Shown piece after piece: positions 1 through 64,000 of a stretch of DNA of 64,000 bases. Within the stretch, counting starts at the first letter, position 1. Each line of letters opens with the position of its first letter. The stretch is taken from the NCBI GenBank assembly GCA_030704615.1, contig CM060733.1:50840001-50904000 (forward strand), given 5' to 3'. A model generated the notes under the pieces. The model made no database searches, was not told the DNA's origin, and saw only the letters and a list, made by a program, of their open reading frames with translations. The translations under genes were made by a program, and so were the position numbers. This DNA comes from Takakia lepidozioides. Taxonomy: Eukaryota > Plantae > Bryophyta.

Positions 1-828
1 CACTGTCACAATTGCATCTGCCCTACATCTCTGGAAGCCTGGGTGGAAAGAATCTCTAAGACAATATGCAACCTTTCTTCTCTGGCCATTCTAACCAGAC
101 CACCTTTCAGCAGGGAAACTATGGTGGGAGCTTCATGGCTTTACGCCTCTAGATACTGTGTGAATAAAACTCTTGTTGATGCTCAGGAGGCCTGGAAACC
201 TGAGTCTGTTATTTACCGTTGTGGACACCAGGTCCATGACAATCCACCTGTCATTCATGCTCCAGCAGCTGCACTGGAATATTACTTGTAGCTTCATGGC
301 TCCCCAGAACAAATTTCAAGCCAAAGAGTTTTGTTGCAATAAGCTCACAGCTGATCAGACATAGGAGCTCTATCCACCAAAAGGGTGGTACTCTTCAACT
401 CCTAATGACAAAGAAAACCCTTCACAAGTAGATGAAACCATTAGAAGACAACTCCGGCTGTTACCTTCTGCAAAACTATTGCTCCATGCTGAGCTCTTCT
501 CATATTAAATCTGTCAGCCCCTACACCATTCTCACTAGCATGTACTCCAGTGTCCGCTCTTGGGAGTTAAGAGTGCCCTCTTCTCCAACGGGGCTCATGA
601 TACTCGTAAGCAGCACTTCTTTTCTGTTCAGATGCATCCACACTGAGCCCAGTTCAGCAACTCATGCACTTACCCCCTTGGCTTTCGAGTCATTGGGGTA
701 CTTTCCTGGTGAATCACCAAAGAACACCTTCCTAGTGTCGATCCTCAGTCCTGTCTCTAGTATCATCTTTATCTGTGTTCAAAGAACTAGGAACACATAG
801 GAAGATTTGTGCAGGAATGAATGGCATG

Positions 829-3570
829 CTATCTGAACAAAGGCGGCAAGACTGCATGTGCATCAATGTCCAGCTGCTCCAAAGTCCTGCAAAATACGCA
901 TCCCACAGTAGACATGAACTCACTTGTTGCCAATTTACAAGCTACAGCACTCAAAGCGACAGTAACATCAATTTCAACAGAAGACCTGTAAAGATGTAGA
1001 ATGCTTTTGCAGGTTGCCCACAATTGCAAACATAGAGCAGACATCAGCTGCAATTTCAATCAATTTGTGTAGTGCAAACCTGATAATAAGGGGCAACACC
1101 AATGCTATTCATCAAAGCGATCTAAACAAACAAACCAGGGTGAGCTAAAGAGAGAGAGATAGGAAATACTGGCACAAGTTGCAGCCATGCTCCACATTAC
1201 TGGGCACAAACCACAGGCGCCGCATCGCTGATGTCTCTAGCTGTACAAAGAAGCCATTACTGTTCCCGGCTCTCCATTTTCTGGTCCCTTGACCTTTCCA
1301 CACCTGCCCATATTGACTTTCACATTTGAGGTACAACAAAACAACCCTGAGGTTGAGGATAGTTAAGACATGTGAGGGCTTAAAGAGAGGGACCTGCCAC
1401 ACATGCACATGCCAAAACAAACCTTGTCCACTCATTAAACCCCTAGCAGGACATGCATCATACCTGTGGAAACGAGATGCTTTTCTTGGAAACAACTAGG
1501 ACAGCAGCTGTAGCTGATGAGTCAACAGCATACTGGCGCAGGAAGGCAACACAACTGGATAATGTATCAGGTGATTCAAAGCCCTGCAGCAATAGCTACC
1601 ATCCTCAATTAGAATAGCCCTACAGAACCAACACGCAGAAGAGTGCCTTCTCACACATGGAATATGCCTCCAACGACAAATATGAGAGTTTAGGAAAAAG
1701 TTGCATGATCAGGCTTTCTGACAAACAAAACACCAAATGACAACACTAACTACCCCAAAATTGGCAAACTTGGGTCTATTTGTGTAGACTGCATCAAATG
1801 TCAAGAGATAAAAGAGAAGAATGTGTCACCTTGTCCACGGTAACAAGTGGGGAAAATTCTTTGGATGAAGCATCTTTTGCGAAGCACATGTGAACTCTAG
1901 CCTGCAGCTTCCCATTACTATCATTCCACTCCTTCATTGCAGATTCAATCACAACCTCAAGAAATTTCTGCACATCACCGGTGCCTTGAGGAAGTGCTCC
2001 AAGCACCTGCATAAAGCGACAGGAGGCACCTGCTTGTGGCTTAGAAGACAGACATGGTTCCAACCATATAGTTTGTACTTTGAGGACACGTTTGAAGTTG
2101 AAGGTCTACATTGACTTCCAGCTTCAGCATTCCTTGCAGAGGCAGGAAATTGACTTCTGGGAAGAGAACATGTAGTAACAAACCTCAAGCTTATTCCCAT
2201 AAACTGCAACTAGAATATATGATGAGGGAATAATGGGCTTCCTACTTGAGAAATAAGAGAAGAATTATTCACCACGTCCAGCCGCAATTGCTGAGGTTCG
2301 GTGCCAGATTTTGAGCCAATTACTTTCGCCTGCTGTGTGTCCTGCCCAGACTTTTTGTCTCTCACCAGTTGCACCAGCCTCTTCACTTTTGTCCCCACTT
2401 CAGCACTCTGAGGATTCTGATTCAAAGCTTCGCGGTAAGCTGCCAGGGACTGCATCCAGTTGCTCCACCTTTATCAGCGCCTATAGTTCTTTTTTCATCA
2501 AGACCCTTATATATGTCTGATATGGTAAATCCCTGTCCCTAACCTGCTTAATATTGTTGGATACTATTTGGGCCAGCCAGGCATTAATGTCCTCGTACAG
2601 ATGTGAGGTAGGCCAACCCCAAAGCATGCCATCCCGGTATCATTCTCACCTTGCAGACAGAAACATCTGCTTGTCATAAATGAAACTTCTCTGTCAGCAA
2701 AGAGTCAGGTATAGGCAATACCTCCTCGTAACGTTCCATGGCTTCCAATGCACATCCTTTCCTGAAATAGCCCTAGCCCGTACACCCATTCCCCCTCCTC
2801 TTGTTATTTCAGATACAATAACCATTTCACAATGAATCTTCAAAAAGAGTAGAGAGACAGGAGAGTAGGGCTCAATAGGTTGTTGAGAAACATCCATAAG
2901 CAAACCAAGAACGGGATTAGAAAAGGAACTCGGGGCAGCACCTTCTCCCAAGTAGGGTTGAGCTTTATAGTCATCTCCGCATCGGAAAGAGCTTTCGTAA
3001 CTTTAACCAAGTTTAAGAAAGCTGCGGACCGGTTACTGTCAAAAAGACCACGTACAACTACAATTCAGTTTCCTCAGTAACTGTGAAAACATAGCCCCTC
3101 TTGCGCAAAGAATTGCCGAATAGACTCGTACTTCATTGTGAGCCCTTCTAGAGCTCGATTTTCTAGAATCAGAGATGGCAGAGAGCCCATCAAAACCCCA
3201 GTTTTGCACCAGCAATGCACCTCTAGCAGAATACCCATCCCGAGATAAGAGATACACTAACACCAACTCCACCTGCCAACAAAGCACAAATGTGTAGCAA
3301 TCAAAGGAGGCAGCCCTTAATCAGAAACTTACGTAAGACTAGGGAAAACCTGCAAGAAAGCGTGCAAAGTAGCACCAATCACAGGTGCTCCGATAATCTA
3401 CTAGACCACGACATCGCACAGCCAATTTGAACGATTTCCAACCTGTAAAGTGCGGCACTGTCAGGATCAGCTTTAATGGCTTGAGTGTACACAGCGGCAG
3501 CCTTGAGGTAGTTGCCGCTCTTGAACAGCGCATTTCCTTCTTCTTTCAGCGAACGGCCCCTTTCCTCCAT
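829..3570 (-). CDS. Spliced TPR-repeat protein gene, At1g04190/TPR3-like
   Basis: Exons with GT-AG ends give SLKEEGNALFKSGNYLKAAAVYTQAIKADP (from 3570), SNRSAAFLNLVKVTKALSDAEMTIKLNPTWEK (~2940-3040), GYFRKGCALEAMERYEE (~2722-2772), GFESPDTL...SFPQ (~1465-1585), VWKGQGTRKW...GFFVQ...LWF (~1170-1300), LDIDAHAVLPPLFR* (stop 829). Confidence 0.85.
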
Positions 3571-3874
3571 CGTGGCCTCTACTTCCTCCTCTCACTGCTG
3601 CTGCTGCAGTGATCTAAACCCCTAAATCCTATGCAGCTACACAACAGCCACACACACACGGAGAGAAAAATAATAATCTCGCAGAGCCATTAACTTGCAA
3701 AGACAAACATCCGATCCAGTGTGGGGCACTTGACAGATGTGTGGAGAGTAATCTGTAGCAGGAGGAGTCTTCCGATGAGCAGACGACGAAGCACGAAAGC
3801 CGAGCAAGAAGGAGGGAGACCGGCAGTTTACACTGCCGAGCTCAGTGTCTAGGGTTATGTGTAGTGGTTCCCTG

Positions 3875-4885
3875 TTTTTTTTGTTTTTTTTTTTAGAGAA
3901 CAGGGAACTGAGGCCCTGGAGAATTTATTCCAAAAAAGCGGATTACAAAGAAAGTGAGGAAAAAATAACCTCGCTAGGGAAACCATGAGGAAGATAAAGG
4001 AGCTTTGCCCCGTAACCAAAACTAAGAAGCCTGCAGAGGCTAAGGATAAGAGCACTGCAGGTGGGGGAAAGATGTGCCTTGGACTTGCCTTTCCGAAGGG
4101 AACGCTTGTGGCGCCAATTGACGTCAAAGTCTTCTGGGCACTACGTGAACTGCCAACACGACGGGAGTTGGTTGTTCCAGACAACCGATGAGTCGGAAAC
4201 TCTTGTGCACATAATGCCTCCTTTTCCCCATGACTTATCAAAGTCAGCGAATAGTTGCAACCTCTTGTTCTTAGAGCTTCTGGCAGCAGCTGCACACAAA
4301 ACGCTCCACGATTTTCTCGCTTCAGTCTTAAGGTCGTGGTGAATTCGATACAATACCATCTTAGCATATGGTACCTTAGCCTCATAAACACAGGAACACT
4401 TTTATTTCCAGATATTCCACAAGGTGTGGGCTCGCAGTGCTATCCAGAGAGGGCATGCACTCCAGTAAGCACCATTGTGCATGTTCAAGAGCAAAACGGA
4501 AATCTGGGAAGAGAAGTCCAATGACCAATCAGCATAAAATCTCTTAACAGCAGCCCAAACTAGTGAGGCCAGAGTGCATTGGACCAGGCAATGCTCAATG
4601 GTCTCTGGACCATTTGAGTTACAGATGGAGCAGGGAGCTGGGGATCCGAAATGTGAGCGAAAACTAGCAAGATACGATTGACAATCTTCCATAGAAATCC
4701 ACATATTTTTGCAGCCCTTTGTTTCCTCCAAATATCCTTCCAAACCAAGTGCCAATTCACTGAGGGTAGTGGAAGATGCTCCCACTTACTATTCCATTTG
4801 TGAGAGAAGAGAGCCGGGGGTCTCAGCATATTGTAACCAAGCTTGACCGAATAGCTAAAGAAGGGTTTGTGAGGGGTTGACATCC
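3875..4885 (-). mobile_element. 3' end of an L1-type LINE (C-terminal zinc-binding region, 3'UTR, poly(A))
   Basis: Frameshifted YSVKLGY...W...WKIVNRIL plus CSICNSNGPETIEHCLVQC...LWNIWK; T-rich tract at 3875-3894 is the poly(A) tail. Confidence 0.8.
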
Positions 4886-5059
4886 AAGTGTTCCCCTTTC
4901 AAAGAAAAGAACAAACTTAGAAATATCTTCAGGAATGTCACACTCCCTTTTCTCTCAAAAAAGAAAGGAAAAAAAAAGTCAAATAGGGTTTTAACATGGA
5001 CTTTTTTTTTGGGTAGGTTTTTCCCATAGAAGACTCCTAAGCAGTTAATCCAGATTCTT

Positions 5060-8000
5060 GCATTATTGCTGTCAAGTTTTATTTCTAAACATGGGGAGCT
5101 CCGCAACTTGCGCTCTCTGTGGCTTGGACTTAGCCGTTTCAAGCTTCCCTCAGAGCTCCCTTCTCTCGTTCTTCCTCCTCAGGCGCCCCCTCCTTCGTTC
5201 ATTCACAAGGAACTATCTCTTCTCTATGCTCGCCGATTCTCCTTCCCTCAGTTTCTTACATCAACATGAATTCTTAACAGCCCTGGTCGGCTCCTCGGAC
5301 TTGATGTCTTGACAGCTCAGTGAGCGATGTTATTTCTCTGGGAAAGCCCCACCTTTTCCCGGCGCTCTTCATTCCCCACGCTCCGCCTTAATTCCAATCG
5401 GGCTCCCGCGCAGCTCCTCACCAAGCCCTAACAGTGGCTTCCCGCCCATCTTCCTCTTCTCCTCTTCTCCAGTTTCACTTCGTCGTTTGCTAAAGTGCCC
5501 TTCTTTTGGTCTTCTTATTTTCAAGTGCATCCCCTGGTCTGTCGAGGCTTCCCTTGTTAATCTCCCCAGCTTTCGCTCTCGTTGCCATGGCGTATGTCCC
5601 TGCTGCTTTCGGTGCCAACAATCACAGGGGGGAAGCTTGCAGGCACCCTAGAGCTAGAAACAACTCTCATGGCAGAAGGCCCTCCTCCACTGGTCCTGGA
5701 GTGCTGGCCCCAGGCGACCAGCCTCCCCGATCAGTTCTTCCTTTTGTTGGAGCGAAGAAGTGGCCCCTGTGGAAGAGGCTCAGCCCATTCTCCAACTCAA
5801 CATGGAGATTATCAAGGAACATTCCCAGCTGTTTGCGCAAGGTGTCCTCTTATACTTCCCCGGCAGGGTCCGCAACAGATTGTTCGCCAGGAACTGGGCC
5901 ACGGAGCATTTTGGCCCTGAAGCGGGTCTAACTAATCATTTATGTATGGCGTTGGGGAGAAACTTCTACTCGTTCATGTTCAGCTCTCCCGAGTTTGCTG
6001 TCAGGGCACTTGCCTTCAACGTTTGCCTCTCCAAGTGTCGTGTGCACATCTTCCCTTGGTCAGCCGACTGGGGACATAGAGGTGGTATCACATGCAGACC
6101 TAGAGTCTTGGCACTCCCTTACCTCCCTGGAAACTACCTCAGATCTGTGCCTGAGATAGGAGCTCATTTTGGGGTGTATATTGGCTCAATGAATGTTATT
6201 GATCAGATTCATCTTGACGCTCAAAGTATTGACAATGAAGTGTTATCCTTTGATGCTCAGAGAGACGGAGGAGCTCCCCAAATTGTGGTCATGATGCCAG
6301 TGGAGGCCTCCATCATCCCCACACTCAAGTTGCCGACATTGGACAACTCCTTCGTCACAGTGGCAGTCAAAGAGGTCTATATTCCGGTGATTTGCTTTCA
6401 TTGCAATGCAGAGGGGCACACCAAGGTGGATTGCCCCAAGCTTCATGGCAGACAGATGGCTCCCAAGCCCTCAGATGATGCACAATTGGCTTCCCAGGAT
6501 GCTATGGCAGGGCCTTCCAAGAAAAGATTGGATGTCACGCCACCTCTGCCTCCTCTGTCCTAAAGATCGAGGCCTGATATCGTGGCTTCTCCGGCTGCAA
6601 TCAGCCCTCGTGTTTACCTGCTCTCTTCTCCGTCCCAGGGAACTCCTTATGCAGTGGAAGATATTCTGGCTGTCTATCCGCTCAACCCCAAGGACTAGAC
6701 TCAGAGCTTGGCAACGTATTGCCTTCATTTGAAGTCTTTTGCAGATGTGCATCTGCCTGATGCTTCTCAGCTGGCGGGGGCTCATTCGGTGGCAATCACT
6801 ATAAGCCCCCACCATCTATGGCTTCCCAGACGGGATCCCATCGGTGCTCTTCTCGGGAGGCAACAAGTTCACCTCTGCCTAGATCACCAAGAAGGACGTT
6901 TTCACCCTTTCTCAAGGAAAAGAGCTGGAGCTCATTCTTGCCAAAATAAGGGAGATTTTCTCGTCTTCTCTTCCCACTTTTTAGTTGTCTTCGGAAACTG
7001 CTGTGTTTTTTGGCTCCAGAGTGCATCAATCTGCCTCTAACAACAATCTATTCTTCGTTCAAGTTTTGCCAGTCGTCAAGCTATCTGACGTTTCTTCCCT
7101 ACAGGCTGGCGACTCAACGCTAAGGTGGATTTCTGGTAGTTCGGTCCCAGTCGAATTGGGAAGCGCGGCCAGCCGCCCCTACTTATCTGCTACTTACAAA
7201 GCTGGGAAGCTCTTGGTAGAGGCCTTGCGCTCCTCACAGAAATATTCGGGCAACTTGGATAACAATGTTGGATCCAACGATTTGGCCATAGTCCCGATCC
7301 CCGATTCGGACAATTCTTCATTCTGTTTGGCACCCCTGGATATGGCCATCCCTTCCCCCCCAGCGGTGAGCTCATTCCCTCCCCTCTTGCTCATCCTCCT
7401 TTTCATTTATTGTAAAGATTCCCCCTCCTCTGCTTGCGTTCTGGTTGCTGATACGGTTATTCGGTCAGTTTCCTTGCCAGCCTTGAGATGCTCGGATAGT
7501 GCGACCTCGCATGAAGGATTGTTTTTTATATCAAAATTTCTGAAGGTCTCCATGCATTCTCTGCTATCTAGCTCAGTCCTTAAGAGAATTGTCCGGCCTT
7601 GCTCCATCTCCGATTCCTTGTGCCCTAACAGTATTACAATCTGGTTTGTGGTATCCTTGAAAGTCTCGGCTCCATCGGGTTACAAAATGGGTGCCTTCTC
7701 TTCTTCCTACCGACCCCCGACTGACGTTCGAGGTTACTCCCCTACAGCCATCAAATCGTGAATCAGTCACGGGCTTCGCAGTTCAGCCTACATGAGTTGG
7801 AATCTATACTCTTGGAACATTAGAAGAATCGGCTCCGAGGGGTCTGTGCCCAAACAAAGTAGAATCCGGAATTGGGCCTCCTCTCTTTTACCTCTTAATA
7901 GCATTTTGTTCCTGCAAGAGCATAAGCTTTCCGCAAGGAAAATTGTTTCCTTAGGACAGTCAATCTGGCCCTCACTTTAGTAGACTCTAGAGGTGGTACT

Positions 8001-8680
8001 GCCATCTTGCCTTCGTTGGGTAATTGCTTTTCAAAAGTTGACATTTGGATGCCAGGTAGGGCTCAATGTGCTTTCACTGTTAGCTCCTTTGTTTTTGGGG
8101 CTTCAGCTTTCATAAACATTTATGCTCCTAACTCCACTTCTGAGTGAATAGATTTCTGGGCCTCAATTCATGAATCAATTCTAAAGCACCCGAAGGTAGA
8201 TAATTGGATCCTAGGAGGTGATTTTAATATGGTAGAATGTCTCTCTGACAGGCTGGGGCCATCATCTCAGTCCTTATCTACTGAAGAACAACCAGCCTGG
8301 GATCGTCTTTGCTTTTCAGTTTGCCTCTCCAATTCCTTCCATTTTGTGTGTTCTTATCTTAGATTCACTTGGTCAAATAATAGACGCCCTCCACATTTAT
8401 GCATGGCCAGGCTGGACAGGTTTTATTCTTCTCCCACAGCCTCCTCTTGGATCTCTCCGTCCCCTCCCCTCTCTTACCTGACGTCGATAATGTGTGGTCT
8501 CAGTTCAGTTACCTGACTTCGATCTGGGGCTGTCAGTTCAGTTAAGTTCAGTTAGTGTGCCTGGGCTCCACCGCAGGGGTAGAGGTTTCTTCAAGCTAAA
8601 CCCTTCTCTTTTTAAATCCATTCCTATGGTGCAGGACCTAGGAAAGGTATGGCAAGAGGCAGATAATGAGGCCATAATCT
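5060..8680 (+). mobile_element. 5' half of an L1-type LINE: ORF1 with zinc knuckle and decayed APE endonuclease; boundaries approximate
   Basis: ORF 5760-6563 with CFHCNAEGHTKVDC; endonuclease motifs SWNIR, FLQEHK, INIYAPN, WILGGDFN, FTWSN, RLDRFY, FFKLN from 7792, broken by stops and frameshifts. Confidence 0.8.
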
Positions 8681-8684
8681 TGAC

Positions 8685-10594
8685 TCAGACTCTAAGTGGC
8701 GGCAGCCTTTATCCAGTAGGCCCACATGGCTTCCTTCAATCAGATTCCTTTCTAAGCTCGCTGCTACCAGAACCAGAGCTCGATACTTGTCTAGACAAAT
8801 GGCGGATGATAGGGCTAGAAAGGAGAAGGTCCTTCTGAAAACAATTGCCCACTGTCAATGGGCTAACCTGGTGGGCCCTGTCACTTTCCAGTCGCTATTC
8901 CAGGCCAGGCGTGCATTGTGAAAATCCTGGGAACCCACTTTGTGAGAAGGGAGGTAATCTGAGCAAGATGGTCTATGATACCAAGTCCTCCCAGCTTTTT
9001 TTTCTGGGTGATTTGAGCCCAGTTAACCAGAGCTCTGCGATTTGGAGAGAGGGCTGTTCCACCCCAGAGGAAGTTTCTAACCAAGACTTTAGTTTGGTTG
9101 ATAAATTCGGAGCCTGGAAACCAGACTGCTGCGGAGTACCACGAGGATGCGAGAATCACTTGGTTAGCCACTAAGGCTCGCCCTGTAATTGAGAGTCCAA
9201 GAGAACTCCAATAGGTAAAATGCTTCATGATGATCTTCATAACTGCTTCACAACGTTGAGAGTCTGTCAAATCGTGACCAATGAGGTGCCCGAACAGCTT
9301 GTGGGCTTGCCCATTCTGAAGCCAACGCAAGCCAAGATCATGGCCCCAAGCATCTGCATGGTTGTTTATCGAGTCTGCACGTTGTTTTGAGAGGATCCCT
9401 ACTGACTTAGGCCAATTAACCCTAAGATCCGACGCCATACAAAAAAGATGAAGAGCCTGCAACGCGGCCGTAATATTCGATGTCATAGCGTTGTTCAACA
9501 ACATGACAGTATCATTTGCGTATAGTGAAGTTTTGATCGATGCAAGAGCAGGCAGCGAACGGGGGATCTGAAGGCCATGTATGTGCGAACTTGAGTCAAG
9601 AAGATGTCCAAGACAATCTGCCGCAAACAAGAAAAGAAAGGGGGCCAACGGGCAACCTTGCCGAACAGAACGATGTAATTGAAAGGCGGAGGAGATGACA
9701 CCATTCACCACGACTTTACTGGAAGCTGAAGAGAGCAGGATCTTGACCCATTGAAGAAAGCTCCCTGAAAATCCTAGCTTTTGCATAGCACCCAAGAGGA
9801 AGTCCCAATCCACATTGTCGAACGTTTTTTCGAAGTCCAACATAAGCAGGGCCAAAGGTTGATCCGATTCACAAGCAAGATGTAAGGCTTCAAGGGCCAA
9901 GAGGATATTATCTAGGATCATCCTGTTGCTAATGAAACCAGTTTGATCAGGTCGCACTAGCTTATGAAAGAAGGGCTGTAATCTCCGCGCAAGAGCCTTA
10001 GCAATAATTTTATAGGTTGAATTGAGCAAGGTGATGGGTCTATAATCGGAAATAATATCTCTATCGCCCTTCTTGAAAATCAAGGGAATGACTCCTTGAG
10101 AAAGTTGGGAAGGCATAATGCCCTTATGAATGATGTCGTTTGCCATGAGGAGAAAATCATCTCCCAAATTGCTCCAAAGGGCTTTGAAAAACACCACGGG
10201 AAGTCCATCAAGGCCCGACAATTTTAGAGAGGGCAGGGCTTCCATGGCATCACGCAATTCAGCTACCGAGAATGGAGCTGATAGAGATAAGGAATCTTCT
10301 TGGGATAAAATTTTGGGAACACAGTCCAGGACTCTATGTCTCGAGTCCACAGTGTCCATAGAAATTGTGGGGCGAGCAAAAAGATTGGAGAAATAGGATG
10401 CAGCCACCGAAGCCATTGCCTTGGGGCTAGAGTGAGATGTGTTCATACGATCTCTGAGAGAGCATATGGAAACAGCCGACTGACGCTGTTTAGCCTTCTG
10501 AAAAAAATACGCCGACATTTTTTCACCCTTCAAAGACTAGGACACCCCCGCTTTCTTTTTCATGTTGAGCTCTTTTAAGGCGCGGAGCTCAGCT
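8685..10594 (-). mobile_element. L1-type LINE ORF2 reverse transcriptase segment
   Basis: ORF 8881-10533: DYRPITLLNSTYKIIAK, DQTGF, LDFEKTFDNV, SVRQGCPLAP, LYANDT (YADD mutated to YAND), GGLG. Confidence 0.9.
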
Positions 10595-10679
10595 TGTCGT
10601 GCGCATACATATCGCTATACAACTGCATCGCTATCCAAAACCACACAATACATATGCACGCCACACACTAGTATACCAC

Positions 10680-11528
10680 AGAATCATTGCTGCTCTGGCT
10701 GCAAAAGAGCCTGAGAAATCTGCTACTCCAAAACGGAAGGGGAAGATTGCCAAGGATCCGAAGGGGAAGGGGAAGAGTGCAGCTCCGCAGGAACAGGGCC
10801 CGTCAGAGGTCGCTGAAAGACAACCTTCTCCAACTAGGAGGGATAGGAGAACATCAAAGTCGAGGGAGTAGCCTTTCGATGCGAGAGAACATCCATCCAG
10901 GGTTTTGGGCCAGTTCCATCGTAAGGTGGTGAATGAAAGTTTTCTGGCAATGATGGAATCCAAGAAGTCGAAATCATGGGACATGCTTGTTTCGTTTCTC
11001 ACTCAGGTAAGCACATATGTCTTAACTGTTGTGTGAATAATTTTGTTTTGGCAGCTTGTTCTGGCTTGTCGATGGGATTGATTTCCTGTTGGATCTAGAT
11101 TGGGCTTCTAACACTGTCTCCTGTTTTTGGCTGTAGGTCACAAAAAGGCCGGATTGGGTGAATGGAGTTCAGCAGGCATACGCGACTGACCTTGTGGTTC
11201 TGGACATTCTTGACGGTTTCTCTGTCCCTGATGTGTTGCCTTCCAATTCAACCCCCACTTGGAACAAATCGGATTCTCGTTATTGGTAGTGGGCCTTCTC
11301 ATTCAGCAACAAATTTCTTTCTGACTCGGGGGCTCTTCTTCTCATGCAGTCAAAGGACATGTCGGCACGGAGAACTCTTTTCAGCTACATAAAAGCTTCC
11401 GGGTTTCGTGTCATCAAAACTTGGACATGCATCAACACTCTGCCTCTTACGAAGGGCGAGTTCCCGGGGCAGAAAGTGAATTGGTTCCTTTGAATTAAGG
11501 TTTAGTGGTTCTGATGTAAATGTCAAAA
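10680..11528 (+). pseudogene. Inserted two-exon gene fragment interrupting repeat B2; second exon resembles a degenerate amino (N6A/N4C) methyltransferase fold
   Basis: GT-AG intron 11007-11136 joins ...DMLVSFLTQ in frame to VTKRPDW...TDLVVLDILDG...WNK...FLSDSGALLLM...YIKASGFRVIKTWTCINTLPL; two in-frame TAG stops; the fold assignment is weak. Confidence 0.5.
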
Positions 11529-12387
11529 TAGTCCAGCCATTAGTCCAACCACTAGGCTACAACTAGTCAGTCACTAGGCTGCCACTATGCTGCCCACTAT
11601 GGCAGTCACTAGTCCACACAACGATAAAGAAGAAGAATACAAGCACAAGCTCATGCGAGCTCACAAAGCTGAAGCATAAACTCATGCATATATAAACTCA
11701 TCACTCAAATACAAGTCAAGCCAAGTGCACCCCACGCCATGGGGAATCCACACTACGGCGCCATAGCTAGGCGCGGTGAGGCTCAACTCGAGAAAGATGA
11801 GCCTCTCGCGCTTGCCGTGAAGATAACCACTCCAGGGCCTAAATCTGCCTTGACCCCTGGATTGACACTTGGGCCAATCCCAAATGTCAATATGTAAAAG
11901 TTAGCTATTTCCCAGCTAGTTTCACACTAGTGGTAAAAATAACTTGACAGCTGTCGTGCGCATACATATCGCTATACAACTACATCGCTGTCCAAAACCA
12001 CACAACACATGTGCACGCCACACACTAGTATACCACTAGTCCACCACTAGTCCAACCACTAGGCTACAACTAGTCAGTCACTAGGCTGCCACTATGCTGC
12101 CCACTATGGCAGTCACTAGTCCACACAATCGCCCCCCTAGCTGGTGCTTAGGTCCCTCCAAGTCTAGGTAGCCACAAGATGTGATAGTGACCATAGCCTC
12201 ACTAAATCCTCTACCACTGTCCTTACTACACTCAAACTCGATAGATCAAGAGGCCGGGTGCAAGAGTTGCCCCATCGTTAGTCGCCGTCTTGCAACCTGT
12301 GAACTTGAGCCTGGGATCTCGTGTATTGACTCCTATGAGCTTGGCCTCCGATGTCTTGTTAGCTGCCTCTAGTCATGTCCACTGCCA

Positions 12388-13900
12388 CTATCCTAAGCAG
12401 TGTGGACATAACCAATCTCCATCAGGAACCCTCTCAAGAGGTGGTGTCAAGCATCCCATATGCCAACCTCTTGAGCATCGATCACACACCAGCATGGTGG
12501 CTGCCCCTTTGGCAGACCCACAGAGCATGCACCTCAAACCTGCAAGTACCACTGTCAAGTTTGGGTCAACTCTGCCATCGACATTGGGAAGGTGACATGG
12601 CGCACAATTACGCACATGGTCTTTCCAAGTCATGCCATCCCAACCCTCCAAGATCAGGACTCCTGAGGGCAACACCTCTCGAACCCTCAGAATAACACGC
12701 CCTGCAGTGACATCCAGGGTCGTAGAGGTAGTCTGCTGCAAATAAACATAGTCATCCGGGCTAAACCGCCGAACCCCAGGACAATATCCTCCACCACGTA
12801 TAGTGGCATACCTCAACATATCACGGTGCTGTGCAATGGCAAGGTTCTCAAAAGCCATGGGCATGACTTTCTTGAACAACTCTGCACGCTGATCACATGC
12901 ACGTACCCACACGTCTGGATCGTCAAGGTTAAGGACTTGAGCAGTGTCCCTACGAAAGGCTGCAGACAAATCCGGCTCTCGGCCAAAGAGAAGGAAATAT
13001 GGTGAGAAGGAGGCAAGTGATGCTTGTTTGCTGAACCTGTAGCCCGTGGCTAACCAAGACACCTGAAGATCCCAATCTCCTAGGTGTCCCTTCTGCAAGC
13101 CATACTTGCGCAAACCCCTCTTCACCATCTGAACAACTCTCTCTGCCAAGCCATCGGCCTCAGGATGATCCCGAGAAGTGGTGCGGTGGTCTATCAAGGC
13201 TTTATCACATAAAGCCTGAAATTCCCCCAAGAACTCTCTCCTTTGGTCCGTGAGTACCTCAGCTGGAACACCGAATCGGCTAAGCACACGATCCAAGAAT
13301 GCTTACGCAGCCCCCTCACTAGCCTTGTCAGGCAATGGAACCAACTCAATCCACTTGGAGAAGTGCTCCACCATCACCAACACATATTTGTGGTGGCGCA
13401 TAGTCAGTGGCAACGGTCTTGCGAAGTCAAGACTCCACCTGTAGCCCAATCCCATGATTAATAAAGGATGCAACTGTGGTGTAGGGGCATTGAATGAAGC
13501 ACGCACCCTGTCACACACCATGCACCTAGCCACGAACTGTTGCACCTCTGTATGCATACCACGCCACCAACACTGCCCCTGCAGTAAACTGTGAGTGCGT
13601 CGCACTCCAAAATGCCCCAACTCCTCATGGGCATGCCGCACTAACCGTGCACGCTGTGTGGGGTGAGGCACAATCCTCACCCGACCATCCTCCCATACTC
13701 GGAGCGGGTGTATCTCCTCCCACTTGAACCTCTTGTTGCATGATCTGATCCCTCTCCTTGGCAGTCATAGTGGCTGCCGTGTCTCCACTACGGAGGTAGT
13801 CCAACACAGCCGAATCCTCATGTATATCTCGGGTACCACCTGGCTCATCACTAGCCTCAGGGTCCTCAGACACTCCGTCTACAGTCATCCCTGTTGTAGG
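12388..13900 (-). pseudogene. Integrase (HHCC, DDE) with C-terminal PHD finger, frameshifted
   Basis: HAHEELGHFG...CMVC, WSLDF, VLTDQ, GLAERVV, CMLC...CDRC...H..C...WLCPHC. Confidence 0.92.
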
Positions 13901-15141
13901 AGATGGGAGCAGTTCCGTGGGTGGCAATGCTAGTACATGACGTCCCTGGACTAGCAAAATATTTGGGCATAGCCTTACCAGACAAAAGGCACGAGTGCCC
14001 TTGGGAGGACACACAAGGTAGTAGCCATTAGTGTGGTCCGCTGGGCGACCTTGGAACGTGCCTGCATTGATGAGGTTAAACCATCTGGATTTCGGATGTG
14101 AAATGAGAATTATGTGGAGTTGTCTAACTTCTTGGTTATGTCTAGTTACCCATAACCCATGAATTATGGGGTGGTCGCAGTGGGTATGGCCATTTGTCTA
14201 TTTGGGGATTTTGGGATGAACATAATATGCAATGTTTATTAGGATATAATAATGGCCAGAACAAGTTCCGTCATTGATTGCCCAGGTATTGACCATACTG
14301 AATAGTGTGTTTGATTTGTGCATTAGCAACAGTGGGGGATGTCCAAAAATGATTGGACATACTGTGTAGCAGGTGTGGGGATGAGACCCACTTAGATATG
14401 TAGGAATTTATGTAGGTGCGGGATTCTTGTATGAGTACCTTATGAGTACCTCTTTCACAATAACCTCGTGGTGAGGCTGTGAAGACGGGTTTTGTAGCTG
14501 GATGAGGTTTTCATTTCCTTGCAAGGCATGATTTAGGGGCGTGCAGCTCAGGAAACAGCATGCAATGCTATGGCAGAAACAGAGGTACATGTAGAGGAAC
14601 GATACAGAGAGTCATGAATGTCAAGTATGCTAGAGAAACACCCCATCCACAAATCTGTAGCAACACCAGTATACCAGGCTGTACATACGAAAAGTAATCC
14701 CTTTACTCAAGGTGAGAGTGACCACATACCCCAAACTCCAGGTTGGAATGAGCCACTATATGGCAGCATCAGGCCAAGTAAATCCCCTGCATCTTGGCCA
14801 TAGAACCATGAAAGGTTGGGATGCAACCAGCTTTACATAGGGTTACACAGTATGGGCCAAGCAAGGTGTAATGGCTCAACGCCGTCTTCTACTAAATGTC
14901 GAGGATGAACTCCAACAGATGGGGAGAAGAACATACCACACCAAAAATGTAGGAGGATTTGACCCCCAGAATCATCTGGGTTACACTCAGTGCACTTATC
15001 TAACTGAGTTAAATGAGCTACTGACTGGTGGTGGTATCCTAGCAGTTAAAAAAACCCGTTTGCGCAAGAACAATTCACGGTGATATGGGTATGAATCACG
15101 GACATAGGGTCGATTACATGGTCTATGCATTCATATTCTTA

Positions 15142-15541
15142 GGGCCGCTTTATGCTAGGGCCCAAGCCTAAGACCAAGTGAGAATGGAGCGTTCCGCAAC
15201 TCTCTTCCCATGAAGGCAGAGGGCAAAGCCATTTTTTATTTTTATTTTGCAGCCCAAATTTCGCCATTGGCGGAGGCCTGAAAATTGGGCCCAACGGCTT
15301 TACACTTTAGCCCAAGCCCAAGAAAATGGAAGTGGGTCATTTACCTACATGGCACAAGTTTTGGCACCAACTTCTTGGGCCAGCCCAAGAAAAAGGAACC
15401 CTCCTTTAGTGCAGACCCAACTCTCCGCTCTCTGGCCCAAGAAGTTTGGTATTAAATATAATATTTTTGTTTGATCATGACCGTTGAAGTTGGCCCAATA
15501 GTGGTAAAAATTGGGGCTTGGGCCCTACTGTAAAGCAGCCC
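15142..15541. mobile_element. Tourist-like (PIF/Harbinger) MITE, 400 bp
   Basis: Imperfect ~27-bp TIRs GGGCCGCTTTATGCTAGGGCCCAAGCC / GGCTTGGGCCCTACTGTAAAGCAGCCC with TTA on both sides. Confidence 0.8.
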
Positions 15542-15721
15542 TTATTTTTTTTAAACCAGATCACAAATTTAACTTATAATTATTACAATAAAATGAAAAC
15601 TTTCACTTCAATGCGCATGATAAAGTAACAAATATTTACTAGGGCTCCGCGTTGCTTTGCACTACTAGTGACGAGAAGTCGAACTATAGAAGTTATGCAT
15701 CAATAATAGATTTTGTGCACG

Positions 15722-16670
15722 TTTCTTGTTTTTTTTAAAATAAACAGGGGACATAGGCCTGGGAATAAATCAGAAAAGGTAACCAACAAAAGACGACACG
15801 GATGGAAAACCGTCCCAGTCCAAAGAAGCCAAAACCGTCACGGAAATCAAACTAACAAAAGGTAGAGGGGCGGAACAAAGAAAGGAAAAATAACCAAAAA
15901 GGAAGGCCAAGAGAAAGAGAAAAGAAAAGGAGAGAAAAGAAAAGAAAAAACAAAGTCAAAATTTCAGCTGCATTTTTTACTTTGAATCACTAGCCCTAAT
16001 ATGGTGGTGCCGTTTGACCTCACTATTGTCTCCATCATAGCCCAGTCAGGAAGAAGAGCGTCTTCCCGATAAATAGAAGACTCGGATAAACGAGAGTCGA
16101 GGATGCCACCCTTACACCAACTGATATCAATTTTTTTGAGAAGCTGCAACCGTTGCCAGTGGAATTTTTCAGAGCCTTATGGCTCACTTTTCGGAGATGA
16201 TTTCTTAAATATGACAAATGACATTCTTAACAAAAGATTTATGCCTTCCCAAATGTCTCAAGGATTTATCACACTCATATTCAAAAGAGGGACAAACAGA
16301 GAGTCACAAGCTATATTCCTATCACTTTCCTAAACTCTCTTTAGAAAATTGTAGCAAAAACCTTGGTTGTGATACTCCAACCACTACTTCCCACGATCGA
16401 TAGGAAGGATCAAATGGAATTTCGTAAAGACTGTATGATTATGGAAAATATCTTACTGACCCATGAAGCCTTGCATATGGCTAAGATCAATAATCAGCCT
16501 TTAGCGTTCCTCATGCTAGACTTTGAGAAGGCTTTCAACTCTATTGATTGGAATTTTGTTCTGAGAACCTTGGCTAAGGCTAGTTTTCGGGGACCGTTCC
16601 TTGAATGGATTAAAATCCTCATTTCCTCCGCCTCAAGTAAGGTAATGATTAACGGGCTACAACACATATA
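15722..16670. mobile_element. Short L1-type insertion: minus-strand 3' end joined to a plus-strand RT fragment
   Basis: Plus 16103-16670 encodes MPSQMSQGFITLIFKRG...ENILLTHE...LDFEKAFNSIDW; minus ~16100-15722 ends ccaggcctatgtcccctgtt plus an A-rich tail, resembling the LINE end at ~3900. Confidence 0.7.
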
Positions 16671-17146
16671 CTTGGTCTTATGTACAGTGAACTAATTAGT
16701 TATTCGACGTTAACATTTAAAAGCAAGTGTGATGTAGCCATCACAAAAAAAAATTGTAATACATGATAGCCCTTCAACTCCGGTTGGCATTGATTACTGC
16801 GCTCATAACCTGTACACAAAAATCTCTTAAGTTGTTAGATTGTAACACTGTTGAAGATTGTGTACATTAACTGCAATGATGAACTCGTCGACACCTCCAG
16901 CTGGTAGTTCAAAATGGTCATATTAAAGACATCGAAATTTGGTCAAGTATGAGTGAACCTAAATTTAGATTCTTAGGGTTTAAGCGCGGATGTTCTCTAG
17001 TAAACTCACCTGTAAATGGAAGTATAAAAACTCTGAATATTATGTAATTTTTACAGTGGGTGCTAGGATTGGACATGATGTACTATGTAGAGTACAAAAT
17101 TTTATACAATCAACCAGCAAACTGGGAATTGAGAGGAATATTGGCA

Positions 17147-18013
17147 TCAGTTCACGAATGGTATGTACCTAGTATATGAAATCACAATTTTCCCTTCAGC
17201 AAGTTCTGCAATGTCATCGAAAGCCTGTTGGGATAGATCGAAAGTTCCCTGACAGCCAGGACTTGGGCAAAGATCCACAATCTTGACAGTTGTGGTTCCT
17301 GTGGAGTATTTGCATGGCACGGGGACACCATCGTTTGTTCCACCCGTGCAAGTTATGCTATAGTAATTTCCGCAAGCATTACCGCCGTCCCAAATCTCCT
17401 CACTGGCTGCCGCAAACAGATCTCCACTAGGAAACTGGTTTTGATCGAACCCATAGCAAGCAGATGCTGAAGAATCCAAATGAACATCAATAGAAAATGT
17501 AACACGTTAGCAGATGGTCATGGAGTATATTATAGACAGTATATATATCGCCTCAAGACTATACAACAACATGAAGTGTTAATACTTTAAGTTTGATTTT
17601 CAACCATTATGATGGTTTATTCGTAACCTCCAAAGACCGTAGTTGTAATCTATCATTGAAAGCGAGCAACTCAATCTCTCTAGATCTTTCTCTTCGTGAT
17701 CTTCTGAGGTCACACAAATTATAGTACTACATGAACCTTCTCTCGTCCACACATCAGATACATGGTCATCACAAATACACTACTCTGAACTGGTTGTGAT
17801 ATGGATCGAGGTTGTGCATATTTTTGACAACATGGATGATTCATCAACAAGAAGTCTACAAGGAGTTCCAAAGAAAGTTTGCAAGTCCTTACGAACGTAT
17901 GGAGGAGTGTAGTAAGTGGCAGTGCCATCATCGGCCAGAGCTTTTCCGCAGAGGATCATAAGCATCCATGCAGAAAACAACGTGGTGCACAGTGTCACCT
18001 TCACACCAGCCAT
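17147..18013 (-). CDS. Secreted EG45-like (DPBB, plant natriuretic peptide-like) protein; exons 18013-17893 and 17466-17147
   Basis: Signal peptide, DDGTATYYTPPYV-PSACYG, AAASEEIWDGGNACG..Y.ITC.GGTN, TVKIVDLCP, TFDLSQQAF; GT-AG intron; a further short 3' exon cannot be excluded. Confidence 0.9.
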
Positions 18014-19850
18014 TTCTCAATTGTGTTCTTGCGCTAAAAGAGAGAGAGACACACACATATGACGGGTTTGTGGTGTGTGTGTCTGGTTTTATATGAGGTC
18101 CCCGAATTTAAATTTTGAAATTTGATAATCTACATTTTTCACGCTACAAAATTCATCATTCATCTAATTTCATCCATACAAAGCAACAACTACGTAGCAT
18201 AAAAAATGCAATACATCCACAATATACTGAGAATACAAAGGATGTAAACCAGAGGTTCCACTCCAAAAATGCTTTTGATGGAGTTTAAAAAATTAAATAA
18301 TAGGTACACACATCAAATTTTATAAACAAAATGAGAAAATCTGGATATTATATCTAATGATTCAAATTTTCGAAAAGGTTGAGTCTTGTGGAAGCAAGCC
18401 TAAGTTATGAGGTCACTTTCCAAAAAAGCTACTCCCTTCTGTTTAGAAAGTGGACATTAGGTTGTTATATATAATAATAATCATTGATTGGATGACATGT
18501 TTTTCTGTATTTATTTATCAAACTTATAACAAATGATATCTAACTTGGGTTGGCATTGTCTCCACATGATACAGGCTTCATCCAAAAGCTTGGAAGTATG
18601 AAGAAAATGAATATATGAAAGGAGCCGATAAGATGAAGTGGCTTGGAGTTTTCATCTATCTAAAACGCAAAAGCCAAAAATAAAACAAAAATCTTATTAT
18701 ATTTCTCTATAATTTTTAGTGGATCCAAAAGCTGACTTGACCATAGATCGGGAAACATGGGACATGCATGTGACTTGGCCCTCACAAACGTCATATTAAA
18801 TGTTTGCCAAGATTAGTAGAATCATGCATGTCATAACATGGGACGTCCAAATAGTTCATGTATCCCATGTGTATATTTTTTGTTCTTGAGTTTCAATGTC
18901 AGTAAGAGATAGTATTATGGAGCCCACCACCAAAGAGACCGGCTCTTACTTTGGGTCTTTCTCGAGAAATCCAAGCGAAGCTAATGGTCAAAGATGTAGT
19001 GAGTCCTGACATGAACGTGAATCACACAGACAATTGATTCCCATGACCGATCCTTTGTTTGTATTATTGAAATAATCTGAAAATTTGGTAGCATTGTACC
19101 CTTATGATTGACATTTCTATTCATTTGAAGATGGTTGAGGTTTTTAAGGGGCCTTGCTTGCAGAGCCCACCAACGTCAGGTAGAAGCGGAAGAAACCATG
19201 TAGAAGATAGCCCTAGTCACCCTTTTTATATATTACTGTCTCAAGGCGGTGGTGGGGCCTTTAATTAGTAGGGCCATAGCCTCATCCTACTTCTCTAGAA
19301 TTCTATGGAAAGCTTTAGAACTAGGAGGGCCCACCACCTCACATATCTTACTTCTATGCAAGCCTCTACATTTCCAACACCCGTGCCCTCCCTCTCCATT
19401 GGCCGCTCCAATCCTCTTTGTTTTTTTGACATTCAACAATAGCCCTTGTCAGAATTGGTGACCCTTACATTCAGCGGTGGATTGAATGTCGCACCCGTTT
19501 AGTACCTCGCGGATGTTTAGGTAGTTGTGACCCAAGTGAATTAAGCTCCAAGTTATTTTTAGCATTGAGATAGTAAGTGAATGCATAGTCAAAACAAGAC
19601 TACCTACTTCTAAGTTTAAGATCCGAGTTATTTTTAACATTAAGATAAAGATAAAGATAAAGATTCTTTCACGTCCAGTGAATTTACAGAGCCTACTGCT
19701 CAACACACAGGCCATCGAGGGCCCAATGGACGGTCTGAAGGCACATGTTGAAGGATTGAACCCAGGATCACCTAGGTTATAGTAAGTGAATGCGTAGTCA
19801 AAACAAAACTACCTACTTCAAGGTTAAAGATCAAGCTACTTTTAGAGTTA

Positions 19851-20331
19851 GAGCCGACTCTATGGGCACTCCCAAACGTGCCCCCAAGCAAGCGCCCCCA
19901 GGACAGAATTGCCCCTTAAAAATGAGAGGGATGGTTCCATGGAGAGCTTTCCATTCACCCCTCTAGAAATCTTTGGCACCAATTGCTTGGCAATTGTTGT
20001 GGGCCCATGACATACTAAATGACACTTCATATAAGTTTTGGATGAAAATGTCAAAAATCATTCCCTCTCCTAAAATCTAACTTACTTTTGGATGGAAATC
20101 AATAGTATTTTGTAAGGCTGCAGGCCCCGCAATAGGAAAAGACAAAGGTGTCAGTTGGGGGCGCAGTGAAACTCGATCGCCCTTTGCCAAGGGACGTCTT
20201 TTTTGCGCCCCTTAGCAAGGGGCGATTCCGTGGGGGCCCCTTAGGGAATATTCTATTTCCACCAATAGCGCCCTGTTAATCCAGGGGCGATTCATGGGGG
20301 GGGGGGGGCACTTGCCCATGGAACCCGGCTC
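19851..20331. mobile_element. Tourist-like MITE, 481 bp
   Basis: Ends GAGCCGACTCTATGGGCA / TGCCCATGGAACCCGGCTC with TTA on both sides; interrupts the second copy of a local ~80-bp duplication (~19570 and ~19779). Confidence 0.7.
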
Positions 20332-21254
20332 TTAAGGTAGTTGTTTGCCAAATGGAGGTTGGGTAGCACGTCCGCAAGCTCGCGCCTCACCTCTGTAAGC
20401 GTGCATAAAAGGACATACCAACAATTTCAAGAATACTCTTTTAAAAAACTTAGGCAAAACTAAAATGTGCTCACGCCATACAAAATGCAAAACTTTTTGA
20501 AATGTTTGCTCACATGAGCACAAGTCACTCAGCTGGGGCTTGACGAATTTTTTGTTTCTTAAACCATGCTTTTTGATTAATTGTTGTATATTTTATCATG
20601 TAATGATGTCCCTAATATGCAAAAGTAGTCATAGTTCATTTTGTTTTGTCCACAAAATTGTTGGATAATGACCTATTGCAACAATCGCATAAAATTTCAT
20701 GAATAAAATAAATCAACCTGACCAACAAAGATGTCATCTAGTTTTTCTTAATATAATCCGAGAAAATCTAGATTCCTGAGTTTTTGGGCTAGTTAAAACC
20801 CCTTGTGTGCTTGACATTATTAGATTATCGAATTAACTATTTGATTATTTGTGTGTTTTGGATGGTATTCATATTTGTGACTTTGTTTTTTCTACTGTAT
20901 TATTATTTCGCAGAATATCAATTTGTAAATATATGGAACTTAGAGCTTGTAAATTATATACAATAAGAGAGCCTATTCGCGCAAACCGGTTATTACCATA
21001 CCTACGTACGTTGTCCGATGATAATTAAATCCAAAACCAGAGTGCCAAGAAAATCTAACTAGAGTCCTTCTAATGTCGGATGTCACACGTATTTGACCCG
21101 AAGACCTGTTCTACCAAATTCTCGCGTATTTGTTTTTATTATTTATCACTAGGGCTTCTGGTTGCTCCGCACTACTAGTGACGACTTCTGATAGTTATGT
21201 TCAAGTTTACAATAAAAAAGGACCATGGATCAATCGCAAGAAAAATAGTGGACT

Positions 21255-21603
21255 TGTCAAGTTAAATAAGCACAGTGTGAAACTAGCTAGAATAAAGCTA
21301 GTTATTTGTATTTAACACTTGGATTTAGGTCAAGTGTTAAATCAGGTGTCAAGTTTAGTTTGACACCTGACCCGTCTTATCTTCACGAGAGCGGCAGTCG
21401 CGCAGCTCATCTCTCTCGAGTTGAGCCTGCGCGACCGAGCTCCTGCATGCGTTTAGATCTGAGTGTACTCATGATGGGAGTGTAGGTTGTTGTGGGGTGG
21501 AGTCCCCATAGCTTGGGGTGCCCCTGGCTCGACTACTATTTCTAAGAGTGATGGTTTGGTTTTCATGTTTTGTGTCAACAGTGTGTTCGTTGGTTGTTTA
21601 TCA
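21255..21603 (+). repeat. Terminal repeat A1 (349 bp)
   Basis: Matches 32535-32883 with 2 C/T differences by manual comparison. Confidence 0.97.
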
Positions 21604-21617
21604 CTCGAGAGAGATGA
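21603..21617 (+). promoter_or_regulatory. Putative self-priming primer-binding site
   Basis: actcgagagagatga at the end of A1 is the exact reverse complement of 21407-21421; no TGG tRNA-type start. Confidence 0.7.
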
Positions 21618-21988
21618 TCTCTTACCTGTGAGTGCAAGGTAGGAGTTGAGGGTTAGCACTTGCAAGATTACCTGTGTGTAAGTAGTGCTTAGTTTGAGAA
21701 GCATATCATTGAATGTGATCACAAGATTCAGCGTGCCCTGAAACGCCTGGAGGATGACAATGCCGGAGCCGCCACTGTTATTGCAGTCGCTAAAGCTACC
21801 AAGTCACCAGAGGCTTTGGAGTACACGAGGAGAGACTTAAAAATGCAGCAGCAAATGCTAGTTGGCACCTATGCGTGATCCTTGAAGCTGGATGATTGTT
21901 TCCCCAGTAAGCTTATAGAGAAGCTTTACCGTGCAGCATGGAGCAGCGCTGGCAAGCGGTGAACGCTGATACTTGCACTCTTGCAGTC

Positions 21989-22070
21989 TTGGAGTCCAAG
22001 CTAGGACACGGGGAATATGACCGGTCAACAACCAAGGTGCTGCATTTGATCAACAATCCTGAAGCGGAGG
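21989..22070 (+). pseudogene. MAD1: Captured fragment of mitotic checkpoint gene MAD1
   Basis: Translates LESKLGHGEYDRSTTKVLHLINNPEAE, matching the recalled plant MAD1 segment LESKLGHGD...TRVL and the Mad2-binding motif KVLH..NP. Confidence 0.7.
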
Positions 22071-22568
22071 GAGCCCAGGCCACGGACTAGCTCGTCTCGT
22101 CTTACCCTGGGAGTGCAAAGGATGAATAGGTGAAGATTCTTTGGCAGATCAGAGCAGGGCGGAGCTCGTTGCGTTGACTGGCTAGCCGTTATATGGTCGA
22201 CAGTCGCTTAAGCTGCAGGGTTACGTTGCCGGGTGATCGATATTGTTTCCAGGTCTTCATTTGGTGGGCATGCCGGGAGCGTGGAGGTGTGAGGAGTGGC
22301 AGGGCTTTCATCAGTTGCATCTTTCTTAGCTGCTGTGTGTTTCACTAGTTGAACATCTTCGAAGCTGAATTACGGCTTAATTGGAAACCCGTACCCTGCT
22401 ACTTCTGCCTATCGAGGTTATGGTGGGGGTGGATCAGGAGGGCAGGTGTTCCAGCTCCAGTTGTGTGCATATGTAACCTACCTCCCCGTAATCTCTTTTA
22501 GTTCTCCTCTAGAAGAGGTTACTTACTTGGACTGACAGGACCTGGATCAGTCTGGAAGAAAGTTTGAC

Positions 22569-22859
22569 CTGCGAATAACGTCCGTCCTTGTGATCCTTCT
22601 TCATGTTCAAGAACCACTCAGGTATCTTGAACTGCCGGGGATTCGCGACAATCACCATCAAGTTCTCCAGCTCCGCACCCTACAGCTCACCAGCTCCCTT
22701 GCTGGTGTCGACGTCCGCCTTCTTGCAGACCAGGTTAGCGAAACGGCGCCCCACTCCCTTGATAGAGGTCAAAGCGAACATGATCTTCTGCCGTCCATCT
22801 ACATTTGTGTTGAGCACTCGCAAAATGTGCTGGAAATCTTCGTTGGCGATGAGCGACAT
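22569..22859 (-). pseudogene. RPS18: Captured fragment of 40S ribosomal protein S18 (uS13), codons 1-97, one internal stop
   Basis: [96 protein letters not shown]. Confidence 0.95.
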
Positions 22860-23598
22860 GGTGGATACCCGCGCAGCAGCGATCCTCGCGCTGTGCAGCT
22901 TCACAGGCAAGCGGCAAAGAGGCAAGGAGGCAGTAGAGTCGGCTGTTGGTGAGGCGAGATAGAAGCACTTTGGGTCTTCAATCCTGAGTACCTCTTTCAG
23001 AATATTAAATCCCAACAGACATCAATACATGTGGGAAAGACCTCATACCGCATGTATAAGCATCCCCAGCCATTGGAATGGCGTTGTGCGGCATAGTGAG
23101 GAGACGATGCAGGGCGTCCATGGCAGCGAGCACGCAAGAAGAAGCAAGTAGCACTGAAGACACATGATCGCAGTGAGGATCAGAAGGACCTAACAGCCCC
23201 AGTACTTGAGCGTTGTTCGACACCAGCTTGATTTTGCATAGACCTGGAGGGGAACGGCCTCGGGAACCCGTAGGTAACCTGGGAACAATTTTTAATGGCG
23301 AGAACGTTTTGGTGTTAAAAAAAAAAACAAAAAAAAGGGTTTTTTTTTAATCTAATTTGAATGATTTGGAGCCAAATTCATCGTATCTTTGTCAAATGGA
23401 CTCTGTTTGACCCAGTTTTTGGGGGGATAGCTGCAGAAAGGGGATATCTACCTATCTAGACCTGGTTTCTGTTTTGGGGACTCTGCTTAAAATCTATGGA
23501 ATTTTTAGAGTGTGAGTGTGCCACGAAATATCCACAATCCTGTTTCTAGAACCTGTGCTGGTCTATATGAGAGACAAACTTGTGGATGTACTCCTTGT

Positions 23599-24347
23599 AT
23601 GGCTGGGGAAAATGAGGACGTAATTGAAGGGCAGGTCTCTTATCTTAGCCTGTGCACACAAGGGGACAAGATTTATGTTTCCCAAGGAACTCAGACTGAT
23701 TTGAGTGGAGAACAGTTGGACGAGTTGATTGCATATTGGGAGTCAGGCATTAGCAGTAGACAACAGACTGCTGTAGTTGGCATTGAGGGCCTCAATATCG
23801 CCTTGGACAGTCAGAACTCTGTTGGAGCCAGCAGTTCTGCAGCTGTAGGTGAAATACCAAAGTGGGTGAAAGCTAGGCTTGGAACACAGCCAAAGACAGC
23901 CCCGGGACCAAGGTGTTCAGCCACAAGGCCGTGGTGTACTGGAGCAGAGGAGCAGGAGCTACACAAGTTTGTGCAATCAGACATGGTTGCAGCCGGATAC
24001 GCTCTGCACAGGGCAACCACGAGCGGGGGTTCATCAGCAATGACATGTTTGTTGTGCGTGAAGGAGATGCACTCATTCGCAATGAGGACACCCGCAACCG
24101 TCTCAAAGCTTTCGAGTTGAGAGACTATCAGACCCTACCTTTGTTTTCTTTAGTATTCAGTGAGCGGGAGATATGGGAGTATTGCTTTGTCTCTACCTGG
24201 CAGAAAGAGGAGGAGGGTTGGTTAGAGCGAGCTACTGTAGCTTGGGACAAGGGTAGTGGCAGGTTTCTGGACATAGATATACCTCCTACATCTTACCATC
24301 ATGCAGAGCGAGGCACTTTGAGAGAAGTCTGGCAGTTGATAGCATAG
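23599..24347 (+). pseudogene. Extra ORF upstream of gag (~250 aa with one frameshift), function unknown
   Basis: Overlapping ORFs 23512-24120 and 23913-24347 read as one globular-looking protein if joined near 24000. Confidence 0.5.
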
Positions 24348-24859
24348 ATCAGGATTAGATCTTGCTTGGTTGGGCTTCTATTCTTTGACTGGCCTCCACC
24401 AAGAGAGGCTTTGGCAACTACAAGTACTTGGTAATGAAAATAGTACAGAGATGGAGGGGGTTTTGGGCTGGGCTATTCTGCAGGATCAGCATTGCAGCTG
24501 GATTTTGGTGTGGGGGTGTTGATGTTTTGATTTCTTGTGTTTGGATCCCCCCCAACACCTGCATGCTTGACTGTGCGCCATGTTGGTTTTGTGTGGGCGC
24601 TTGCTTTCATAGGGATTAGGCCGGATTTGATCACCGGTCAATCCTAGAGTATGCTGTCGGTGGTGAGGCTGGAGTGATGACCAGCAAGACCACCAGTGTT
24701 TCTTCTATGGTGAGGCTGGGTTGATGACCAGCCAACCATAGGAGTTCTTGCGGTGGATGCAGGTGCAGGTGCCCTGAGCCATTGGGATATGACCCTTAAA
24801 CTGCAACAGGGGCCCACCCGTGTCACTATTAGATTAGTACTAGAGCCTTATAGTGTCAC

Positions 24860-26665
24860 GTGGAGGAGGTGCACATTGTGAGTGTCATTACGGAGTTACC
24901 CAAGGGTTTTGAGGGGAGTACGGCTACAGGCAGTAACAGTGAGAGTGGGTTCACAAGACGAGGTATTCGGTTCAGACCACCTTCACCGCCACCCTCAATT
25001 ACTGTAGAGTCAGACACAGACTCGGAGGCTTCATCAACAGGTGTGCACTTTCATTCGCCATTGTTGTGGGACGACATGGAGGAGATGTATGGAGCTACCA
25101 AGGGGCATCGTAGGTACTCTGGAGCTGTGGGCACAATCGAGTTGGATGACTTTATCCAGGAGTTCGACAGCTGGTATGATTTGCAGCAGATGCGCAATCC
25201 ACAGCTATTCACCCCATTCATGGCGTGGAAGGGACTGTTCCAGCATTTGGAAGGCCCGCCTATGGACGATTACCACGAGTTCAGGCGAGGACATGAAGCA
25301 GAGATTTAGGAGTGGAGGATGTATTGGTCACCTGACTACGTCTCCATTACTCGAGGCACGACGCGACCAGTAGCTGCATCAGTACCAATAGCTCTCACTG
25401 CCAGCACCAGTAGTGGAGCAAGTAGTGCTGGTACTTCTGTAGGTGGTACCAGTTCAAAAGGTGCTACTACTCCTCCTGCCACGACTACAACGCATGTGCC
25501 TAGATTCAACCCGGTGGTGGAGTTCTTCCAGGAGTTGCGGAGGAACTACCAAGGTATACGGACAGAGAAGCTGCGAAGTTTGCAAGACTTCCAGCGCAAA
25601 CCCAGTGAGAGCCTGCGAGAGGCGTACACTCGTATGAGGCGCTTGATAAGTGTGACCCAAGGGGTTACTGAAGCTCAGGCAATCCAGTTTTGGTATGGAA
25701 TTCTGGACAAGGAGCTCAAGAGAAGGGTGCAAGATGCAACCCTGTTACAAGCAGCCCAACCCACATTAGCAGATGTGTTTATGCTGGCTGAGCGGATTGA
25801 GCTCAACATGGTGGAGGAGCGAGTTGTTACAATTGGATTTGGCAAGGACATGCCTGCACGGGGCACAGCTGTCAGCCCACAGGCACAAGGGACTGCCTAA
25901 CAGCGTGGTCAGGGGGGCAAGGTTGCCCAGCCCAAGTTCCATGGAGCTTACAGGGGACCTCAGGTGCAGAGGCCCGTGGCGTCTTTTGCAGGCCAACAAC
26001 AACCAGGGGTGATATGTTGGACATGTGGAGGACCCCATGTCAAGAGAGATTGCCCAGAGAGTGGCAGAAGGCCGGCACAAGCACAGCCTGCACAGTTGCA
26101 GTGTGGGCATTGTGGCAAGTATGGGCATGGAGATGCCTAGTGTTATGACTTGCATCATGAGTTGCGCCCAGGCCATTTCCAAGGGAACAATGGTGGCCGG
26201 GGGCGAGGTGGACCAACCCAGAGAGGACGAGGTGGTCGGGCACGAGGTGCAGGCCAAGGGCAAGCTCAACATGGCCAAGGACGCGGAGGTCAGGGTGTTG
26301 ATCAAGGCATGGCCAATCGGCTTCAGCAGCTAGAGCAGAGGCTCGCTGCCATGGCTATAGCTCAGGCGGTACCGGCTCCCAGGCGGGATGGTCCACCTCC
26401 TGCTCCTGAGGGAGGAGATATGGGAGGCATGGGATATTATGTGCGGAGCAGCACTACCACTAGAGCAGGTGGAGTCTGCTGCAGCCGTGACTCGAGGAGC
26501 AGCACGAGTTCCTGAGCCACGAGGTGCAGAGGTGGAATTGGATCCACAGCGTGGGGAGGCAAGCCGTCAGGCGAGGCTTCCTCAGTCATTCACATTGGCG
26601 GAGACTGTGTCGACGCCATCCATGGCACCTAGTTCTCGCCCGACTGTTACCGAGGCGGAGTTACT
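24860..26665 (+). pseudogene. gag with two zinc knuckles and RGG-rich region; stops and frameshifts
   Basis: LQDFQRKPSESLREAYTRMRRL (retrotransposon gag-like), CWTCGGPHVKRDC (~26015), CGHCGKYGHGDA*C (~26102). Confidence 0.85.
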
Positions 26666-27049
26666 ATGCCATTGGGGAGAGCTACACGTGCAGCACTGAC
26701 ACCTGCTACCAAGGCTAGTGCAGCCGGTGTGTTGTTGGGGGCAGCCACCTCTGTGTGTCAAGCCCCACTGTTCTCGGCAACCATGATTGCGACGCCGGGG
26801 GTAAGACCAACTGCAGTGTTCACACTAGCAGCAACACTCTGTGAGAGTGGGGAGGTCACTTCATCTTCTGCGGAGTTACTGGAAGGTGTAGTGGCAGAGG
26901 GATCCTCAGATTTGAGGGTCAAGACTGCCACGGCTGCGCCATGGCAAGTTGCAGCTGCCAGGTTGATGGAGCTGCCAGCTAGGCCAGCCTTTGAGCGCGC
27001 CATGGTGACACCTGGAGTTGTCTTGTTAGACAACCAGGGAGGCATTTTC

Positions 27050-27420
27050 ACTGTGAGTGGACCGGCAGACAAGAAGTACCGGCCACTGCGGGTCTTGTTG
27101 GACTCGGGAGCTCAGCCACTGATGTTGGGCAGAGCTGCTATTGCAGGTTTGGGCCTCATGGAGGCGGATATGGAGCCTTGTCCTTTCCAGATACAGACAT
27201 CTCTGGGAGGATCAGAGCAGGCTCGGGGCATGACACGGCAGCAGTTGGCCATTAGACTGCAGCCGGATCATCCTATCGATGGCTCAGTAATGCGAGCCAA
27301 GGCCATTGTGACAGACGCGGTCTCTTACGATGTCCTTGTGGGTGGGGCAGTGTTATACCCCATGGGCTTCACCCTGGACTTTTGGGAGGAGTCAGCATCC
27401 TACTGGCCTGGATGGCAGTC
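27050..27420 (+). pseudogene. Aspartic protease domain of pol
   Basis: RVLLDSGAQ...YDVLVG within ORF 26666-28465. Confidence 0.88.
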
Positions 27421-27814
27421 AGGCGATGATTGCCGTGCACAGCTCCCTGTGACATTCATTGGGGGTATAGCGGCTGCCCAGCGGGGCAAGATGCCAACAC
27501 TAGCCACCTTTACAGCTGCAGTTAGTTGGCCTGGAGAATTGCTGGAAGGCAATGCCCATGCAGAAGATGTGCCACCTCCAGCAGAGCAGGATGACATGCA
27601 TGGTATGGCGGAGTTGCCTGCCATGGTTGCTCACACTCCATTGTGGGGTACGAGCAAGGATTTGCAGAAGGTTGCTGATCGACGGGTGCAACAAGCCTGG
27701 GTAGAGGCTTTTGTACCGTCAGGAGAGGAGGAGAGTGCAGGTATTGCACCAAGACCACCTCAGTTGTCACCATTGGATACCACACCTATTGTGTGGCAGT
27801 ATCCGGATGAAGGC

Positions 27815-28760
27815 ATTTGCCTTCTGGACTTGTTTGGCGGGATCAGCACCGGATTGGCTGCTGTGCTACAGGCAGGTGTGCGGGTAAGGCGTTACCTGTA
27901 TGTGGAGAGGGATGAGACTGCACGACGCGTCTCACTTCGCCATGTTACTCAGTTGGTACAGCAGTACTCTGCTTTGTTGCCAGTGTCTGCAGTTCGTGGA
28001 TACCCACAAACCTTGCCAGCAGACATTTCGTTGCTGGGGGCGCCGGATTTGGAGCGGGTTGGCTCCATTGATCTGGTAGTGGCAGGTTGGCCCTGCCAAG
28101 GGCATTCATCAGCCGGGCATGGCAATGGATTGCGAGACTCGAGGACGGGTCTGTTTTGGGAGTTGGTGCGGATTTTGCGCCACTTGCAGCTTCATCAAGC
28201 TGTATTGCCAGCATACATCTTGGAGAATGTGCCACTGATGGGTGATTCTCGGGCCAAGGTGATGGCCAGAGTGCATCAAGTCCGGTCGTGGCTTGGGTCA
28301 GCAGTGTTGCTGGATGCAGCTGCAGTGGGGTCATGGGCTCATCGTCCACGGCTTTGGTGGACTAACTTGATGCCACCCGCACTACTCAAGCGTGCATTTG
28401 ATGGGGTGCAGCGGCCAGCACACCTCACCGTGGATGGCATTTTGGACACAGGGAGGCAGTCTTAACGTGTGAGACACGATGACCGTTCGCCTTTGGCAGT
28501 GGTCAACAGGGTGGGTCAACCACGAGCAGCATTACCTACACTGCTCAGCTTCCCAGGATCCCATGCTTTTGGGATGGTGGACCTGGCATCCTGTGGGATG
28601 CTCAGTTGCAGCAGTTAGTGAGCCTAATGCCGACGAGCGAGAGCGGGGTTTTCCACTGGGACCACGGCGGTGCCTTCTCTTTATGAGGCATCACGACGTC
28701 AAGTGTTGGGGCAAGCAATGGATCTCAATTGCTTGACCTGGATTATCAGCTTGGCTATGG
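27815..28760 (+). pseudogene. C5 cytosine DNA methyltransferase domain (DNMT3/DRM-like) inside pol; C-terminal third disrupted
   Basis: Motif I LLDLFGGISTG, II YVERD, IV DLVVAGWPCQG (PC at 28091-28096), VI YILENV (28223), VIII AHRPRLWWTNL, IX ERER-GFP, X RRQVLGQAM; TAA at 28463 and small deletions after it. Confidence 0.93.
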
Positions 28761-29212
28761 CTGAGCAACGTAGAGTGCGGAGTGCACTTACCTTGACGGT
28801 CTCTCTGCCTACCGAGACGGTACAGGCAGCAAGTGGGGGCGAGCCGGTGAGGACCACGGGGTGTAGACATCCATGGCACACGTGGGAGGTGCTCGAGGTC
28901 CAGAGGGAGTTGGCAGCCAAGACAGCTGTGATGGATGAGGTTGGGGATTCTTCTCGGGTTGAGGAGGTTCTCAATGATGAGATGATGGGGCAGGATGAGG
29001 CCTTGTCATTGACTGAGCAGGAAGGGAGTACTGCTCAAGAGGTTGCAGCATAGCAACCACGGGACGCGTCCTCTACCTCTAAGCCCATTGGACTTAAGGT
29101 TGCAGTTACGGAGGACAATTGGGAGCCTGACATTGGACCCATTGTCACCGGAGGAGAGAGACGACGTATACGGCGGTTCCTGAGGGCTTACAGGAATTGC
29201 TTTGTCTTCAGT

Positions 29213-30622
29213 TTGAAGGATTTGGGAGCACTGAAGGGTCAAGAGATCCGTATTGAGTTGGCCACTGACACGCCAATCTTTCGGAGACCCTATAGATACA
29301 GTGACATGGAGAGGTCTTTGATTCAGATGAGGACTCAAGATCTCTGGGAGGCAGGTTTGGTGGAGCTCTCTGGTGGAGAGTATGCTTCAGCCACAGTGAT
29401 GCCAGCCAAAAAGGATGTCTATGGCAATTGGACGGAGAGACGTATGTGCGGTGATTACCGGCTTGTAAATCGTCAGACCAAGTCCGATAGGTATGCCATG
29501 CCGACACCAGAGGAGATCTTTGATGCCATTGGGCATTCCAAGGTATTTAGCACGTTGGATTTACGATCCAGATATCACCAGTTGCCGATCAAGGAGGCGG
29601 ATAAGCAAAAGACGGCAATCTGGGGGATCAATGAGCACGGGAAGGATTGCCTGTACCAGTGGCGGTTCTTACCATTTGGGCTTAAAAACGCTCCCGCTGA
29701 GTTTCAAAGAGTCATGGACAGGATTCTAGCAGGGTTGAAGTTTGCTCGGTGCTACATAGATGACATCATCATCTTTAGTGCTACGGTGGAGGAGCATGAG
29801 AGACACCTTCAGGGGGTATTTGAGCGCTTGAGGGCGCACGGATTGAAGTTACATCCGGGAAAGTGCAAGTTTTTCCACAACCAGATTGAGTATCTGGGTC
29901 ACATGATATATCCTGGAGGATTGGGGGTACAGCAGACTAAGGTAGAGTCCATTGCACAGGTTCCACGCCCCACGGATGTGAGCCGAGTTCGAGCTTTCAT
30001 GGGGTTAACAAACTATTACAGACGGTTTGTTAAGGGATTTAGTGCCATTGCAAAGGCTCTAACCAAGCTGACCAAGGTGGACTAGGAGTGGCAGTGGGAA
30101 GATGAGCAAGAACAAGCTTTTCAAGAGCTCAAGGTGAGGTTGACCTCGGCGCCCATCTTGAGACGACCTATCAGGGGGCGTCCTTTTCAGCTGCATACAG
30201 ATTGGAGCATGCTGGGGCTTGGAGCGGTGCTCACACAGGTGGATGATGAGGGAAGAGAGTTCGTAGTGGCTTATGCTAGCCACTCGAACAATGCTGCAGA
30301 GTCTAAGTATAGCTCATATGAGGGAGAATGCTTAGCTGCAGTGTGGGCCGTGGCACACTTCAGGTGCTATCTATACGGCAATCTCTTCACCCTTGTCACG
30401 GATCACCAACCACTCAAGTGGTTGATGGAGTCAGACAAGCTTACGGGGAAGCTTGCACGGTGGGCACTCATCCTTCAAGAGTATGACTTTCAGGTGGTGC
30501 ATCGACCGGGTTTGGTCAATCGCAATGCAGATGGGTTGAGTCGCAATCCATGCACGAGCCAACAGGATGACACTGGAGCTCGGTGGCATGGTGAGACGGA
30601 CGAGGAGATGGTGCCCGGATGA
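29213..30622 (+). pseudogene. Reverse transcriptase and RNase H of pol
   Basis: RMCGDYR, FSTLDL, LPFGLKNAP, CYIDDI; LHTDWS...GAVL...EGECLA...LVTDHQPL...NADGLSR; in-frame stops at 30083 and 30620. Confidence 0.96.
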
Positions 30623-30646
30623 CATGCATCTGCATTTCTGTGTATC

Positions 30647-32188
30647 TTGGCAGCGGAAGGCCAGGTTGGACCTGCAACAGGGATGATTGTAGATCAAGTG
30701 TCTGAGGACCCTGAGGCCAGCAATGAGCAAGGTGGCGCCAAAGATATACATGAGGATTCAGTTGTGTTGGACTACCTCCGCACTGGAGACACGGCAGCCA
30801 CTGTGACTGCCAAGGAGAGGGATCGGATCCTACAACGAGCCAAGAGGTTCAAGTGGGAGGGGACACACCTGCTCCGAGAGTGGGAGGATGGTCGAGTGAG
30901 GATTGTGCCTCACCCAACACAGCGGGCACGGTTAGTGCACCATGCCCATGAGGAGTTGGGGCATTTTGGGATGCGACGCACTCATAGTCTACTGCAGGGG
31001 CAGTACTGGTGGCGTGGTATGCACACAGAGGTGCAACAATTTGTGGCTAGGTGCATGGTGTGTGACAGGGTGCGTGCTTCATTCAACGCCCCTACTCCAC
31101 AATTGCACCCTCTTCCGATCATGGGATTGGGCTACAGGTGGAGTCTTGACTTTGCAGGGCCGTTGCCACTGACCATGCGCCACAACAAGTACGTGTTGGT
31201 GATGGTGGAGCACTTCTCCAAGTGGATTGAATTGGTTCCATTGCCTGATAAGGCTAGTGAGGGAGCTGCGTATGCATTCTTGGATTGTGTGCTTAGCCGA
31301 TTCGGTGCTCCAGCTGAGGTACTCACGGACCAAGGGAGAGAGTTCTTGGGGGAGTTTCAGGCGTTGTGTGACAAGGCCTTGATAGACCACCGCACCACTT
31401 CTCGGGATCATCCTGAGGCCGATGGCTTGGCAGAGAGAGTTGTTCAGACAGTAAAGAGGGGTTTGCGCAAGTATGGCTTGCAGAAGGGACACCTAGGAGA
31501 TTGGGACCTTCAGTTACCCTGGTTAGCCATGGGCTACATGTTCAGCAAGCAAGCATCACTCGCCTCCTTCTCACCATACTTTCTTCTCTTTGGCCGAGAG
31601 CCGGATTTGCCTACATCCATTCGCAGAGAAACTGCTACAGTTCTTAACCTTGACGATCCGGACGTGTGGGCACGTGCATGTGAGCAGCGTGCAGAGTTGT
31701 TCAAGAGAGTCATGCCCATGGCTTTCGAGAACCTTGCCATTGCACAACACCGTGATACGTTGAGGTATGCTACCATACGTGGTGGGGGCTATCGTCCTGG
31801 GGTTCGGAGATTCAACCCTGGTGACTATGTCTATCTGCAGCAGACTGCTCCTACGACCCTGGATGTGACTGCAAGACGTGTTATTTTGAGGGTTCGAGAG
31901 GTCTTGCCCTCAGGCGTCTTGGTCTTGGAGGGTCGGGATGGCATAACTTGGAAGGACCATGTGCGTAATTGTGCGCCATGTCACCTTCCGAATGTCGATG
32001 GCAGGATTGACCCAAACCTGGCAGTGGTATCTGCAGGTTTGAGGTGCATGTTGTGTGGGTCTGCTAAAGGGGCAGCCACCATGCTGGTGTGTGATCGATG
32101 CTCTAGAGGTTGGCATATGGGATGCTTGACTCCACCTCTTGAGATGGTTCCGGATGGGGATTGGTTATGTCCACGATGCATTGGATAG
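30647..32188 (+). CDS. Integrase (HHCC zinc finger, DDE core) with C-terminal PHD finger (32045-32179)
   Basis: Open frame: HAHEELGHFG...CMVC, WSLDFAGP, VLTDQGREF, DGLAERVV, FNPGDYV; C4HC3 CMLC..CDRC...H..C...WLCPRC. Confidence 0.95.
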   Translation: MAAEGQVGPATGMIVDQVSEDPEASNEQGGAKDIHEDSVVLDYLRTGDTAATVTAKERDRILQRAKRFKWEGTHLLREWEDGRVRIVPHPTQRARLVHHAHEELGHFGMRRTHSLLQGQYWWRGMHTEVQQFVARCMVCDRVRASFNAPTPQLHPLPIMGLGYRWSLDFAGPLPLTMRHNKYVLVMVEHFSKWIELVPLPDKASEGAAYAFLDCVLSRFGAPAEVLTDQGREFLGEFQALCDKALIDHRTTSRDHPEADGLAERVVQTVKRGLRKYGLQKGHLGDWDLQLPWLAMGYMFSKQASLASFSPYFLLFGREPDLPTSIRRETATVLNLDDPDVWARACEQRAELFKRVMPMAFENLAIAQHRDTLRYATIRGGGYRPGVRRFNPGDYVYLQQTAPTTLDVTARRVILRVREVLPSGVLVLEGRDGITWKDHVRNCAPCHLPNVDGRIDPNLAVVSAGLRCMLCGSAKGAATMLVCDRCSRGWHMGCLTPPLEMVPDGDWLCPRCIG

Positions 32189-32436
32189 TGGGAGTGGATA
32201 CAACCATGGAAGGCTAACAAGCAACGCAAGGCCCAGCTACAGGAGACCTTGAATACACGAAGTCCTGGCTCAAGTTCACAGATTGCAAGACGGCGACTAA
32301 CGATGGGGCTACTCTTGTACCCGGCCTCTTGGTCTATAGAGTTTGAGTACGATAGGGACAGTGATAGAGGACTTAGTACGGCTATGGCTATTACGTTTTG
32401 TAGCTATCTGGAGGTAGAGGGACCTATCCACCAGCT

Positions 32437-32446
32437 AGGGGGGCGA
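32437..32446 (+). promoter_or_regulatory. Polypurine tract
   Basis: aggggggcga directly before B1; the same motif precedes B1 in the second element. Confidence 0.8.
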
Positions 32447-32532
32447 TTGTGGTAGACTACTTTATTGTGCATGTATGTGTGGTGTAGTTTGGACAGCGAT
32501 GTAGTTGTGTTGCGATACGTATGCGCACGACA
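32447..32532 (+). repeat. Repeat B1 (86 bp)
   Basis: Matches 32884-32969 with 2 differences. Confidence 0.95.
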
Positions 32533-32534
32533 GC

Positions 32535-32883
32535 TGTCAAGTTAAATAAGCATAGTGTGAAACTAGCTAGAATAAAGCTAGTTATTTGTATTTAACACTT
32601 GGATTTAGGTCAAGTGTTAAATCAGGTGTCAAGTTTAGTTTGACACCTGACCCGTCTTATCTTCACGAGAGCGGCAGTCGCGCAGCTCATCTCTCTCGAG
32701 TTGAGCCTGCGCGACCGAGCTCCTGCATGCGTTTAGATCTGAGTGTACTCATGATGGGAGTGTAGGTTGTTGTGGGGTGGAGTCCCCATAGCTTGGGGTG
32801 CCCCTGGCTCGACTACTATTTCTAAGAGTGATGGTTTGGTTTTCATGTTTTGTGTCAACAGTGTGTTTGTTGGTTGTTTATCA
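32535..32883 (+). repeat. Repeat A2 (349 bp)
   Basis: Copy of A1; separated from B1 by gc. Confidence 0.97.
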
Positions 32884-32969
32884 TTGTGGTAGACTACTTT
32901 ATTGTGCATGTATGTGTGGTGTGGTTTGGACAGCGATGTAGTTGTGTTGCAATACGTATGCGCACGACA
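32884..32969 (+). repeat. Terminal repeat B2 (86 bp)
   Basis: Abuts A2 directly, ends cgaca, followed by TSD gact. Confidence 0.95.
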
Positions 32970-32999
32970 GACTGTTTCCGCAGCTATCACGTCTCCGTA

Positions 33000-33529
33000 T
33001 TATGAATGTTGTTTTGGAAATGGATCCATTTTTCGGTCGATTATGCAATCTCTTAAACAGGTTCTCATAATCGATGATGTGTATCGGGAATTTGTTGGAA
33101 ATTTTAATCCAAATGCTATATACGTGGCATAAGCAATTACAAATACGTCACACGATGAATTGTCCAATTTGGTGCATGACATTAACATAGATGTATTTGA
33201 ATTATGGTACGGGATTAACTATTAGATGTTGTTCTATTTCCATCGATAGATTTTTATTTGCGGGCATGTTGGAATCAAACACTATACCTTGATGATAAGT
33301 TTCGTTAATTTGAATTTATCATAGTTAAAATCTAATGGTTGTAGTTAACAAATACGTGTTGCAAACATTTCTTTGTGTATTTCGTTATGCCCAGTAGAGT
33401 CGAATACACATGTTGCTGGTAATGCTGATCAAATATTATTTGCATCGCAACTGCTAAATGTTGGTCACACAACCAATTATCAACTGGATTTGCTCGTTGT
33501 GTGTCGTCAATAGAAGATCTTCGTGCCAA
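33000..33529 (-). pseudogene. Decayed Ulp1-like (C48) cysteine peptidase, probably transposon-derived
   Basis: NWLCDQH, LQHVFVNYNH*, VFDS, NSSCDVFVIAYATYIAFG...MRTCLRDC...DPFP. Confidence 0.6.
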
Positions 33530-35650
33530 TATGTTTCATGACGCATTTTCCGTGTCAAATTGTTCATCTTTGGAATTTATTTCTATGATGTCGAGTGGTG
33601 TGGCCTGTGGGAGATAATTCTGAGTAAGCTCGATTTTCAGAATTGATTGTTTTCATGGTTTGAAATGGTTCATTTGATTCTATTGGTGTGGGATGTTTTA
33701 AATTATGGATGTTGTTTAGGAGATTTTTGCCTCATTTAAGCATCATTGAAAAGAAGTTGTAGCCTTTTAGGGTGACCCTATAGTTACGCAAGAGGTTTTT
33801 TTTTTTTTTTTTTCCTTTAAGCGAAGGGAAATCATATTGTTGATCACTAAGGCAAAGATTGCTGATTACAGGCGTGCCTTACCATTCCGTGTCTCTGGCC
33901 TCCAACAATGCCTAGTAAAAGAATGTAGGTGCGCCACAGGGTGGCAAACATCGACCATAGCTCTTATGTGAGGTTCAGCCCCCCTCTTATTTCATGGGCA
34001 CTGTACACCAGTTGCTCTGTTTGTCTGCTTGGATGATTTTACACAACCACCAACTATAGGCAGTGCCCATGTTCCTATCTCCAACGGATCTTGTTGTGAT
34101 GATGCATCAGAGACCATAAGGGCTTCTTTTAGTATATGCAAACATGGTCTGCTCCTTCTTTGTCTCTAGGAAATGCCTACATCCTGAAACAAGCACTGCA
34201 GTCAAAATCCTCAAGTTTGATGTCTTGGCCAGTTTGGGGAATGTTTCCGCGTGAGCCCATAAGCACGTGAGTGTAGCCAGGCTCACGCCACGTCAACATT
34301 ATTTTGATTGTAGAGAACCTAATTCCGCGGAAGGAAAGTCGATTTGCAACGCCTCCGGTTGTCCACCTTTATCGGAAATGTTCCTTCCCCATCCACATTC
34401 AGGACGGATGAGAAATCCACGAGAGGACTGCAAATGAGAAAATTCCGAAGTTGAAGGCCAACCTCCCAAAAAATCATGTGTTGTTTGTAGTCACGTGGAA
34501 ACTTGCAAATTCTCTGCAGCGTAAGAAAATATGTAGTCCATTCCGGAAACACCAATCTTCATCCACTTTTTATTTTCGAAATATTGTGTTAAAAAATATG
34601 TCGTCTTTTACATGGAAGGTATTGAGTGTGCAATGACTCGATTGATGGCACAGTAGCAAGGGCTCCTGGACTGCGATCATAGGTGCGTGTTGCACATTCC
34701 TGTTTCACATGCCTGCATTCTTTCCCTTCCATTTGGGAGTTAGTTGCTTCTCCGGCTCTTTTGTGACGAGTGCTTGTATGAGTCTCTCCTGAATGTCCTT
34801 GTCAGTGCATGGTGCAAGCGCTGCGGCGTTGTCATTTATGTTCCTCAACTCGACCTCATCAAATGATATGTCTTGTTTTGGAAGGTCAAGATACCACCCG
34901 CAGTCTCTGAAGTGCGCTGTCAACTCCAGTCTTTGTCAATCCCAGCTGTATACATTGTCTTGTCATTTGATGGGTCCGCCATGTGTAGATGAAATCAGGG
35001 TCATCGCTCAGATACGTCCCCGGAATGAGGATATGGTAGATGTACCTGAATCATACATTCAGAAAACACAGATACAGCCAGTGCTTGTTAACTCCCATTA
35101 AATCCACTTGTTATCAATATTGCGTTGACGCAAGGTTGATCCCCAACGAAACACTAAGCAAGACAAAGATTTATCTCCCAAAAGAGGCAATTGAAATCCA
35201 TAGCATAATCAAGGTTGCGTTGACGCAACCTTGATTGTGTCCAACACAACGAAGAACAATTGTAATATCGGGTTGGTGTTTCTAAACCGGCCCTTGAAGA
35301 ATTAGCAACCTACTTGGGCTATACTCGCAACTGTGTGTCAGTCTTCAGAGCTAATGTCCGCAGCTTCAAGAATTTTTGAAGGGGGGTGAGGTCAATGCTG
35401 GCCTCACTTTGCTCTCTCAACTTTGTGGGCCTATGATACGTAATATTCATTGCAACAGAGTAAAATTGGAGAGAGAAACCATCTTGAGGGTGTGGAAGAT
35501 TTGTGCCCTCGGTTCTTTTGGAATCATTGCTAAATCTCTCCCGTGAAGCACTCTTATAGTTTCCAAGTATATTTCTCTTTAGCCATAACAATTATTTTTA
35601 TATTAAAAATGAACAAATAAAAAATTCCTCCTCAGTGTCTATATAGTTTT

Positions 35651-36294
35651 TGTCAAGGACAAGAACATGACTAAACACAAACAAAAGATAAAACTAGAGG
35701 TAAAATGCTAGACAAGAAGTCAAGATCGGCGTGGCCGAATGCACGATAAGTAAATAGGAATCAAGACGATCTTTATAACAATGAACAAGAGTACAAGATA
35801 TTGGAACACGACTTGAATACTGAAATGCTGGAAACTGGATTGGAGTACCAGATACTGGAAACTGGGCTAGAGTACTGGGGATTGGACTGGAGTACTGGGA
35901 ACTGGAAACAAGAGTAGCTTGAACTGGTGTTGGCGAGACTGAAGAGTATCTAGTCTCGCCTCATATATATATTGGCTACTAAGAAGCTTCCCCAAGAAGC
36001 TTCCCCTATGGAGGTTTCTTGCTGGAGAAGTTTCCAAGATTAAACAAAGGTTTCTTGATGGAGAAGCTTCCTTAAATAAATGAGGTATCTTGATGGAGAA
36101 GTTTCCTCCAAAGGAAGCTTCCTAAGTAGTTTCCCAAGTTACTCTTGGTAATTTGGTAAACTCCCGGTAACTTGGTAAGTAATGATAAATCATGGTAGAT
36201 CATGGTAAATCACGGTAAGTCATGGTAACTTTCGGTAACTTGGTAACTTCTGGTATTTACTCTTGGTAAATTCTTTTGGGCTATGTCCGTGACA
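35651..36294 (-). repeat. 3' LTR of chromovirus (644 bp) with internal ctggaaa and ggtaa short repeats
   Basis: Direct repeat of 38465-39097. Confidence 0.95.
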
Positions 36295-36898
36295 TCACCC
36301 CCTCCTCTAGCGCCGAGTTCCTCGAGGAGCGGTAAAATCTTGGACTTGCTTAGAGTTGGAGAAAATCCAAAATCCGGCGAATGATACTTGCCAAGTATTC
36401 GGCTGTTTGTTCTTGACTCAAATGATTTATAGGTCCCTGCAACCATCGATAGTGTCCAACACCTGGAACTTGGGACCACGCAGTGATTTGAGCATTCTGA
36501 TTTTCGAAGCTGCCTTCAAACATGATTTCGTTGCCCTTTGGGTCCGAAGCCTCAACCTCTAATAGAATTATCAGACTTCGAGTAGGCTCCATTTGCCGTC
36601 GTACGGGGTTCAGATGAGGAAGTACGTGTCGCATTGGTGGCCTATCGTCTCGAGAGCGTCGGCGTGATGTTGAAGGTCGTGAGAGTCGGAATGGCTGATC
36701 TGGTAGTTGGGCAAGCGACAACTCCAATGTATCTGGTTCCTGTGACTTTATACTGCCAATACAAGATGCAAGAGTGCTGGAAGTGTAGCTATATATACTG
36801 ATGTGTGGTGCTTCTCCCTCCTTAGCGTGTATCAGGTACATTGAATGTGGAGTCTACACCTTGAAGCTAACTTGGCTGACATCATCGTTGTAACGTCT

Positions 36899-37086
36899 TA
36901 TTGACGTGTAGCTCGGGGCTTAGCTGGATATCGTTGATGAAACTCTTGGACTTTGTCAGATGCATTGACGAGGTTGGATGAAGGTTCTCACGTTCGTTCG
37001 CTGATATCATAGCATTTCCAATGTACGAAATACTCAAGACATTTATACTTAATGCGAGAGTCTAGGACTTCGTCGACTTCATACTC
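36899..37086 (-). pseudogene. Chromodomain from integrase C-terminus
   Basis: EYEVDEVLDSRIKYKCLEYFVHWKCYDISERT*EPSSNLVNASDKVQEFHQRYPAKP. Confidence 0.88.
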
Positions 37087-38464
37087 AAGTTGTTGATTGA
37101 CTTCGACTGGTTGGAGACTGGATGACATTGAAAACAATATGTGATGCTTGATCTTTAAGCTTCACTTCAAGTGATCGAGTTTCATGATCCACATTTCCTG
37201 ATGCTAACGGTCGTCCATCGATGACTTCAACGGGGGCCGAGAGTTTCTTCTTTACGAGCGTTAAATTGTGTTGCTTTGCAAAGTTTTTGTCCATAAAACA
37301 AGCTGAAGCTCCTGACTCCAAAAGTGCTTCTACAACGATATCTCGATTTTGCACTCTGATTTTTACCGGAACTGTGAAGCAAGGTGCAGGGTCTGGAGGT
37401 AGAAAGTTTCCGACCTCCTCGTATCGAACACTTGAGTTGTGCCCCGAACTTTGAATCTTTCCTTGTTGGGGCAGTTTAATGCTATGTGATCTTCTTCTCC
37501 GCAATAGAGGCATAATCCATTCGAGCGCCGTCTTTGTTTTTCTTGTGGCGTCAATGGTTTGAATCGGACAACATCAATCTGCATAGGATCACTACTGGAT
37601 GTCTGATGGATCGTTGTATCTGGTGTCGTAGTAGCAGTGACATGATGCGTCGTCGACCATCTAGATCGCTTCTCTTGACGTCTTTCGAACAAACGATTAT
37701 CGCATGCAATGACTTGGGTGATGAATTCATTCAGTGTGCTAACGTTTGGCATTGTTAGCAACAAATCTTTTACATCATCTTTTAGTCCACATCGAAACTG
37801 ACTAATGAGGCTATTCTCATTCCAGTCGAGGTCGCACGCAAGTTGTCGAAATTCGGCAGCATAAACGGAAGCAGGACGTGCTCATTGTCGAAGATTTCGC
37901 ATCTTTGTTTCTGTAACTCTCTTTCTATCATTTTCTCTAAACGTTGCAGTGAACTCAGACATGAATGCTTCAAAATTATATAATAAATACAATTTTTTTT
38001 TTCTAATAGCGGTGCAAACCAAGATAGGGCAGTGCCTGATAGAAGGGTGCCCATGAATCCCACTTAAATACCTTCATCGGGGTAGCGTTGTGGATGTAGT
38101 CGTAGGAACAGTCGTACTTGTTGAACAGAATCGCGAAATCTTGATCTCGTCCCATCAAATTTCTCGGGCATGCTGATCTTTGGTTCTCTCGTAATCTGTT
38201 GAAGATGAACCGTTGCAGTATGAGCTGTTGCAGTAGGGACTCGTATGGTTGAAGATCCATTGTTCGACTCCTTTAACTCTGAAATTTGTTGTTGCAAATT
38301 GTGGAGAGCGTTGCCAAGATCTTGAGACTGATCAGCTTGCAATTGGGCGGTAGATGTACGAAGTTCTTGCATCTGGAGCTGAAGACTTTGCAATATGGTG
38401 ACCATTTCCGCAAATGTGCCTTCCATCTTAACTAACTAAAGAACAAACTTCAGTCTCGCCAAAT

Positions 38465-39097
38465 TGTCAAGGACGAGAACATGACTGAACACAAACAAGA
38501 GATAAAACTAGAGATACAATGCTAGACAAGAAGTCAAGATCGGCGTGGCCGAATGTACGATGAGTAAATAGGAATCAAGACGATCTTTATAACAATGAAC
38601 AAGAGTACAAGATATTGGAACACGACTTGAATACTGAAATGCTGGAAACTGGACTGGAGTACCAGATACTGGAAACTGGGCTAGAGTACTGGAAATTGGA
38701 CTGGAGTACTGGGAACTGGAAACAAGAGTAGCTTGAACTGGTGTTGGCGAGACTGAAGAGTATCCAGTCTCGCCTCATATATATATTGGCTACTAAGAAG
38801 CTTCCCCAAGAAGCTTCCCCTATGGAGGTTTATTGCTGGAGAAGTTTCCAAGATTAAACAAAGGTTTCTTGATAGAGAAGCTTCCTTAAACAAATGAGGT
38901 ATCTTGATGGAGAAGTTTCCTCCAAAGGAAGCTTCCTAAGTAGTTTCCCAAGTTACTCTTGGTAATTTGATAAACTCCCGATAACTTGGTAAGTAATGAT
39001 AAATCATGATAGATCATGGTAATTACGGTAAGTCATGGTAATTTGGTAACTTCTGGTATTTACTCTTGATAAACTCTTCTGGGCTATGTCCGTGACA
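38465..39097 (-). repeat. 5' LTR of chromovirus (633 bp), TATA-like tract ~38777-38786
   Basis: Direct repeat of 35651-36294. Confidence 0.95.
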
Positions 39098-40829
39098 ACT
39101 TTGTGGATTGGGGATGATTTTGTCTTTGTAGTTTTAACTTTTATTCTCGGGGGGGGGGGGGGGGGGGCACTTCCAAATATTCCGATATTACATGCCAAAA
39201 AATATAGGGTACAATATTCTTGGCAGATAAAATTTAGAAAGTAATTACAAATATATTTTTTACAACTACCAATAGGGTCCTAATAAAGACCTGGGAGAAG
39301 TATCGTCTAGTTACTGGTTTGTCAGGTGGGTTAGACTTGGATTTGGGGACTTGAACTGTTGATGGTACTTGGTTTGCAAGGGAGTTTGAGTTTAGGGTTG
39401 GTATTCCCGCTTAAATTCAAGTATGATGTAATAGATAGTAAATGGATAGATAGATTCAATCATTAGGTCAGTTACTATGACTTTTGACAAAGTTCAGAAA
39501 GCTTACAGCATGAATGCTGGTGATCCCCAAGCTTTGGATGAGTTTGTTACCAAGTAATGAATTTTTTTTACGATAAAAAATCTTTTCTATTTATTGTTAC
39601 TATAGCGTGCCTGAAATTTGCTAGCATCAGTAAAATACAATTAACATAGCCTGTCGGAAAATCCAGCATTTTACAAAATTATGTAAGTATAAGGTGGCTG
39701 ATTTGAAAGACCAAAATAAAAACAATACCCCCATACTTAATCCTTTTTTTGCATCTGATATATAAAAGATATAGGGAGTGCCAGCCAGCCCCCCTCCCCC
39801 CCGAGCTTTTCTTTCACGTGTTTAAGACAACATCAACATTTTGCTAGTTGCTGGTTTCAGTCACACCTGTTGACTGCTGCAATTGATTTTAAAAAAAAAA
39901 ATTTTTTTAGCAAAGAAGACATTTTAAGATACACATTAGCCTTTGTCGTTTGGGGAAATGGTTAGAGGAGATGAAGACTGACATGAGCCACCAAAACATG
40001 ATGGGTAAGTAGGACCATCCGGGAACGCAATCGTGAAGATGTGAGGCAAGAGGTAATTGTGACTTATATCATAACCAAGAATTTTTGGCAGAACCTGCTT
40101 GGGTATACTTTTCCGAGGGTCAGAAATGGATGTTGATATGATACAAGAAATATGTGAAAATGCATAACATAAACCGTTTATGGCATGTACATCGGCATGA
40201 GGTGCAAACGAGGCAAAATTATGGGGAGTTTTATTCTTGCCTCAACGAAGAAGACCCCGCATACTAATTGAACTTTTTTCCATACTATTGACATCAAAAT
40301 GTTTGTCAACAATGGATGAATATGTTCAATGGCATACATCACTTCAAAACCTTTTCACTTGCTAAGATAATTATATCCATGTATAATGTCCGAAACAAAA
40401 CATTCAAAAATAAATAAATAAAAAATTGTTTGATATGCAGATTATAATATTCATCGTGACCTAGAAAACTATTATGTGGAGCAATTACTCTTATTTAAAC
40501 CATTGCATGGCTTAGAAAGTGCACAAAGAAAATCATCAATATATGAAGCGAGACATTTGTTTTGTTTTGTAGCGTTGTTCAGATCTCCCAAACCGCGGGG
40601 CCAGCCCCTGGGCTTGGTGGCATTGGAAATCCCTTGATGAGGATGAGGAGGGGTGCACAAGCTTGGTCTCATGATTTTTGGACCCACCGTGTGGGAGACA
40701 TCGAATTTCAAGTACTTTCGGTCGGTGGAAATTCGTGAAAAATAGAAAGTGGGCTTTCTTGGGACAAGCCTCGACCAGAGATGTATCAATAATGATTGGA
40801 TATATTAGTACTTAAATTGGGCGTTGACA

Positions 40830-41025
40830 TGGGAACTTACTTGGATACAGAGGAGATTGCACTTGGGCTTAGATGACAGTGAACACTTGGGCCTCTACAT
40901 TGGGGGATGCACTTGGATACATGAATAGAAGATTGCACTTAGGCTTGGATGGCCTCGACATAGGAGACGCACTTGGATACATAGGAGATTGCACTTGGAC
41001 TTAGATGACACAGGACACTTGGGCC
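40830..41025 (+). repeat. Degenerate tandem repeat with core cacttgg(a/g)
   Basis: About eight recurrences of (gc)acttgg followed by atac or gctt. Confidence 0.7.
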
Positions 41026-41316
41026 AACGGCACATGCTACCCCATTCCACATGACATGACACATTCATATTACATCCACTACAAGTTGAAATAGTTTGAA
41101 ACTATTACCTTAATACCTTGGCAACTTCGACACAAATTTTAATATTTCAAAGATTGTTGAAAATTTTGGAAATTGATTTTGTAAAATTTAATAACTGTGT
41201 GGATGATAATAATGCATCTTTAGGAATATTCGATATGTTGAAATGAAATTCTCAAAATAAAATAAATATTCGAGATGATTGTTGAACTTGCCAAGTACAA
41301 CGATATCTTCTTATTT

Positions 41317-41873
41317 GGGTCTTTAAAGTCGCACGTGGGCCCTGGCTAGTACGGCCAGGTGGTGGTTTGGGGTGCCCCGTCGTGACCCCTTCCTGGCCCG
41401 GGTCCAATGAGGTAGGGTCCATTGGCCCTGACATGCCCGGGTGTAGTGGGTCCACCCTCCTAGGCCACGGTGGGGCTGACTCTAGGCTTTTATCTGGATA
41501 AGTAATTAAAAACTTGATGGTGTAGTAGTGAACAACATGTAGTGTGGTGGTTTATTGTATGGTATCCGTGGGGTTGCCGGTTCAGTTTTGGTTGGTGTTG
41601 CATGTGCATTAATGATGGATTTTTTATGGACAAGTTTTTCTGAAAAAAATTCTAAGTCTCACAGGGCAGGCGGCGGGCGGACGGGCTGCGGCGCCGTGAG
41701 TGGACCCGGACTCGCGAGTGGACCGGACAAGGCGGGGCTGCACCGCGTGGCGAGTAGACCCGGACCCGACCCGCTGAGTAGACCCGGACTCCCAAGTGGA
41801 CCCGCCGGGGTGGTCGCAGGGCGCCCCCACGTCCATGCATGGTGCCTGGCCCACACGTGAGACTTTAGGACCC
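41317..41873. mobile_element. GC-rich MITE-like element with ~25-bp imperfect inverted ends
   Basis: gggtctttaaagtcgcacgtgggcc versus ggcccacacgtgagactttaggaccc; internal gagtrgaccc repeats; TSD unclear. Confidence 0.5.
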
Positions 41874-42280
41874 AATTAATCTAAAATGAGAGCCCTATTT
41901 ATATATATTTTTTCTTACAAAGACAACATTAAAGTATGCACACATGACATGAGATTTTGTTCAACATCTTGGAATAGAAAACAATCAATGTATATGGTCA
42001 TAAACATTTCCAAATCCAAATCACATGACCATCAATAATCCAAATATTAATAAATATAGTAACATAACAATAAAAGATTTTTTGGAATGTCAAATTGTAA
42101 CTAAAAAACAATAACAAATAATAATTATTTAAGCTTAAAAAAAAACATTGAATGGGGACAAAGGCCCAGTTAAATCACAGTTTACTGTCTGATAATATTT
42201 GGCCAACTACATTGTAATTAGATATAGAACAAAGTGCGATTTTTAAGATTGTATGTATAGAAAGAGAGCAAATCATGATG

Positions 42281-42533
42281 ATTATTATTATTATTATTAT
42301 TATTATTATTTTGGAAGCAAAAAGAAACCTGGGAGCAACTGCTCACAATTCAGGCCCTTGAGGAGGGGGAAAAATTAACCCCCTTTCAGATAAGCCATTA
42401 GGCACACAGGTGGGAAACATCACCACCAGACCAACCGGTCACGAACGGTCCACACACCTGACGAGGCAGCGGGTTTTGAACCCTGAACCACCAGGGCGAC
42501 ACACTGTGCACTTACCAGCTGAGCTACCAGCTG
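42281..42533 (-). mobile_element. tRNA-derived SINE with (AAT)n tail
   Basis: Minus strand starts cagctggTAGCTCAGCTGG (A box) then GGTTCAAAACC (B box); unrelated body; (AAT)10 tail at 42281-42310. Confidence 0.7.
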
Positions 42534-43368
42534 ATGTGCATCATAATCTTCCATTGTATTTATGTTTGAAAGGAGGAAGCTTATTGGACTGACCATAACC
42601 GGCTTACATTGCTTTCAAACTACAAAATCTCGTACCTTAATTTCTATTCTCAGACAGAAAAATCTGAAAATAAAATTAAAAAAAATTCAATCATATAATA
42701 GTCTCATTTGAATTAAATAGAACATATAATATAAATTAAATAATATATAAGCAGATACTACAATATACTGAAAACCACCAATAAATTCCCAATATTTCAT
42801 TTTAATCAAACCCTTCCAAAAAAAAGAAAAAAACATGTTTTCATACATAGGTACCTATTCGATTTAAAAGTTAAAGATTATCTAAAATACATTGAAAACC
42901 AAACTAAGTACAGTGTAGCCATAGATGCGTCTTGTTAAAACAATGTTTCATCCATCCCAAGATCGTCCCTGCAGCGTGACAACCAACAGTTAGCGGTTAG
43001 CCCTTTTCTTCCTCAAGCCTGCTGTGTGGCTCTGTCTCTTCACTGATCTCTAAGACATGCAGGTATATATGGTCACAGATCTTTCCACAGAGACAGTTTA
43101 CTCATGTAACCCGACCCAAGAGATGCTGGCAGCTTAGCAGAGCTTCGAGTATTTTGAATGGCACTGAGTCCTTTTGATTTGGTCTGCTGCAAGAGAAGAA
43201 GCTGAAGACACGAAAGGGAGGTTGCGATGAGCTTCGCCACAAGTCCGTGAGGTAACAACAAGATCAGCAGGTTCTCGTGTTGCAAATTGATGCTGGTATT
43301 ACTCGTTTATGCATTTTTCAGTGAAGATGTAGTCGTATGAGCACCGGTGGGAGATCAGCGAGGGAGAA

Positions 43369-46300
43369 ATGGGGACCAAGAATGAAACCCCAACAATGGC
43401 TGTGCCATCCGAGGGCGAGGAAGGCTCAATACAAATGGACGACTATGAAGAGGGGGAGGAGCAATGCGTTATAAAGGTAGAAATTATTTCAGCTCAGAAT
43501 GTATGGGCTGCTGAACCAGTAGAGCTGAAATCAAAAGCTGGGTTCACTATTAAGTTCCCAGGGGGAGAACCAGAGGATGCACCACCGGAGATTGAGGGAG
43601 TGTTGCCAGATGTCATGGAAGACATTGGAGCAGGGCCGGTTGCTCCAGGAGGCCCTCCTGCCAAGGAGCCGCCACTAGCGGAGGCAACTACAACAAATGG
43701 GCCACCTCCACAGGGAGCTCCAACAAAGGGGGCACCTGCACAGGGAGCTCTGGCAAAAGGGACTGGCCCAGAGGGGAAAAAGGGAGCTCCTACAAAGGGG
43801 GCTGTACCAGAGGAGGCTACAGGAAAGGGGGCATCCACAGAGGGAACTGAGAGTGGATCCCCACCTCCTCCACCGCCCCCACCGGTGAGCTTTTCCATGG
43901 GCCCTCTGGTGCGTGAGTTTGACAGAGTGCCCGAATACACCTTGTGGCACAAGTTCTTGCATGAGCCGATGATTGCCACCTTGTATTGGATCTCGCCAAG
44001 TGGTGCTAGCAAGACAATCCTCGCAACAGCACGGGTAGATCTGACAGGGGTGCTGGATTTGAATGGGAATTCTATGGAGGGAACTTACGCATTGGAAGCT
44101 TATGTGGACCAAACTCCACCACCTCCTCTAGCGAAAAAAGGAGGTAAGTCTGCCCCTCCACCCAAAAAAGATGAGAAGGGAAAGAAGGGTGACGAAAAGG
44201 GGAAGAAGGTTGCCCCAGCTGCACCGGTGGAAGTTATCCCTGTACTGTTACCAGGGGCCACGATGAAAGTAAGAATATCCACCAGCATCCCCCTTCTTTC
44301 AGACATTGATCGGAAGGATGGATTTGTCATGGAACTCGATGTTGTTGCGGTAAGGTCGCTCCCACCCAAAGTCAAGGAATTTGGAACCCCTGGGAATGTG
44401 GACCCATTTTCTTATACTGTTGGTCTCAAAATACCTGGTCTGTCAGGGGCCTGGTGGGATTCGCTGACATGCTTTGAGGAAACAGAGAAGGCCAATCTTT
44501 CTGTGCTCAAGGCTGTTGCAAGCACAATTGAAATGGAAGAAGTGACATTTCCTAAACCTTTTGAGCCACCTGAAGACAAGGGGGCTGGTCCACGTGAGCT
44601 GAAAACCCTTTTGTTTGGGGAGAGCGATGGGAGCGAGTCAAAAGAAGTTGACATTCCACAATCATTTGCCCACGGAATGGGGACACCAGATGAATTTGAA
44701 GTGGGAACCCCCACCCCCGAGCCCGAGATGATCACAGAAATGCATGCAGTAATAAAATGGAAGGCGACTGTAAGGAGGTATTTACCTAGTGAGGGGGCTG
44801 ACAAATTGAGAGAGAGGATTAAAAAAGGGGGAAAATTTGAGGGTGAGTTGTCAAGATACTTAAAGCAAGAAAGGATCGATGATCTCTTTGACCCTCACTT
44901 TGAGAGATACCACAGCAGCTTCCAGATGAACTTAATTACATTCCTAGATCAAGAAGGACTTAAAGAAAGCACAATCTCTTGTCCTTTGGGAGACTTCAAT
45001 GGAGGCCCGCCTTTGTGCCCTCCTGATGATAGACCCCCTGGTAAAAAGGCCAAAGCTGTGGAAGATGAAGGCGGCCCACCTCCTGCAGTGGTCCAAGGAA
45101 AAGACACAAAAACAAAGGAGACAGACCCAGCTCCGGTGGTGGTCAAACGGAAGGACACAATAGCAAAGGTGGTGGACACTGCACCCCTGCCAAATGCATG
45201 GAAAGCTGCTCAGTCACAAATCTTTATCATCATAAAGACAAGCCTTCCTTTAGAGCCGATTTGGTACCCACCTCCAGAACCTGAACTGAAATTGGAAGAT
45301 ATTATTCCGCCCCGACCAAAGGCACCAACAGTTTATGACACAGTAAAGATTGCAACAGAAAAATTCAAGGAATTCGTCCAGATTGCTGCTCATGACATTT
45401 CCAATTTGCATCAGAGAGTTGTGGGGGGAGAAAAATTCGAGGAGCCCCAGCTTGGAGCTGAAAGCTTGCTAACCAAGTCCAGGTGACACCACGTCTCTAA
45501 CCAGAGATTGATAGCTAGTCTTTTGCATATATCTCTTTGAATGTAAACAGTTATTTGGAAGAATGGCGATAGGTGCACGTTTACATTATAAAGATTATTC
45601 ATCGCCAAACAGAATAAAGAAAGAACCATTTTCTGATGCATCCTGCGATGGACATCCTACTCTCGAGGCTCCACCAGCCATATACTTACTACTAGGCTGA
45701 AGATAATTGTCTGCGCATATGGTTTTGCATCAGACCCTGTAGGCAAGTACAGGTGTTTGGAATGTAGTTTGAGGTAAAGCTGATGGCTTGGAAGAAGACA
45801 AAAATCTTTGTATTACATGATCGTCACTTGCTAGGCTCTTCAGCATAGGAGGACATGAACATCCATCATTGTTGAGTGTATAAACTTTCTTCTACAGTAA
45901 TGCTTCTTGTTCTGACCATCTTGACTATCGGCCTGCCCCCAATTGTCCCCATGCACCTGGTTCCTCCTTTTCCTCTCCCCAAACTATAGGATTGACAGCA
46001 AGGCGGATATAAGAAAGACGGTGGTACACGAGTTACATCGCTCAGGGGCTTGGCAGCTGATGAGAGATGAGATGAAGAGTAGGGTGCTCAAGATCGCTTC
46101 CGAGAAGTTCAAGCTTGGAAAGAAAGATGCAATCTCTTCTGGCAAGTTTGACTTTTGCAATTCTCTATATGTGAAACTGATGGAGGAAATCCATGCCTGC
46201 CTGGCTGACCTCTTCCTCAAGGTGAACTCTTCATTGCTTTCAATACCTCGCAAGTCAACTGCCAACATAAGAGGCTGAGTTAAGAGTCTCTCTGTTTAAA

Positions 46301-49300
46301 ATCAGTGGCAGTATAACTCCAGCCGCATGCCATATCTGTGCTAGGTGAAAGGCCCATTTGTAGTACTCCATGCACAAAGCCATCCCTATAACTGACACTC
46401 AAGTCAATCCCGTGGACTAGATTGTTGTCAGTTGTGTGCAATGACCAAGTTTCACGAAGTTTATGGCCAAAGACACAGTTTTGGGCACACGTCCCTCAAG
46501 GTTATGGCAAAGCCAACTTTGACAATAAACATTTGTGTAGTACACCTCACTGAGCTTGGTTATTGCACCTGTTAGAATGGGGCTTCACATGGAATCTCCA
46601 CCATTTTCTCATGCTGATGTGCAAAATGGTGCAGAGGCATCGGTCTACAATGCCATTTGGCAAAGAAGATAAACCTTTGTCAGAGAGAGAGCAAAAACTT
46701 CAACACCTACGCCAGCTTGCTGACGAATATGAGGTACTAAGCCATATATATGACACTATTTGTCCCATCTCTCCATCTGGTGTTCTATGTTGGCCCATGG
46801 GCCCTCGGGTCTCCTGTGCACATTATAAAGTTTCTTTCTTTCCCTCTCTTTGTGTAAGTAAAAAGATCTATCCTTCTTTCTTTCATTTTGTCTTTGGATG
46901 TTCCGCAGCACACACACACTCTCTCTCTCACACACAAACACAATCACACACCGACACCAACACCCACATACATAATTGGTTATCAAAAACACAAGTGCTC
47001 CCAACCCTTTGTAACATCTGAATATGAGTGTTTTCTATGCCATGCATGCTTCAGTGTCCATGACAATACTTTTGTAAATTGTAACATATCGTTGGTGATG
47101 TAATATTGATTGACCTTCTACCACTTTACAGACAGCATCCACTGCCACTCAATATTATAATACGAACTAAAACTAAAATCAAGCTGTAAAAAGAGTTGCC
47201 ATGGGCTGTGAAAGAGCGAGGGCACTTCAATAGCAAACTTGTGTACTAGGAGTGGGGAGTTATCTGTATCCAATGGAGTCCATGGTGGAAAAGCCACTGC
47301 ATCTTTGTACTTCAGCTCATGACACCTACAACTCCATCTGATCAGTGTCCCGTACAACTATCCAATTATCTTGCTATCACCACACATTGTCAAACTGAAA
47401 ATCCGTACATTGTATTGACGAAAACTATTTGTGGATTTTCAGTATGATGGAGACTACAGATCTGCAAACAAGTTCCATCAAGACAGGCTTTTGGGAGAGA
47501 GCATCCATGATGCTGACATCTGGTTTGAATATGGTTGTTTCTGTATGCGTGTAGGTCCATGCTCTCCTTACTCTTTTTCTCTACATCATCTCCAAACTCT
47601 CATTTTGTTAATCATGTGGTGGGATTTGCTCTATCTGAACACTTAGTGCTAAATTTTTCGAAAGTAGAGAACCTGGAATGCCACAGAAACATCAGCTGGA
47701 ATTGCAAATGCTCTCTTCTCACTGACCACTCCCTTCCCTCAATAGTCCTTGCACAGCTGTCCATGTAGTTTTTATGGAATTGACTTGTCAATCCGTGGCC
47801 CTGTGTTGCTAAGCTCTTCAAGTACACAAGAGTTCCCACTGGGTGACAACCTGTCAGGTATTGTCGACAAAAAGAAAGCTTTATTAGCAGCGGTCAGACC
47901 CTATCCTAGCCCCAATCAGCCCCGTAAGGGAAGAACCATGTTTTGTTAAGATATACCTTCACTTAGGTCTGTAGGGCCTTCTTTGGCCCTCAAATTTCAC
48001 AGCCATATAGTGATGTACTCATGAGACGTTTGCCGTAGCCTGTGGCCACAGAGCCTGGCCCGCATCCAGTTGGCCTATGAGGAGACAGAGAGAGATGGAG
48101 AAAGAGAACATTAACTATTTGCATGTGCTACAGGTAAAGGATACGGGGAGACCAAAGGACCGCGGTAAAGCAGAGGAATGCTTTCGAGAGGCTATTACAT
48201 TGGACAAGAACCATTTCCTGAGTTTGCTTGCATTGGCCTGTCTGATGTGGCACCGAGGATTTCTCACACAGACTGAAGTTCTTCTTCACAGTGCCATTGA
48301 GCTGCACCCAGAAGAAGAATTCATTCCCTGGTGTATACTAAGCCAAGTGCGTTCCTTGATATAGTACAGATTTTTATCTCTGGCAAGACATGATCATATT
48401 AAGTTTATGGATCGACGCCTAGCACTGCACCTCCACACCACCATGAGAATAACAGAACTGAAGGCTCTAAAAGGTCAATGCTTGGAGAACAAAACCTGTG
48501 TAGTTGTCTGATCGTTCCTCTCAAGAAAATTATTCAAAATTCAGTTGTTTGGTTCCTTTTTTTCCAGATACACCAGGCACAAGCACAGAGGGAGTACGTG
48601 CGGAACTGTCTAAAGAAGGCTGAATTGCTTTACAAATCTGCAAAAGCTTCACGCAACTCGTACACGGCCCCCCATATCCTTCTCTCGAATCTCATAAAGT
48701 TCCCCTTTAGTGCAGCATATTTGGTGCTTAGGGGACACGATCCCAGCACTGTCTTCATCGATACTGCACTTCTGCTCCTCGACTTGCATCTCCCAAAAGA
48801 AGCCAAGCAGATTCTGGAACTGGAGTGTGATGTGTTCTCAACTGTTTTGGACAATAAGTGGGCCCAGGCAAAATCCCATGAGCTGATGATGGAGTACAAG
48901 CGAGGGGAGGTTTGGCTGAAGGAGAATTTGGCGCTTTTCAAAGAGGACGCTATGGCCTGGTTGCTCATGGGACGCAATCGATATGTCAGTGGCCAGTTTG
49001 AGGCTGCCATAGAAGCTTATGAGAAGGTGACTGGGTTCCATGACATATTCCACCAATCTCTATATGCCGGTGCTCTTCTTACTGTTTTGAAAACCTCTAC
49101 TATGTCTCTTGCCCTCACAAGGCCCTTCTTTTGGTTGCGCTGGTGAGCGATCAAATGTAACATGACTCGTGTGTCTCAACCAGAGGACTTTTGGGATAGG
49201 CCTGCAACTGCTGGATCCTAATGCCTTTTGCATCCCCGTGAAAAAACCCTCCAGTGAGAAAAAAAAGTCCGGGGGTTAGCCCACTGAGTAAGGGACTGCG

Positions 49301-50831
49301 TCCACACTAGCGTACGTGGTTTTGGGTAAACTAGAGTACCCAAGAAGATGCAGGTGGAGGAATTGCTTCCACAAAATGGGACCTGGGATTTTGGAGGTCT
49401 AAGGGAAGAACCACCTATAGATGCCCAGGTTGCGCTGTTAACAGCTGTCTCAATGTGACCTCCAAAAAGCGATCATGCCATACAAGCTGGAGGCAGGTTA
49501 ACTTATCCTGACTCCAATCAATCTTCTTCTTCTGACAGTTTACTATTTTGATTTCAGACATCTCTAGAGATCTCTCAGAGAATCCAAAGGTTTTGAACAA
49601 CGTTTCTTTTTTAAGATGGCCCTCAACCCTTAAGATGTTGATTTTCTATGTAAGCAAAGAGCTTCGAATGTGTCCAGTTATGGAGTGATTACTCAGTTGA
49701 CATTTTAGTCGTCTCATTAACATGTCCATGCAGCATTTCCGTTACCAAGACAAGAATGACATCTACTCCTATGTGTACCTGGATATGGGAAACTCCCACC
49801 TTCAGCGAAAAAATTATATGGCCGCCAAGCAGATTTTCCTCAAGCTTTGTTCCATAGGTCCCACAACCAGCTCATGGCTAGGGGCTGGTATTGCCTTCTT
49901 CAGAATGGGGGACTTCAAGCACGCTGAAATCGCGCTTGTAGAAGGCAACCACATCGACAGCAAGAATCAGAAGGTGTGGGCTTACCTCGCTCTGACCTGT
50001 CTTGCAATGGACCGTTCTGACGAGGCTGAGATAGCTTTCCAGCAGATGCAGAAGACAGAGCTGACAAATGTGCCATTACTTCTCGAGATTGCCGATGCCT
50101 TTGCCAAGCTCGGAAATTACAGGTGAACACTCCTATACACCTATTAGAATCAATTCATTCCATGCATTTCTTTTCTCCCTGCATTTGTGAATGAATACGA
50201 CCCCTCTGTCCAGCTTCCGGTAGGCAGGATGTAGGCATCAAGAGACGAAGAAATGTCCTTGGTTTTTGGAATAGTCCCCGCTCTAGATACTAATGCTTCC
50301 GGAGCTGGCTGTGAGGTTCCAAGCCACCTCCACTTATGTGACTTTCCAGATATCCCCAATGCCCCACGCACAGCCACCCAACAATCCGGCAAGAGGAATC
50401 GACTGTTTTGGAATGTACCGAGTGATAACAAGTACGAGCAGAACTTTCTTCATTGAAGGAGGGACTCACAGCACGAAAAAGGCAGAAGTGGGTGGATCCA
50501 TATGTAGCGTAAGATTTTCACTTACAAATGTGAAGTGTCATCGACAGCTTTTTAATATAGCTTTCCCTTGAGCTGATGAAGGGATGCGGAGGCAGCAGTC
50601 ATGGAAGCTCTCAAAGAAGACGAGGGCCGTGTAAGCGCGCGTTTTAAGCTTGCCGAACTTTACTTGCACCAAGGAAAAATAGAGTGTTCCAAGATAGAAT
50701 ATGAGAAAATTCTGGGCTTGGACGACGTTAGCCCTAAGGACCAAGACCTGGCAGCTTCTAAGCTTTGTGAAGTTCAAGCTCTGGCATTCTTTGCGAATGA
50801 ACCTTCTTCAGACCGACGAGTAACCATTTGA
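43369..50831 (+). CDS. CFAP70: Cilia- and flagella-associated protein 70-like TPR protein, spliced
   Basis: 705-aa first exon; exon ~45990-46221 VVHELHRSGAWQLMRDEMKSRVLKIASEKF...LYVKLMEEIH; LRQLADEYE; FHQDRLL...WFEYGCFCMR; KAEECFREAI; PTTSSWLGAGIAFFR...LVEGNHIDSKNQKVWAYLAL. Confidence 0.85.
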
Positions 50832-51352
50832 TCAGTATCTGCAGGCAACTGTACATAGAATCCCCACTTCATTTCTGCATTTCATCCCAACTTTTGTAGA
50901 TTCTTAGTACCTCATGAGCCCCATTTTTGAAGCAGAACTTTGAGTAGAATGCACCATTCCCCCTCATTCCTCAGCTCGCAGTAACACCCAAAGAGTATGT
51001 CTTTTCCGGAACTACAGTGGCAGAGATCATGCTCTTGCAAACTTCGAGTTCAGATGCATCCCACAGTGATAAGTTTGAGGACGAAGACGAAAGAATCTTC
51101 TTATTGTTTATTTTTATTCAATAAATTAAGCTAAGTGCAGTGTTGGCTGGTGCCACGCAAGACCTAAACGAATAATAATGTAATAACAAGGCGGGTCTGT
51201 CAACACGACGGGTTTTCTGATTACACACGGGATCAGGTTTCTCCATCGCGCATTTCTCGAAGATCGTTCCTGCTGTTGTGTGGTGGATTGTGTGTGGGGG
51301 TGAGATTGTGCTGTGGAGAATCGTGGTTGACGTTGCGACTGACTGAGTCAAG

Positions 51353-54300
51353 ATGCCACGGAACTTCCCACAAGACCCTGCAGCGATTGAGAATGGCTAC
51401 GACTATGATCTCTTTGTGATTGGGGCGGGCAGTGGAGGAGTGCGAGCTTCGAGGACTTCGGCTGGATTTGGGGCGAAGGCAAGTTAATGAATGAGTGATT
51501 TGCATGGAAGAGGTTCTTTTGGGAAGGAAGGAAACATGTAATTTTTATTAGTTTCTTCGTTTGTTGTGATCAAAGGCTTTTCCTGTAAGTTTGTTTTTGT
51601 TATGTTGAAATGGAGGCTGACATAGTTCGCGCGGGAGTGGGAAGTTTTCTACCAGAGATAGAATACGGTTACAATACTAGTGTTTGGATAGATGGTCTTC
51701 ACCGCACCTCCTTGGATCGGTTTATGTCACATACTTAATCCATAATCATGCTAAATTCGGGTACAGTTGTATTGGTTGTTGCTTTGTTTCAAGTATTGGG
51801 CTTGGAAAGCAAGTGTTGAGCTCACACTTGCATAATCGTCGTGAGGGCTCTGCTGGTTTGGAGTCGTTGGGGAATATTGGATGTTCGATGACATGAAGCC
51901 TCTTATTGATTTTGATGTATGGGTCGGCCACAGGCAGATACTCCGCACGTTTGCCAATATGTTGGCTTGAAATTTATGAACATTAGGCTGACTTAGCCTG
52001 AGCGAGGTCTCTGATTTTTTGTACACCTCTTATCCAACGGAGCTCCCAAAATTTTCATTTACCAGAGAACTTTCCCTGCATTCAGTCTTGCAGTGAATGC
52101 TGCATTCTGGACTGGATTTCATACAGTGCTAGACTTGTCAGGTTCTTGAACATGCTGGCTAAGGGCAGTTATGACCAATTGTGTTCTATTCTCCACATAT
52201 CAACAGACAAATTTTGTGTGGGCAGGTGGCAGTGTGCGAGTTGGTGTACAATCCTGTCAGCTCGGATAGTGAGGGAGGCATTGGTGGGACGTAAGTGAAA
52301 CATTACATCTTGGGTTTGGGTCTCAGTAATGGGCTTTTGATTGTGTGGAAAGAATGAGATAGTTTCACCACCTCCTTAAAATATGTTTTTTTTATGAAAC
52401 TTCTTTGACCAAATATAGTACTGTAGTCAGTGAATAGCATGATATGTGGGGGTGTTTTTTGTACTACGTATCAAATATTTGTAGAGGTAAAGATGTTTTC
52501 GTGATGTTTTGAGGTCGTTGCCCAGTTGTGAAGTGGTCTCTTGTTTTGACATTTGTCTGTATGTCTCAACTTCTGATTGTAATCTGCTGCTTTAGTAGGA
52601 AGGACTGGGGGTTGCTGGCTGCTCCTGTTTCCAAGGTCTGTAGTAAAAGATAAACTGGCGTTTTTATCCCAAGACATACAGATCTGTTTCAGGTCTTGTA
52701 TGTAAGTGTGATGCTGTTATTGCAGAGTTGTTGAGTTCGAACGATGAGAGGCAACCCTTAGAATGTCAAATTTGTATGAGTTAAAAATGTCACATTGTTG
52801 ACAATGTATACATCCCAGATTGTGAAGCAACCCCTTTCATTCGTTACTTGTAGATGCCTATGAAGTTGATTTTGAACTCCGTTGACCTTGACTTGTGTAG
52901 GTGTGTCCTACGCGGTTGTGTCCCAAAGAAAATTCTAGTCTATGGTTCTGCCTTCAGCGCCGAGTTTGAAGTGAGTTGGACTTCTTGGCACCCCTTTGCT
53001 TACATTAAGGGTGGTGAGAAAAGGATCTGTTTCAACCTAAAAGTAAAGTGTCATGATGTGTAGTGCCTGTCAAGCATGCTCTCAATCGTAAGCTTGCGAA
53101 AACAGCTAGAGTGGAGTATTGACAGCTTGATTGCTCGGCTCTTTTTTGTTTGGTGATACCAGGACGCCAAGAATTTTGGATGGGACATCCATGGTGAAAT
53201 TAAATACGACTGGAAGAAGCTTATTGCAAACAAGGTATGTGGTTTCAGAAATGGCCAGTGTTATGTGGCTGTTATTGGTGGAAATTGGGTCACAAGGTTG
53301 AATCATTCTGAGAATTCACCTTTGGGGAAACTGGGAGCATCATATCTTGTGTGATGCTAGAAATTGTTGGATCTTTTTTGAGTCTGTCTCCTGAAGTAGT
53401 GACACTTGAATATCACCTGTACTTTGCAGACAGCAGAAATAGCTCGACTGAATGGAGTGTACAAAAAGATGCTTGCGGGTTCAAAGGTCACAATGTTCGA
53501 AGGTGCTGGAAAGGTTATTGATCCTCATACAGTGGAGGTTAGGTTAACTAGTGGTGAAGCGAAGCAATTTACCACAAAACACATTCTTATTGCTACGGGC
53601 GGCCGGGCAGTATTGTTGAACATCCCGGGAAAGGTGGGTTTATTAACCTGTTCTCTTCAAATCAATCTTTTACAGTGTCTTCCCTGCGTGTGTATACCAT
53701 GTAATGTGTTGTGCATGTCCTCAGTGCTGAGTCAGATATCTTGGTAGCGATCAGATGTGTTGGCTTCAATGCTCCGCCCTTAGAATGGTGGTTAGCTGGA
53801 TGTCCCTACCTTGATTTTTTATATATGGGGTGCAGGAGTTGGGCATTACATCAGATGAGGGTCTGAGTCTGGATGAGCTCCCCAAGAAAGTGGTTGTTGT
53901 CGGTGGAGGGTATGTATCTGCTCCGTCTATGTTGGATGTGAGAAGTAAAGACTCCACAGCACACACTTATACAGTGCATGTTCTTGACAAGTGATCTCTT
54001 GTGCATTTCCTTCCATGCTTTAGTACTTGTGTTGGCTGTCACAACAGGATGCCCAAATTGTTCATAGTTAAATCAGGGAGGAAATGAAGAGCAGTCCTGT
54101 TCATTAAGTGTGGCTCCTGTGAAATGGAGAAAGGTGTTGGATGCAGCAGTTCCATCTTTTCCTATTCTGAAGCTGAATGATGGAGGGATTGATATGGTGG
54201 TGTGTGGAACAGGTACATCGCTGTAGAGTTTGCGGGTATCTATAATGGCATGGGAGCTCAGGTGGACTTGTTCTACAGGAAGCCTCTTCCTTTGACGTAA

Positions 54301-57300
54301 GTGGATAGATTGGTTTTGTATTCTGTTGCTGTACGTGTCCTTGTCTGTGTGACCAGGGTTGGAGGTGACTTGAAAAGGTCCTGTCTGTGTTGGTGAACTT
54401 CAGCTAGCAATGGTTGATCCTTCCATGCTGGAGTGGACAATGCATGGAAGGGACTCACAGGATGAATTGGTCGTTTGGATTGATTGAAGGCAACCAAGTG
54501 ACTTCTGTGCAGGGGTTTTGACGAGGAAATGAGATCTGTTGTAGCTTGCAACTTGGAGGGCCGAGGCATCAAATGTCACCCCAGTGTAAATATTACAAAG
54601 GTTGGAATGCACCTTCTTTTGCGTTGCTAGTCTTACTCGGGCATGAATCCACAAACCCAGGTTTGTTGATTGAATGAGGAGCAGGAGAGAGGATGTGTGA
54701 CCTGAGGATGTGTGACCATGGGGTTAACCTGAGGAAGCTACCGGGTTAGTTCAGCATTTAGGGTTTATGTTGGGGGTTTTATAGTGGGCTTCAGATGAAG
54801 GGATTGTCCATTTGGTTTGCTTTTAACGGAATTTATTATTTTCCCATGCCTTTCAATACTGCTGGAGATTTTTGGGCTACCCTTAGGACACCTTATTGGA
54901 CCCAAATCACACTAAAGACAACAACGCTTGATAGCCTTTTGTCCACTATCTGTCTTCTAATACTTACCTCAGGCCCTTGCACAGTGATGTTTGGTTGCAG
55001 TACTGTTGATCTTGGCTACATTAGTGGAGAAGAGGATCTTGAGACCATTGAGACCATTGCTTTTGTGGTATTATGTTCAGCTTGAAAAAGTGGAAGGTGG
55101 CATCAAGGCGTATACTGACAAAGGTGACGAATTTGTAGCAGATGCAGTCTTGTTTGCAACAGGTAAGATTTTCTTTCAGGAATTTGGGTATCCCTTGTTT
55201 TATTATGGATGCACATAATCTCATTCTCCTTAATTATATATTAGTGCTCATTCTCCTTTTGCGGATAGCATTAACAGTAGGTTGGGATTTTGGTATGAAT
55301 GCAGGCAGGAAGCCCAACACGAAGTTTCTCAATTTAGAGGCTGTTGGTGTTGAGCTTGACAAACAAGGTGCAGTCAAAGTGAGTGCCTTTGCAGAGCACT
55401 TGCACAGTTGTTATGTAAACTGACTATTTTTAGATACTTCAAAGCTCCCCTCTGGAAGCTAAAAGCCCTAACCGTGTGTCTGTGCTACCTTTAGACTAGA
55501 TTTGCTTCCATTCAGAGTCTGGAATGCCTGCACCTACAATAGACAGGAGGACTGTTGATTAATCAATGGTGGCGAGGGTTATCTACCTGATATGGTGATT
55601 GATTGCAGGTGAATGAATACTCTCAAACCAATGTGCCTAGCATCTGGGCTGTTGGTGATGTCACCAATCGCCTCAACCTCACACCTGTGGCCCTAATGGA
55701 GGGTACTTGCTTTGCTGTGAGTGCAGTCTTCCCTTGTCCTCTATTACTGTTTTTGCCCTCACAGAGTTTCGCCCTTGAGTTGTAGATATTTCCGAGGGCC
55801 TCAGAACTGCAGAGAGTTTGGTTGCAAAAGACGATCTGTGATTGTTAGGCTTGGTCATAGTAGTTTTGAGGCAAGTGCTCATTTACTGTTCTTACTTGTG
55901 CAGCGGACAGTATTTGCAGGCCAACCATCCAAGCCAGACTATCAAAATGTTGCAAGCGCAGTATTTTGGTGAGAATATTGTTTGCATTAAGCTCATATAA
56001 GTAGATTTTGTGACAGTTGCTGCATGAAAGGGTCACAAGGTTCTGATTGTGTGATGTGCGATGCAGCCAACCACCTTTGGCAGTGGTCGGACTGACAGAA
56101 GAGGGAGCTGTGGCACAAGCGAAAAACGACATTCTTGTTTATACTTCATCCTTCAATCCCATGAAGAACACTATCTCTGGGTGTGTATTATTCCCCTGCA
56201 ATCTCGATGAGGTCCTTCTCTCTCTTACTGCAGGTTTGATGCTGACTTGAGTAGGGCTCTTGGCAGTAATTGCAGTTCTGTTGGCCATTGTGTATACCTG
56301 CGTACGCCAGAGAAGGTGAATGCTTGCTGCCTCTGAATTCAACTTGACCCAGAGAAACCAGGTGTTGTTAGGTGAAAATATTAAGCTTTCGCTGCTTTAG
56401 TTTTTTAGAAATGGTTAATGATATATTTATACGTAGCTTACTGGTGCTGAAGTGGCCTGGATGTTGTCAAATATGGGCCCTCTCCTGAAAAATGTTGTGC
56501 GAGCTGGCAAGGAGAGGTGCTGATAGTGGTATCATGACATGGGTTGTGATAGACGCCAGGAGAAATCGGTGATGAAGTTAATCGTGGACTCAGCAACGGA
56601 TAAGGTGCTGGGAGCTGCAATGGTTGGCCCTGATGCTGCTGAGATTATGCAGGTAATTACTAAGCATTCTACATCCATGGGGCTGTACAATACGGTGTCC
56701 TTACACTTGCCCTGACATTGCTTGTTGAACAGGTTGATGTTAGCATGTCTTATGCTCAAAACACCTCACAGTGGGCAGGAAGATGGAGGAATTCATGTAC
56801 GTTGTTTATCAGTTGCCGGTGAAAATTGAGGCATTGCACTGCAGGGACTCGGCATAGCGCTGAAGTGTGGAGCTACAAAGGCGCAGTTTGATTCCACTGT
56901 ATGTATAAAGATCATATCTTCACTTCGATATTTGTGCTTGCATGCTGCTGTGATAGCATACTTGGATTGGTTGAAAGACTGATTGCAAGATCAGTGCATA
57001 TCAAAGCCCATTTTGTCGAAATGCACTTTGTTATTTCCATGGATCACCATGAATGGACGAAGGCCTGGGGGTATCATACATGCATACTGATTTTCAGTAT
57101 GAATACAAATTGTGAAAGCATGGCCTATCGATCCTTTAGTAGTTTGGAATGTGAAACTACAGGTGGCAGAAAAGTTACCCCAGGGATAATTGGCTTGTGG
57201 CAGCCAAGCATTCATACCGACGTTGCTGAACAAACATGGAGTTCCTGACTAGCTGTAGTACTCCACCAGTCACTGCCTACATGAATAGTTGTTTACATAT

Positions 57301-57479
57301 GCGTTAAAGTCGTGTACCTACATAAACTTGCCTATCTCTCAGATATCTGCACATGTGCCAGAGATGATGCTTGTGCGGTGACAAATGGTAATGAGCGGAT
57401 GCAGGTGGGCATTCATCCCACAGCAGCTGAAGAGTATGTGACAATGCGCACCTTGACGAGGCGTGTTTCCCCGCTCTAG
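51353..57479 (+). CDS. GR: Glutathione reductase, cytosolic type, multi-exon
   Basis: [88 protein letters not shown]; no transit peptide. Confidence 0.96.
57087..57227 (+). pseudogene. Decayed 25S/26S rRNA fragment in the last GR intron
   Basis: tgattttcagtatgaatac...gtgaaagcatggcctatcgatccttta...cagaaaagttaccccagggataattggcttgtggcagccaagcattcataccgacgttgct matches eukaryotic LSU domain V with substitutions. Confidence 0.9.
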
Positions 57480-59256
57480 GTGTGCTTCAGACCCTGTACT
57501 CCAGTCTTCGAGGGTTAGTGGGCCTACATGTTGAGAGTGTGCTCTACCTGTCAGATGTAAGCATGCTCATGCACATCACAGTGATCAGCCATGCTACCAA
57601 TGTGATTTCCTGTTGTCTACTTCAGTTATGACACACACTTATCTAAATTCGGAGGATCTGTAGCTGTTCAAGGTGTCTATTGACCTGAAAATCTTGCAGA
57701 TTCCATCCATGTACCGATATAATTTCTTCATAACTGTATGCTTTCTCACCAGTGTCTCAGAAAAATGATGATGCCACAATGAAATGTTGTGAGGAGTTCA
57801 CAGTGGACTACCAGATCTTCTGAACTTCCGAGTGACAGCTTGTGACATCTGGAGTCAAGGGATGAAGTGAACCGATAACTTTCTACAGGAAAATTAGTGT
57901 GTTGACAAGAAAGTGCTATGTGGGACAACCAGTAACATTCCTGCAAATAGGGACTTACATGTTCAGCTATTTATAGATGGCCATTGCTGAGAAGCGTCTC
58001 ATTACGGGTGTGTCTTGTATATTGAACAATTCACCTTGGGTTGCTTTTGCAGGCTCCTACACGGAAGCCAATCTACTTCAGCCTTCACAAGAAGCATGAG
58101 TTACCCGTATCCTTCACATGTGCCAATCCCTCCACATTAAAGGTGTCAGATGCCAAATGCTCACCAAGGTCAGTATCAGGATGTGAAGATTTGTTTTAAA
58201 GACACATCTGAGTAATGCAATGAGCAGTTCTCTTGATCTATAATATTTTTGCAATGATCTGTATACTTCACGCGAGAACAAATCGCATTTTGCAACAGTT
58301 GCAGGTGGTGATGATGATTATTGTTGATTTGCACAGATTTGCAAGGATTGCTAAACAAGAACTTCTTGCCAAAACATGGAATTCATCCCTGTGAATTGGG
58401 GCTGCCTGTAACATACAGAGCAGCCCTTTGCCCAACCCTGAGCAGCATTAATATTAGTCGCTGCAGGCGGGACCCGCCAGCTTCATCCCCCCTCTGACGA
58501 GCTTGCACCCATGTCTAGGAAGGGAAAAAAGAACCATGTATGGCTCTCTTGGAATCAACCCACCAACAACGGTGGACTGAAGGTATTTAAGAGAGGGGAA
58601 GTTTGAGAAATGTTCGATAAGAACAGAGAGGAACTGGATCATGGGATTCCAACTTCAGATAACATCAAATTATCTTTGGCTGTGTCCCTTCAGATTATTC
58701 TGCAATTTTGAGCACAGAGAATAGAGAAGAGAGAAGAGGGAAACTCGAAGGGGCAGATAAGTGCTTCAAATATGGAGCAAAAAGCTCATAATCAAATACA
58801 AACTCAGCTCCAAAACAAAGTCAGAGTTATGCGCTGATGCTGCCCCGGTTGTCAGTATGGAGGTCAGAGCGACTGCATACTGCATACCTTTGGGGAGAAA
58901 ACTTCACATGGTTGTGGCAACAAGAAAAACAGAGGGATCTCGGAATCATTGTCAAATCGTCTTCCTTGGCAGAAGGTGAGGGTGGAGCTCTTGCTTGGCA
59001 GGTCTCCATAGATCTGCCTACCTCTCCTCACCTCTTGCTGATCTCTCGCTCTTGTAAGTAGAAGAAGGTGAGGTGATCGAGACGACGAGTGTGTGGAGGG
59101 CCCTACTGCTGACGACGAAACAATTGATTTCGCAGTATTGCAATAATGTGGATCGTTGCAGTTCATTCATTTGTGGATGAATAATGCTGATGTTCGTAGA
59201 GGCAGGAAGAATGTCGCGAAGGGTTTGCTTGGATTGAAATGGAGGTGCGAGAGACA

Positions 59257-59301
<45 letters not shown>
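59257..59301 (+). repeat. Compound (GT)n(GA)n microsatellite
   Basis: Seen directly. Confidence 0.95.
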
Positions 59302-59304
<3 letters not shown>

Positions 59305-60075
59305 AGCAGGGTGACGTGGAGGTGGTGATTGGATGTGATTGGGAGACTGAAAGACGCCAAGTTGCGGATGACAAATGCAATGCTGGAAGGGCAGATGCGA
59401 ATGGTCAAGATGGATGATCGGAGGAGGATTTTCTTGGACAATTACTGTTTTATTCTGAACGGATAGAATGTCGGCAAGGGTGTTGAAGGTGTCTGGTTCC
59501 TGGAGGATGCTTCAGCTGCGTTGAGGCTCAGATTGTTTGGAAGGCGCATTTACGTTATGCTACAAGTGTGGGGTGTGGAGTTGCAAAGTCGGAAATAGTC
59601 AAGTGTGGAGCAGGTTAGTATGTAGCACTCAGAGAACGAATTGGGTGAGTGAGCTCCTGCGAAATCAACTGGAGGAACTGGGTTGCGCAGAGATTCGGTT
59701 ACCACCGAAGAACGGACGATCATGAGCATTGTTTGGTATGGATTTGTATCGATGTCGCTTTGCTGGAGGAACTGAGGTGCAGAATGCAAACCTCTGTAGG
59801 TGTCGCACAAAACAGAGGTGTGAATGACCTACACGCAGTTTCGAATTTATGGAAATCATGCTCGATGCCGAGCTCTGTCGGATGCCGTCTGTTTGGGGAT
59901 CTGAGCGGGGACATACAGCTCAGCGAGCACGGTAGGAGATTAAGATGCCTGGCCTATTGACACAGCTATGTCCAATAATTAGGGGTTTACTTCAAGTACC
60001 TCAGCTGGACGGTGGAGACGTTGAGCTCAGAGCTAGTTGGTATTCAGAGAGCGAGTCAGATTGATAGTAGAATGT

Positions 60076-63000
60076 ATGGCCTTGCACAGGCAAGGAAGTG
60101 GGCCGTGGCCGATCGGGGTAGATCCAGACATGAATGGGGATCACAAGGTCACAGGTTCTCAAAGACCTGCCTCAACTTCAAGGATGTACGATCATGTCAA
60201 AGGTGACCAAGGGAGTGTGAGACAGGGCAACACTTCCAGACACAATGAGCCTACCACTGTTATTGGTCGAGGTCCTTTGAAATTGGGGAAAGGAAAGAGG
60301 TTGGTGCATCCAGCCAGGGGCCGGCATTGTTCAATTGGATTCTTTGTGGTTCTCCTTCTACTTGTAGTCCTCATCACTATTTTCGGCAGCGAGACCATCA
60401 GCCATGTTCGGAGAGGTCAGTCCTCTATGTTCGCGTCTGCCCTGTATGTTAAGCGGCTTGTGTGGCTGCCTTATGTGTATCCAAATCTGTCTATGACAAG
60501 TGCAGGACATTTGAGGCTGCTGTCTGCCAATTGCTTGGTGTCTTTTGGAGAATTGCAAACGCACCGTACCTCTCTATTGTGCAATAAAAGGTCACTCCTA
60601 TATTATGTTGCTTGATTCCTTGACAATTGTTGGATGCAGTCATTTTCAATGCTGCTCTCCCACAAGTTGCATCCCTCTCCATTCTTGACAATGCACAGAT
60701 TAGAGGAAAAATTGAAAGGCATGAGGATATTTGATCAATGAGTGTTCCACTGCATTGGCTATTCATAACATCTTTCTTGTTGTTTGTGAAACAGGTGAAA
60801 AGGGTTCTTCTCATTTGGACAGCTTTTTTGGCAACCTGGTATTTTGGCATATTATTTCCTCTTCTGGGTTTGTTTGGTATTTGTTTGGTACCACATATGT
60901 TAGTTGCATTCCTGTGCATCACTCATAATTCAGGGGCACTGTCTCTTAGTCTAGGCTTTTCCCTTTATGTCATTAGTACTATAATTAATGCCTTCCAAGT
61001 AGGAAGGTAGATGAGGTTAGGGACTGCAACACCAGGCACACGTCTCTGTGGGGTGCCACTGCCAGCTTGCTCCTACTTTACAACAAGTAGCATCTTACAC
61101 AGTTTTGCAATGGCGATATGGCAGGATAATCATCTCCGCCATCCCAAACACAATGCCAATGGGCAACATGGAGACTTCTTAGGGCATGGCCAATTGCGAG
61201 GTATTTCTTATCATGTCTTCTAGACACGATTTGCTGCCAGTGTTTGGCTAGTCTCTCGCTTATCCCTCACTTCTTATTCCTTTTCCTCTTGCAAGTGTCT
61301 GCTTGCAGGTCCATATGTTTGCTAGCAACCAAGGGCAGCAATGTTGTTGACATATGGTTTGGGTCTGCCTGTGGTTGTATTGGGGGTGGTCTATATGGGC
61401 AGTATTTTCTCCTTGTCCAGCCTGGTAATTGTGAATTTGTTGTGGGAGGATGTGAACATCTCTGTGTAAAATTCAACCTGACCATAGAAGTTTTAGCAGT
61501 CTGCTTCTGCATCTCTGTCCACCCCAACCTTTCCTTCTTAGTTTGTATTCACTTCCCCTTCCCATCCCAAACTTTTGACAGAGACGAGCATGCTGTGGCT
61601 GGCACAGGATTTGATGACAAAGAAGACAAGCTGCTCAGAGTTTCCAGAGATTGGGATAGGGATGACAGCAAACAAGAACATGTCCCAGATAGAAAAATTG
61701 AAGATGGAGTGGAGCTGGATGTGAACTTAGATAGGACTAGTGGAGATTCCACCCAAAGCAAGGAATTGTCAAACCATGAATCACTGAAAAGAGAGCAGAG
61801 TGCAGGCTTGTACAATGAGCGTGGCCGCAATGAACTGCTTGAATATGAAGCCCGATTTGAGCAGCAACGACTCCTGGAGAAGAATGGCCAGCAGGATAGA
61901 TCCTATGATGGGAATGTGAATAGAATAGAGACGGATGGTCTGGGTATTGAGTCAGACAAGGCGGAGTCTTACGACGACGAGTACGATGATGATGGTGGAG
62001 AGGAGGATGTCACAGAGTCAGATGAGGCCACTGCTCGTGTGCACCATCAATCTGGGGTGGAGGAAACTGAGGAGCACCAGGGGAAGAACAGTGGATTTGG
62101 TAATGACAGTGAGGAACTACAAAGCACTGAAACAGATTTGTCAAGGCATAGCGGGAGTATGGACCCCAATGATGCAAGTGTTCATACTTCGGGTGGCCAC
62201 TCCTTGGTTACAGGTGTTGGCATAAATGTTCCAGTAGGTAATGGGAAGGGTATATCTGGAGTTCAGCTTGGTGGGGATGCTAGTGGTGCCCAAGGTAAGG
62301 AGAGGAAGGGGGATGTTGATTTGCAGATGGAGAAGCATGAGACTCAGCAAGTGGTGGACCCAAAAACCAAGGGGAAAAAGAAATCAAAACATAGTTCTGG
62401 TAGGCGCAAAGTTGTGCACCCCAGTCTCATCCTTGCTGTCTGCAGTTCTGCTTGAAATGGTTGCATAGACTGTCCTGATGCAAAGCTGCCAGCAACTTAA
62501 TTTAGTGCTAGAGGTTACCTTAATCTGTTTGTTCCTACACATTCTCATGTTCATTCAATGTTCTTTCAGAGGTAGAAGCTCAACCAATTATGCATTTGTC
62601 TGGTGCCTGATGGTGTCTTGCTGGTGGGTATCATGAAGCCGCTCCTTGCGATATAAACTTTCGGAGTACAACAGAAGGGCTTGAAGAACCTGAGGACACC
62701 TCAAAGTTTGCAGCTTTCTCATTGAACTACATTCAGAGAGAGGAAAGACCTGAGGGAAATACAGAGTGGGAACCACGGTTTGCTGGCCACCAAACACTTG
62801 AGGACAGAGAAGACTCATTTCATGCAAGAAACCAAACTCTACACTGTGGGTTTGTTCAGTCTCCACAAGGATATGCTGGGACTGGTTTTGAGTTGAATGA
62901 TAGTGACTCCGAGTACCTCAGAACATGTCACATTGCAGTCTCTTCCTGCATCTTTGGAAACTGGGATCATATTCGATCTCCCCCCAGCAAAAAGGTAAAT

Positions 63001-64000
63001 AGCAAGTTGTGCCATGGATTGCAGCCAGCTCCCTCTTCTAAATTCTTGGACCATAAACAATGTTTTGAAACTGGTACTGAAGCTGTTTGTGCTGAACCTT
63101 GCAGATGTCAAGCTCCTCAAAGAAGAAGGTCTGTTTTGTGATGTTTGTGGATCAAGCAAGCCTGGATGTCATACTACAGGAAGGCCAGAAAGTTGATGCA
63201 AATGGGAACCTTGGATTATGGAGGATTGTACTTATTAAGAACTTGCCGTACCGTGATGGTCGGCGCAATGGGAAGGTGCCCAAATTTTTAACGCATCGAC
63301 TGTTCCCCAATGCCAGGCAAGTTGTCAGAAACTGAGTATTGTGGGCTGGTTGTAGATTACCACTTCTGACTTTGAAGTTGTGTCAGTTGCAGAGAAGGAG
63401 TGGTCATCGGTGTAATATCAATTGAAGCTGGGCCGAAGAAGCTGGTGTATTAGAGTAGGGTGGGCTTTGAGTAAGGCAAAAGTCAAATATAGGAGCATCT
63501 GCAGAAGAGTCATGTAATATTTATGCTGCAAGAGTGCATCTGTGGGGAACAGGTACTCAATATGGCTGGATAGTAAGCTGCGCTTACAGAGTGATCCACT
63601 TTTGATTTTGGAGTATTTCTTATGGCGGGGAAAGCATGAGTATGCCATATCCAACCATTATGATCGCCATTGTGTGTGGGAGGAAGTGGCACAAAACAAG
63701 CGGCTGAACAAGTTCAACCACTCTATCATTGACCAGCAGTTCCTCTTTTATCAGAAGGATGGCCTCCCACGTTTCAATGAGTCCGATCATTCTCGGCTTC
63801 TACCCAGTCGTGAGTGGCAATTCCTCCCTGTGGTGTTGTGTTATGCCTCAGCTTATGTATGGATACCTGCCTCTTATTAGGACGTGGAATGGAAGGAAGA
63901 AATTTTGATGAATATGTCTGGGACTCAAGAGGTGTACATTTTGTAATGGCAGATGTGCCGGAAGGATCATTCATAGTGAGGGCCCACACCCCCATGGCCA
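60076..64000 (+). CDS. DUF616 (MUCI70/TOD1-like putative glycosyltransferase), type II membrane protein; runs off the window
   Basis: N-terminal TM GFFVVLLLLVVLITIF; GLYNERGRNELLEYE; WEPRFAGHQTL, HCGFV, IAVSSCIFG, VCFVMFVD, GLWRIVLIKNLPY, HRLFPNAR-YSIWLDSKL, AISNHYDRHCVWEE. Confidence 0.93.

Follow-up and report, generated by a model that had tools for sequence, protein, structure and literature searches.

Why transposons should retain an enzyme that silences transposons has been a puzzle since 2018, and the sole Gypsy example failed in yeast. What was known beforehand is a Gypsy element bearing a cytosine methyltransferase (DNMT) from one alga. Here we consider a stretch of 64,000 nucleotides from the bryophyte Takakia lepidozioides (contig CM060733.1, positions 50,840,001 to 50,904,000; hereafter the window), in which a retrotransposon carries such a domain. 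The locus raises the question of what a Gypsy-type element does with a DNMT, and how much of the enzyme it would make. To the earlier picture the window adds spread among bryophytes, a DNMT linked to Gag before a readthrough-type stop, and an att-like junction together with a 4-bp target duplication.

A DNMT3-like domain in a Gypsy-type element

The whole element occupies positions 21255-32969 (Table 1). Its order is Gag-protease-DNMT3, stop, and then reverse transcriptase (RT), RNase H, integrase and PHD finger, so that it has the domain set and order of Gypsy elements. A preliminary description of this DNA, made from the sequence, had overlooked both the C-terminal PHD finger and the split direct repeats at the ends. 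The Gag match to the Pfam family PF03732 (E 3e-4) was below the cut-off, and the protease is about 60% identical to named homologues.

Table 1. Features of the element, by position in the window
Feature	Positions	Strand	Evidence or remark
Target-site duplication GACT, 5' copy	21251..21254	+	Same 4-mer beyond the 3' end, 32970-32973
Split direct repeat A1, TGTCA start	21255..21603	+	99.4% identity to A2 over 349 nt
5' leader, 3.5-kb	21604..25075	+	Contains an antisense RPS18-like fragment
gag with zinc knuckles, broken (stops 25307, 25898, 26138)	25076..26368	+	tblastn with P0003, 54%
Aspartic protease, LLDSGA motif	27083..27370	+	Pfam match weak, sub-threshold (E 0.05); motif read directly
DNMT3-like C5 cytosine methyltransferase, motifs I-X unpermuted	27809..28765	+	PF00145, PDB matches, homologue frames
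Acidic tail, end of ORF1 (Gag-PR-DNMT)	28766..29050	+	95 codons, same frame as RT
In-frame TAG then CAACCA (CARYYA readthrough context)	29051..29059	+	TAG = 29051-29053
Reverse transcriptase, Ty3/Gypsy-like	29153..30082	+	PF00078 E 4e-32; closest PDB entry Ty3 RT, E 1.5e-46
RNase H	30086..30490	+	PF17917 E 1e-36
Integrase zinc finger and DDE core	30914..31414	+	PF17921 E 9e-16, PF00665 E 4e-14
C-terminal PHD finger and Pol stop	32045..32188	+	PF00628 E 1e-10
Polypurine tract directly 5' of B1	32437..32446	+	AGGGGGGCGA
Split direct repeat B1, CGACA end	32447..32532	+	96.8% identity to B2
Internal B/A junction CGACA-GC-TGTCA	32528..32539	+	Element ends abutted, 2-nt spacer
Split direct repeat A2	32535..32883	+	99.4% identity to A1
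Split direct repeat B2, CGACA end, then 3' GACT (32970-32973)	32884..32969	+	96.8% identity to B1

A stop-free frame of 610 amino acids (26633-28465) spans the protease motif and C5-methyltransferase motifs I (LDLFGG), IV (GWPCQ), VI (ILENV) and VIII (AHRPR, within AHRPRLWWTNL), which bears out the preliminary description of an open frame from protease through motifs I-VIII with intact catalytic residues. Its choice of the ATG at 26666 as the start does not extend to the family: the frame is broken near 26436 and 26659 in a way that sister contigs do not share, and in homologues Gag-PR-DNMT is a single continuous protein. A stop at 28463 and frame breaks near 28566, 28619 and 28644 interrupt the 3' part of the domain, where motifs IX-X follow, as had been described. 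One motif quoted at the time, ExER..GFP, crosses a frame break, and the homologous frame reads GFSTG. Besides the stop at 28463, the window copy has a further stop at 30620, and it is dead as a copy.

The HMM search proposed in the preliminary description gave a match to PF00145 with E 3.4e-12 (46.9 bits, cut-off 22). The top PDB sequence matches were DNMT3A/3B (E 4e-9, residues 3-186, unpermuted motif order), with weaker matches to DRM2 (2e-4 or weaker) and HhaI (3e-4), in agreement with the original reading of an unpermuted DNMT3 rather than DRM. We rejected a DRM (domains rearranged) enzyme because the motif order, I-IV-VI-VIII-IX-X, shows no circular permutation. An AlphaFold model of the domain in the Marchantia homologue P0003 (residues 878-1200), rather than in the window copy, had a pLDDT of 90, and a Foldseek search with this model placed DNMT3A/B at the top (TM 0.73). 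By sequence similarity and by the rank of its modelled fold, the element-borne domain is DNMT3-like. We note that our DNMT tree (FastTree) has bacterial outgroups only, on long branches, and an unreliable root. Among IMG/VR sequences, 18 loci gave distant methyltransferase matches, with 24-42% identity over short stretches, and the top match in the ESM Atlas was a Streptophyta DNA-methylase cluster, possibly the query's own.

A family trait under purifying selection

The sister contigs come from four public runs that represent at most three samples, X1 and X3 being one sample. Summed contig depth over the DNMT was of the same order as that over RT and integrase in the four runs; such depth does not measure copy number. 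Homologue searches returned 45 and 81 proteins, and those with a named source came from Marchantia polymorpha, Calypogeia fissa, two Sphagnum species and Closterium. A profile search returned 525 clusters (50% identity) at E 1e-30 or better from a nameless library, some of which are perhaps not element-borne.

The catalytic Cys, the motif VI Glu and the second Arg of motif VIII were kept in all 80 aligned domains, so the loss of catalytic residues from the family consensus, which the preliminary description had counted as fatal to its reading, was not found. Among the best 150 representatives, Cys and Glu were present in every one and RxR in 149. Motif IV read EC in 87 and PC in 53 of these 150, and the motif I Phe is replaced by Cys in many relatives.

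In the dN/dS comparison that had been called for, values among the open loci L016, L017 and L018 were 0.10-0.13 for the DNMT, which indicates purifying selection, 0.11-0.15 for the protease and 0.04 for RT (one pair). Between the window copy and its relatives, DNMT dN was 0.23-0.28, and synonymous sites were saturated or nearly so. When decayed Sphagnum-like copies were compared in pairs, dN/dS was 0.33-1.29, as expected after insertion. Judged from these sequences, the DNMT domain is a family trait under purifying selection. The preliminary description did not count it as a standard domain of land-plant gypsy lineages; in seed-free plants it is nothing unusual, and many Marchantia gene models contain it, unannotated.

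A conserved stop between DNMT and RT

In the preliminary description, the domain was fused inside Pol, between protease and RT. We found instead that in the family the frame does not continue into RT: an in-frame TAG lies between the DNMT tail and RT, and the DNMT closes the Gag-protease ORF, upstream of this stop. The phrase 'packaged with Pol' likewise gives way, since the DNMT sits on the Gag side; packaging itself is something that we infer. The acidic tail that precedes the stop is 80-117 codons long in undamaged relatives.

The stop is conserved in sister contigs and beyond them. None of the 22 variants listed for positions 28880-29180 (threshold 10%, four runs, all bins covered) falls within 29051-29059, and run X7, which by guess we presume to be RNA, spans the stop unchanged. 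The stops at 25307, 25898, 26138 and 30083 differ in nearly all sister contigs (among the 40 of 879 variant rows listed). Across the whole window, 10 stop triplets out of 5543 are followed by the CARYYA context, and among the 208 of the coding region only one is.

A homologous stop was present in 31 of 33 metagenome loci that have the DNMT before RT and retain the DNMT end; the other two are L011, in which the region is missing, and L013, which ends early. This count omits L021, L033, L045 and L052, which have no DNMT end, and was made with a search pattern widened after the sequences had been seen. The exact CARYYA context follows the stop in five loci (L004, L016, L017, L018 and L048), in the three spellings CAACCA, CAATCA and CAGTTA. 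Most of the stop-bearing loci (24 of 31) have CAACCC, which departs from the consensus at one base, and eight of these use TAA. The CAACCC loci are one redundant family, Sphagnum-protein-like by eye, with an ATG three codons past the stop. In two of the 31, both decayed, TAG or TAA replaces CAR. The arrangement is clearest in L017, where 1369 open codons with protease and DNMT are followed by TAG CAG TTA and then by 1047 open codons with RT, RNase H, integrase and PHD.

Downstream of the stop, the window copy has its first Met at codon 85, L004 at 48 and L017 at 117, and neither the window copy nor L017 has a Met before the start of the RT motifs. In L002, L018 and L016 the first Met is at codons 3, 5 and 14, respectively, so re-initiation is possible in some loci. 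No conserved RNA structure was shared 3' of the stop when 91 nt were folded in seven sequences, with no shuffle control.

A stop followed by CARYYA is described as a plant readthrough signal, and the short and long products of TMV as standing at about 10:1 (PMC2754532; PMC5397192). As in the UAG-CAR-YYA of TMV, an amber stop with CAR YYA would here separate a major short from a minor long product. Readthrough has been shown for RNA viruses, and rice gypsy elements were listed in 2009, as candidates only (PMC2754532). From its sequence context, the TAG-CAACCA stop is probably read through by ribosomes part of the time.

Three layouts among relatives

The relatives of the element show three layouts. 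In the first, Gag-PR-DNMT is followed by the stop and then by Pol; the window, Marchantia and Sphagnum-like loci with this layout form one RT clade with a UFBoot of 100 in a tree of 27 of the 45 sequences, and a FastTree tree of all 45 agrees. In the second, the DNMT is continuous with RT (P0077, P0078, P0082, P0095 and Closterium P0032), and these sequences fall outside the stop clade. The third, RT-RH-DNMT-IN-PHD, was found in 94 of the best 150 representatives, and elements with this layout form one clade in the DNMT tree (FastTree 0.94). Loci with this layout are GC-richer, and our guess is that their hosts are algae. The 134 classified proteins included 33 with Gag-PR-DNMT and 22 with PR-DNMT and no RT, and complete proteins of these kinds mostly end 50-180 residues past the DNMT.

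The existence of three layouts suggests that the DNMT moved about inside a single element family or was acquired anew from related elements; the layout trees have no reliable root and carry no order of events. Since other lineages have the DNMT in the RT frame or after RNase H, dosage at the level of Gag is not needed family-wide.

Split repeats and an abutted-end junction

The repeats of the element follow the layout A-body-B-A-B, with TG...CA ends. Locus L024, the other complete copy, is arranged in the same way between two copies of AAGG, and 4-bp target duplications thus flank two out of two complete copies. The junction CGACA-GC-TGTCA is common to both window copies, L005 and L016, with the variants TGACA-GC-TGTCA in L024 and a GT spacer in L017. 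The polypurine tract at B1 also occurs in the second window copy, L005 and L024. The leader gave no match to loci L001-L098. In the window, the neighbour of the element is a glycosyltransferase gene. In a tree built on 279 residues of its product, from a sample without hornworts, the host falls among bryophytes (UFBoot 97) and not in the liverwort clade (99), with Sphagnum, Ceratodon and Physcomitrium as neighbours; a shorter piece also groups with mosses (FastTree 0.86), so that the gene by itself makes a moss host likely.

We considered three known kinds of element for this anatomy. The TG...CA ends, the 4-bp duplication, the polypurine tract and the DDE integrase are those of canonical LTR elements. 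We rejected a canonical LTR retrotransposon on the A-body-B-A-B layout, in which two full LTRs around the body are not present, and because inspection by eye revealed no tRNA-type (TGG-type) primer site behind A1 in the window copy, L005 or L024. A tyrosine-recombinase element of the DIRS, PAT or Ngaro kind was rejected since an rve integrase is present and no recombinase family was found in 12 scanned element frames. Troyka, which is confined to animals and has CG...CG ends and a 3-bp duplication, does not fit the TG...CA ends and the 4-bp duplication.

Together, the split repeats and the 4-bp duplication suggest that the element integrates in an unusual way. We regard it as an even proposition, prompted by the repeat sequences, that a circular cDNA integrates by way of its abutted CA-GC-TG junction. 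The layout A-body-B-A-B would arise if a cDNA with B+A long repeats circularised and the integrase then opened the B/A junction; the alternative would be a linear route. Foamy-virus integrase is described as cleaving palindromic 2-LTR (LTR-LTR) junctions (PMC1180852), a similar case in that a DDE integrase would open a palindromic CA..TG junction of circular DNA. The window element differs from it in that the B1/A2 junction is hard-coded in the element and the integrated form is permuted.

Predicted supply and action of the enzyme

With the DNMT upstream of a probably leaky stop, the enzyme would be made at the level of Gag, in bulk, and not at that of Pol. Most ribosomes would halt after the DNMT, which would give protease and DNMT with every Gag, and RT and integrase would be made only upon readthrough. 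The protease would free the DNMT within the particle, where the first double-stranded DNA that it met would be the new cDNA. We consider it probable that this is a dead copy of a high-copy, Gypsy-type element with Gag-PR-DNMT3 before a leaky stop, whose enzyme would be packaged in amounts like those of the capsid protein and would likely methylate the new cDNA of the element itself. By analogy with the Symbiodinium enzymes, we lean slightly towards methylation of the cDNA before integration, probably at CG. Composition shows no footprint of self-methylation, as the element is no more CpG-depleted than host genes (0.49 versus 0.29-0.38), and for CpG and CHG alike, flanks and host genes are equally or more depleted.

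The solved PHD fingers nearest to that of the element are those of CHD4, PHF12, KDM5B/5A and PHF21A. The fingers of CHD4, PHF12, KDM5 and PHF21A are readers of unmethylated H3K4. It may equally be true or false that the element's finger binds H3 tails unmethylated at K4 and steers insertion toward silent chromatin; such a preference would keep insertions off active promoters.

Among other explanations, the one that survives best, though unlikely, accepts the layout as described and has surplus DNMT act in trans or after integration, on the insertion site, on rival elements or on host chromatin. Such a role would suit a position upstream of the stop, where the enzyme is no longer tied to RT and integrase and would be made in larger amounts, and moss host DNMT3 is described as methylating CHH (PMC8566409). 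However, relatives fuse the domain to RT-RNase H or have it after RNase H and before integrase, positions that suit an enzyme acting on cDNA, and the K. nitens methylome is described as not aberrant (PMC5890265).

Somewhat less likely again is that the stop is a true terminator and that Pol is made from spliced or subgenomic RNA or by re-initiation, with the DNMT still linked to Gag. Ogre elements, from which stops are removed by splicing, offer a precedent, and Marchantia and Sphagnum gene models join the DNMT to RT, skipping the stop site. However, they skip it at differing points, as annotation artefacts would. Re-initiation would be helped by the nearby ATG in the Sphagnum-like family, but not in the window copy and L017, given their lack of an early Met. 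Also against both routes, a single stop interrupts an otherwise preserved frame, on either side of which lengths change by whole codons, and the CAR-YY context is kept between elements only about 50% identical in protein. Readthrough of the stop thus remains our preferred reading.

We think it improbable that the domain persists for a function other than catalysis, for instance to bind or protect nucleic acid inside the particle, or that it methylates RNA. Against this reading stand the near-invariance of Cys, Glu and Arg across very distant members and a fold and sequence nearest to DNMT3, not DNMT2; in its favour are the changes from PC to EC and, in motif I, from Phe to Cys in many relatives, and the negative yeast test of KnitGypsy-Dnmt3 (PMC5890265). 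Finally, the idea that this copy alone picked up part of a host DNMT3, which the preliminary description had weighed against its own reading, has practically no chance, given even sister-copy coverage across the DNMT, the same domain position in liverwort, peat-moss and Closterium elements, purifying selection, and the absence of introns and of separate boundaries; we found no evidence in its favour.

Comparison with known systems

The closest described system is KnitGypsy-Dnmt3 of Klebsormidium nitens, with a DNMT3-like domain in Pol, DIRS-like repeats and Ka/Ks < 0.2 (de Mendoza et al. 2018, PMC5890265). Its authors place the acquisition 'in the K. nitens lineage' and report no methylation in yeast, a result that they call inconclusive, as human DNMT3B failed too (PMC5890265). 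The window element resembles it in its intronless, unpermuted DNMT3-like domain, Gypsy domains, DIRS-like repeats and purifying selection. It differs in having a land-plant host, in belonging to a high-copy family, and in that its DNMT ends Gag-PR before a conserved stop, whereas the DNMT of KnitGypsy-Dnmt3 shares an ORF with RT and RNase H (PMC5890265). A shared ORF of that kind was found in P0077, P0078 and the RT-RH-DNMT-IN class. In the available main text, KnitGypsy-Dnmt3 is described with no PHD, target duplication or readthrough (PMC5890265). A preprint calls this kind of element 'Gypsy-DNMT3' of streptophytes (10.64898/2026.05.21.726589), and 'streptophytes' are given as hosts, with land plants not named in the available text (10.64898/2026.05.21.726589; PMC12344493). 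Our comparison with KnitGypsy-Dnmt3 is by description, as no match among the named homologues was from K. nitens.

A second system is SymbioDIRS-Dnmt3 of Symbiodinium, and the window element shares with it a retrotransposon-borne DNMT3-like domain and split repeats. SymbioDIRS is of the DIRS class and has a tyrosine recombinase. The window element, in contrast, has a DDE integrase, and Symbiodinium is a dinoflagellate. De novo CG methylation in yeast was shown for SymbioDIRS-Dnmt3, which its authors treat as an independent capture (PMC5890265). Retrotransposon-borne DNMTs of both Symbiodinium and Klebsormidium are mentioned in the preliminary description.

A histone-reader domain at the C-terminus of the integrase is also found in chromoviruses and PHD-transposon fusions (PMC6317226; 10.1101/2021.11.30.470311); unlike chromoviruses, the window element has a PHD instead of a chromodomain. 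In a text search of the REXdb paper (PMC6317226), the words 'methyltransferase', 'PHD' and 'Marchantia' do not occur. We found no paper on a stop between DNMT and RT, or on bryophyte or other land-plant members of the DNMT-bearing Gypsy elements, in a search outside which most subscription journals lay.

Implications

Because the family occurs in Marchantia polymorpha, for which genetics and methylome tools exist, the question of why such elements keep a DNMT can be tested directly in a land plant. On the strength of the conserved stop, we predict that the enzyme is made at the level of Gag in the branch of the window and at that of Pol elsewhere, and this offers a natural comparison.

More tentatively, the family may belong to a distinct group of retroelements, ancient within the green lineage and made up of hundreds of families as yet unannotated, which would combine a PHD reader, an active methylation writer and a hard-coded circle junction free of a tRNA primer. 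In bryophytes, the leaky stop would make the DNMT an abundant particle protein, each new copy would be inserted pre-methylated, and the element could write methylation into land-plant genomes without the host machinery.

Many of the PF00145-bearing gene models of Marchantia are probably pieces of the element, and such pieces could inflate counts of host methyltransferases.

Methyltransferase domains in related elements

In the wider family of the DNMT3-like domain, among the 150 best representatives of the profile search (including proteins P0255-P0401), motif IV read EC in 87 and PC in 53, and motif VI was frequently ENT or ENA; the catalytic Cys and Glu were kept. The position of the domain also differed in a large sister class, in which it lies between RNase H and integrase within a single long frame (metagenome loci L034-L047, L049 and L050; proteins P0035 and P0038). 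Two of these loci, L038 and L040, encode Gag-PR-Pol with no stop upstream of the reverse transcriptase. Many Marchantia gene models annotated as "hypothetical protein" and containing PF00145 are probably fragments of the methyltransferase-bearing retroelement (P0003, P0004, P0006-P0008, P0012-P0014 and others), and UniRef gives some of these models a methyltransferase name.

Other features of the window

Features accompanying the main element in the window
Feature	Position	Strand	Detail
Putative LINE-type reverse transcriptase frame	8881-10536	-	551 codons; assigned from motifs
Related-family copy, 5'-truncated	10590-14200	-	88.5% over 1.8 kb
Ribosomal protein S13/S18-family fragment	22543-22859	-	PF00416, E 2e-13
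Small LTR element	35650-39097	-	645-bp repeats, 95% identical
Multi-exon host gene	43333-50126	+	TPR repeats detected
Host TOD1/MUCI70-type (DUF616) glycosyltransferase gene	60037-64000	+	

The truncated copy retains integrase, PHD and the repeats B1, A2 and B2, the last interrupted by approximately 840 bp of other DNA, and shares the junction CGACA-GC-TGTCA with the main element. The small LTR element, with only gag-like and protease-like frames, is probably non-autonomous. The glycosyltransferase gene served to assign the host to the bryophytes.

Antisense to the main element and inside its 5' leader, we observed the S13/S18-family fragment, which lacks introns and contains a single stop. 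It may represent either host cDNA captured by the element or an insertion of later date. The TPR gene includes a 717-codon open stretch and may resemble a flagellar TPR protein.
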